Of a DNA stretch of 64,000 nt, positions 1 through 64,000 are shown piece after piece. Every line of letters begins with the position of its first letter. Positions within the stretch are counted from its first letter, which is position 1. Source of the stretch: Balanoglossus misakiensis. Lineage: Eukaryota > Animalia > Hemichordata. The stretch covers positions 11,999,654-12,063,653 of the forward strand of contig CM082577.2 in assembly GCA_040954595.2 (NCBI GenBank). Direction: 5' to 3'. A program made the translations under genes and the position numbers. Under the pieces are notes generated by a model. That model was not told the origin of the DNA. It ran no database searches and saw nothing but the letters and a program-made list of their open reading frames with translations.

Positions 1-119
1 TATATAAAACGGAATGATAACTGCATACGATTATTGGATACTTGGTGATACATGGTTATGATACGATACGCTATGATACAACAAGATGCGATGCAATATT
101 ACAAAGCCTATACTTTTAC

Positions 120-3100
120 CTGTTATCAAGTGCAAAGACTCGTCCACGGTCTTGCAGGAAGACAAACCTTGCCAGGAGATACTGTACCAATGTTACGATC
201 AGACCGATCAGGATAATTGGCCTGAAAGGTATATACATGTACATATATGTATGTATACAGGTATATACATATGTACGCAAGACGCATTACTCGTAAAAAG
301 TCATATACGGTCGACACCGGGAAAGCCTCATTTCTAATAATTCGAAAAAAATGTCTTGTTCGATGGACTTGACTGCTGATTTATGTCTGATTTCATCATT
401 TAAGATTTGCATGTTTAACAAAGGTAAGAATGTACTCCAAAACTTTGCTCAGAAAACACTTACGCTCTTAAAACTGTGACCAGCGCCCCTGGCGGTTATA
501 TTGGAAAGAAACTGAGAGTCCACAACAGGGGTTTGTATCTATGGATGATCATCATGGCGTATCTTCAATGTACCTGGCTACACGTATACGACAGGGGATT
601 GCATGAGAAACTTTACTCACCATACCCATAAGGCAAATTTCTTCAGCAGCTGACGACCTTCAGGAGTGATGACCGCAAGACTGAAAACACCGGTGACAAC
701 AAGTACAACCCCAAAATGGATGATGAATCCTATTTCGTACAAATGAAAGTAATTTACACAGTTTTTTCTTCTATTCTGTATGCATGTGTAATAGTTTATT
801 TGCTTATAATGAAAGGTAGTTGGCATCGAAGTAGGCATTTTGTCTATATGTCACGCACAAACGTATCTCTTTTAAATACAGCAAAATTGGTACACTTGTT
901 TACACTTCCGAAGTTATGAAATGCCATTATTTTGTACACATAGAGATTTTATGTAAGTGTTCCATTATGAAATGCCATTATTTTGTACACTTAGAGATTT
1001 TATGTAAGTGTTCCATGTATTCTTAATATCACAGAAGGTTAAAAAAAGAGTCACTTACCAAAAACCGCGTAAGCCACTTGGAATCCAGCGAAGCGACTCG
1101 ATGAAACCTGCATAAATTCAAAACACAAAAGAATACCGTTTTATTTCTCATTCAGGATACGAGTTAACATCATGATAGGGACAAAGTCTCTCTTTCGCTG
1201 CCTTTTTCCATTAACTATGTTTGATACAAGACACCGTGTATGTTATTCTTCGTGTGGATATGTGGATATATAGTGAATCAAAGTTCGACCACACATAACT
1301 TCCTTCCCAATTGTAGACACGAGGGTCTAAATGAATAATTGGTCTTTACCATTTATTCATTTTGGCGAGATTTTTACTTCCATATCCTACAAAAGGGATG
1401 GAAGTTGTGTGTGGTCGAATGCTGATTCACTATATATCCACATGTAGAATAACATAAACGTTATATTGTGTCAAACATACTGAATGGAAAAAGGGCAGCG
1501 AGAGAGAGACTTTGTCCCTTTAAACCAAGCTAAACAATTCTGATTGGAAACGAGACACTTAATGATACAATCAATAGTGCAACAAGACTGAACCTACCAC
1601 TCTCATTGCCGGGGTGATGGAAAATTTTGTATTTTCAGCAACAGCGGTTACTAGTGTGTGGTCTCCTCTGTACACAGACAGCATATTCTCTCTGTGGGTG
1701 ATGAGAAACGTACACTCATTTTCAATTTAGCAAAAAAATGCACCAATGTGTTAAGGGGTATAGAAAGTCATTACAAAATAACATTGTCAACCAGTGCCTA
1801 TCATCGCAGACATGTATGTGCGCTGATTGTCATATGAAATGTGAATGTTATTACGATTCAATCTATTTTGGTGTTGTAATTATCATCATCATTATTATTG
1901 TTCTTGTTGATAGTGTTGTTGTTGTTGTTGTTGCTGTTGTTGTTGTTGTTAAATAATTTACACTTACAACCACGGTGTCGCGAAAACGAACTTTTGGAGT
2001 TATATCTGTAGAAATGTACAATCTAAGTAATGTAAAAAGCTTGCTCGCACTGAGTCGTCTCGAGACTAAATCTGATAACTTCATCCTGCGATCCCCCCCC
2101 CCAAGAATCGACTCGCAAATGCCATTACAGTGCCATCGGGGTGGAAACGTAGCAATATGCGGGTCTCCCCACAGCGCGACACCACCCAATGAGAAGGCAA
2201 TCTTCTCGGCAAATTGTTGGTATGCGTATTCCTTCAGCTTCACATGATAAATCAGGTTTTCGACGATAACACGCATGATGTGCATTAAATCAGTTCGGAT
2301 ACTGAAAGAAATACAATAAATCCTGTTTTTTTTTCAATCTCGGCCGGAGATACTACAGTACTTATACCAATTCTCATAACATCTCGCCAACATGGATATC
2401 CACCAATGAAGACAACATTTCACTATCTAGTTACCTGTATCTTTGGAGGATCATGGGTATTGAGAAAAGGAAGCCGACAAAGCTGACCGCCAGGGATAAT
2501 TTCCAACAAACTAGATGACGAAAAACAAAATGATATTCGCGATGTCACAATGTTGGTAGACAACAGACATAGAACAAAGTGGGCGTGGATTGGCCTGATC
2601 GTTATGCGTGTTTGTCTCATGTCTGTGTCATTTGAAACCATTGGTGATTTATGAAACGTTAACTTGACACTGGTTTCTGCGCCGGGGGTATCTCTGGTCG
2701 ACTGCGACGTAACCGACCCGCCCCCCTCCCTCCTAAAGGGGCGATGATAGTTAATGTATTCGTCTCACCTTCAACGATGTATTGCGTGTGCGCATCCACA
2801 CTGATGCTATTTAACAAGGCTTCCAGAGATGGCCAAAGGTATAAGAATATGACAAGACTCTGTCTTGCAAACAGGAAGTAAAACATTGTGAATGTTATGG
2901 CTAGCTTGTCTTGCAGCAAGCAATGTTAAAAATGTAACTATAGATAGCCTATAATGTAATTGAAGGTTTACGGTCACCGTGGAAAATTAGTTATAGTTAC
3001 CATGGCAAATTGAGATCTAGCCAATCAAAGATTTGCAGTGGGTGGCGCTTGCGAAATAAAGAGCTCCACCATGTGTTCTTTAGAATGCTCAGATACGCTA

Positions 3101-6100
3101 TTTCAGCCATATATGGGCGTATGTTAATTGGAGGTGACTGTATACCTTTAAATGCGCGAAATTTGATTCACAGAAAAATAAATGACACTTTTAACCGGTG
3201 ACATTTTAGTGATTGATGATATTTTGACTCAGCTGCGTGATAGGCAAAATTTAAACCGTCGATACAGAGGACGGAGTTAACTCGGTTCGGTGACTTTCCA
3301 GACTCCTTGACATATAAATCAATCTGAGCATTGCGTATGATGGTGGAAACAAACAAAAACCGGAACTGAAAGTTGGTCTACATTTGTTAAGGCAGTAACA
3401 TTTCGTGGGCTGTCTTCAAAAGCGTTTTGCGAACCGCCTTTTGAATTCTTTTGAAGACACCAATTCGATCGTCCATGGCCGATCGTTATCTCCACCTTGT
3501 CATCTCAAAATTAAAAATGTTGTCACATACTTTCCAAACACAGCAAGACTACAAAGTAACTGGGATGTATGATGTATGGAAACCACATATTTACTTACAT
3601 AATAAACTGCGACAAACGAAACAACAATCGAAGAAAATAACCGGGTGGAATATTTGAAACCTGCCAGTATTAAACAAAAAATATGTTTTATAGGAAAAGG
3701 GTGCGTCGAGAACAAAAGAAGATAGCGAATTAGATAGCCTCTGGAAAATAACGTAACGGGCGTTCTATGTGTCATCGAAAAAGATATACAATTCCAGGAA
3801 GCACGCAATTCCAGGAATACCAATTTGCAAATTGCTCCACAATATGTCACAATGGTGCACGGCATGTCTAATAATGAAATTTAGCAACAATGTATTCATT
3901 GTATATATTTACCCGGCTTAGGCTCGTAAATTCTAAGTAGGAATTGTTTGAATCTTCCGTAGCTGCATGTGCGTAGCTCGACATCATATTCTGTACTGTA
4001 ATACCAAAAATAGTTCAATTTAGGCTTAGTTGTTAAGTTCTTCGATATTAAACATTGCATATCTTCACTATATAAGTTGTTATTTGACATTATTTTTTTA
4101 TTTATCTACTTTCAAACGTAGCTTGGTCCATTTAAATGGGCTTAGGGGCCTACTGATCGGTATGCACAAACCTCTGCTTGTGGCTGTACATTGAAATTAA
4201 AAACAGAATAAATAATTAACGGATGTCGCGTCCATTTATTCATTTATTGCAAGAGTACACAACTATTGTGGTTATTAGATTCTCCACAAACAAGATAAGT
4301 TTTACCAAATAAATCAAGTAGAACAGTGAAATGTAAACCAATTGCAGACCATCATTAACATGATCATATCGTTACAGTATAGTTCCAATCGTGTTTTAAA
4401 TATACACACGAAGACCAAGTTCCTAAAACACTTACCTCGTATTAATCTTCTTCCTCTTCGCAGCAGATAACAACAACATTCTTATATGCTGAATTTGGTA
4501 CGCATCGAATAACTTTTCCTCGGTCTGAAACTGCATGATAAATCATCCTGATTAAATACAGAATGTGCATCCGACTTGATACAGGTAAAAAAGTACATGT
4601 TTATAACAACTTACTTGATATAATTCTGGTTTGGTGTGTTATAAAACACATGATGACTGACATATTCAGGCAACAGTGTATTTTTGATGACCTCGGGACT
4701 GTTAGTCACACCAAAACAGTCTGTTTTCCCTCGGGCTATGCCCTCGGGAAAACAAGACTGTTTTAGTTGTGACTAGCAGCGCCCTCGGTCATCAAAATAC
4801 ACTGTTGCCCTCATTGTCAGTCATCAAGTGTATATTGCGAATGCACTTCAGGTCTAGAAAGGGAGCTGAACGAGAGCTTTTTAATTGATATACAGGTCTT
4901 TTGTGTGAAAACATTGTTTGGCCAAGAATTTTCGATACTTACGTTGAGCTCCACCTTGCGGGATTTCACAATGTCCTCAAGAGATTTAGCAAACTTGTAC
5001 GCAAATATGATTGCCAAGTAAAGGAGACAAATTAAAACCGGCAGCTGCAGTGATATCGCGTAAGGCAATTCCTGTAAACGTATTAAAACGGATCATATTT
5101 CGTGTTCTTTAATAATATCTGCTACGCCGCTCTCCGAGCAGCTCGTTTTTGGGAAAGAGGTCATGGCTTGCTCCGTCCTGTCCACGGATACATGTACATT
5201 AGGCCAAAACAAAAAATATGTGCTGTTCCGATGACCCGACCTACCCTAATTTTACCCTGCCGACCCTAAACTTTTTAGAGCTACGTAAATCAGGAAGTAA
5301 AAATAACGATGTCAAATATACAAAATTTATGAAAATTGCGAGAATCACGCAAGAACTATGACATCATTCTTCTACACTACAGCAGCCAAAGATATAAAAA
5401 ATGGCAACATAAAAAAATTTACCTACCTATCTACCCTATTTTTAAAACCATGTAATCGGTACAGCACATATTTTGTTTTTTTGGGCCTAACTCAAATTTC
5501 AAGAGTTTCATTTAGTCACACATCTGACGTTCTAAGCTTCTGTTTGGGTGAACTTACCAACTGAGACTCGTTACAGTAGAATATGTCGGCAATATTCAGC
5601 CCTAACAGCACCAAAGAATACAACATTCCGATTGCATACGTCACAGATGACTCCATGGTGACCGCCAGAAACACCGGGTAGTAGTACAAGCAATAAATCA
5701 ATACAGCGAGAATTCTGAAAAGAACTATACCATTGGTATCATCAATGTGAATTGCTTGGTCTTCAATGTGCAAAATGTAGTGTCAATGAAAATATTGAAT
5801 GTTGTGATATCATCACTGTACATGTAAATCGCTCTGATATTCCAAATAAAACAATTGGTGTGTGGTAACAACCGCTAATATGCGAGCCGCTTGAAATCTC
5901 CTGCATTTAGGATTAATACTAATAACATCACACGTGTCTCAGTCTTCCGGCTATGCGTGCGTGTAAACTCCTTTCTGCGCAGTACACTGCAGTTTCTAAA
6001 TTCCCGTTTCGCATAACTGGTGTCACAGTTGAATGCAGAATTATGGCATTCTAACTAGTTTGGAGCTGAAAACATCGCAATACCTTTTAGGAACTGGTTA

Positions 6101-8020
6101 CCAGGTTGTGAAGAGCCTCCCAAAAATTGTTGGATTAAATACAAAACAGGTCCAGTTGTCGCAAGAACAAACGCAGCCGCATACCCAAAACGGTTCTTTC
6201 GGTCTCCGAGGAGGTTCACAGGACTGCAAGTGAATAAATACGACATTAAAGGGACAAATTAAAGGGACAAAGTCTCTCTCTCTCTAGCCTTTTCCATTAA
6301 TTATGTTTGATACAAGACACGGTTTATGTCTACATGTGGATAGATTAGTGAATCAACGTTCGCCTACATACAACTTCCATCACGTTTGTAGGATATGAGA
6401 GTAAAAAATTCACCAAAATGAATAAACGGTAGAGACCGATTATTCGTTTTGGCGTGTCTACAAGCGGGATGGATGTTGTGCATGGTCGAACGTTGATTCA
6501 CCACATATCCCCATAGAGAATAACATAAATTGTGTCTTGTATCAAACATAATTCTGGAAAAAGGGCAGCGAGAGAGAGACTTTGTCCCTTTAAATATCTA
6601 AACAAATAAACCGTCTACTGTATTTTTCTTCCCCTGTATGCCCTAGACTGTCGGTGGCTTAAAACCCAGCGCTACACAAATCAACAACAAAGAATACACG
6701 AACCTAGCAAACGTGTATTACGAATGACGAAATATCGGTTCTACTACACTGAGGAATGTCAGAAACCTGTGATCAATTTGTTGGCAATGTTTTTTTTTTA
6801 ATTCAGTACTTACTATATAATCCCAGGTCGACCACCAAACCTTCCCGGCCAAAGTCGTTTTCTTTTCTGCAAGATGCTTAATAATATGGTAATGATAATC
6901 TGAAATGGTAGAAAACACATCAACACGTGGTCTCCAATTATCTGTAATTAAATTTTATTCAACATAATCCTGGAGATGTATAGTGAATCCACGGGCCCCA
7001 TTTTGGTATTTCAATCGCTATTTTCCAAACTGTACTGTCTTGGTAGACTGCCCCTGTACATTTTCACTTTTCCGTGTGGTTGCACATCGATTGCCATATT
7101 TAGAACTGCCTCGCCATATTCACAAAATGGGGAATATATTAGTATTCAGCGTTTCTTTGTAACTGAACAATATTGGTTTATGTTTAACAAATTACTTACG
7201 GACAGAGCCAGGATGTAGTAAAATGCTCTTTCGGAGGGCACTTCACAGGCAGATTGACTCGTAGATTGGCTGTAAGTGATACACGGTTTCGGTTTAGAGT
7301 GGGCAATCATGATCCATTGTAAGTGATAGGCATATTTTGTTCGCAATGCCATGTTTCACGTACAAAATACTGAATGGAAAGCAGGTGACGTTAATATATT
7401 AAAGAGACAAAGTCTCTCTCTCGCTGCCCTTTTTCCATAATTTATGTTTGGTACAAGACACCGTTGTACATCCATGGTTTATATTTATAAGTACACGTGT
7501 TTATGTAGTGAATCAACGTTCAACCACACACACCTGCCATCCTGCTTGTAGACACGAGAGTGAAATAACTCGCGAAAATGAATAATCAGTCTCTACCATT
7601 TATTCATTTTGGGCGAGTTTTTACTCTCATATAAGTTGGGTGTGGTTGAACGTCCATTCACTACATATGCACATCTATACATGAACATAAACAATGTCTT
7701 GTGTCAAACATAATTAATGGGAAAAGCTCGAGAGAGATATAATACTTTGTTTCCACGGTTAGTGAACAGACTCGTCATGTACCCGGTGGTAAGTTTTGTG
7801 TAATTCTGTAGACGTACGTGTATACCAATCAATGAAAACATTACAATTTGTTATGTCTGTGTGTAACTATTACACAACGTTGCATTTTGATGACTTCATA
7901 CAGTCGATCAAATCGCGATTATCTTTACAACATGTGCTTTCAAATGTGACAGATAACTATAGTTGTGTATTTGTTTACTTTTTAAAACAAAACAGATGGT
8001 ACTGACCTTGCAGACTCCAT
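120..8020 (-). CDS. STRA6L: STRA6-like (RBP-receptor family) multi-pass membrane protein, multi-exon, 3' end outside the window
   Basis: Phase-consistent GT-AG exons: 8007-8020 (MESA), 7200-7269, 6814-6899 (LLSILQKRKRLWPGRFGGRPGII), 6084-6223 (PVNLLGDRKNRFGYAAAF), 5558-5724 (LYYYPVFLAV), 4943-5071 (LPVLICLLYL), 4436-4524 (YQIQHIRMLL), 3913-3962 (IYEPKP), 3599-3660 (GFKYSTRLFSS), 2769-2904, 2435-2510, ~1968-2022 (acceptor uncertain), 1059-1107 (RFAGFQVAYAVF), 621-729, 120-221 (WPIILIGL..QYLLARFVFLQ..LDNR). These motifs follow the order I recall for STRA6/STRA6L. Confidence 0.85.
916..1017. repeat. 51-bp tandem duplication in an intron
   Basis: atgaaatgccattattttgtacac(a/t)tagagattttatgtaagtgttccat occurs twice in tandem. 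Confidence 0.85.
1177..1519. mobile_element. Palindromic MITE, Kolobok-like family (AGGGACAAAGTC termini)
   Basis: Long TIRs AGGGACAAAGTCTCTCT..GCTGCC with TTAA on the right flank; the family recurs at least 7 times in the window. Confidence 0.75.
1870..1950. repeat. Trinucleotide microsatellite (ATC/ATT/GTT)
   Basis: Direct inspection. Confidence 0.9.
4668..4810. repeat. Solo long hairpin, probably the terminus of a Crypton-like non-autonomous element
   Basis: GGCAACAGTGTATTTT...AAAATACACTGTTGCC inverted repeat with tip CCC-TC-GGGC-TAT-GCCC-TC-GGG. Confidence 0.6.
5202..5487. mobile_element. MITE, PIF/Harbinger-like
   Basis: TIR GGCCAAAACAAAAAATATGTGCTGT / ACAGCACATATTTTGTTTTTTTGGGCC with TTA/TAA flanks; second copy at 45351-45584. 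Confidence 0.65.
6263..6589. mobile_element. Kolobok-like palindromic MITE copy
   Basis: TTAA-AGGGACAAAGTC...GACTTTGTCCCT-TTAA. Confidence 0.8.
7403..7754. mobile_element. Kolobok-like palindromic MITE copy (diverged)
   Basis: Same internal sequence as the other copies, with a degenerate right end. Confidence 0.7.
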
Positions 8021-8550
8021 TAGGAATTAACCACCAAATTCACGGCAAATCTCCAACGATGAACAGTCTGTAATAAATCTCAAAAATAGAAGAAGACTGA
8101 GATCAACACGTTGTAGTAAAATACGACTTCAGATATACTTAGATACACACTTTTCGAGTAGTTGTATCAATGAAGTATTAAAGAATTCCAAGGAAGGCTC
8201 TTGGATAATTATTTTGAAATCAGTCATTCTACTAGTATTTCAAAGATAGTAACAATTAATTTGATTTTTATACATTTTATACCAAATTCCGACGTTTGAA
8301 AAACATCACCAATCAGACACTTTTTTCTACATAAACGATTCCCGATAAATGCCGAGTATTAATCAATGGTTGTTTTGCATTGTTAGAGGTTGTGTAGACA
8401 TTTCTTGACCAATTTTATTTCACCAGAGTTTCCTTGTCTACTAATAAACGGGGACTATGACATTTACAATGACGTAATGTAACTTGGTATAACAATAATA
8501 AGACTGTGCCGCCATCGTAATAATTGTACGTCGCTCTAGATCTGCGTCAT

Positions 8551-8881
8551 TTCTCTCTCTCTCTCGCTGCCCTTTTTCCATTAATTATGTTTGATACAAG
8601 ACAGTGTTTATGTTATTCGACATGTGGATATAATAGTGAATCAAGGTTCCAGCTTCCATACCGTTTGTAGGATATGAGAGTAAATATCTCGCCAAAATGA
8701 ATAAATGGTAGAGACCGATTATTCATTTTGGCGAGATTTTCACTGTTGTGTGTACAAGTGGGATGGAAGTTGTGTGTGGTCGAACGTTGATTCACTATAT
8801 ATCCACATGTAGAATAACATAACAGTGTCTTGTATCAAACATAATCAATGGGAAAAGGGCAGCGAGAGAGACTTTGTCCCT
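8551..8881. mobile_element. Kolobok-like palindromic MITE copy; right arm lies inside the LINE target-site duplication
   Basis: Same family; right arm is repeated at 13658-13771. Confidence 0.75.
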
Positions 8882-9066
8882 TTAAGCTAATTTTATAAAT
8901 CATAACCCACTTCCGCACTACATGAGGAGACGGAAAAATAGCGTAACCACACGATGTTATGCTCGCCACGCGATCACAAACAAATTGTCATCCCGCTTGG
9001 ATTAGAAACCGCCATGTACAAACAATGTATATTTACTCACAGCTTATAAGCGTGTCGTAATATTTT
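8768..9066. repeat. Left copy of the 299-bp target-site duplication
   Basis: Identical by eye to 13658-13956 (offset 4890). Confidence 0.9.
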
Positions 9067-9256
9067 AATAATAATAATAATGCTTTATTTGCGTTTCAAG
9101 GCCTCCGGCCCATGTGCAAAGGGGGGTTACATTCAGTATTTCCATTACTTCGTCAAAACAAAACAAAAACAAAACAAAAAGATACAAACATCACGTGGAT
9201 AATGAAAACGGAAGAAAGTTACAGTGGGAGATATATACAAATCAGTAGTGAAAATG

Positions 9257-12200
9257 TTATACATTTGCATCAGCTCTTTCTCTGAGCTTGACTGCTCTAT
9301 GAACAAAATTACAAAGCCTGAGTATGGTGTCTGAATCATTTGTGTTCATTACACTGGTAAACTTATAAAAGTTTGGCTCTAAAAACAGATCAGTTGGTAA
9401 GTATCGTACTCTGAGATTATTATACAGTGGACAAATTACTAGAAAGTGGTACTCATCTTCAACTGCTTTGGTGTTACAAAATTTACAATGTCTGTCTGCT
9501 GGGTCGATGTGGTGTCTTCTGCCTTCCTCTATAGCGAGAGGAAGTGAGGAACACCGAAAACGTGAATACATTTGGATAACATTGTGGTGACACTGGATGG
9601 AAAGATATTTTTCAGGTTCTAAAATACTCTTGAATTGAATGTAAGTGCGAAGTTTTGGTTTCAATGCCATGTTTTCTCTCCATTGTTGTCTAAAAATATC
9701 CTGCACTCTTAGTTGAAATGTCGAAAGAAATAATTGCTTGTTGCCCACTTCCTGAGCAACCCATGCAAAACCCAGCCCAAATGAGAATAGAATATCCTTT
9801 ATAGATGACGCCCAAGTACGTCTGCCTATACTATCCAAATTACATAACATAATATAAGCTTGTTTCGGAATTCTGTCATTGGGCATTTCTAACAGCTTTA
9901 ACCAAAAACTTATACAACGTTTCAGGGTGTAATAATAAATAGGGAAGCGCCCACATTCTCCTAGTACAGCTTCATTTGTCGCATTCTTAGGTAAACCCAA
10001 TATTCTTCTGCACCAATTCCTTTGAATTTTCTCTATAGCATCAAAATATTGATGGCCCCAGACTTCTGAACCATAACAAAGGATTGGCAGAATAAGCACA
10101 TCAAACAGTTTAAAATGAACATTACAATCAAAGTGACCAAGTTTCCACCTTGCGACTGAGAGTGAAGTTAAGGCTTTGTTTGCTTGGTTGGCTAAGGTGC
10201 TAACTGCTTTGGACCATGAATTTCGTGAGGAAAGGAGAAGGCCAAGGTACTTATAATGAGAAACAATCTCAATCGCAGTTCCATTAAAATGCCATTTCTC
10301 CCATCGCGAACGATGGCCACCTTTACGAAATATCATTACCTTTGTTTTATCAAAATTGATCTGCATACGCCATTTAGTGCAAAAAATGGCTAAAATGTCA
10401 ATCAAACATTGCAAATTTCTAACAGAATCAGCAAAAATGACGACATCATCTGCGTATAATAAACAGAAAAGGTCATACAATTCTTGGGTAAGTTGAACAC
10501 CCATAATACCAGCTGACATGTACATGGAGTTAAGTTCTTCTATAAAGAAACTGAATAATATGGGGCTTAGGATACATCCCTGCCTGACCCCAGCTGGACA
10601 ATCAAAATAGTGTGATGAGACATTGCCCGCTCTGACACATGACTTAATATTGGAATACATGGATTTTAAAATACGAAACATTTTCCCCTTGATGCCTAGC
10701 GACATGAGTTTGTACAACAGGAGGGAGTGGTTAACCCTGTCAAATGCCTTGGAAAAGTCAATGAAGAGACAGTAAAGTTTTCCACGACGGACACTTAAAT
10801 ATTTCTGAATGATGGCGTGTAAGGTAAAAATGTTATCCGTAGTGCCGTGATTTTTTCTAAAACCTGCTTGGCAGTCTGAGACGATATTTGAACTGTCGGA
10901 CCATTTTGTTAAACGATCGTTCAGTATTGAGGTAAAGACCTTTCCAAGCGCATTTAACAAAGAAATACCCCTGTAGTTGTTTACATCACTTTTGACTCCT
11001 TTCTTGAACAGTGGAATGACAATGGCAACTGACCACTCAGGAGGAAATCTTCCAGACTCAAAAATAAAGTTGAATGTTTGCACTAATAGTGGCAAAATTA
11101 CATCCGCTGCGTAGCTATAAAATTCGTTGGGCAGACCATCAGGCCCTGGTGCTTTCCCATTTTTAAGCTTTCTCAGACAATTCAAGACTTCAGTTTCTGT
11201 TATTGGACTATTACACACATCATTGGTATGCTGAACGTTCTCTTCTAGATCATTGTTGTTACATGTATACAAATTTATTTCTTCCTCCACAGAGCGCAAG
11301 AACTCCAAATCCCCCGATTCAATGTCGTGGCATTTTTTGTACAGGTTACTGAAGTAGTCAAACCATGACTGAATACTAATTTCACTTTGGGAGAATTTCC
11401 TGCGGCCAATCACAGAGTTCAAAATGGACCAAAATTCGCCAGAGTTTTGTGATGCCGCCTCCTGGAAACAATTACGAATGGAATTTTGGTACTCATGCTT
11501 GCAGTTCTTGCAAATCTGTTTGAAGTGTTTCTTTGCAGACTTAAACTCGTCAAGAGAATCCTGTGTACCTAATTGTCTGAACAACTTTAATTTATTGTAG
11601 ACTGTGGCTTTGGTCTGTTGGCACTTAGTGCCAAACCACGGTGGTTGATTTGGTTTCACCCTACAAGGATTTAACCGAATGCGACCATCTGCACCTGCTG
11701 TCTGCAACGCAAGGTTAAGTTTTGAAATGACACAGCTTGTGTTGGGAAATGCACTTCTTGAATCTTCTAAAATGTTTTGGATATGAGAGGAGTGAAGGTT
11801 TCTCACAAAAGAGCGCTTACATTTCTCAGTCATGTGAAAACGAGTAATGGGTGTGGGAGCACAGTCCGCTGGAGGGCTGCTGTTAGCCAAGGGTGAATTT
11901 ACATAATTTATGTAACAGGTGAGTGGGAAATGATCTGAATCTATTCGTGGAAGGACTTCAAAGCAATTAACATATCTGAATAATTCAGCTGACATAATTA
12001 CATAATCGATGACACTGCTCCCCATTGCTGAAATATGTGTGATGTTGCCCTCTTTGTCACCATCTACCCGACCATTGATAATATGTAAATCAAATTTTCG
12101 ACAGATGTCCAGTAAGGCTTTTCCCGCTTCATTAACAGACAAGTCTTTAGAGTTTCTATGCATGTGAAAATTAGACGAATTGTACAGATCTGCATCCATA

Positions 12201-12733
12201 GGAAGAAAGTCTACAGAGTCATCAAAAATAAAATCGTCTTCTACACCCGTTCGAGCGTTAAAGTCACCACCAATTATGAAATAACTGTCTGAAAATTCAG
12301 AACATAGTTCAACAAGCTGATTTTCAAAACTTTCAAGGTTGTCCAAAATGGACTCGGGTCTAAAGTAACAACATCCCAAAATTACATTACGGTCAAATCC
12401 GAGCAAACTCTTATGAATATGCATAAAGATACAATTTTCTAAGTTGCTATTAATGGGACGAATCTTGTGAATAAAATGATTCTTAATATAAAGAGCAGTG
12501 CCACCGCTTGGTCTTCCTTTGGAATAGCGCCTTTTGGCAGGTGATTTGAAGACAGTATAATTACGTAAAACATCGACACGGTCTTTATCAGTGCAAAAAG
12601 TTTCCACCATTCCAACTATATCATACTTTGAGCAAAAAGACAGAAAGTCGTCATCGCTGACTTTTGGTTTCAAACCTCGTATGTTCCAGAATAGCAATGA
12701 AAAAATACATACACCTGGGCCTTGGCCACATCC
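9257..12733 (-). CDS. LINE ORF2: AP endonuclease, reverse transcriptase and C-terminal CCHC-type motif
   Basis: APE motifs WNIRGL, ETF, GGDFNAR, SVIDY, SDHFP; RT motifs NYRGISLL, QAGFR, FIDFSKAFD, GVRQGCILSP, YADD, YKYLG; C-terminal CKFC..EDEYHFLVICP. The frame is open up to the ORF1 stop codon; the track start at 12697 is a TTG. Confidence 0.95.
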   Translation of the reverse strand, partial: GCGQGPGVCIFSLLFWNIRGLKPKVSDDDFLSFCSKYDIVGMVETFCTDKDRVDVLRNYTVFKSPAKRRYSKGRPSGGTALYIKNHFIHKIRPINSNLENCIFMHIHKSLLGFDRNVILGCCYFRPESILDNLESFENQLVELCSEFSDSYFIIGGDFNARTGVEDDFIFDDSVDFLPMDADLYNSSNFHMHRNSKDLSVNEAGKALLDICRKFDLHIINGRVDGDKEGNITHISAMGSSVIDYVIMSAELFRYVNCFEVLPRIDSDHFPLTCYINYVNSPLANSSPPADCAPTPITRFHMTEKCKRSFVRNLHSSHIQNILEDSRSAFPNTSCVISKLNLALQTAGADGRIRLNPCRVKPNQPPWFGTKCQQTKATVYNKLKLFRQLGTQDSLDEFKSAKKHFKQICKNCKHEYQNSIRNCFQEAASQNSGEFWSILNSVIGRRKFSQSEISIQSWFDYFSNLYKKCHDIESGDLEFLRSVEEEINLYTCNNNDLEENVQHTNDVCNSPITETEVLNCLRKLKNGKAPGPDGLPNEFYSYAADVILPLLVQTFNFIFESGRFPPEWSVAIVIPLFKKGVKSDVNNYRGISLLNALGKVFTSILNDRLTKWSDSSNIVSDCQAGFRKNHGTTDNIFTLHAIIQKYLSVRRGKLYCLFIDFSKAFDRVNHSLLLYKLMSLGIKGKMFRILKSMYSNIKSCVRAGNVSSHYFDCPAGVRQGCILSPILFSFFIEELNSMYMSAGIMGVQLTQELYDLFCLLYADDVVIFADSVRNLQCLIDILAIFCTKWRMQINFDKTKVMIFRKGGHRSRWEKWHFNGTAIEIVSHYKYLGLLLSSRNSWSKAVSTLANQANKALTSLSVARWKLGHFDCNVHFKLFDVLILPILCYGSEVWGHQYFDAIEKIQRNWCRRILGLPKNATNEAVLGECGRFPIYYYTLKRCISFWLKLLEMPNDRIPKQAYIMLCNLDSIGRRTWASSIKDILFSFGLGFAWVAQEVGNKQLFLSTFQLRVQDIFRQQWRENMALKPKLRTYIQFKSILEPEKYLSIQCHHNVIQMYSRFRCSSLPLAIEEGRRHHIDPADRHCKFCNTKAVEDEYHFLVICPLYNNLRVRYLPTDLFLEPNFYKFTSVMNTNDSDTILRLCNFVHRAVKLRERADANV

Positions 12734-13603
12734 CTACAGTGCAATTTCTTTGACTTGAAAAATTTGTCCATTACTTTCGTTCACTTTGTAGATTTTCTTG
12801 ACTCCCTGCTCGTCAGTGCATATTAACTTGTCATACCTTACTTGTGACTTCAGTGACGGGTTGTCCTCCAGCAGCGACTTGCGGAACTGTAGTAACTTTG
12901 CTCGTATAGAACGTATGCGCTTCGAAAAGTCTTCGCCGATACTAACGTTTGTACCTTTGAGTTTGTTAGCAGCTGAAAAGACTGTGGACTTGTCTTTGTA
13001 TCTTGCAAGCTTGGCCATGATCGGGTGGGATCCTCGCACTTTTGGCGCGTTTGTTACTCGGTGTACCCTCTCAAATTCAATTTCCTTCGAAATGCCGAGG
13101 TTGTCCTTCAGCACAGACTGGACTTTTTCCTCTGAAGTGCTCCAGCTCTCAACCGGGTCGTCTTGGGGTATACCATAGAAAAGAAGATTGCTTTGTCTGC
13201 TTCTGTTATCCATATCGTCGTTTGCCCGTCTAAGATTGCAGTTTTCTTTTTTCAGTTGGTCTAATGACGATTTAATTTCTTGCAACGTACCTGCGTTGTC
13301 ATTCGATTCCAAGGCTGATAGTTTCGTTGAATTACTTTGAATGGTATCTCGTAGCTCCACCATGTCGTCCTCAATGTTGTCCATTCTGATTTGTAGGGAG
13401 TCCAATTTTCCGTGGACGTACTCCGACTCCGAAAGTAATTTATCGAGTTTTTCATTAATGCCAGCAATGTCATCCTTCGTAGCAGCGCGTTGTGGTCCCG
13501 GGTTGCTTTCCACATCACCAGCCAACACTAAAAGACTTATGAGGCATAATTTGATTGACAGCGGCAGCTGGCAGTTTAGCAATGGTATGGTGAGTGCGGC
13601 CAT
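12734..13603 (-). CDS. LINE ORF1: N-terminal 2A-like peptide, coiled coil, L1-ORF1-type RRM/CTD
   Basis: LLVLAGDVESNPGP; heptad-rich middle; DNRSRQSNLLFYGIP, IEFERVHRV and KLKGTNVSIGEDFS motifs typical of L1-like ORF1. Confidence 0.9.
   Translation of the reverse strand: MAALTIPLLNCQLPLSIKLCLISLLVLAGDVESNPGPQRAATKDDIAGINEKLDKLLSESEYVHGKLDSLQIRMDNIEDDMVELRDTIQSNSTKLSALESNDNAGTLQEIKSSLDQLKKENCNLRRANDDMDNRSRQSNLLFYGIPQDDPVESWSTSEEKVQSVLKDNLGISKEIEFERVHRVTNAPKVRGSHPIMAKLARYKDKSTVFSAANKLKGTNVSIGEDFSKRIRSIRAKLLQFRKSLLEDNPSLKSQVRYDKLICTDEQGVKKIYKVNESNGQIFQVKEIAL
13493..13546 (-). other. 2A/StopGo ribosome-skipping motif
   Basis: Exact D(V/I)ExNPG-P consensus (GDVESNPGP) preceded by a hydrophobic helix. 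Confidence 0.85.
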
Positions 13604-13657
13604 CTTGGGTGCCTTTCCATTCCGTGTTGGATTCCCACCACCAAAAGACCCAATTTT

Positions 13658-13956
13658 AGTTGTGTGTGGTCGAACGTTGATTCACTATATATCCACATGT
13701 AGAATAACATAACAGTGTCTTGTATCAAACATAATCAATGGGAAAAGGGCAGCGAGAGAGACTTTGTCCCTTTAAGCTAATTTTATAAATCATAACCCAC
13801 TTCCGCACTACATGAGGAGACGGAAAAATAGCGTAACCACACGATGTTATGCTCGCCACGCGATCACAAACAAATTGTCATCCCGCTTGGATTAGAAACC
13901 GCCATGTACAAACAATGTATATTTACTCACAGCTTATAAGCGTGTCGTAATATTTT
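13658..13956. repeat. Right copy of the 299-bp target-site duplication
   Basis: Identical by eye to 8768-9066. Confidence 0.9.
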
Positions 13957-14899
13957 CACGAATTCCAATTCAATTTACATTTATTCTTTATTATATTCTA
14001 TTATCTAATCACAGGACAGTTAAATATTGAGAAGACAGGCGTCCTTAAAAATAACGTCCATATAGTCTGCTGCGCTCGCGTGTTATTTCATTCTCATAGA
14101 AACGCGAATATGTAGACGACAGATGTCAATGAAAATACGTGAAGATGAATTACTTTTTATTCCTTAGTATACATAGAAGTATAGGCCTCAGTAGAGAGTT
14201 CAACAAATTGCCGTGCGTTCTAAGCGCTATAATCATAACTGACTCTTTGACGTGTAACTTCACAGAAATAAGCATATTTCGTGGAATAGAACTGTCGTCG
14301 CAGCTTTCATTTTCTCTTCTTCAGTCTTCTAAGAATTCGTCCTTGACCTGAACGAAGTCAAAGGGTATAATTGAGCGTGCTGGTTTTATGTTTGAGCAAC
14401 GGCGGATTTTTGCGACAACCTGCAAGCTGCGGAATTTGGTGTAAAATACAGCTGTGGTGTGTACCGAGCCCTTTTCGTTTACAACCCGGGTGCGTAAAAA
14501 TGAAGACATGCGCAGAACAAACTAAACTGATTGCGTTTGACCTCAATCCCCCGCTTGTCTCCACTGACAAGTCATGAACTGTCGGCACCATTCCACGAAA
14601 ATGTGAAACACCTCGACATGGAATAAAATAAGAGAAAGTGAAAGAGACTGCTGTTTTAAACTTCGTGATAGGTATTATGCCGCAAAGACCCGAACCTGTG
14701 GGCGACAGCTTTGCCATAACTGTACATTTTGGCATAGAACTCTTGAAAATTTTGCTTGCGTACAGGTTTAAAAATTCACTGCGACTTTGTATTTGCGGAG
14801 ACTGAATTTTCTTTTGTTGTGTGCGTGCCTTGAATATCAAACAACGGCCCTTTTATTAGGTACATGTACATGTATACAGTTCGGGTCGTGTGTTGCTTA

Positions 14900-15810
14900 C
14901 CCATTGGTCGTAAATAACATGAGTTGAAACGTACGCCTTCAATACTATTGCCTATATATTATGATATATGGCCACGCAGCTGCCGCGGGTTCTGTGTTCA
15001 CAGAGCATGTCTCGCACAACATGGACGCGTCTTTCGAGGAAATCGCGGTGGTGCAAGACGGAGTTCATACGCGTTACCGTGGACCTACATTTTTGTACCA
15101 CATTTATAAGGCCATGCTCTCGAACACAACAACATGATAATAATGATCATGACAGTTACCAGATCGAAGTATGAAATCATTACTCACCTTCAATTTGCCT
15201 TGACGCGTTATTGTGTGTGTGCGGTCAGGCGAAATCACCTGGCGGCTCAAGAATTTTCACGGCGCTGTGTGGGCCGCAAAGGAGGACGGGAATGCAACGG
15301 TTTACACTCTGACACGTTCACCTTTCAATTTCCCATTCAATACAGGGTTGGCATTTCGCCGCAGTAAGCTGACATATTTGTGTCATTGTCTGATTATTTT
15401 GTGTGTGCTATGGCTACGGCCACAAAGAAAGCTACTATCTTGCACTATATATTGTATTGCTTGGTGGTTCTGTTAAAGCTGCAGAGAATCTGCAAGGGCG
15501 CCCTCTTCCAGGCCAGCACCATGGCAACACAGTTGCCCCATCAGCCCTTTGAGGCGGAGACAGTCGAGTCAACGCGTGGATGTCGGCCGGAGGAGATCGC
15601 GGATTTCAGACTCCGAAGGCAGGCCTAGCTAAGAAATATCAGCAAAGCGGCGAATCTATACCGTCTAGATGGAAAGAAAGGCTGTCAAGCAGCGAAATCG
15701 AGATAATTTAGCTGCGCAAGGGGTTTGTCAAGCAGCAAAACTGACATTGTCTAGCTGCAATTCCGTGGGATTTCAAAATGGCGATCAGGAGTACGAACAC
15801 TCGCTAACTG
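14900..15810. promoter_or_regulatory. CpG-enriched stretch, candidate divergent promoter/first-exon region between STRA6-like (-) and NB-ARC gene A (+)
   Basis: Raised GC/CpG; minus-strand donor-like sites near 14896-14900 and 15182-15187; plus-strand donor GTAAGT at 15810. Confidence 0.3.
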
Positions 15811-16095
15811 TAAGTTTTTCCTGATATTTATGTGTTTAAAAGCAAAATTTCGGAATAAAAGGTAGCGCGTTCCTGGGACTAATGGATTTAAAAATAGTTG
15901 TGCCAAACGATTTTGTTAAACTCTCAAAACTTTTGAAGAAGATAGAAAAAAAAAACTCGGAGCACTGACACGTCTATAGCTGTGCATGGCTGCAGCGCCC
16001 TTGTATCTTACGCCCGACGATGCCCCAAGGCATCACCGTAAGATACACAGCCCTGTATCGGTCTTTCCCTACATTTACTTGTTTGAAAGCAACAT

Positions 16096-16663
16096 TTAAG
16101 CAATAACCCCCGCCGCAGGCGGGTATACACGAGATTTGGGTACAATTCGAGACATATAGCACGAGCCGTCAGGCGAGTGCTATATGGAGCGAATTGTACC
16201 CAAACCGAGTGTATACCCGACTGAGGCGGGGGTTATTGCTATTATATTATATCAACAACTATTTTTGTGGCATATCAGTGTCATTTTCTTACCGAAACGG
16301 TGTCAGAAAGAGAAATTACGATCATGAACCAACATGGCGACGACGAATGTAAACACGAGCGGCCGGGATCGAGCATTAAACATGAAGCAGACGACAAAAA
16401 GTGACAAGACGGGCATCGCGCGTGGCAAAGCGACAAATATATCCACAGAGGAGTTCCAAAATAAAACGTCCGTTAATTAAACATTATTTTTGTTTTATTT
16501 ATTAGGTTTAAACACGCGCGACTGTGGTTTAACCGCACATTTTGCTGCCGTATGCTAGTTCAGGGGCCCGTTTTACCACTGCCAGCCATGGTAAAACAGT
16601 ATTTTACCATGGCTGGATTCAGCTCTCGTCCAATCAGAATCGCGGATGGTAGCATGATATAAT
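16096..16663 (-). mobile_element. Hairpin-ended non-autonomous element (Crypton-like)
   Basis: ~145-bp terminal hairpin starting TTAAGCAATAA at one end and CCAATCAG..ATATAAT at the other; no TIR or TSD. Confidence 0.55.
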
Positions 16664-18991
16664 ATAATTTGGAATAACATGTAGCGCGTTCAATATATAT
16701 CTGCCACTGAATCATGTTTGATCAATGCAATACTTCAGTCTCCTCCTTAGCCTATGACACCATTTTGAGTTTGTGGAGAATCTAGAGTGTACACGACGAT
16801 GATTGTGTAGTCTTGCATTAATGTTAGGATGAATATCCGTGTTATTATTTAACTTGTTCATTAATTTAATGTACAGCCCCAGCCAAATGATGATAATACG
16901 TTTGCGTGTACTGTTAGTAAGCTCATTTAGATGGAATAATCTAAGACGGAAAGCAAAATCATGACAATGATAACACAGTGGCTACTACTGGGGCTTTAGC
17001 AGTGTCAGTGTTTGATCGAATGGGCCAAATAGCCAGAAATACAACCTTATACCTCGTACTGAACTGTCTCTATGACGGTTTTTGTGCGCCATATATCCGT
17101 GCATTCATGATGTACAAACTTTAACACGTGGTGTGTACATAACTCAATGTGCACATATTATTTGGTGTGGACAGTTATCAACGGTATTTTTTCAAATGTA
17201 GTCATTATTTTAAAAAAATACACACATGGTACATTAGATGTCAAAATGTGAAAATGATCAAACCGGAGAGCTTAAAAAGAGTTTTGTCGGTGCCTTAGGT
17301 ATACTTCATGTAAGTCTCCTCACTATGAATTCATTGTTAAATCCTGTTCTATTTTGAGAAATGCTTAGTAAGTTTCCTTAATTTGGGTAAAACAACTTGG
17401 CAATATTTTATTTTATGGGACAATTTTAGTCATGAAATTTCTCAGAAACCACTGGTGTGTTAGCTTTCAAGTTGCTATGCAGAATGTAAGGGATATTCTA
17501 ATCATGATATGTAAAAAATATGGAGAAAATATCAGTGTCGGATTGCGCAAAGTTTGCCATTTTTGTTTTTTTTTTGGACACCACTTACCGGTACAAATTT
17601 TGTGTACAGAGCATGGGGGATTTTTATTGTGATGTGTAAACATGATGGTGAAAATATCAGCATTTTATATTTGGGGTATTTGTGTGATTTTTGGTGAGGA
17701 CTTGACGCTTGGTTTGAAACGGAAATGCAAGTTTTGGTGTGTTTGTCTTGAGAATAGGCCATTTTCATGACCCCTACTTGACCTTACACCCTCGTACTCC
17801 CGTTGATATGAGTCCATCCCGTTGACTAAAACCGCGTCATAAACTCTTTATTGCAGCTGTAGTCGATTAATTAGGTACTTATTTACAAAAAATGGCTCAT
17901 TTTCTAGCAACATTTTACACTTTTCTTGTCCCAAAATGTAGAATTGTGAAAACCACATACCATCGGAAGTACAAGGATGCAGGATTGTTCTCTACTTATA
18001 TAAAGTGACCTTATAACAAAAGTACGTAATTTTTAGTGTACAAGAAAAATAATTTATTGTCATTTTCCTGAGTAAAGCCTTGGGAGAGAAATGCTGCATG
18101 TAGTCGTGATTATACATTAACGTTTCTAGACAACCTCTGGAGGTGACCCCTGAGGTGGGCGGGTTGACCTCGATCACCTCTGTAGCAGAGACCTTTCACT
18201 CTGGCGGAGAAAACAGGAACTATTCGCGTGCCACACCTTATCAACTCTGATCGTCGTTTTATGAATGGACCATGCACGATGGGGTTTGTGCGCTGATAAA
18301 TGTAACATAGTAGGAACCTATTCGCTACTGATATACCCTGGATCTGACGTAATTGCCGGCAGGTATGTTGAATTACAGTCGCCGTTTTGTTTCGGTCGTT
18401 CAGAAAGCCTGTCTCTGAAAAGCTATGTCGTCATTCATTCTGTTTAGTCTCTGGTCCGATATTTCCACCGTGTTTTGAAACAGTGGCCTTCAGGGGCTGT
18501 GGTTAATACTAGTAAGTAGAAAACCATGCGCATGGTAAACGAAATATCTTTGGTTTGGTAAAATGTAAGAGCTTATGGCGAGACACATTGTGAGTGGGCA
18601 AACGCGAAAACACGTAGGCAAGACACCTCATTTTGGGTTTGGGTTTGGAACAAATAATGTGGGTGTTTTTTTGGGGGGTGGGGGGGGGGGTGGGGTGCCA
18701 GTATGTCAACTTTCAACAGCATTGCTTGTTAGTATCATGATTTTGAACTTCCAAAGCGCATTTAGATGGAGGGGTTTGAGGTCAAATGTTGCGTTGTCCT
18801 GTGTGTTCTTTAATTATCCACGGCCCCTAAGTTTCTGTAAAGTGTCTGCGTTTTACAGCGTTCCTTGTTTACGCAAATTCCTAAAGATAGTCTGGGCATG
18901 ACATCATTCGAGGTGCCTGGTGACATAAATTTATTACAGTAGTAGAACCATAGACTCCAGGGCCTACATGTATGGTAGAACTTTAGACTTT

Positions 18992-19652
18992 ATTATTACA
19001 CCTCACGTATTATACCGTTTTCGTGATTGGCTGAGACGCGCTCACGTGATATAGAAAAAAAAGTGATATAACATGGCTAGAGTTGATAAAGCCCTGTCGC
19101 GTGCGCTGATATTGCCCGCTGGGTTGTTTTGGTGTTCTGCGCGCGACTTCTGCGCGTAACAAACTGTCGTTCAATGGTTTCCTTCACGATCAGTCAACTC
19201 CCGCATCTATATGGCTTCAAAGCGACACACAGGCTTAACACCTGTTCAACTGGATGATATTTTACTGCAAACGGGCAGTAAATACACCAAAATCGCAACC
19301 AACAGCGCAGTATTTTCAAAATAATCTAAGTTCGAAGTAGGTATCGTATAATTCTTGGGAGATCGAGACATTTTACATTCTCAGCAACGTACGACATATG
19401 GACGCGAGTCTACATGCTACATGCTGCAGTGTATGTACGTTCAAATGTTCGGCGTAATAAAATTAATAACACATTATGCTCGGGCAACATCACGATTTGA
19501 AGCCTGCCCTCGGGCTGGTGATCTCTGACCACAATATTGATGATACCCTCGCCTGCGGCTCGGGCATCATCAATATTATGGTCAGAGATCACCATCCCTC
19601 GTGCAGGCTTCTAATCGTGATATTGCCCTCGCTATCATGTGTTATTATTTAA
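18992..19652 (+). mobile_element. Hairpin-ended non-autonomous element (Crypton-like)
   Basis: 5' end TTATTACACC..GATTGG; 3' ~185-bp hairpin; internal remnant LDDILLQTGSKYTKIATNSAV weakly recalls Crypton N-termini. Confidence 0.55.
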
Positions 19653-19796
19653 TTCAACCATGACAGCATCAACTAGACTAGAGGCATGATTTTCCATTCG
19701 CTGTAAAGAATGAGATCATGGGCTGCGATTCTATGCGGCCATTAGCGTCTGACATCTGTTGAGTACCAATGAAAGATTTTCATTTCAAAGAGACGC

Positions 19797-19973
19797 CTGT
19801 ATCACCCCAATATGTAATAATTAACCTAATATGTAATACTAACCCAATATATAGTTATTACATATTGGGTTAGTATTACATATTGGGTTAGTATTACATA
19901 TTGGGTTAAGGTGTTATTAAATATTGGGTTAGTATTACATATTGGGTTAATTATTACATATTGGGGTGATATA
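19797..19973. mobile_element. Fold-back element built from a 19-bp minisatellite
   Basis: Termini CTGTATCACCCC / GGGGTGATATAG; internal (TATTACATATTGGGTTAG) units in inverted arrays. Confidence 0.6.
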
Positions 19974-22348
19974 GACGCCCTAGATTACTTAAGCTGAATA
20001 TATGACGCTGCCAGATCATTTTACACGAACGTAAACGTGAAATGATTATCGAGAATAATGTTTAACGAGGACGTCAACAGAACTACGCGTGTGCAATTTT
20101 TATATGAACGCAAATCTTCCACTATCAAACCGGATGTAAAAATGAAAGCTTCAGGGTATACGCTTTGAACGTTTCTTCTGACACATAGTCCTCTACTTCA
20201 TTTCATCAAACAGTCGATGAGGACCGTCTGGAAAATACACACGTGCAAGTTGCTAGTCGAGTGCAAAGGTCATGTAAGGGTTCCATACAGGTCATGTTCG
20301 TTCACCGATAGGTAATGTATAGGACCAGCACATGTAGTTACAGTATAAAGGAATCTCAAACTCAGGGTTTCATGGTCGGTATCCAACTGCAAGTTTAACA
20401 GCTTGTTTACCCTAAACTTGTTTGCATATGGAAAACTCTCAAAAAGTGTGCTACACATATAAACGTCTTCAATGCAGATTCATCGTCTTGCAAGGACGAG
20501 ATTTTGAGCAAGAACTGTCAAATTTCAAAAGAATTAAAATATGTGTTCAGCCAGTGCAATTAGACGATAAAGTCCAGATCTCCAGTAAGACTACAGGCTC
20601 ACTGTCGTAATATTAATGAATGATTGAACGACCGGTGGCGTCATGCGACAACTGACCTTTCTGTGCCCTGTGTGTTGGTAGGTACTTAGAGAAAAGTCAC
20701 TCATTTGAAATGCACCGGAGTCCAGGGCAGCGTTGCCATGTATTTTGTGAGTTTACACCCAGGAGTGTTGGGCTACTGCTTGGTTTGTTACCAGTAATCC
20801 TTCAAGCGAACAGGAAAGAGGTTCGTAGATAATTACTCTTCATTTCGAAAACAAGTTCACGTATAGAAGCAGCGGACGTGGTTCTTTCTATCTTGACAAA
20901 ATGTCGACATACACCCCGTGTGTTTTAGATAGAGTCACACGCATCCAGAGCTTACACGATGCATAGGCTAAAAGGTTCCGAGTCACTCTGAGATCATGCA
21001 ATCGTGATATCGGCCATTGCGACAAAGAGTTAGTGAAACAACGCACTGAACTTGGGTTTCTCGGTAAAACCGTGTGCAGTCATAAATATTCTAATGAGCT
21101 AGGATAACATGTGGTCATTGTATTCAAATTTGAAATCATTGATAATAAAATCACGAACTTTGAGAGAAGTATCATACATGAATTATGGTGAGTCGTATTT
21201 GTTTTAGTGTTGGGTGTGGTCGGACAGATTTTCTGGGCTCATTGGCTGATCACACATAGGGCAAAGGTCACCGTGAATAGTAGGCAACTGAGGTATGTCA
21301 GCCATCTTTGAAGATGGCCGCTCATGCATTCATCCAGTTTACGTGAAACCTTGCGTCGGTAGGCAGGGCTGCTGTTACGTCAGTACCAGCATGGAACTCC
21401 ACATCGTCGGCATGTTCGTAGGGAGAAATTTTACACGTATATATATATAGTTGCCTATATTTATGACTTAATGATATGCAAGCAAGTTTGTGAAAAGATA
21501 CGTAGGTCAACGCTCCAGGCGCGAAAAAGAAAGTTGATGGCCAACTCCCCAATGCGCGCATATGTTTATTTTTACCATCCCATTATATTTTTACATGCTG
21601 CTGGAAAGATTTAGTGCACAAAGTTAATAAATTATAAACTTGAAACGTATTCAATTCTGTGCTCCATTAAAGTACCCGAGGAGTCTTTTTGAAATAAAAG
21701 AAGAAAACGTGGTTTACAACCACTCGTTTTCATAAAAAAATCAAAACTTTACTTTTTCTCCATAGACCTAACACAGAGATTGGCGGCCATTTTGCGTTTA
21801 AATTTGCACGGTGACCTCCGATTTTTATTATTAAGAAACCATCACTTTGGACGTTTTTTTCCCCGCGTGAGTCAGTGTCCCATCATAATTCTTCTAGGTT
21901 ATAGTGATGAATGCCCGTGTGTGACACTGGGGATTATCATGCTGATAATGTTTTTCATGAATTACGTTAATTATGTTAAACTTTAATGAATAGACACAAT
22001 CTATTTTTGCGGACTGACAAGAAATTGAATTAATCTTGTATACAGGTTTCAAAAGTCATCTAGGGTTGAGTCACCCGATCATTCAGGGCAAGGTTCACTA
22101 TGTATATACGATAATATAAGCCTGGTTATCGCCACGCATCACCTCATGGTTGTGAGGCAACTCTCTACCACGCGAGCGGCAAATATGGTCCAGCCAATAG
22201 GTGATATCGGGCGATAACAAATGAATAATATGATCACACCAAAGATTTCACAAAAAATCAAGAACATTTCAATTTTAACGAACTATTTGTTTCTGCCTAG
22301 CGCATTAATATTTCATTTACATTGTAAACTGGCATTCATTTTTCGTAG

Positions 22349-25300
22349 TCGGAAAAACTGAACCTTTTTGGAGAGAAGAAAGACGTGCGTGCTGACGTCA
22401 CAAAGAAAGCTGTCACTGACTGGTTGACCGAGAAGTCGAACTGGCTGCTGGTATTGGACAATGCTGACCTTTCCAAGCACGTATTTGATTATTTCCCCAA
22501 TTTCCCTAAAGGAGGTCACATCATCATCACGTCACGTGATACTTCATATGCAGGGTCGACGCTATACCCGGGAGTGCGGAAACCATATAACATAAGGCCT
22601 CTCAAGGCAGAGGATGCAATGCTGTTGTTGGTCAGTTGTTTCTACAACAAGTTAGACAGGAAGCCTATGGACATCACAGCTGCCCGTGATAAGATCAAGG
22701 AGATGGAAGAAAGTGATGAAGCCAACTTTGAAGCACTGCGATGGCTTGCTGGGCCAGATGGCCTTGATGGTTTACCACTTGCACTGTTTGCAGCTGTGAA
22801 GTACATAAATGAGAACAATTCGTCCTTTGTTGAATACAAGCGACTGTCACAGTCCTGTGTCGATGACGAACTGTTTCCTTCGGGCGAAGACGATCCTCTA
22901 GGGGCCTGGTTAAGGAGCTGTTCCTTGGAAAAGTACCATTCGAAGCTGTATAAGAAGACACAGAATTCTCTCACGGCGTTCTTGGAGCTTACTGAAGACG
23001 ATCTGAAATCACCAGAAATAGACATGACAGAAAAAGATGTGAAGACGTTTATGGAGTTTATCAGAGCAGAGGAATCTGACCTAAATATCAACAAATGGAT
23101 GTATAAACGAAAAAGGGTCCTGGCCACTTGGAACCTTACAGTCCGACATCTGACGGTCACACAGCAAGGCAGAGCCGCCCTGGAACTCCTTCAGATGTGC
23201 GTGTTTCTGGAACCCACTGTTTCAGAACAACTGATCGTTAAAGGGGTGGAAGGCATCACCTCGGAAAATCTTAAATCTACCTTCCAGGATGTCGAGCGTT
23301 GCAGGGAGAAAGATCGACTTGATCGTATTCAGCTAAAACTCAACGGTGTTCTGAGGGGACTGCGAAGGCACAGTCTGGTGGACAGCAATGAAGCAAACTT
23401 CGGTCAAACAGAGAGTAGCTGCTGGACACAGCGCAATTTTAGCATTCACAGAGTTATCAGAAAAGCGGTCAAAGCTGATCTCGCCAAAGGTTACAATGAG
23501 GCCAAGTACTTCGAGGCGCAATCGAGTGCAATATCGCTCTTGATGAAGGTCTTTCCTGCTTACAGCCGATTCACTGGACCCTGCGGGCCCTACCCTGAAG
23601 AAGAAGAGGAAGTCGCTGTTCACACGAAGACCTTAAGTCGCAATCTCATGCATGATCTGCTCAGTAAAGCGAAGGAGAGAATACCAAACCCAGCCCAGCT
23701 TCTGTATGCAGTTGCACTCTATTACAGAATCTTTAAATGGAGACCCTACGAGGCACTTCCATTGTACACGAAGGCTCTCGAGGTAGAAGCAAGTTTCACC
23801 ACAAAAGACAAGCTTGAAACTCGAGAATCCAAACTTGGTTATGGTGAGTATACGAGCAAGTCAAATCAAAGAAACAGTATACTGTAACTATTATACGTGT
23901 AAGTTAAACCGAAAGAAATTTTTTTCTGTTGCAAAACACTTCTACATTTAATTGTTGTATATAACTGTGAGAAAGAACTGACCGCAGCATTGTACGTGTG
24001 TTGTTTAACGCAGTTGCTTAGAGGCTAATTAAGTAATATTACTTTTCACCTTTCAGCTCAATTTCAACTTGGTAGAGTACTTATTGAACTTGCAAGAAGG
24101 GAGGAGGAACTTGGAAACTCAAAAGAAGCACGTTATAGAAAAGAGGCGGCACTAAGACATCTTGATAAAGCAGAGCAACACTTTAAGAAGAGCTGCTCAG
24201 AAGATGCATATGAGACCAATGTTGACTTTGCAAAATGTGAGATGCGCTTTTAAACTGTTTAAAATGACAAAGTCTCTCTCTCACAGCCCTTTTCCATTAA
24301 TTATGTTTGATAACCATTTATGTTAATGTACATGTGTATATGTAGTGAATAAATGTTCAACCACACACAACTTCCATCCCACTTGTAGACAGGAGAATGA
24401 TAAGCTCGCCAAAACGAATAATCGGTCTCCACCGTTTATTCTTTTTGGCGAGATTTTTACTCTCATACCCTACAAACGGGATGGAAGTTGTGTGTGGTCG
24501 AACGTTGATTCACTACATATACACATGTACATTAACATAAGAGAGAGACTTTGTCCCTTTAATACAATCTGGTGGTCAATAATTTACATGTAATTGGTAA
24601 GTGTGGTGATAGCATACTACTGCCTTTCTGGTGAAACTGGTTTGATTCCCAATAGCCCTTCTGAGGAATGAGACATACACAGCTCACATAGACATCTGTG
24701 ATACACCATCTGTGAATTTCTAGTCCATTTGCATCGATGACATAGACACGATGTACTGGATCATATTACATGACTTGTATTCTTCGTCAGATTCCGGACA
24801 AACTGTAAATCAGTCTGATTAAACACGTAAACATTGTTAATTTTCCGACAGTGAATTTCATGCATGCCATGGCCCTTGAAGGAGGATACTTGCGAGATTA
24901 CAACAAGCAAAGCCCTGACGATGCCACTGTGAATATGATTGAGCAGAACTTGCAGAAGGCAATAAGTATTGCACAGATGTCTACCGACAATAGGTCAAGA
25001 AAGTGGACCGTTATAGGTATGCCAGTCAATTTCAATCTGTTGTAACTAATTTACAACTTGTTACTAAGGGACCGTTCAGTTTTTACGGCTGGGGGGGGGG
25101 GGTCGGCAAGTTTGTGTCATCGGTTTTCAAATCAGGCCGACCCCCCCTTCACCCAGCACAAAAAAATTATGACCACCCCCCTTTGACAGACCCAAAATTA
25201 TGATGACCCCCCCCCCACGCTGAAAACATTCGCCGTCCTGATCCTATGTACTCTGTATGCAATAAAGGAATGAGGCTCCTCACACCTCAACTATACATTT

Positions 25301-28300
25301 CTGAAAGTAATTGAATTATAGAATAATATCGTTGCAATAAAGAAATCTATGAACAAAATAAAATGACAAGTCAATACAATAGTTGCTAGAATTGGTAAAA
25401 CAGGAAAAGTGGCGGGGGTGGGCGTGGGAGGGGGTGTCCCCCTCCCACATAAGAAAATTTTGTAAAATATGTAGCTCAAAGTTGCATTTTTATGAACTCA
25501 AAAGCAAATTCATCTCAATGTTTGGGAGGACCAGCATATAGAAGATGCAGCACGAAACTATCAGTTATGCGAAATTATTTAAACGATTATTCTCCTTTAT
25601 GTATTTACTTTGTTAAATATTATCATCAGTGGGTTTGGGGTGGCAAGCACTCTGCCCTGGTACAAAAGACAAACCAGCAAAAATCGAAATGTGGCGGAGA
25701 ATGTAGGGGGTGGGTGTGGGAGGGGGTTTCCCCCTCCCACACTCGACAATTTTGTAAAATAAAGGGCGCGAAACTGCAATTTTGTGGACTCAAAAGCAAA
25801 AGTTCGGTGGCAAAAGTATGTGACCCCCCCCCCTAAACGTTTAAAAAAAACAGATGACCCCCCCCTTTTGGACTTCAAAATTGAAATGACCCCCCCCCCC
25901 CCTGGATTTTGCCGCCCCCCCCCCCCCCCGGCCGTAAAAACTGAACGGTCCCTAATGACGACATGCACTTGTTGTCGATGCGTAGGAAACCTGGAGACAG
26001 TATATATACTGTAAAATCTATTCGTATAACTGTATGCATTGTTATCTATTCACAGCCATGCATGAATACGCACTTTTTCTCCTACGAAAGGACGACCAGG
26101 GGGACAATCGTGAAATAGAGAAATATCTCCAGGACTCGCTTCAAATAAAGACAGATCTCTGGGGCTCCAAAAACGACGGCAACCATATAAGCAGGGCAGT
26201 TGGCAAGTTCGATTATGTTGTGATTTCAGTAGTTTGTAAATGACAATGTGGCAGTTTAATTCTCAATGACAATTTGAACCATGAACTATGCCAAGTACCG
26301 GAATGTAGTTTGGACAACTCAGTGCAGTAAATGTGTGAATATATGATATTGCATGACTTAACTTTGTCTAGAAGTTCTCTCGTTGCACTTAGCATATACA
26401 TCTCGTTGAACCCTGTCACGTGTTGTTCTATCATAGACCTGAATATTTGTTTCGCGACAGTTGCTTTATACTGAGGGTAGTTCATTTTCTGATTTTTTTT
26501 TCTTTAAGGGATGACTGATCTAGCTGTGTTCTATCTTGTGACTGGGGACACCAGTAAATATAAAAAGGTTGAGGAGCTCTTGACAGATGCGCTGAAGATT
26601 AAGGAACGTGTACTGCCTTACTATGAACAATTCTTCAGTTGGCAGATAGGTAAATGACAGAATGCATCTCATTTGAACCACAATGTGAATAATTAGGGAG
26701 CCGTCATTATTTACGGCCTGGGGGGGGGGGGTCGGAGGAATTACACTAGAAACTCCAAAATTTTGAGAAACCCCCCCTGCCAAGCATGCACATTTTGAGA
26801 AACCCCCCCCCCCCCTTCCAACACAGAAATTTCGACTGGCCCCCCCTAAAACCGGAACAACTACATATCAATACATGTATCTGTATTGAACACCCATTGC
26901 CTGGCCATGAGGGCCATAGCGGCCGTTTATTACACCCGAGGGGCTGTGAGTTACCAGAATCATATGCTATTTCCCGAGGCCTGCGGCCTCGGGAAATAGC
27001 ATATGGTTCTGGTAACTCACAGTCACGAGGGGGTAAAAACGGCTGCTATGGCCCGAATATAGGCCAGGCTATAGGTGTTTTATAATAAACCTCATGCTAT
27101 CAGCTGGGAAAATCTTGCAATTTTCTCTTGAGGTTGGCAGACGACATCTTCAGTGGTGGCCATTGTGTCAGACGACGCGACACCGATTGACGTGACCGAG
27201 TCTGCGCACTCACGCTGGTCACGTGACCGGTTTATATTTTTTCTGCTATTTCCCTAGAGGGATTCATAGTCGATTCTATTTTCCTATCACGTGACGGATT
27301 CTGGCGAATCACGACACAGTATTAGCATGAGGTATATTATAAAAATCATTATAATATACCTCATGCTAATACTGTGCCGTGATTCGCCAGAATCCGTCAC
27401 GTGATAGGAAAATAGAATCGACTATGAACATGATGAACCGCTAGGGAAATAGCAGAAAAAATATAAACCGGTCACGTGACCAACGTGGTCACGTCAATCA
27501 GCGTCGCGTCGTCTGACACAATGGCCACCACTGAAGATGTCATCTGCCAACCTCAAGAGAAAATTGCAAGATTTTCCCAGCTGTTAGCATGAGGTTTATT
27601 ATAAACACCTATAGCCTGGCCTATATTCGGGCCATAGCAGCCGTTTTTACCCCCTCGTGACTGTGAGTTACCAGAATCATATGCTCTGGTAACTCACAGC
27701 CCCTCAGGTGTAATAAACGGCCGCTATGGCCCTCATGGCCAGGCAATAGGTGTTCACTTTTACAGTAGTGTAGTAAAAGACCTTTCAACTCCAGGTTCAC
27801 CCTGCTACATTGTAGGTGATCATCAGTTGCATCATGATGGATTGAAAAGGGTGAAACAACAAAACAATCTCAAAGTCACAACTAAATAATGATTACCGTA
27901 AAAGCTCACCCATAACCAGTAACCATCAAGTAGCATTGTGTAATTTGGACAGGCATCGTTAAAAGTCAAAATGATTATCAATCTTTGTTGATATAATAAG
28001 GAGATATGTTTTTTATGCATGATCAGGCAAGCATGCCAATCCTTTATCAGCAAATTTTGGGAAAAATACTTTGACAGTGCAGTGTGGACACTCTGGTGTT
28101 CCGCGACCGGAGGTCGCGGAGCGCTGCAGCACTTGCACAGCACACAACTAAATCTTTCAGTTGAAAAACTTTGATACATTTCCCAAAAATGAGTGACCCC
28201 CCCTCTTCATCTACAATTTTTGAGAAACCCCCCCCTGCAGCCTTCCAATTTTTGAGTAACCCCCCCCCCCTTCATTCCTCCGACCCCCCCCCAGGCCATA

Positions 28301-28799
28301 AATAATGACGGCTCCCTTAGTGTTGAGCATTTTAGGGACACGTGAAAGTTTTTGAATTACATTGTATCAGCTGTACATTTATTTTCGGACTGCAATATAT
28401 CTATATGACGTACAAGATATTGACATTGATTTCCAGGTGTCTATTTGCTTATTCGAGTGTACATGTTGCTGGAAAATGAAGAGGAAAGGGAGAAATATGA
28501 AGACATCCTGAAGACGAAAGCAAAAAGAGATTTCTTGGAGGAGTTTAAATCAGATGATCTGCACAGAGGTACAAGCTTAACAAAATCTATATGTTGACGC
28601 TAGTTAGGCTGTGATCTCTAGTTAGTGTTTCTGTTAAGTTTGAAGGGTACATAGTAAGTCTAATACACGTTAATGTACACAATTGCAATTATCAATATTA
28701 TTAATGTTGTGTCGCCTATGCATTGTTCGCCTTATACTTGAGTTGACAGCTTTCTCCTTTCTTGCAGAGTTTCCTCTGGACCCCCTAGTATGGGTTTAA
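22349..28799 (+). CDS. NB-ARC/TPR (STAND, NLR-like) paralog A; 5' exons including Walker A not found
   Basis: Exons 22349-23843, 24057-24236, 24852-25016, 26056-26202 (GC donor), 26509-26649, 28437-28568, 28768-28799 give an open 763-codon frame. Walker B WLLVLDNAD, HIIITSR, GLPLAL, FSIHRV and TPR-like helices (ALPLYTKALEV). Exon structure matches paralog B. Confidence 0.85.
24263..24558. mobile_element. Kolobok-like palindromic MITE copy in an intron
   Basis: Same family, TTAA flanks. Confidence 0.75.
25068..25952. mobile_element. PIF/Harbinger-type MITE
   Basis: TIR GGGACCGTTCAGTTTTTACGGC with TAA target duplication on both sides; subterminal poly-G/poly-C runs. Confidence 0.8.
26696..28316. 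mobile_element. PIF/Harbinger-type MITE containing a nested palindrome
   Basis: TIR GGGAGCCGTCATTATTTA(C/T)GGCCTGGGGG with TTA duplication. Confidence 0.8.
26887..27756. repeat. 870-bp near-perfect palindrome made of two inverted copies of a hairpin-ended (Crypton-like) element
   Basis: Arms 26887-27342 and 27349-27756, 6-nt spacer AAATCA. Confidence 0.88.
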
Positions 28800-28918
28800 A
28801 ACGCCAGTATGTAGCGTATTGCCATGGCCATTACCACGCATGTGCGGGATCAGCACTCTATGACGATAACATGGACACATGGCTGCAACGCTTTGTTAGA
28901 GACAGTGGAGAGATCTTC

Positions 28919-29790
28919 CAAGTTATCTCGATATTCAATGCACAGAAAGAGACATCTGGCGAAATAATTATAATTTTAGCGCGCGATATTTTACAGCAGG
29001 TGAAAAGAGTACTGTTATACAAATCATATACCACAGGTCAAAGATTTAAATTAAATTTAACGACGCAATATTTTATCTGTTTCCTTGATGTAACGTTTCG
29101 TTTCAAGTTATCTCGATATCCAATGCACAGAAAGAGACATAGGGCGAAATAGTTAGAATTTTAGCACGCGATATTTTACAGCCGGTGAAAAGAGTACTGT
29201 TATAAAAATCGTATACCACAGGTCAAAGATTTAAATTATATTATACCAGTATATTGATGGTGTAAATCACGCTATTTGATTGGTCGAGACACGACACGTG
29301 ACCGTGATATATTAGCCATATACCACAGTCATATATCATAGTCAAAGAAAATGCCTTTTTAAAATGCTTTATGCAAAGTTTCAATATACTGGCATAATAT
29401 AATAGCAATAAAACACCCCAGCCATGGTATACCACTCGATTTTGACCAGTTCAACTCCATATACGCACTCGCTATCGCTCGTGCGTATATGTCGTGAACT
29501 GCTCAAAATCTCCTGGTATATCATGGCTGGGGGTGTTTTATTGCTTAATTAAATTTAACGACGCAATATTTTATATGATTCCTTGATGTAACGTTTCCTT
29601 TTCAAGTTATCTCGATATCCAATACACAGAAAGAGACATAGGGCGAAATAGTAAGCATTTTAGCGCGCGATATTTTACAGCAGGTGAAAAGAGTACTGTT
29701 ATAAAAATCGTATACCACAGGTCAAAGATTTAAATTAAATTTAACGACGCAATATTTTATCTGTTTCCTTGATGTAAAGATTCGTTTCAA
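28919..29790. repeat. Three ~185-bp tandem units downstream of the gene A stop, interrupted by an insertion
   Basis: CAAGTTATCTCGATAT..CAGAAAGAGACAT starts at ~28919, 29104 and 29603. Confidence 0.8.
29238..29548 (+). mobile_element. Hairpin-ended non-autonomous element (Crypton-like)
   Basis: TTATACCAG..GATTGG 5' end; 3' hairpin ending ATTGCTTAA; it splits a tandem-repeat unit at an AT-rich site. Confidence 0.6.
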
Positions 29791-30882
29791 GGGGTGATGT
29801 ACAATAATTTCACCGGAGTACCTTTGAAGTATTTTTACTCAATATATATTACAGAAGTGGAACAATGAAATGAAATAGTATTTCTTCGATTTCAATAGTC
29901 TCCATGTCTCTTAAGTCTTATAATGAAGATGTCCAAAAAGCAAACGGTATTTCATAAGCGGCATTTTCAAATACAGTGTATCACCTTCCGGTATATTATG
30001 AACGTAGCGACTGCAACAGATTCGCAATGGGGATGTGTATCACTCCTCGACCAGTGTAACACGGCATTTTATAAGCACATTTCTTACACGCAAGGGACAC
30101 TGTACCGCGCCAATTTAACTGAATTATTCAAAGAGTTAGTTTAGGTTGCACTCATAGTGGGATGCACAAACTCTGGCATATTTCAAGTTTTTTCACGTAG
30201 ATGTATTCTGATATTCCAAAAGGTCAGATTTATCAACAAGAGAGCTTACGTTTTCATTGGCCTTTATTTTTGTCTGCTGATGTAGTTAAACATTTTATTT
30301 TGTAGGCATTTGCATATCAAAAAAACGGACATTGTTTTGGCAACGCCATCATCTTTGATACATCAAACTGCAATAATACAAGTTGAATAAATAACGACTC
30401 TGTCATTGACAAAACACGTTGACTTGCTGTGTCGTTATGTATGTATATTGCATTTTACTTTTTAAAATTAAACAACTTATTTATTTTGTGTTTGGCTCAT
30501 TTAGATACTGCACGGTTATTTTCTTTCCTTCTCCCGGCTTCATCGTACTTTACCATGAATTAGGCCTATTCGACCAAACTTAAATTTGTGCCAAGCCCAA
30601 AATAAGTAATGAAACTGACGTCTCATATAAGTTTCTGCATGCGTATGGATTGACTTGACTATACGAGCTGCTTGACTCGAACGAATATTTTGTTCGAATC
30701 TTCCCGATAGATGTGTCTCAAATAGCGAAATTCTTCTTGAAAACCATACACTGGACACAAATACACGACCGGCCTGTGATTTACGTGGCAGTAGTAAAGT
30801 TCCTTAATCGCCATTGAGTGCAAATGAATAGGGTACACACACTTTACAAATTGCTCAAACTAGACCAGTTATTCACTCGTAA

Positions 30883-31172
30883 AGCGCGTAGCTCGTCTCA
30901 CACGCATGTTCCAACTGTAGCCGCTGGTTACAGACGTTTAGTGAACAGTCAATCCCATAAGACAGTACTCACACAAGAAGGCGGCGACCATAATCTGTGT
31001 CGGAGTTCGGGAAAAGACACTAGCTTGGGTGCAAAGGAGGGACAAAACCAGAATCTACTTATACGGTGCTCATGAAATATGGAAGGAAGCGAAGGCAGTC
31101 CACTATTTGAATGCATCGAATGGAAAATTTGCTGGGAAGTTACGCGCATGCTCGTGAGACGAGCTACGCGCC
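30883..31172. mobile_element. Small TIR element (MITE)
   Basis: GCGCGTAGCTCGTCTCAC ... GTGAGACGAGCTACGCGC. Confidence 0.6.
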
Positions 31173-33328
31173 TTAAGTCAAATTTTGTCCATTCACGTAC
31201 ATGACTGCATATAGTCAGTGTTGCATACAGTTTTGGACCACATGGGCCTTTTATTCTCAGAGCGTGGATTCATTTCACGTTGATAGGATAATTGCTGTCA
31301 ATGCACACTGCTGTGGCAACGTTTTTTTTGTTTTCAAATGAAACAGACTTTTTGGTACAAGTAGTTCGTTTCGTCTAAATATCACACACAAAATCGCCAC
31401 TTTTCATACAGCAAATTTCCTACTTTTTTATCTAGGTTATGCACGTACTGACATTATGTTTCACGGTGAGTGATTTTATGCAAGTATCCCGTGTATTCTT
31501 AATATCACAGAAAGAGAGACTTTGACCCTTTAGTGGGCAAGAATTTCATCTCGGGGAAACACATGTAGCATGTCCATACAATACAGCGCCCACAGTGGAC
31601 AACTAACGCGGAAGCTACCCCTGACTTTGTCCGTTGCGCGTAGTATGGCGAGGTGAGCATCAGGCGGTCGTGTTAGGTCGTTGTCTACCATTGGTAATCC
31701 CAAACTGAAAGTCGGTGAGTACAATCAGCTGTCCCCGTTCGTTCATTTTGTCGAAGGCACATGTCACGACTAACAATGACGTGATTCTTTCTTGCGTAGA
31801 ACGTACATGTATCCGTTAAATCATACTTTCAGTTTGCTTTCATGTCACACACACACACACACACACCTCCATTGAAGACTGCTGACGGAGGTTTAAATCA
31901 ACCAATACTGTAAACCCTTAAGTGTCAGTTATGCATTATTAGGACAATACTCAGGTAATGTCACCGAATATATAGCCTAGTACCTACCCGTATTTTGTCC
32001 GCTTTGCTTCCAAAACTAAGCAAAGCGGACAAAATAGTGATAGGTACTAGCCTACCGAAAATGGGACAGTGTTCGAGTGCACACGGCAGAGGTAAGGTGC
32101 GCACTCAACCATGTATACAATACAGCACAAACATGTATAAGATGTATCAAGTTTCTCGCAGTAACGAGACATGGAAAGACCATTCGGCAAAATTGAGCCA
32201 ATCACCTCCTTTCCAAAATCCTTGTGGTTTAAACAGCATATTGACTGTTTGCAAATTATAATCTGTTAGTATTAAGCTACATTTGTGGCGTACGTGCTCA
32301 ACTGCCGCAGTCTGTATTAACTCTGGTTTAAGAGGGTCACTAAGTCATCGACCGGTCACACGGCGACCGACCAAAGTTCTCCAAAGAATATTGCGTTTGT
32401 TTGCGTGTCATCGCTACCAGAGACGGTATCAGGCCACCTCGCTCTATTAACATGAATTGACCCAATTAAAAAAGTTGCCTCTGATGCATTTGTCCAGCGC
32501 TTTGCGCCAAATCTTCGCTACTCAAATATAGTATGCGCCTCGAGGACATTTCCCTTTCAACGACTTTTCATTAAAAAAATGGTATTTTAAATATTCCTCG
32601 CAGAGTTTACGAAGAGATAAGCGGCCATTTTTAGTTTCAAATTTGAGACAATTTGGTCCTCTCATTCAAAGTTTTGCAAGGTGACTATACTTCTAAATTT
32701 TAAGAGATGATATTCTACAAGGTTTTTCTGATTTTAGAGGCGCGTGCTATCTGTTGCTCTTCTGCACAATGTTTAGTAAGGTTGATACGCATGCGCATAT
32801 TTCTGGTAAACAACCGCAGAAAGGAAGGTGACTTGATTTACTGTTTAACCGGTTTCCTATACTTTACTTTATCCGTACATGCTGTGTTGGATTGTTACGA
32901 TATCAACTTGATGCAAAGATAATGAAAGTGAATGAACTGAAGAGAACCGAAACTGAAAGTGGAATCGTCTTATATGATAATGGGAACAGCAGAAGCGGGT
33001 GTCCGAATTCTGCGAGATAAATTACAAAAGAAGCGGGGAGATAGCGAGCTGACCCGATTCGTGACGTCGTCATTCCCACGTGTGGTATTTGTCACAGGCC
33101 TGATAAGGTTACCTTGAGTGACCCTCAGTTGACCCCTTCAGATATGGGACACGAGACCAGGCGAAGCTGTATTGGTCGCCAGGTCGCTTGCTGACATTGG
33201 CAGATTTGCTTTCATGAATTTGCCATTTTCGGTGCATTCGCACGAGAACGTAATCAGTTTTCAAGCTTGTCTTGCAAAAACACTGTTAAAATTGGGCAAT
33301 TGAAATTGTTATTATTCACACAACAGAC

Positions 33329-36300
33329 ATGGACGAATACACATTGGTTATAACGTTGGCAGTGATTATTTTTTTCTATTGGTTCTTCAAGACCCAACTC
33401 GGTAAGTAGGTGTTGGACATGTAAATATTTTAATATAGTAGTATTATATTACAAAACATAAAGTTTGGGTCCATTTTCATGTTGAATTTTCGATGGGATC
33501 GTATCTTAAGCCAAAATGCGGTGCCTGTTTACAGATAGAGTTACACAATTTCTATACATTGGAATTGTAGAGACGGGTAATTAGGCGACACCCACTATAT
33601 GTATTACAATTATTTGTAGATTCCCTTCGCTTGAGTCACATGGAGTGTGCGGGCGATATCTTCCTTCAAAAAGAGACCATTTGCAGTATTACGAACTCAC
33701 ATTTTTGTACAATTTGAAAGAGTGCAGACTACCACTACATGACTTTGATTACCACATTTTCTCTTCCAGGAAATGCTGAGTTGCGTGCAGAAAACAGGGA
33801 ATTACTGCAGCAACAAGAAAGAAAGCTTGGTAAGCCATGTACATGTTCGAAGGAAGGTGGCATGTTTTAATGTAGAAATAATGGACGACGCCCTGACCAT
33901 TAACGTTTGTTTATGGGCGAGTGCGAGGAGAAAGCCAAAAATTCATGGGCGAGGCGAACTCAAGAAAACCGTCAAAATTTACGAAAATGTCCCACGCAAA
34001 AGACTTGGGGCCCCGGAACTTGTGTTACGCAAAATGTTGAATACACAGAACTGTTTGTTAATATTACTATTCAGATTTACGGGCATGTCAAAAAACATTA
34101 CTGAGTATTTGTGGTCATTAACGTCGTTCATCTCGACCAATTAAAATGCGACGCACAGGTCATGGTAATATGCATACGAGCGACTTTCAGTTTTGCCTTT
34201 AAAGTTTTGAGAACCACAATGATCCTCAAGGTCAACCAGGATGAGGAATTTGGTCACAGGAGCCGTTGAAACATCCCAACATGTAATCATCCGACAAACG
34301 TCAAATTCTCGGATAATAGACCATAGATTAGACTGTACCCCACATAAACAGATGAATATTGTCTTTTAATTTCAAAGACTACTGATTGCAAGTATTGACA
34401 TAATGAAGTGTGTTTTCGGTGCCATTGCTTTATGACGTGACTACAGACGCGATACTACAGTGCACAAAAACGAGGGCATGCGCAGTAACACAAGTGCAAT
34501 TTATAACAAAATGTCATTTCTACAACTTTGCAGATGACTTAAAGAGGCAAATTGGAGCTGTAGAGAGAAGTAAGTAATCAGCCACTTTATATATTATAAT
34601 TTCGAAGATTCTTATTGATTGAGTCACTTGTAGTTTATGGACGATAGATTCTCCCATGTGCAGTATTGCAAATGTCATTAACAGTTTTTTGTAAAATGTG
34701 CAGACTACTAGTATACCGCAATCATTATCACAATTTCCTTTCAGGAAATGCTGAGTCACTTGAAAAAGTTGAAGGAACACTCGGTAAGTTTTCATGAATG
34801 CTCGCCATTCTTTTGTCAGCATAACTAAGATTAAGGTGGTTTCCTTTATTACCACTTTAATGTATTTGCTATAAAGACCTGTTTCACCAAAAGCCTGCAA
34901 GGCGCATGACGGATAGGTGGCAGAGTGCCATCTGAGACGAGCAAGCATATTCTTGTCAAATATCCCATAATAGTAAATTTTATCTCAATGGAAATATGAA
35001 TATTTATTACCGGGCACTTTGATCCGTATGTCTTGGGTTGGTTGATATATTTTGTAGCCAAATATAGAAGATTTGGGAACCAAGGGAAATCTCATGGTAA
35101 AAATTAACGAAGTCTTTACTATAGGTCTTGGGGTAGGGGGTCATTGAAATCTGTCCTATCACAATCGAAAGTCACTAAAACGATTTGTTGAAACTAGAAT
35201 AACAAGTGTTTACGAATGTACAAGTAGATGAAAGGTGTGCAATTTTGTCGCGTGAACGTTACACTCCCGGATAATCTCATTTTACCACGAAAACCTGGAA
35301 AATTACTAAAATACTCCTGGAATGTTGAATTTCTGTAGGTGTAAGAACCCTAAACATTGTATATGCACAGTGTCATTCAATTACGATACAGGACTTTAAT
35401 GTATGTGTACCAAAGGAAAGGATCATATCATTAGCATGTTTTTCTTTACAGAGGAAATAAAACGGACCGTAGAAGACGTCAATAAGCGAAGTATGTGTTC
35501 GGTATTCTCTCTATGGTACTTATAAAAATATTTGCAGACTGCCGCAAAATTTTTTGTGCATAAAGCAAAAATCGAGCGAGAAAGAAATATGATATATTCT
35601 CATAATTATAAAAAAGGAATTTTTTTCTGTCTCACCCATGATATTGTGTCCCGAAGTGGATGATATTTGTAGCCCAGTAGAATCCAACATTGGATCCTTA
35701 GCTTTAGGCCCCAAGAGCTGCCACGTTAGGCTTGTTTTAAGGATAACTCTTTAAAATTCAACTCATCCGACAAACGACGCCATTTTGAATTTGTGATGAT
35801 ACACTTCCGCGCGTACTATGAGACGTGTACTCTTGTAAAGGCGGGCTGAAAAACTATACTTCACCCATTTTAACTTTGACACGTTAAATGGCCCAATCAA
35901 GGTTTGAAAGTGATATCATGAAAATAATGCCAACATGACATCAACTAAGGCATGTATAGGATCCGTTATTAGTGAACCATTTCTCATTTTAAGTAATAAC
36001 TCACGTGTAAAAACGGAGCCTTCTATTTTGTAGTGAAATCGCATATGGACAGTAATTGACCTTTCTTTTATCACTTGCAGCAAAGCCAATGATTCTTATA
36101 CAACCGGAAAAGACCGAGAGTCTATGTCAATCCCCTATACTGGATAAACAAGCTTTGAAGCAAGCGTCTGGTAAGATTTCACAATCCCACTTGTCCTAAT
36201 TAAATGATACGAATTTTGACCAGAAATCATGTAGTTATTTTTGTTTTTTTGCAATATGGGGTAAATTTGGTTTTTCGAAAGTCTGATGTCAGCGAAAATG

Positions 36301-39300
36301 CACGTCACCATGTATAAACAATGATTGTGTACTTCACATGTGTGAGTGCCCCTGAAATAGCTAGGGCATTAAGAAAATGTATTCATTTTGGGGTGTGGGA
36401 CTTTGAGAGTATAAGGTTACTAAAACGGTCTGATTTACATACCCCACACTTAAAAAAGGAACAATAAAATTACCTGCGTTCTTTTCCCCAATAGAGAACC
36501 GTAGCCTCTTTCTACGAAAAACATGTTTTGTTAAATCTACTTAGGCCTATGTTATGTACTTATGTTAATATTAGTCAAAAATAACTCCTCTGAAAATGGC
36601 CGTAATATTACCAAGGAACAGTGATTATAGTATTATGGTATTTGAGTTAAATGATTCCACGCAGTGTGCAGTTGGCAGCATATGGTTTCCATTCTGTACC
36701 CCAGTATTTAATTACATTGTACACAGACAAAAATGCTTATTTTTGAGTGTCCATGGATTGGCGTTTAAAAATCATATGACTTCTCTGTAAACAAGTGCCT
36801 TACTATTGTTACTCTTCTTGTTTGAATTCATTCAGATCTACTGGAATACATGCGAGCTCCAAATCCTCTGTTCATTGGCTATGAACAGCGACTGGAAGAT
36901 ATTTACCAATCCTACGTAGAACATCAACCTGCAGAAGCAGATGCCAATCCGACGTTAAGGAGTAGCGTTATTCATGTAAGTTATACATATATACGTGCGC
37001 TCCTGTAAGGTATTGTGGGCCTCAAAAATCAAAGCTATCAATTGTTTCTCATATTAAGATCAGTGTAACATTTGATTATTCTCTTAAAATTGAGAAAACA
37101 AAGTGGGGACACCGCGCAAAAAAAAATAGTGACAGAGAAAATTGTTTCAAATTTTACAATAAAAATGGCCACCACTCTCTATATTGAGATGTTGGAGAAT
37201 ATTTGAAGTAGTGATGATTATGAAAACAAGAATGAAGGTGAACCTATGTATTCTTCTTTTTGTTCAATAGACCCCTCACATTTTTTTATGTGAAAGAATT
37301 GAGGGGTTTGAAAGACAGCAATTACTTTTGAAAATGTTTTCCCATTAAGGCGCGCACTACCTTGACAGATCAATTTCTGGGATTCAATAGATTTACATTT
37401 TACACAATTGCCATTTCTGTTAATTAAATGGACGAGGAAACGAGTGCATAGAATGAAAGATGCGAAATGCAATGTATATGTAAAATTCAGAATCTTCGTG
37501 ATGAAAATATAATGGTGGTCAAAAGTGGAAAGTAGTACAATTCATTGATAGTTTCCTGTACTTGTGAAGAAACGGCGAGCAAACATACACAACAGAGAGT
37601 CTAATAACTGAAACGTTATTTTTTTATTTGTAGGTGATAAATGGCCTGGCCGGTTGCGGGAAGTCAGAAATTGCTATACAGTACATCAGGAAATATTTTA
37701 AAATCTATACAAGTGGTGTGTTGTGGATACCCGCGGGTTCCCCTGCGACCTTGGACTACGTATTTAAACGGACGGTACGTTTTATGTGTCCTGTCCCGTA
37801 ATTTGTAGTCACAGTGTATACCAATCGTGATATCCACAAAAATCTAGGGGTTTGTAAAAAAATCCCAGACGTACTTTGTATGACAGTTGCGACCTTGAAT
37901 GATGATTATTTTGCCTACTGTTACGTCACCGGTCATTCGGTCTCTACAAATAAGTAACAGCCACGTGTGACTATTTTATAGGCGGAAAAGCTGAACCTCT
38001 TCGGGGAGAAGAAAGATGTGCGCCCTGACGTCACAAAGAAAGCCGTCACAGACTGGTTGACGGAGAAGTCGAACTGGCTGTTGGTCTTGGATAATGCTGA
38101 TCTGTCTGGCAACGTCTTCGATTATTTCCCCAATTTCCCTAACGGAGGTCACATCATCATCACGTCACGCGATACGTCATATGCAACGTCAATCCTATAT
38201 CCCGTAGTGAAGAAGAAATTCCATATCAAACCTCTCAAACAAGACGAGGCCATGGTCTTACTGGTCCGCTATGTCGACGATCAACCAAACGGGGAACCCA
38301 TGACCGTCACAGCTGCTAAAGACATGATCCAGAAGATGGCAGAGCAGAATCCAGCCAACCTCGAAGCACTTCAGTGGCTTGCTGGTCCCGATGGCCTTGA
38401 TGGTCTACCACTCGCGCTCATTGCCGCTGCAAAGTACATGAATGAAAACAAGACGTCGTTTTCTGGATACAAGCAACTGTCGATAAATTGTATTGACAAG
38501 GAACTGTTTCCCACCGCTGAAGATGATCCACTGAGGGCCTTTTTAAAGAGCTGCTACTTGGACAAGTATCACGAAAACATACGCGAGAGGACGCACAACT
38601 CCCTCACGGCATTCTTGGAGTTGACCAAATCTGACCTGACTTCTTCCCCGATAGAAATGACAGAGACCGACGCTGACCGGTTCCTGGAGGAAAGAGACCG
38701 CGAGGTGTTCATCAACAAATGGATGTACAAACGAAAGAGTGTCCTGGCCACGTGGAGCTTAACATTCCGACATCTGACGGTCACACAGCAAGGCAGAGCC
38801 GCCCTGGAGCTCCTTCAGATGTGCGTGTTTCTGGAACCCACTGTTTCAGAGCAACTTATCATCCAAGGGGTCGAAAGCATCAGCCTGAGTGACCTTCAAG
38901 CGGCCTTGAAGGACAAAGTGAAGGGCCTGAGAGCAGACGAAAAAAGTGACCAGATTCAGCGCAACCTCAACACAGTTCTGAAGGAGCTACGAAGGCACAG
39001 CCTGGTCGACACCAACGAAACAAACATCGGTCGAGCAAAGCTTGGTCACTGGGTAAAGCGAAATTTCACCATTCACAGGGTTATGAGGAAGGCTGTCAAA
39101 GCAGATCTCTCTGAAGACACATATAGTGAAAAGTACATCGCGGCTATATCCGGTACAATATCGTTCCTGGTTTCAATCTTCCCCACGTATGAACAGGTCT
39201 ACAGAAGATTTACTGGTCCCTATGAGGCCATCTCCGAAGAAGAAGAAGAGGTGGCTCTCCATACCAAGACTCTCTCTCGTAACCTCAGAAACGACCTGCT

Positions 39301-42300
39301 CATCGCAGCAAAGGGGGAGATACACAACCCGGCTGACCTGCTGTATGCTGTTGCGCTGTATTATCGACTCGTAAAGGGGAGGCGCGATGAAGCACTTGTA
39401 CTCTACAAGAAAGCGTTAGAAGTAGAAACCATCCTCGGCACGGCACTCGATAGCCAAAAACGAAACTTTCAAATTGCTTATGGTGAGTTTATACAGTATT
39501 TTTTTCAAATAGTACTGTTTTACGTCACTCTGTTTTTATCATATTCTCGAATACGTTGTTCTGTAGAAACAAAACCAAGAGTCTAAAGACATAACATCGC
39601 CAGAATATTACAAATCATAACGTTTCACCATTTTCTCATGGTACGGACGCTAAATGTTTTTGTCAGTAAAAATCTCTACTTACAGTGATTTATTTCACTC
39701 CAGCTCACTTTCAGCTTGGCAGAGTTCTGATGGAACTTGATAATAAGGAGAAAGCTCTCCAGCATCTTGAACAGGCGGAAGACCACTACAGAAAGAGCTG
39801 CAGCTCCGAAGAAAAATTTGATGCAGATGTAAAATTGGCAAAGTGTTAGTATAGTGTCATGCCATTCGGATAATTGTTAGTGTTAGAAGCAGATGTATGT
39901 TAAGTACCTAAATGCTGTAATGTAACACCGCCTTTGCATGTCACAGTCTTCTTCTCGCACTCCTGGCACGCTGAGAGTGTGGGATCAGAGTGTGAGAACA
40001 AATCGATCCCACACTCTCACTTAATTTTGTCCAACACAGACTAGTGTGGGACAGAAAATCCCAACTCGTGTGAGAAATATGATCCTAAACCCAATGTATC
40101 TTTTGGGTTGACATTTTTATGATCCACAGTGTACAATATACAAGCGATGGCCCTTGAAGGAGGATACGCGAGGGACTACAACAAGCCCATTCCCGACGAA
40201 AGCACCGTGAATGAAATTGAAGGCAAATTCCAGACGGCAATCAAAATTTGTCAAAAACACTACAAGAATGAACCAGGAAAATGGACGGCCATAGGTATGC
40301 AAGTATAATATATTCTTGTTATTTTATAACTGCACATTAACGGGCAAGGAACTACCATTACAGCTCTCTATATACAAACCATCATGGCATCTGTACATTT
40401 GTGTATACCATAATCACCGTTTTGAGCGAACTGCGATCATTCCGCTCTCTTGATTGCTATTTCAGCCATGCATGAATATGCAGTTTTTCTCCGCCGAAAG
40501 GAGCCAGTTGACAAAGGCAAAATAGAGACACTGTTTCGGGAGTCCCTGGAAATGAAGAAGAAGGTTTGGGGATCCAAAGATAATGGCAACCATATAAGCA
40601 TTGCGATTGGTGAGTGTAAACTTTGCAACATAAAATTCGTGTAATGAAATATTAATGACGACGGAAAACGTACTTATAACATACGAGATAGATTGTTGTT
40701 CATCAGAGATGGTTCCAAAATGACGTACTGTAAATGGATATCTTTGTTTAAAGGAATGACTGACCTTGCTGTGTTTTATCTCGCGAACGAGGATGCCAGT
40801 AAATACGAAGAAGCTGAAGGCCTCTTGACAAAGGCACTGAAGATCAAAGAGTGTGTTCTGTCCCACTATGAGCAATTCGACAGCTGGCAGATAGGTACTT
40901 CAATTTGTTTCACTGACAATAACCTTTGAAATCATGTATAGCGTTATAGGTTGATCAGCACCGACTTACTGCGGCACGTTTCAGTCATGACTTGCAAAGC
41001 TGACCATGTATTTGTAACATTTGAATGAGAAAAAAATGAATGCTTAAAACAAACATTGATTGAAGTTATTTGTAAGTTTTGTCTTTTCAAAACGTTGATT
41101 GTGTCAACTCAACTGCGTTGGAAGTGTTAAATGCGAATCGTTATTGACGAATTTAGTCGTATAATTTCAGTTGTACATAAAAAGTACCCCTTGACTGTAA
41201 AACTGGCCACACATTACTGCTAAATCATCCATTCTGCAGATTTACCGATATCCGTCCGGTTAAGTGTCTGTATTCTACTTTAGTTTTCTTTTTTTGCCTT
41301 TCGGGGACGCAATATTGGTGTTTCAAATTGTGTTCATACATACTCTTCAGTTAAAGGGACAAAGTCTATCTCTCGCTGCCATTTTCCCATCAATTATGTT
41401 TTATACAATACACACTGACTGTTTACTAGTATGTTATACTACATGTGGATATAGTGAATCAACGTTCAATCACACACAACTTCCATCCTATTTGTAAGAT
41501 ATGAGAGTAAACATCTCGCTAAAATGAATAAATGGTAAACACCGATTATTCATTTTGGCGAGTTTTTCACTCTCGTGTCTACAAGTGGGATTGAAGTTGT
41601 ATGTGGTTGGACGTTGATTCACTATATATCCACATGTAGAATAACATGAACGGTGTCTTGTATCAAACATAATTAATGGAAAAGGGGCAGCGAGAGAGAG
41701 ACTTTGTCCCTTTAAAAAGACTAGTATAAAATGAGGTGGCAAATTATTTTTCAGTATCTTCAAATGTCTTTATCATGTCATTCAATTTCAGGAGTCTATT
41801 TTCTTATTCGACTATACATGCTACTGGGAAACGACGAGGAAAAGACAAAATACGAAAACCTACTGAAAGAAAAATCGGAGAAAGCATTCGAGGAGGAATT
41901 TGCATCCAGAGACTTAGGGAAGGGTACGTACAACTTCTTCAGTCTGTTTGCAAATCATGTAGCTCTCTTATTAGGTCCCATTTGTATAGGTATATACCAG
42001 TGGGACCTTATAGGATCGGTTGCGTCTGTATGTATGTATGTATGTATGTATGTATGGATGGATGGATGGATGTCTGTATGTCCGTCCACATCAAAAACTT
42101 GAAAACCGCTGCACGTATAACCTCGATATTTGGTGTGTAGATGCATGCTGGGCTGTAGATGGGAGTTTGTTCGAACGAAGTTGTCATTGCCAAAAATATG
42201 CAAATTAGCTGGTTACTTAGTTGGCTGATTATTTGGTAGGATGATTGGTTGTTTGGCTGTGGTGTTTGAAGAAACTAACTATGCTGACATCTTTCCCTCT

Positions 42301-42340
42301 CCTTGCAGCTTTCCCACCGGATCCCATGATGTGGGCTTAA
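33329..42340 (+). CDS. Full-length TM - coiled coil - NB-ARC (with SAM-like insert) - TPR protein, paralog B, about 957 aa
   Basis: 15 phase-consistent GT-AG exons: 33329-33401, 33770-33829, 34534-34569, 34745-34783, 35452-35490, 36081-36170, 36836-36975 (PNPLFIGYEQRL), 37634-37774 (Walker A GLAGCGKS), 37982-39482 (LLVLDNAD, GLPLAL, FTIHRV), 39704-39844, 40130-40294, 40466-40609, 40754-40894, 41792-41923, 42309-42340; 2874 nt open frame. Confidence 0.87.
41355..41711. mobile_element. Kolobok-like palindromic MITE copy in an intron
   Basis: TTAA-AGGGACAAAGTC...GACTTTGTCCCT-TTAA. Confidence 0.8.
41971..42212 (-). mobile_element. 3' fragment of a Helentron-associated (HINE/DINE-1-like) element
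   Basis: Inverted homolog of ~47973-48210; tetranucleotide microsatellite plus short terminal hairpin GGTCCCA...TGGGACC. Confidence 0.65.
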
Positions 42341-43393
42341 TTCATCAGCGGAGTACCCACCCTTCCGTGGTTTGTGTATCGCCAGACTCTCAAATGTAGG
42401 ACTCAGTCGTCGAGGAGAGTTTAACACATCCAACAACTCCCTTGGTTGACATTGCCAGCAGTGCCGGGTTGATATTTAGTGCTCCTGTCTGAGCACTGAG
42501 GAGAGAGTCTTTGATCTTGCCAAACGTTAGAAATTATGGTCAAACTGCTAATGAACTTGTATTGATATCTAACAATGTTAGCATACACTGATGATTTGTG
42601 TCGTGAAAATTTTTGTTTTGTACATTTTTTGCTCAATGCCGCATTCATTTAGTACTAGATTATGAGAGTAACTGACAGGTTGAATATTGTTCGTTTGAAT
42701 TCATTACTGTGAAATTACATTTTCAGATATAACGCTTCAGAGCAGTGCCTGTAAAATACAGTGTCTACGAAATAGTAGAAAGGACGATATTAGTGTGTCC
42801 CTTTTTAGTTGTAAACGTTTATCTTGACATTACAATTTCAATCTTGGTGGATAAGCATATTTTACACTCTCGCATTGACAGGATTTGTCCTTGATTTTAA
42901 GATGACGTATTTTGGAACGATTTCTTATGCAAAACCAACAGCCTTGACTATAGTTTGTCTATTTCCACATATACAATCTAAACGTCCATCCGTCCCCAAT
43001 ACTTCATAATAAGACACGCCACTCAACACATTTAAATACAGGTCAGCAATCAATAGCCTGTGTATGATAAGCATTGTACAGATCGACAAACAGTCTGATA
43101 AGCTACGCAAACAGTGATCACCAGTTACGGCAAACATGTTTGAGACTTTGGCTCCTTTGACATGACCAGATGAATTCTTTTGAGTGATATATGTTTAAGT
43201 TGGAAATATCAAAACACGTATTATTCTATGAAATAAAAGAAACAAGGGCATCGACAGTATGATGTAAGCAACTAATTGTTTTTGAGTTTCACTGATGAGA
43301 ACTCGGCGCGCCTCTTATCTCTTGTAGTGGATCCAATCGCTCACCATGACGAAATGTAATCGATATTTTTGGCTTGGGTGTACACGACGCGAC

Positions 43394-43712
43394 GAGAGAG
43401 AGAGAGCGCGCGCGCGCGCGACAGCGAGAGAGAGAGAGAGCGACAGCGAGAGAGAGAGAGAGGGGGGGGAAGCGACAGCGAGAGAGAGAGAGGGAGGGAA
43501 AGCGACAGCGAGAGAGAGCGACAGCAAGAGAGAGAGAGAGAGCGACAGCGAGAGAGAGAGAGCGAGAGAGAGAGAGCGACAGCGAGAGAGAGAGAGAGAG
43601 AGAGGGGGGAAGCGACAGCGAGAGAGAGAGAGAGAGAGAGGAAGCGACAGCGAGAGAGAGGGAAGCGACAGCGAGAGAGAGAGCGACAGCAAGAGAGAGA
43701 GAGAGAGCGACA

Positions 43713-43743
<31 letters not shown>

Positions 43744-43822
43744 GCGACAGCAAGAGAGAGAGAGAGAGGGGGGGAAGCGACAGCGAGAGAGAGAGCGACA
43801 GCGAGAGAGAGAGAGAGCGACA

Positions 43823-43853
<31 letters not shown>

Positions 43854-44027
43854 GCGACAGCAAGAGAGAGAGAGAGAGAGGGGGGGGGGAAGCGACAGCG
43901 AGAGAGAGGGAAGCGACAGCGAGAGAGAGAGCGACAGCGAGAGAGAGAGAGAGAGCGACAGCGAGAGAGAGAGAGAGGGGGGAGCGACAGCGAGAGAGAG
44001 AGAAAGAGAGTGAGTGAGAGAGAAAGC

Positions 44028-44080
<53 letters not shown>
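43394..44080. repeat. Compound microsatellite (GA)n punctuated by GCGACAGC
   Basis: About 25 GCGACAGC motifs separated by variable GA runs. Confidence 0.95.
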
Positions 44081-44081
<1 letters not shown>

Positions 44082-44805
44082 TTGGTAAAGTGTGTCATTT
44101 GAAACTGCCATCAGTATTGCCTCAGTTTATAGCAATACATTTCACTGGTCGTACAACGGCGGGCCACGAATAACTCGAAAAGGTATTCCGGTGCTCGTCA
44201 TGCTATTTTCGCACTTGGTTCTATTTTGATGGAACAAGCTGAAATAACTCTGATTGGTGATTGGTTCTTGTTTGCAAAATCGATGGTGTTCGTGTTTTGT
44301 TTTGTAATTTTTAAAGAAGTATACATTCATCTGCGCGTGCATATAACTGTCGGTTCAATATTTAAAAGCCAACGACGAATGGGTAAGTGGATGCGTTTGT
44401 TTATTTATTTATTTTCTGGTAATTGTCTGAAAATCTCCTCAAACCGACAAATTGCATGGTTTCCCTGTTTTTTATATTTTCCATATGGTAATGTTCTGGA
44501 GTATGCTTTCTGCTGCAGAAGAGAAACACTTGAATTATTTGTCAACACTTGGTGAGTTTGGGGTTTGCTGTGCACGGTCCATTCTGTCATAAAATTAATT
44601 CTAAAAAATAAAAATGAAACAAATGAATAATTAATTAACGATATTTAAATCTAAATGAACTATCACACGATCGAGTTTTGATCAGTACGTACATACGTGC
44701 GTGATCATGGCTTGAAATGGAGTCTAACATATTTTGTTTTTTCATGCACGCACATCTTGAATAGAGGCATCACGTATTTTCTATTTTTTTACAGGTCAAC
44801 ACGCC

Positions 44806-45953
44806 ATGAGGTTGTTGCTGGTCGTCTCGACGCTTCTGGCCGTCGTGCACTGTAGTTTCGAAGCCAGCCATCCGTTTCGTTCAAAGCCATGGGTTTGTAC
44901 GACTTCCAAAGTCAAGGGATACGACGACACCATATTTGATATTATATCAACTCACGGCGTTGAGTGTTTCGAAGAGATAATGGTGTTACCGGACGCACTG
45001 GAGAAAGAGACGCCGATTTACACTGCCAAGTTCGTGAAAGTTGTTGGTAGTTATATCGGACCAACAAATACATACAGAAGCGTAAGCATTGTGAGTGACA
45101 AGTTGGACACAGCCGCGATAAACATGGTAAATATATACAATTTTAAGCGAACGGGGAGTTTAGTTGCAACTCTGAGTTTCACACGTCGATCACAGTCCCT
45201 CCTGTATTGACAACAAAACGTTGCTTCTTTTTCGCGCAGGGAACCAGGATATCTGACGACGAATCTGTCATAGAGTGTTTAGATTGTACAGTTAGCGTCT
45301 ATACCGAGAGAAGACTCGCTGAAACGTGCAAAGACATGAACGTAAGTTTAGCCCAAATAAAAAATATATGTTGTTGCGATTACCCGACCTACCCTAATTT
45401 TAGCCCGCCGACCCTAAACTTTTTAGAGCTCTGTACACCGGAAGTAAAAGAACTATGACATCATTCTACACTACGGTGCCCAAAGATATATAACAAATTG
45501 CAAAATAAAAAAAAATCCCTACCTACCTACCTTATTTTTGAAAGCCATGTACACTGTTATCGAACCAGCACATATTTTTTGGCCTTAATTAATCAAAGGT
45601 CCACTATCTGTAACTTTTGATTATTCTCTCGGTGTTTTCATTCTGTGTAATATGTTTGCCTGGAACACAACCTTCTGACTTTGGAATTCTGTCATCTTTT
45701 GGGAGCGTTGTATTTCCCACGCTACGCTACAAAAATATTGTGAAAAAATCATAATGGTGAAAATTGAATTTTTTTATTATTATATTTTAATATTTAGATA
45801 TGTCCCGAGAAACTCTCCCAGGTACTCTACTGGAATCCTCCAGGAAATGTCACCTTTTCTGTCAACGTTGAGTACTGTGCCTACAGAGGTTCTGAAGACA
45901 CCTACAGTTACTTCTGCAAGTTCTATCACCCTGAACATGATTTGGAGTTATAG
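44806..45953 (+). CDS. Secreted cysteine-containing protein of unknown family, 192 aa
   Basis: Signal peptide MRLLLVVSTLLAVVHC; phase-0 exons 44806-45126, 45240-45341, 45798-45953 with canonical splice sites; 8 Cys in the mature region. Confidence 0.7.
45351..45584. mobile_element. MITE, same family as 5202-5487
   Basis: Shares ACCCGACCTACCCTAATTTT..CCGACCCTAAACTTTTTAGAGCT. Confidence 0.65.
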
Positions 45954-46337
45954 ACTGCACCGCGTGCAATTGATCATGTCGAAAGACACACCTTTTCATC
46001 CAACTCTATCAGTAATTGAGGTGACGGTCTGTAGGGACCTCTTGTTTTCTCTTTATTTGGGATGGTGCTGTTTTAACACTTTATTGGTACTTGCGAGGTT
46101 ATCAGTTCTTTGCGTCGATTCGTGATGATCGCACCCTTACAACTTGCATTTCAGCATGAACTGTGACAATAACACTCGGCATCTCAGGTTGCCTCTTATA
46201 ATAAAAATAACGTCAAGGACACTGTGGTCCCATTTGAGGATTATGCGGAAACAGTGACACACCAGAAAAAAAATTACAGGTGACATTGCAAGCAGATATG
46301 ATCTTACGATATAGAAATATGGAATTTAAAAAAAATT

Positions 46338-48210
46338 AACAAGGAACATGCCCAATAAACTGTCATGTGTCATGGCAGTCTTACAAGTGGTGCTAGAAAA
46401 AAAATTGACCAAAAATTGTCTGTACAAACACATATGAGAAGCAACTTCTTTCAGTCAGCCCTGGAACAGACAGACAGACACACACTGACCTGCCACTGGT
46501 GATTAAAAATTTAATAGCCGGTGGTCTCTGTAACAGCTGGCCTATTAAAGTTATGTAAACATGTTTAAGTTGGGGGTCAACAAGCAGTTTCACAGAAAAT
46601 ATTTGTTCAAAAGTGGCAAAAACACAAATATGCAAATATCACCAAAATTGTACAATATCTTCAATCACTACAAGGAAAATGCTGCCAAAGTTCAATGCAA
46701 TATGACAAGCGGCTTCAGAGAAAAATATAGCTGCAAGCAGCAATAGCGGGCCCAAGCCAACATAGCACATATCAACATAGCAATAAGCATATCTGCTCTG
46801 GATGCCAAGATATGGTAAAGTAGGTCAAAGGTCTAGTCCCAACAATCCAAACTCCAAGTCTGTACCTGCTCTGGATGCCGAGATATAGGAAAGAAGTCAA
46901 AGGTCACCTGAGGTCACAAAAAATTTGGGCAAGAAATTTTGACCGTATACTGGTCCATGTTCAACAAAACTATAGCCCTATTGGTTAGCCTGGAATTAGG
47001 TATGCACATAATTAATGAGATAAGCAGGTGTCACAGGTGACCCCCATTTAAGGCTTTTCAATTTTAGTCCCAAACGCCAAGTCTGTACCTGCTCTGGATG
47101 CCGAGATATAAGAAAGTAGGTCAAAGGTCACCTGAGGTCATCCAAAATTTGGGCAAGAAATTTTGACCCCATACTGATCCATGTTCATTAAGAACAAAAC
47201 CTCTATTAGTTAGCCCAGAATTAGGTATGTACATAATTAATGAGATGAGCAGGTGTCACAGGTGACCCCCAATTTGGCTTTTCGATTGTAGTCCCAACCC
47301 TCCAAATGCCTAGTCTGTACCTGCTCTAGGTGCTGAGATATAGGAAAGTAGGTCAAAGGTCACCTGAGGTCACCCAAAATTTGGGCAACAAATGTTGACC
47401 CCATACTTGTCCATGTCCCTCAAGAACGAAACCTCTAGCCCTATTTGTTAGCCCAGAATTAGGTATGCAAATATTTAATGAGTTAAGCAGGTGTTACAGG
47501 TGAGCCTAAAATTTTGCCTTTTATTTTGGTCCCATTCTGCTCACTGGCCAATAGCCAGTCACTGTACAGGACCATTGCACAGACCAGAATTCCACAATAA
47601 GACGTGGACATAGCTTAACTATAGAGGTATAAGTAAAGGTATAAATTAAAAAAAAAATTAATATAACGAAATCGGTCGATTTTTCATAAATTTTTTTTCC
47701 TCTTAAAATGATTATCAAATGCTAGGCTTGCTACACACCAAAGTTGGAGTTGATCGGCCTAACAGATTTTGAAATCACTTTCAGAAATGAAGACTTCTGA
47801 CCAATAACATGGAAAAATACAAAAAAATGCATAAAAAATAGGAAATCAATAATATTAGCTCAAAACATACAGGACTGTATGAGGTTGACATAAGGTACAT
47901 GCATACCAATTTTCAAATCAATATGACCAGTGGTTGTTGAGTTTTTGAGTTTTGACCAAGTTCACATTTTCCCAGCTAATTTGCATATTTTTGGCAATGA
48001 CAACTTCATTTGAACAAACTCCCATCTACAGCCCTGCCTTCATCTACACACCAAATATCAAGGTCATATGCGCAGCGGTTTTCAGGTTTTTGATGTGGAC
48101 GGACATACAGACATACATACATACATCCATACATACATACATACATACATACAGACGCAACCAATCCCATATGGTCCCATGGTATATATGCCTATACCAA
48201 TGGGACCTAA
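46338..48210 (+). mobile_element. HINE/DINE-1-like element(s) with an internal ~225-bp tandem array
   Basis: Units starting CTGTACCTGCTCT at ~46860, 47083 and 47315; (CATA)n microsatellite and terminal hairpin at 48100-48210; a second microsatellite plus hairpin end at 46465-46550. Confidence 0.6.
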
Positions 48211-50759
48211 TATAAAATAAAATAAACATACTGCAAAAAAAAAAAAAAACAGGTAGTGTGGTTGTTAATGACAGTATTTGCCCAGCATTTCTGTAAAACC
48301 CAGTTCAGTTCCCGAAGCCACTTCAATTCATTTCATTTCACGGAGACCCTGAAAGATGCGATTTTGGTTGTGCTTGGACCAGTCGTCTAGTCGTGTGTTT
48401 GTTTAAAAACATTACATTCATCCACAAATCCTTGAAATTGGACAATTCTTACATGTAGAATGAACGAAGCAGCCAACCGTAGTGTAGACAGGGCAAGACA
48501 GCAACTGAAGATCCTAGTAGCTTAATCAAAATGTAATTTCTTCCTTCTGAGAATGGGCAGCAACTACATGTAAGCTGTCAGGTTTACAAGACAAACCGTC
48601 AAAGGAACTCTTTTATCTCATCCACCATGTGGCTGTTGAATTCTACTTTTGAATGGTTTCACATGTATGCAACATGACTTGACTTTTTAAGTCCTGTTCA
48701 TTTTGTACAGGTTTGGTTGTTATAAATTGACTTCTTGTGTCCATTTTTGTCCGCCAATTTACTTCCCCTTTTTGGGATGAATAAAGAGTGATTGAAATGA
48801 ACAGAACTGGATTCTCCGTTGAGGAGCCTTGAATTGTGTTACATGTAAACAGTGATGAGTGTTTAATTTATTGGAGGAAAATGTCTCATGCCAAGTCGGC
48901 AGAATTCCAGGGTCATTTCATTTCATCATTTCTATTGTTCATCACCAATTTGAAGGTGAGATTTGATCAACAGAGTGATTAATTTTTCATGCGCGACCTT
49001 CAGTGTGCTGATTGCGTTTGGAATGTCTTATATAATTTCATGGTGTCACACGATCCACAATAAAACACAAGCTATGGTAATTAAAACTCCATTAGCTGCA
49101 ACTTCTCGCTATATTTTCAGTAACTTTTTGTGTGTATACTGTAGTTTCTTGTTCAAATCCCTAAAACATGATGAAGTGCCCAGTACCCAGCTTAATAACA
49201 CAGCCTACAAGTATAGACAGCATTGTTATTGTGCCAAATTTTAATTCATCTGTCAACTATAACAATGGCAGTTGCACACATACAGGCAATGTTGACAAGT
49301 GGAGTCCTGGGTTTAACAGGCATGCTGTTTGGAGTAGAACAAGAAATCGCATTTGCCAATTCTGGTACACAGAACCAAAATACTGAAATGAAGCCAAAAG
49401 TTCACCTTTTCACGGCAGTGAGGGCGATTCCGGTAAGGCCATTGCATGATCAGTCAATCACCAAGTATTGGTAAGAGACAGAAAACTAGAATGGAACCAC
49501 AACATACCTGTGAGACCAACCATGAAAATATTGATATAAACAATCCACTTAGTGTCCACCTCGTCTCTCACCGCATGATATTCTCTGAAAAAGTCTCTCA
49601 GTCCCTCAATCAAGATCCACATTCCATAATTCAAGCCAATGCAGAATAACGTCACAATGATATTACAGACGACGATCACATATCTCCACCAGTCAGGGGG
49701 GCCGTCCGGGTGCTCTGTCCAACAAGACTTCAGCAAACTTTTGACAAACATTCTGCTGTTGAGATAGAAGAAAAGTTTATGATCCAAAAATCTGTTTGAA
49801 AGTATAAGCAGGATATCAGGTTTTATATTTTAGGCTTGCCGCTTCAGTGGCCATTACACACAGTCACCTATAGGCTATAATCTCAAAAGCTGTACTTAGT
49901 ACCGTACGATATATTACCGGCAGGATGGGTCTTGGAGTAGAAAACTATATCGCATTTGGTGCAAGAACAAAAATACTGTCAATAGAGCCAACAGTTACAG
50001 CTACCGTAGTGTCCCTTTAATCATAAGCTGAAGTTTTTGTCTGTTGTTGGCAGATGGATGGAAAAATCTGTTTTTGTCATCCAACCCCTGACTAAGAAGA
50101 ATCTTGATCTACAGTGTACTGCAGCTGCATATTTATACAAAACTCTATGCCATATAAAAAATTGGTGAATTTCAGAATAAACAATTTGTGAGACAATAAT
50201 CCGGTTGTCAAAATGTCACATTTTTTTTTGCTTTGAACTAGTTGATACTAGGTTGTTTCATATGTACATGTAATCTATTTTCAAACTGAATTAGCATTTT
50301 TTTCCACTGAATTTGCTGTAAATTTAATTATTAATTTTAGCTCCCATCCTAACCAGCTGAAGGAACGAACACACACACACGGCGGTCAAAGGCCAACCTC
50401 ACCATAGAGGGAGTTGTTCCCAATCTCACTCAGTATTCATGGCGGCATGCATCGGGCATCCAAGGAGGTAAGGTATAGAGCCTGGGGGGGGGGGGGGGGG
50501 CTGGATTGTCAGAATAGCTTACGTTCAGACATTTAGCAGCTACTGAGCTCAAATACTTCATACCTCCAAACTAGCCATAACTTTTTGCCTAAAATTAATA
50601 AAGGCACGCATATAGCTAATAGTTATCAGAACAGCAAATTGGAATCTGCATACTTTTTATCAACATGACAGAATTAAAGTATACATTTTTAAGGTGCGCA
50701 GATATTTCCCATGGAGACTGACAAAATATTTCAATCACACAATTACTGACTTAATAAAT

Positions 50760-51290
50760 ATATATTTATTTATTGACTTAAATGCAATACGACAAGCCAC
50801 AACGGGCTTCACTGTAAATAATACATACATTCTCAAACAAGTTGCTGTTCAGGATACATAAAAATAAGAGGGAAAAACACACTAACACAGGTTTCTGAAA
50901 ATACCTGAACTCACACAATTGTTGAAGACAAAATGAGGTATAGGCAGTCAGTGTACATGTACTTTGTAAAGTAGGGACTTACGTTTCCCATTTAGCAGTA
51001 AGTTTTGGTGTACCTTGACTCGTGTCATTGAGGAAGAGTTTGAGTTTCTCCGTATCTGGCAATTCTTGAAAATCGTGAAAATGCTTGCTGGTAATATCAA
51101 ATAAATTTTCATTATATAAAGTACAGCGTAAAAGAAAGTGAAATTCGTCTTCCATTGCATTCTCTGTGTAAAATATACAAATTCTTTCATTCAAAGCTTC
51201 TTCTCCAATCTGCCTGTTTCAACTCGTAGTGGCAAAATTCCAAGTCTGAATTGAGCTAGGAAAGTCATTTACTACGGTCCAGAATATTAA
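50760..51290 (-). pseudogene. Decayed 3' end of a LINE ORF2
   Basis: LAQFRLGILPLRVETGR and ERICIF..AMEDEFHFLLRCTLY, homologous to the C-terminus of the intact ORF2; frameshifted. Confidence 0.7.
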
Positions 51291-52981
51291 AACAATGGAT
51301 AGTTAAAGCAACAAAACAACTATATAAATTGAAAGCACTATGCCAAACAATAAAAAATATTTGCATAAATGTTGATAAATCATGAAACAATGGTTGAAAA
51401 TTTGATGCATGGAAATCTCACAGGGAAAATTTTCCTACAAACATTTCAGCAATAATATATATATGCCTGCTAGTAATAGTGTTGACACAATAGAACAGCT
51501 GAAATGGCTCCTCCTACTGGTAGTCAGCGGTGACCACCGTTTTGCAAAATAAGTAGTCTGTAAGGAGCAATTGGTAGTCAGTTGACATGTGACTTCTGCT
51601 AAATTTGAGCCTGTATCAAACACTCTGAATGCTAGGATCATGAATTCTATTCATGAAAACTGACCATGATTTAGGTTTGAGGCAAAGTTTAATTCATTTA
51701 ATTAAATCAGGATAGCGGAACAATAGTATTTCCCCATGTCACTTTTGCACTTGGCCACTACTGCTACGGTGAAGTCCCTATGCTTTGTTATTTAAGGTTG
51801 CTATGCCAACAGGCAATGCACTGCAGCACTATTGTTCAAGGAATTGTCCAGGAGATTTGGAACAATGCAGTGCATCAATGTTTTTCACCGCCATGTCCAT
51901 GTCGCTGTTGTGTATGGCTAACATGAGTTGCCAAGCAATTGCATTACAGCAATGTGCATGTCCACACCAGTGTCTCAGTACAGTATATATCCACAAGGTT
52001 CCACTATGAGTCCTTATCTGCATACATGACAGTTTTACAGTGTTCCGGCATTTTCTCTCTGTACTCCGAGTTGATCCCATCCAGAGCAAGATTGGAACCG
52101 ATGCTAGCACAGCGCAACCAAGTGTCAGATATGTCAAACTCAAACGCAACCTGGTGAACAAAAAATAGGACAACAATGAAGGGTGGTAAAGGGATGTTCC
52201 TGAAAATATTGCAACCATTATAAATATGAAAATTTCATATGACTTTACATGGCCAAAGGTTGTGTCTAAGTATTCTAATAGCCATCGTGGCACTTTTTTG
52301 GCATGTGCCACGTACCAACTGAAAATCAGTGACTGGCTGTATTTGCATTTTCCATGGTACATGTAACAGTGATTAGGTGACAAATTGTGCCTCAAATTAC
52401 ACCACATCACTAGACCTTTAAACCGATCTAGTCCTGGAAGTGTTCTAATTTGTTTGAACAAAAATCCTCAAAAGAAAAAGTGTGACAACAGCCTGTGTAT
52501 ATTTATGAATAATTTAAGACTGCAACAAAAATCTGGAGACAAAACTGACCTTGAAGAATTTCCGCAGATGATCAACCACAGCATAACAAAAACCAATCCA
52601 CCAAGTTCTCTGTGAATAAAAAATAAAAACAGTGGCTATTAATTTTATCGTAGAAATTGATCAGAATCAAAACATTTGTCACCATTGCCAAAACATGAAA
52701 AATATCAATTTTTGCGTACCCCCAGTTTCTGTTCTACTGCACATCAGTGTGCCCTCTAAGCCAATATGAGGCGCCACTGACCCAACAAACTCACTGGTGA
52801 CTCAAGAAAATTATCAACACTACATGAAAAAGTATAGGGCTGACTCAGAGAAATTTTTTGAAATTCTCAAATTGACTCAAAGCTTTGAAAATTTATTTAG
52901 AGGGCTAGACATCATTTATTAAAAGCTGTAAATTGTATATCTCTGCAGCTTTCAACATTTAAATCAAATCACTTGACTTAC

Positions 52982-53108
52982 CTGGCTTCTTCCATTTCAT
53001 AGAATTTCATTTCTGTCTTGCTGTCTTTTATCGTCTTTGTCAGATACAGCGACAGCAAACCCATGGCAACGACATGCAATGTGCAGGTTATCCGCCATAT
53101 TTGATTAT
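52982..53108 (-). other. Isolated exon with strong splice signals; coding status unknown
   Basis: ttttctctatgcag acceptor and CAG|gtaagt donor. Confidence 0.4.
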
Positions 53109-53639
53109 CTGCATAGAGAAAACAAAGAAATAATTAGTTTTGTCTTGTAGTCCGATTTATGGTTTAATCGCAACAATTAAACCAGAAACACAAGATTTGC
53201 GCAAATATAAAATCATCACACATTAACCTCAGTGGTACATGAAGCTATTAAAATCATAGACCTTTCATCTCTGTGATGGAGGATTCAGGAACTTTGGTTA
53301 AAGACTAACTTGCTGTGACAGAATGACATTTCTAAAATGTCAACTGAACAACAATGAATATATCTAAGGCATTGTGGGTAATTAAACCGTTTGTGCACAG
53401 AAATATCAGTTTCACAATTTGAAGAAGTCTCAATATAAAAATTCAAGATTCACATCCATGGTTGTATATTTCTGCCTTAAACATTTTGTTTAATGTTTGA
53501 ATTACATCATAAAAAGTCAACTTGCCTGTCACATGACTAGACACTGCTATAGCCAAACACAACAATGCAGGTATACTGTAAAGATCCTGAAACAAACGAA
53601 GAAAATATCTCAGTATTTTTTTCACATTTTTTCAATTTC

Positions 53640-54600
53640 ATAAAGTCCCTTTTCTTTTTGCTGATGACAAGTACCCATAATTCTACATTATGGGTACTGG
53701 AATTTCTACCCTATTCACTCCTAATACCAGCACGAGGAGCATACAGAATTGAACGTCTAACAGTATATAGTGCTTTCATTGCTTTCATTTTCAAGTGTAA
53801 CTGGTTTTGCTTAAATTTGCTATTAGTAGTATTAAGCATACGCCAAATTCTTTGGCTTGACTGATCATTTCACCATGAATTTTGAAGCCACAGTTTTCTT
53901 TAACATTCTGCTTTTCCTAGGCATGTTGAGAATCATAAATTTGGTTTTGACATTTACTGTGAGCTCCCATTGTTGGCGGTATACACCTAGTTTGCTTTCA
54001 CAGTTTTGAAGCCCTTCTGTAGATTCTAAAATTAGCAATAAATCATCGATCTGCATAAATAATACAGTTTTAACTTGACACTATCCAGTTCGACTAGAAA
54101 ATCAGATTCTTCCCCAAAAATATCAGTGCAATCATTTAGAATTTTTTTTAAAATGAGACAGACAAATTACATCCCTGCTGAACTCCACAAGATGTCTCAA
54201 ACCTCTTTGAAAACCTTGTAATTAACATTTTCCAACCTTGTTTTAATTAATGACTGATAAAATTTACCAACTTCAAAAATAAATCCTTCTTCAAAACACA
54301 ATCAGAAGCCCATCTCAAGTCAACAAAAGCTGAGTATAAATAATTTCCTCTCTTTTTCCATTCAGTTTAGACACATTTGTTTATTGCAGTGTTGGGAACA
54401 AACATAGAATCAGATGTTCTTGTGTTCTTTCTGAACCTGAACCAAAATGGTGCAATAAGCCTGTTAATGTCTAGGTAGCTTATTAACTGTGTATTGAAAA
54501 TTGACCTTGCATAATTTTGATAAACAGCTCGATAGTGCTATGGCCCTATAGTTGCATGGATTTGACGTATCACTAGATTTATGGAAAGGTTGTAACATAG
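53640..54600 (-). pseudogene. Decayed LINE reverse-transcriptase fragment
   Basis: Remnants NYRAIALSSCLSKL, GVQQGCNLS, DDLLLILESTEGLQ..WELTVNVKTKFMI, with stops and frameshifts. Confidence 0.7.
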
Positions 54601-55726
54601 CTGATTTCTAAACATTGGATTTCTGAAGAAAACTCCTATTTTTCAAAATATCCCAATTTTTGTTGAATTGGGTGGTTTTGGTACCATTTTCTGGAACATT
54701 TTGCATGGGGACCCTATATTTTTTTCTCCTTTTTTTCAAAGAAGGTCATTAGAAAAACTGAAAGAATACTTTCGTGGCCATCAGGACATTAATTTGAATG
54801 GTAGCGACTACCTTTCTAGATGATACTACAACGACTGACCTATTTTCCAAGTGTCTTGCTCCAGAAACATCATGATGGACTGACAACTTCTCCAGAGATC
54901 TTCATGTTGAACAAGGTTCTCTCCTCCAATTGCACACCACCCTGCAAAACATTCAAGCCACAAAATCAACTAAAGCCAGCAAAGAAACAAAAACAAAATC
55001 TGGAACAGTCATTGCTTTTCAAGTTTCTCCCTAGAAACCATTTGCTACAGGAACATGTCTCCTTTGGTTTTCAATCAAGAGGCTGGTCAAACAGTGTTTT
55101 CCAGTGGAGATATTTTAGTTCTTACTGGTGTTTGGCTTACTACAGTTAGACATCTCCTAAAAATGCTAAATTTTGATTTACATCATCTAGTTGTCTTAAA
55201 AAGATGTCGCAAATATGCATATTTAACATCATGACAGGGAAATGCAACACCGTACAATCATTTACCTGATCACTGGTTAGCTGCCATGCCCAATAATCTC
55301 ATGATCCAGAACACACTGCCAGGCAAGATCTTCTAACACCATGGACTTCATTCCTGGAGACATCTCACTGTGTTCTTGAACTTGGTTCTCAAAGGACAGC
55401 TTACATTTTTGGGGAAGTGGGTTTAGTCTCCAAACATTGGAAAAACACATTTTTCCAATGTTTAGATTACACCGTCAGCACGTGAAGCTACCCACTATGA
55501 CGGCACCTACTCTAAAAGGGCCTGCCCCCAGAATCCCATTACAAGGCCGTGTGTCCCTATCTAAAGGAAGGAGTCCCACAACTCAGTTTGCAAACTGAAA
55601 TTTGAACAGTAAATCAAACAATTCGTTCTTACCCGGGAAGGGCCCAATACCCCCAAACCTCTGCCCCTGTGCGCATCCAGGTCCAGGTCTTGTGTGATCT
55701 GTAGAGATAAACAGATAGAAATATAA

Positions 55727-58067
55727 TGTTAGTAAAGTGCATGAAAGAAATTATTGGAATAACACATACCGAAATTAACGCTGGATTTTTTCTTTGTCTT
55801 CTCCTTGGTCTTCTGGTCTTCGTCTTCTCCTTGGTCTTCTGGTCTTCGTCTTCTGGTCTTCATCCGGGGGTATCTGTTGAAGGAATCAAAGGGGAAAAAA
55901 TGGTTAGAATATATTAAAATAATTTTGCATATTATACATGGATAAACACATACCATAATTAACGCTGGGTTTTTCTTCGTCTTCTCCTTGGCCTTCTGGT
56001 CTTCGTCTTCTCGTTGGTCTTCTGGTCTTCATCCGGGGGTATCTGTTGAAGGAATCAAAGGGGAAAAATGGTTAGAATATATTAAAATAATTTTGCATTT
56101 TATACATGGATAAACACATACCATAATTAACGCTGGGTTTTTCTTCGTCTTCTCCTTGGCCTTCTGGTCTTCGTCTTCTGGTCTTCGTCCGGGGGTATCT
56201 GTTGAAGGAATCAAAGGGGAAAAATGGTTAGAATATATTAAAATAATTTTGCATATTATACATGGATAAACACATACCATAATTAACGCTGGGTTTTTCT
56301 TCGTCTTCTCCTTGGCCTTCTGGTCTTCGTCTTCTGGTCTTCATCCGGGGGTATCTGTTGAAGGAATCAAAGGGGAAAAATGGTTAGAATATATTAAAAT
56401 AATTTTGCATATTATACATGGATAAACACATACCATAATTAACGCTGGGTTTTTCTTCGTCTTCTCCTTGGCCTTCTGGTCTTCGTCTTCTGGTCTTCAT
56501 CCGGGGGTATCTGTTGAAGGAATCAAAGGGGAAAAATGGTTAGAATATATTAAAATAATTTTGCATTTTATACATGGATAAACACATACCATAATTAACG
56601 CTGGATTTTTCTTCGTCTTCTCCTTGGCCTTCTGGTCTTCGTCTTCTGGTCTTCGTCCGGGGGTATCTGTTGAAGGAATCAAAGGGGAAAAATGGTTAGA
56701 ATATATTAAAATAATTTTGCATATTATACATGGATAAACACATACCATAATTAACGCTGGGTTTTTCTTCGTCTTCTCCTTGGCCTTCTGGTCTTCGTCT
56801 TCTGGTCTTCATCCGGGGGTATCTGTTGAAGGAATCAAAGGGGAAAAATGGTTAGAATATATTAAAATAATTTTGCATTTTATACATGGATAAACACATA
56901 CCATAATTAACGCTGGGTTTTTCTTCGTCTTCTCCTTGGCCTTCTGGTCTTCGTCTTCTGGTCTTCGTCCGGGGGTATCTGTTGAAGGAATCAAAGGGGA
57001 AAAATGGTTAGAATATATTAAAATAATTTTGCATATCATACATGGATAAACACATACCATAATTAACGCTGGGTTTTTCTTCGTCTTCTCCTTGGCCTTC
57101 TGGTCTTCGTCTTCTGGTCTTCATCCGGGGGTATCTGTTGAAGGAATCAAAGGGGAAAAATGGTTAGAATATATTAAAATAATTTTGCATATTATACATG
57201 GATAAACACATACCATAATTAACGCTGGGTTTTTCTTCGTCTTCTCCTTGGCCTTCTGGTCTTCGTCTTCTGGTCTTCATCCGGGGGTATCTGTTGAAGA
57301 AATCAAAGGGGAAAAATGGTTAGAATATATTAAAATAATTTTGCATTTAATACATGGATAAACACATACCATAATTAACGCTGGGTTTTTCTTCTTCTTC
57401 TCCTTGGTCTTCTGGTCTTCGTCTTCTCCTTGGTCTTCTGGTCTTCATCCGGGGGTATCTGTTGAAGGAATCAAAGGGGAAAAATGGTTAGTATATTTTA
57501 AAATAATTTTGCATTAATTACATGGAATAACACATACCGAAATTAAAGCTGGGTTTTTCTTCGTCTTCTTCTTGGTGTTCTGGTTCTTCTGGTCTTCATC
57601 CTGGGGTATCTGTTGAAGAAATCAAAGGGGAAAAAATGGTTAGAATATTTTAAAATAAATTTGCATTTTATACATGGATAAACACATACCGTAATTAACG
57701 CTGGGTTTTTCTTCGTCTTCTTCTTGGTGTTCTGGTTCTTCTGGTCTTCATCCTGGGGTATCTGTTGAAGGAATCAAAGGGGAAAAATGGTTAGTATATT
57801 TTAAAATAATTTTGCGTTAATTACATGGAATAACACATACCGAAATTAAAGCTGGGTTTTTCTTCGTCTTCTTCTTGGTGTTCTGGTTCTTCTGGTCTTC
57901 ATCCGGGGGTATCTGTTGAAGGAATCAAAGGGGAAAAAATGGTTAGAATATTTTAAAATAAATTTGCATTTTATACATGGATAAACACATACCGTAATTA
58001 ACGCTGGGTTTTTCTTCGTCTTCTTCTTGGTGTTCTGGTTCTTCTGGTCTTCATCCTGGGGTATCTG
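55727..58067. repeat. ~15-copy 156/151-bp tandem array (exon+intron-like unit on the minus strand)
   Basis: GTATCTGT anchors at 55870, 56039, then every 156 bp to 57287, then 57455, 57606, 57758, 57909 and 58061. Confidence 0.95.
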
Positions 58068-58688
58068 TGTGATAAATCTGTGGAGAAATCACAAAGAAAT
58101 TGATTTGTATGTGTGGAAAGATGGATTGACCATACAGACGGATGCGCAGCATAATATGTCGAAGATTGCACTGGATTCTGATTGCCTCCTCCTAAAATTT
58201 GATTTCACCTGACAAAGTAACTGTTGAGAAAGCAGAAAGAAACTGTTTAATATAATGTGGCAAGATGCCAAATAAGAATATGTAATGTTGAGGTTGGTGG
58301 AGTGGGGTGGTGGTGGTGGGCCGTGGGCTGGATTCTCTTTGTCTTCACTTTAAAGTCCATTTCTTCTACAATGGCGACTGGTTTACTGCTGGTTTCTTCA
58401 CTTCAAATTTCGTTTCTTCCGACATGACTTCAGCGTGGGCCTTCCTTGGCGAAATCTGGTTGTCTTCTCTTTAATTTCTTCTGGATCTGGCTGTTGAGAA
58501 GACAGAAAGAGAATGGCGAGAATGGGCTGGTTTACTGGTATCTTGACTTCAAAGTTGGTTTCTTCTGGCATGACTTTGTTGAAACAAGTAAAGGCCATGA
58601 AAAATTGATCTTATGGGCGTTCGCGTTATAACTTTAAATATTGCACTTTCAAGGGTCAGTTAAAAAAAACACCAATCGCGAAAATCAA

Positions 58689-59333
58689 GAACGAAAACGA
58701 AGTGTGTCTGTCGGACAAATATTGCAGTTTGAAGATCCGGTCATCAAAGATGTGCCCTTCCTGCTCGCTCGCTCGGTGCCAATCTGCTGTTTGGTTGTCT
58801 TCTCTTCTGACACGATGACAGCAGAAAGAGACTTGTGTGGCAGGAAAATCATGGAACGAAAACGAAGTGTGTCTGTCGGACAAATATTGCAGTTTGGAGA
58901 TCCGGATCCGGTCATCAAAGATGTGCCCTTCCTGCTCGCTCGCTCGCTTGCTCGGTGCCAATCTGCTGTTTGGTTGTCTTCTCTTCTGACACGATGACAG
59001 CAGAAAGAGACTTGTGTGGCAGGAAAATCATTGAACGAAAACGAAGTGTGTCTGTCGGACAAATGTTGCAAGTTTGGAGATCCGGTCATCAAAGATGTGC
59101 CCTTCCTGCTCGCTCGCTCGGTGCCAATCTGCTGTTTGGTTGTCTTCTCTTCTGACACGATGACAGCAGAAAGAGACTTGTGTGGCAGGAAAATCATGGA
59201 ACGAAAACGAAGTGTGTCTGTCGGACAAATATTGCAGTTTGGAGATCCGGTCATCAAAGATGTGCCCTTCCTGCTCGCTCGCTCGCTCGGTGCCAATCTG
59301 CTGTTTGGTTGTCTTCTCTTCTGACACGATGAC
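58689..59333. repeat. Four-copy 166-178-bp tandem array with variable (CTCG)n
   Basis: GAACGAAAACGAAGTGTGTCTGTCGGACAAAT at 58689, 58855, 59033 and 59199. Confidence 0.92.
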
Positions 59334-59546
59334 TATTGAGAAAGCAGAAAGAGAATTGTGTGGACGGATGAAACTTTAAAATATTCTTCTGGGAAAGGAG
59401 AAAAGAAATGGTGTTGAGAAACGAAAAACGGAATTTCAGAGAAGCTTGGGCGCGGGTCTTCTTCGTGAATTAGGCCTATGCGGTATTGCCGAGAGAATTG
59501 GTGGAACTGGTCTGGGCGCGCATCCTTGTCTTCGAACGTGTTTTAA

Positions 59547-59870
59547 AAAAAGTTTCAAGCAGCTAATCTGTAAACTGGACGACCGATATCGCGAAGACTT
59601 TTTGCAACCACGCAGTTTCTTTATTTGTTCCGAATAAAAACGATCAACCGTGTCGTTATTTTATACATAACATGCAACTTAGTTTACCAAAGACACCTAT
59701 CATTTCAGAAAAGTTTCAAACAGCTAATGTGTAAACTGGACGGCCGATATGGCGAAATTGCGGCGTTTTGCAACTATGTAGTTTCTTTCCACCTTTCCGA
59801 ATAAAAATTATGAACTGCTGTGCCGTTTTATAACATGCAACTTAGATAGCCAAAGTCACCTATAATTTAA
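59547..59870. repeat. Diverged two-copy ~160-bp tandem duplication
   Basis: AAAAGTTTCAA.CAGCTAAT.TGTAAACTGGACG.CCGATAT at ~59547 and ~59709. Confidence 0.75.
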
Positions 59871-62800
59871 CTAAAATCTCGCGTGTCAGATAAAAACTTT
59901 TGCGTGAATGACAAACGCCTATCTTTCCCATAAAAAAAACTGTTCTTACCGAAAATTTTAGGAGAATTTGGACCCCCATAGGTATCTAGCAGCATACCTC
60001 TAGCCCCAGACAGGGTTAGTGGGTTGGTGCAATGTGGTGCATGTGCGAACTGCCTGAGTCTGCAGGTCGGCTGTCAGATCCTGGCTCATACGGACAGCTA
60101 ATTTATAAACCGGTCGACCCATTTAATTACATGTGAAGGTTACCAATATCGCGAAATTATGGCGCGTTTTGCAATCGATTTAGCCTATTTTCTTTGAAAA
60201 ACACCGATCATGCAAATCATAGAACGAAATTCGAAAACGTCGTGTGTACATGTCTGTTGGACAAATCGTTTGTACCCAGCCGTGGTACATTTTAGGCGCG
60301 TGTTTTTCCGAAAATACCGGTAAAATACACAGAAAATGCAGTACAATGGATTTGAACCGGGCTGAAAGTATACATATAATTTAGGCCTAAACAGTAAATC
60401 ATGTCAAATGTAAAAGGAAAACTTATCTTTAGTGCGCATCGCAGCAGGTTGGAGACACGGGCACGTAGAGATCCGCTTCTGTAAGATGTTGCTTGGAGCT
60501 CGCCCTGTGAAAAAATGAGGTTTGTTTCTCGAACGTCTTGTTCAAATAAAATATATTCAAATATATTCAACCGCCAAAACGCATAGAGAATATTTCAGCA
60601 TTCGGAGAAACGCGTCGCTCATTGGTGTTTCAGTCCAACTCGGAAAAACACTATTGTACAAATACAGGTGGTTACAGTTCACTGCTGTCACGGTATCGAT
60701 TTATTTTATCGAGACAAAAGGGGCGACCCAAGGATATTTGCATGCAAAGGGAAAATACTATTAACACCTATTGCAATGGCAGGGGTACTTGGTATCCAGT
60801 GAGTACCAGATTAAACTGGAAAACTACGCGCGTTCATCTTTTTCCCATAGGATTACACGTGGAATAGCTAGAAAACCCACTTCTACTGTTGTAATGTTCA
60901 CGATAGCTCTGTCAAGTAAAGATAAATTAATTCATTCATTCCAGTAAAATCGAATGGTCACCGCGCTCAATTTTGAGATATATTTCGTTAAATATTTTCC
61001 CCATAGACAAACCATTCGTGATAAATACTGAGTCTGTAGTTTTCTTTTTTTGTCGACTTAATTCATGGCTCGTTTTTTTAAAAAAAAACAAGCGCGGTGA
61101 CCTCTATATTTTATTACGGATTTTCATTATGTATACAAAGGAGAATCCAAAAATTCACATTAAAATGACAATGCTTTCAAAAATGTTGTAATAACTTTCA
61201 AGTGCCCGTTAACGGGCGTCCGCATCATTTTTCAAGGAATTGCGACAGCGTTGTTTACATGTAACTGTCAACAGTATACTGGATTATAGGGATCATTTTG
61301 ACTAAAGTGAGCCAGCCGAGCGCTTCTTGGACACTACCATTCTCTGGTGGGGACAACGCGCAAACCAAACACGCCATTTTCAAATGCTTTCTCAGACTTG
61401 CTCAGACTTGCTCCAAGTCTATGGGCTTCATTATGTGTAGGGAACGCGTCGGCACGCGCTACCCGAAACCACAAGCTCATCAAGGAAACATTTCGTAGTG
61501 AAACATTTATAAAACGCAAAGTACCAAAGTACCAAGGCCGACTTCTCATACTGGCCGACTGTAAGCGCTGGCCGACTTGCAAACTGGCCGCCGGACTTCT
61601 CATGTATTCGTTAGTAGGGTTTAGGGTCAAGTTTTATGGAGATCGGTCGCTCACCTGCACTAAAACTAGAAAACATAACAACAAACGGATCATTCACGGC
61701 CAAAATATAAAAGAGTCATTTTGTTAAGAAAATCCAGTGTTTTGTTCCAAAATAAATTTAAGTTTTTTTCTTTTATAAATGTCTACGACCATTCAGGTGA
61801 CTCGCCACTCTCATCCTCCCAAACGGGCCGTCCCCACCAGAGAATGGCAGAGTCCAAGAAGCGCTCGGTCGGTTGGACACTTAGCATGCTTAGTCATATG
61901 ATCCGATTATAGAATGTCTTTTGGGGGAATCCCTATCAAATGGTCGCTTGTTTTCGATAAGCGCTCTGTCTAGGTCGCTATCTTTCAGGCGAAATCTTCA
62001 AAAATAGCGCAGACCCGAGAATCGAAATTATATATTTTAAAAAAAGCACTGGTGATTTTTTTTTCTTTTTGACAGGGAGCAAGTTTGACGGGTACTTTCT
62101 TGTTTTGGGTATCCCCAAACAGAGTAGTTGACCCCAAACTTTACATTTGAAAAGAAAAGTTCGTGATTTTCATAACAAAAGGGCAGGGAAACTGGTGACT
62201 GGAGCGGCTTTCCGGGCACGTCATTGGCCAGATCGCTTCCAAATATTAATGATAGGTTAATTGTTATGCTAATAAGCAACACACACTACTATGTCTGTAC
62301 GGCGAGTATCTGACAAAAATGACCAATACATGCTTGTAACCCTACCCATTTGCGGAAAGTAATCACCAACACAATACTTCGCCTGTTGCAAAACACACGA
62401 ATGAAATTGATTTACAAAATCACAGAATGGCCTATATAGTTAAAAAAAATACGGTAAATTGCATTAATTGCGTAAAATTATCAATCCTCTCATCAGTCAC
62501 GGTGCACCCACAATTACACATAACGCGTAGCCCCCTCAGAAAACGCCCCAAAAGACACAAAATATCGCTACAAATTGGACAGCAGGTATGAATTTTGACA
62601 TGTGAGGGGTGGTATCGATGGCGATTTATTGTTTAAATTTTGCCTTTGAGTGAGTGAAAACATCTTCTGAACTCTGCATGCAGTGCACTGTCAAAAGTGG
62701 CATTGTTTCCGAACTTCTCTCGTTTTATACATGTATGTCTATAGGCGCGATCGCCGAACAACAAACATCGCCGTGTACTGTATAAAACACAAACACTTAA

Positions 62801-64000
62801 CAGTTGTGTATACCATGGACGTAAAATAGAATTGCGCTGGCAACTCGGCAGGTAACCCTGCGTACAGGTCTGTTTGTTCCCGGCGTTACACGGCCTCCAC
62901 CACGACCCTGCAAGGCGCCATAGAAAAAACTGGTGCTTCTGCGGTCCGGATCCGGACCGCAGCAGGCCACTCGGTAGGCAACTCGACGCGCTACTCGAGT
63001 CGCGTCGCTACATCGAACAGTTTACACGGTGGGCGACTGACTGGCAACTAGTTGGGCGTAAACAGCGGCTGCGCATGTGCAGCCGCCTCAAAAGCCGATC
63101 TTCAAATTGATCTTTATCCGATCAATGCATAAATATTGGTGGTTATTCTGGGGACAGCATGCATATATTATACTTATCAATTAGCTGATAAACCTGGTCA
63201 TCTGACCAGGTATTTTTTCTTGAAAAAAAAATTTCGACTGCATACAATACGTATACTGCCTCTACTATGTATTAATATTGACATAAGAAACTAACTAATA
63301 TTGCACTTCAACAGTATCCTCATCAATAAAAACGTATTTTTTCTCAGTTAGCAGGTGATATGCAAGTCCATATCAGTAAAGAAAAAATACTAGCTTGGGT
63401 GCTTAATTTAAATGATGTATACAGAATTGTTAATCGACTACTAAATTGGACAAAATTTAAACGTTACTAAATATTGTTTTAATAAAAAAAGGAGTTACTT
63501 AAGTTTAATTACAAAAACATTGACCTATTTTATTTAAAATGTACTTGAAACCAGGTATATATATTTTTTTTATAAAAGATCAGCCGACGAGTTTAAATCA
63601 TTGCAAGACAGGGGAGTAGATTATGGGGAAATCGAAGCTGCACATCATATACAAATGTGTGAAAAATGAGGAGCGAAAAGTCGTGCCAATCTGTAAAAAC
63701 GTTATCGATAATAAACAAAATCCACGTTTCGAAATACATTGAAAGTAATAACAAAGCAAGTGGAACTTTTCAATGTAGAATAACGAAGTATATTTTTTAA
63801 AGAAAAAATATATTGATTGAAAGATTTGTTTGTATGTAAAATTATACAAATAGAACTATATATTTATAAGTTGATATGACCGGGCGAAATAGACACGTGT
63901 TTTGCCCAAAAAGATATATGATGTACACTGGTTGTGTAAGAACTTTTGAACTGTGGGCGATAATCATAAGCTGGCGTTTTCTTATTCTGAAATTTGGTTA

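Follow-up and report, generated by a model that had tools for sequence, protein, structure and literature searches.

The question raised by this locus, found in a 64,000-nucleotide stretch of Balanoglossus misakiensis DNA (the window), is what a whole folded domain does inside the switch of an NB-ARC ATPase. When apoptosomes, resistosomes or bacterial STAND switches operate, it is the junction between HD1 and the winged helix (WHD) that moves. According to sequence comparison and structure models, the gene described here, gene B, encodes a STAND ATPase of the Apaf-1 type that ends in a TPR fold and carries a SAM domain at this hinge; its domain order, its intact nucleotide-binding motifs and the insert with its conservation can be read from the sequence, and the NB-ARC-internal SAM layout is common to dozens of acorn-worm and amphioxus relatives.

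Results

Gene B (33329-42340, + strand) has 15 exons that form one open frame of 957 codons, with GT-AG boundaries throughout and consistent phases, and its product is 53% identical to a 958-aa protein of Ptychodera flava. Exon 1 (33329..33401) carries the start codon and a single transmembrane helix predicted by hydropathy (aa 5-20, about 33341-33388). Exons 2-5 (33770-33829, 34534-34569, 34745-34783 and 35452-35490) are phase-1 micro-exons of 60, 36, 39 and 39 nt, for which splice signals and phases, heptad bias and the long helices of a homolog model predict a coiled-coil stalk. The linker and the start of the nucleotide-binding domain follow in exons 6-7 (36081-36170 and 36836-36975), the latter matching the family profile (E 8e-19), and Walker A (37643-37666; aa 163) lies in exon 8 (37634..37774). 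Exon 9 (37982..39482) contains Walker B (38075-38101; aa 238-246), sensor-1, HD1 with GLPL (38402-38419; aa 347), the SAM insert (38522..38704; aa 387-447) between HD1 and the winged helix, the winged helix itself (start at aa 462) with an MHD-like IHR (39071-39079; aa 570), and arm helices. Finally, exons 10-15 (39704-39844, 40130-40294, 40466-40609, 40754-40894, 41792-41923 and 42309-42340) encode a TPR-fold sensor region, assigned by homolog-model matches, and the stop codon. All the gene B motifs named in an earlier note on this DNA were thus recovered in place.

The joining of the transmembrane exon to the ATPase exons is predicted from the splice signals and from annotated homologs with the identical layout (P0001, P0002 and P0004). 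The earlier proposal of an N-terminal hydrophobic helix and coiled coil is supported by a 19-residue Kyte-Doolittle mean of 1.86 for the helix and by the heptad bias of aa 26-82 (hydrophobic a/d fraction of 0.62 vs a background of 0.30). The hydrophobic moment is low in gene B (0.06) and ranges from 0.03 to 0.18 in the four transmembrane-bearing family members, whose helices are all uniformly hydrophobic and are all preceded by negative charge. A hydrophobic N-terminal stretch also precedes the NB-ARC-TPR part of the prokaryote-type protein P0006, which makes the anchor the less unusual half of the gene B architecture.

The ATPase core scored above the Pfam NB-ARC cut-off (28.8 bits), and Walker A, Walker B, the sensor-1 arginine, GxP and the MHD-like histidine are intact in gene B and, except for a Walker B variant in P0035, in 7/7 annotated close homologs. 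Walker B reads DN rather than DD/DE, as in prokaryote-type relatives, and any hydrolysis is putative. A full-length homolog model (pTM 0.79) matched resting murine Apaf-1 (Z 29.2 over 446 residues) and the NRC1 NB-ARC (Z 26.4), with SAMD9 also among its fold matches, and its best Foldseek match was the STAND-TPR protein PH0952 (E 1.6e-9). Its residues 595-950 matched the TPR domains of APPBP2, LGN and KLC (Z 20-23), whereas Pfam TPR scores were weak in the close clade. The exon-9 model gave winged-helix fold matches on residues 250-385; its Foldseek search returned no match at E<=0.001, while the VIA search and the full-length model did give matches. A canonical animal NLR of the NACHT-LRR type was ruled out by the NB-ARC score and the TPR-fold C-terminus, together with the lack of any Pfam match to NACHT or LRR at E<=0.5 in P0001-P0005. 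An Apaf-1 ortholog was likewise ruled out, since gene B has a hydrophobic helix and coiled coil at the N-terminus and TPRs at the C-terminus instead of CARD and WD40. The NB-ARC-TPR assignment of the earlier note was supported. The note called this architecture typical of fungal and bacterial receptors; NB-ARC proteins with TPR, Death or DED have already been reported in invertebrates (PMC2246300, PMC6321704), with no mention of a SAM inside NB-ARC in the available parts of those reports.

The extra residues noticed after the GLPL helix and ahead of the winged helix are present and number about 65 in gene B. The G-to-W span was 115-121 in 9/9 family rows vs 51-55 in 139/139 prokaryote-type relatives (one of 140 other matches, without a Walker A match, was left out), which rules out an ordinary HD1-WHD linker. 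In a wider set of 40 proteins, isoforms included, the span was 114-123. Several lines of evidence identify the insert as a SAM. That of paralog A passed the Pfam SAM_1 cut-off of 23 (25.9 bits), as did those of P0160, P0164, P0167 and P0168, whereas gene B itself fell below it (15.1 bits, E 0.03). When the family profile was compared with PDB sequences, SAM-bearing proteins made up 13/14 matches, each aligned to the insert (best E 0.0045). The best sequence matches to the insert were the ANKS6 and SHIP2 SAMs, weakly (E 0.0045-0.11), and SARM1, Caskin and tankyrase SAMs were also among the sequence and fold matches. In the exon-9 model, the insert forms five predicted helices (183-190, 194-204, 208-212, 216-220 and 228-241 in model numbering; pLDDT 71-95), the five-helix bundle of about 60-65 residues typical of SAM size, and 24 of the 50 fold matches listed were SAM chains on insert residues, at Z 6.8-8.3, a middling value taken alone.

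Charge tallies along segments of the alignment, rather than over surfaces, showed the mid-loop to be net acidic in 8/8 close-clade inserts but net negative in only 5/13 Death-clade inserts, so the acidic mid-loop is not family-wide. The start of helix 5 was net positive, by sequence charge, in 0/8 close-clade and 2/22 animal inserts. Neither canonical SAM surface is conserved across the whole family.

Paralog A, 61% identical to gene B, was found as an open frame of exons 9-15 on the + strand (22349-23843, 24057-24236, 24852-25016, 26056-26202, 26509-26649, 28437-28568 and 28768-28799; span 22349..28799), with its SAM insert at 22892..23068. No Walker A exon or transmembrane exon was found in the 22 kb upstream within the window. 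Between A and B, dN/dS was 0.28 for exon 9 and 0.18 for the insert (59 codons); by this sequence estimate the insert is under purifying selection.

The metazoan search for NB-ARC proteins with an internal SAM found the insert in three acorn-worm genera and amphioxus, and it was also present in metagenome proteins, four of them with a double-length insert that may represent tandem SAMs. Acorn worms carry an expanded set of family members. After the family itself, the next sequence matches were prokaryote-type NB-ARC-TPR proteins (about 25-37% identity). A third homolog search with a wide profile gave 24 proteins, among them one new insert-bearing member, P0305; P0138 was discarded as a pattern artefact. 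ESM Atlas matches were unnamed clusters only. Pattern scans, which reach close relatives only, gave no confirmed locus in viral contigs or, for P0160, in metagenome contigs, and a single locus from 35 pattern matches in prokaryote genomes, for the winged-helix part only. The amphioxus protein P0233 and the stramenopile protein P0199 are close relatives without the SAM, indicating that the switch works without it; on the tree, such proteins lacking the SAM are intermingled with insert-bearing ones (four changes), and a single clade uniting all 29 insert-bearing rows was rejected by the AU test (p-AU 0.008). In addition, P0189 and P0208 carry small unrelated inserts at the same loop.

While the SAM is constant across the family, the N-terminal slot varies, with a transmembrane helix and coiled coil, Death, DED, GT4 or protease domains; eight insert-bearing proteins have a Death N-terminus at E<=0.01, five of them above the cut-off. 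The retention of Death, DED, GT4, trypsin or caspase-like N-termini in insert-bearing relatives speaks against the earlier suggestion that the SAM serves as an effector instead of an N-terminal module.

Discussion

We tentatively favour, at somewhat less than even confidence, a membrane-tethered sensor in which a ligand would open the switch and shift the SAM to where a partner protein could dock on it. By analogy with known STANDs, the protein would be held in a closed ADP state at rest, ligand binding would open it at the HD1-winged-helix hinge, and activated molecules would form a ring. The anchor would be N-out/C-in with the ATPase in the cytosol, and several SAMs clustered on the activated ring could bind a partner avidly. 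The simplest partner might be another SAM, bound through the acidic mid-loop side as in ANKS6, whose monomeric SAM is reported to bind ANKS3 through the mid-loop (PMC4105859). The N-terminal slot would remain an output or targeting slot, filled by the transmembrane helix and coiled coil here and by Death or DED in paralogs, and a role in immunity or cell death may be supposed. This is favoured by the location of the insert, which maps to the HD-WHD connection, a hinge reported to turn protease-sensitive in activated MalT (PMC6468293), and plant NLR activation is described as driven by WHD repositioning (PMC8813719). It is also favoured by the intact ATPase motifs, by the model matches to Apaf-1, NRC1 and PH0952, by the ANKS6 and SHIP2 matches of the insert, by the constancy of the SAM beside varying N-termini, by purifying selection, by the acidic mid-loop and non-basic helix 5, and by the negative charge before the hydrophobic helix. 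Against it count the lack of a family-wide acidic mid-loop, the SAM-less relatives, the score of the gene B insert below the Pfam cut-off and the DN in Walker B.

We consider it unlikely that the SAM serves as a latch within its own molecule or merely rides along in a loop that tolerates insertions, either tuning the closed-open equilibrium or lacking a binding partner. The interleaved SAM-less kin, the unrelated inserts at the same loop and the absence of a canonical surface kept family-wide would fit such a role, but acorn worms and amphioxus alike have retained the fold and length of the SAM, and its dN/dS is low. Quite unlikely is an integrated bait, as in plant NLRs, where a SAM-targeting pathogen or host protein would bind and trip the hinge: binding there could open the switch directly, plant NLRs are known to carry integrated decoys (PMC8813719) and acorn worms have an enlarged family, yet it is the SAM that stays the same and the rest of the protein that varies, and the single pair A vs B gave no sign of diversifying selection.

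Less plausible again is the polymerisation module of the earlier note, a self-polymerising SAM that supplies or extends the oligomer as in SARM1. The SARM1, Caskin and tankyrase matches and the double-length inserts point in this direction; however, in polymer interfaces an acidic mid-loop is reported to meet a basic end-helix (PMC4105859), and by sequence charge the latter surface, that of the ANKS3, SARM1 and tankyrase type, is missing, the helix-5 start being non-basic in 8/8 close-clade and 20/22 animal inserts. Nor is a substitute called for, given that the NB-ARC has kept its own oligomerisation motifs. Least plausible is an effector role for the transmembrane helix with its coiled coil, which would cluster on activation to damage or signal at a membrane, as CC domains do in plant resistosomes, with the SAM as an accessory. 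In relatives the same slot holds Death, DED, GT4 and protease domains, which fits this reading; against it, the helix is hydrophobic all round, where a pore helix would be amphipathic, and conservation among N-terminal sequences is poor (12-27% identity).

Gene B shares the NBD-HD1-WHD-arm-TPR order of STAND ATPases with a TPR sensor (PH0952, PDB 6MFV; MalT; bacterial, fungal and algal NB-ARC-TPR proteins), but carries a whole SAM where HD and WHD of PH0952 are reported to be joined by a 6-residue stretch (PMC6468293). With Apaf-1/CED-4 and invertebrate NB-ARC proteins it has the NB-ARC fold in common, and its paralogs have Death or DED N-termini; it differs from Apaf-1/CED-4 in lacking CARD and WD40 and in the transmembrane and coiled-coil N-terminus of its clade. 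The ANKS6 and SHIP2 SAMs share with close-clade inserts the acidic mid-loop and non-basic end-helix, though sequence matches are weak. Plant NLRs with integrated domains (Pik-1 HMA, RRS1 WRKY) also have a foreign domain grafted into an NB-ARC receptor, but those domains, including the Pik-1 HMA, lie outside the NB-ARC core and are lineage-variable, whereas the gene B SAM is inside the core and conserved. SAMD9/SAMD9L and fungal NLRs combine a SAM and a STAND ATPase in one chain, as gene B does. In SAMD9/SAMD9L the SAM is N-terminal, ahead of the ATPase. For fungal NLRs with SAM_Ste50p, an N-terminal SAM is also reported (PMC9815663). Gene B departs from this order, as its SAM breaks into the switch and the N-terminus is occupied by a distinct module as well. 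In agreement with the earlier view that the architecture was undescribed, no SAM inside NB-ARC was found in the open literature searched; Leipe 2004 or paper supplements may list such an architecture. Domain scans miss the family: its insert breaks up the NB-ARC match and mostly falls short of the SAM cut-off.

The near-fixed hinge length in the 139 relatives measured, set against a folded 65-residue domain at the same place, indicates that the hinge can bear cargo, and a hinge SAM would be a naturally occurring conformational reporter of STAND activation, or a handle on it. A possible but doubtful extension is that the hinge serves as a second output port, where an activated ring of SAMs recruits SAM-based signalling polymers, at the membrane in the clade of gene B, and that these proteins form a previously unrecognised STAND class of acorn worms, amphioxus and some microbial eukaryotes in which a SAM was captured there more than once. 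These data point to an expanded, unstudied receptor family in invertebrate deuterostomes.

Gene B and its truncated-looking neighbour

Gene B (33329-42340, + strand) forms a single open frame of 957 codons in 15 exons, from 33329 to a stop ending at 42340, and a script that tested the exon ends over the 32500-43500 region found AG acceptors and GT donors throughout, with consistent phases at these predicted junctions. Its product is 53% identical over residues 43-957 to a 958-aa Ptychodera flava protein (P0001) and 44-47% identical to two Glandiceps talaboti proteins; these nearest relatives suggest that an acorn worm is the likely source of the window. The predicted joining of exon 1 to the ATPase is supported by P0001 and two further homologs (P0002, P0004), whose N-termini also combine a hydrophobic helix with a coiled-coil-like stretch. 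The predicted membrane anchor is not unique, since a prokaryote-type match (P0006) likewise has an N-terminal hydrophobic stretch. At 33770-36170, five successive phase-1 exons of gene B measure 60, 36, 39, 39 and 90 nt, each divisible by three, and exons 2 and 4 are alike at their acceptor and first bases (89% over 27-28 nt); duplication of exons may have lengthened the stalk, and skipping of exons may make it variable.

Paralog A (22349-28799, + strand) comprises intact exons 9-15, 61% identical to B; its exon 12 ends at its sole GC donor (26203), which is GT in B. Profile and tblastn searches found no equivalents of exons 1-8 in the 22 kb upstream (1-22348), and no Walker A or TM exon for paralog A elsewhere in the window; intron 8 of gene B is just 207 nt. 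Paralog A is either 5'-truncated or starts more than 22 kb upstream, past a LINE element. The dN/dS between A and B is 0.18 for the insert and 0.28 for the whole of exon 9, and A may be a partial duplicate under purifying selection.

The LINE (9260-13681, - strand) is apparently intact, with a 1158-codon frame matching Pfam endonuclease and reverse transcriptase and an upstream 315-codon frame with no Pfam match. Additionally, a repeat of about 370 nt (41351-41716) matches its own copies in both orientations, like a palindromic miniature transposon; copies lie near 1177-1524, 6259-6594, 7399-7750, 8556-8885, 13658-13775 and 24255-24562. Downstream of gene B are a GA-rich microsatellite (about 43380-44100) and a 149-codon frame (44761-45207, + strand) with a hydrophobic, signal-peptide-like start and no Pfam match.

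A SAM domain at the hinge of the ATPase

The NB-ARC and TPR assignment of the earlier note holds: Walker A, Walker B (DN type), sensor-1, GxP and MHD-like histidine motifs were found in gene B, and the full-length P0001 model (pTM 0.79) matches PH0952, Apaf-1, CED-4 and plant NLRs, best in their resting forms (Apaf-1, Z 29.2; NRC1, Z 26.4), while over its last 350 residues the matches are to TPR domains (Z 20-23).

The proposed SAM between GLPL and the winged helix (B, 38522-38704; A, 22892-23068) was also borne out, the case for its identity resting on the agreement of sequence, length and fold. The distance between the GLPL glycine and the tryptophan that opens the winged helix is 115-121 residues in all nine family rows versus 51-55 in 139 of 139 others (one of 140 excluded, having no Walker A match), and the flanks align cleanly, so that about 65 residues were added at a single point. 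Against a cut-off of 23 bits, Pfam SAM_1 gives insert A 25.9 and insert B, which falls short, 15.1. Among 14 PDB sequences matched by the family profile at E<=10, 13 are SAM-bearing proteins, all matched on the insert (best E 0.0045). The insert forms five helices in an AlphaFold2 model of exon 9 (mean pLDDT 81.8), and 24 of the 50 structural matches listed are SAM chains aligned to it, with middling Z scores (6.8-8.3). The residues right after the SAM (38705-38740) align to the beginning of the second of the two tandem SAMs of Caskin, a hint that the insert may derive from a tandem SAM.

Distribution and history of the insert

When 1.84 billion representatives were searched by HMMER with an HD1-insert-WHD profile, 191 proteins scored E<=0.001; among the best 150 listed, all 26 at E<=1e-10 matched in one unbroken stretch. 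NB-ARC proteins with an internal SAM, which the earlier note had suggested seeking, occur in Ptychodera, Glandiceps, Saccoglossus, Branchiostoma and metagenomes. Thirty matches were looked up: 12 come from the three hemichordate genera, one is an insert-bearing Branchiostoma cluster, and two, from B. lanceolatum and a MAST-4 stramenopile, are SAM-less. Across 325 sequences the span was 114-123 in 40 (isoforms counted), 184-201 in 3 and 41-70 in 230, with 51 lacking a measurable span and 1 artefact. At this same hinge, four metagenome proteins (P0173, P0174, P0286, P0305) have an insert of double length, with spans of 184-201 in the three whose span was measured; its first half is weakly SAM and its second SAM-like by eye only.

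In a tree built with the insert removed (47 rows, 327 columns; nine prokaryote-type rows and one fragment dropped beforehand), the insert-bearing rows all group with six SAM-less rows, separate from a 12-row outgroup (96/97). Animal rows are grouped (95/87), the SAM-less amphioxus protein P0233 among them, and the insert requires four changes. A single clade of all 29 insert rows was rejected (p-AU 0.0077, with long branches present). A SAM profile of the close clade (that of gene B) gave 26-28 bits for amphioxus inserts, 15-31 for one metagenome group and below 2 for a second; the SAMs in an unrelated protein with multiple SAMs scored 2-12. A single early gain followed by losses, perhaps with a second gain, fits this history.

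What the hinge SAM may do

The insert lies at the HD1-WHD connection, which in PH0952 is a six-residue stretch, whereas gene B carries a SAM there; this connection becomes protease-sensitive in MalT once activated (both from the accessible text of PMC6468293), and WHD repositioning is described as the activation step of plant NLRs in the available part of PMC8813719. The reading that we tentatively favour, at somewhat under even chances, is of an ADP-bound resting sensor that would hang from the membrane by an N-out helix, as the negative sequence charge ahead of the helix in 4 of 4 proteins suggests. A putative ligand at the TPRs would open it, and the hinge SAM, then shown in several copies, would dock a putative partner, perhaps in an immune role.

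That the SAM is a latch or passenger seems unlikely, and that it is a bait rather less likely again. A polymer-forming SAM, one of the two roles given in the earlier note, is slightly more doubtful still: in SAM polymers an acidic mid-loop binds a basic end-helix surface, located where helix 5 begins (PMC4105859, as far as accessible), and judged by sequence charges the mid-loop segment is acidic in 8/8 close-clade but only 5/13 Death-clade inserts, while the helix 5 start is net positive in 0/8 close-clade and 2/22 animal inserts, which makes self-polymerisation unlikely. The ANKS6 SAM, among the best sequence matches to the insert, is monomeric and binds another SAM through its mid-loop. A membrane effector made of the TM helix and coil is improbable.

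A conserved domain behind a variable N-terminus

According to the portions available, NB-ARC-TPR proteins with death-fold N-termini are known from amphioxus, cnidarians and placozoans (PMC2246300, PMC6321704), and NB-ARC-TPR proteins also from Acanthamoeba and brown algae (PMC4053784). The SAM is N-terminal to the STAND module in fungal NLRs (PMC9815663) and SAMD9 (a protein mentioned in PMC12931631), whereas in gene B it lies inside the NB-ARC. A SAM in that position is absent from the accessible parts of PMC2575513, PMC8195603, PMC7159879, PMC11933841 and bioRxiv 10.64898/2026.09.21.753143, and we found no description of one in the accessible main texts of the open literature, in line with the earlier note. 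The architecture is real and conserved, and apparently undescribed.

The SAM does not stand in place of an N-terminal module, as had been proposed, because a variable N-terminal slot persists. Eight insert-bearing proteins have an N-terminal Death domain (E<=0.01), and others begin with DED, GT4-conflict, trypsin-like or caspase-like domains; in P0165 of Ptychodera flava, a fused GT4-conflict glycosyltransferase precedes the SAM-bearing NB-ARC-TPR. This range of N-termini indicates that in this family it is the N-terminal slot that varies and the SAM that stays constant.
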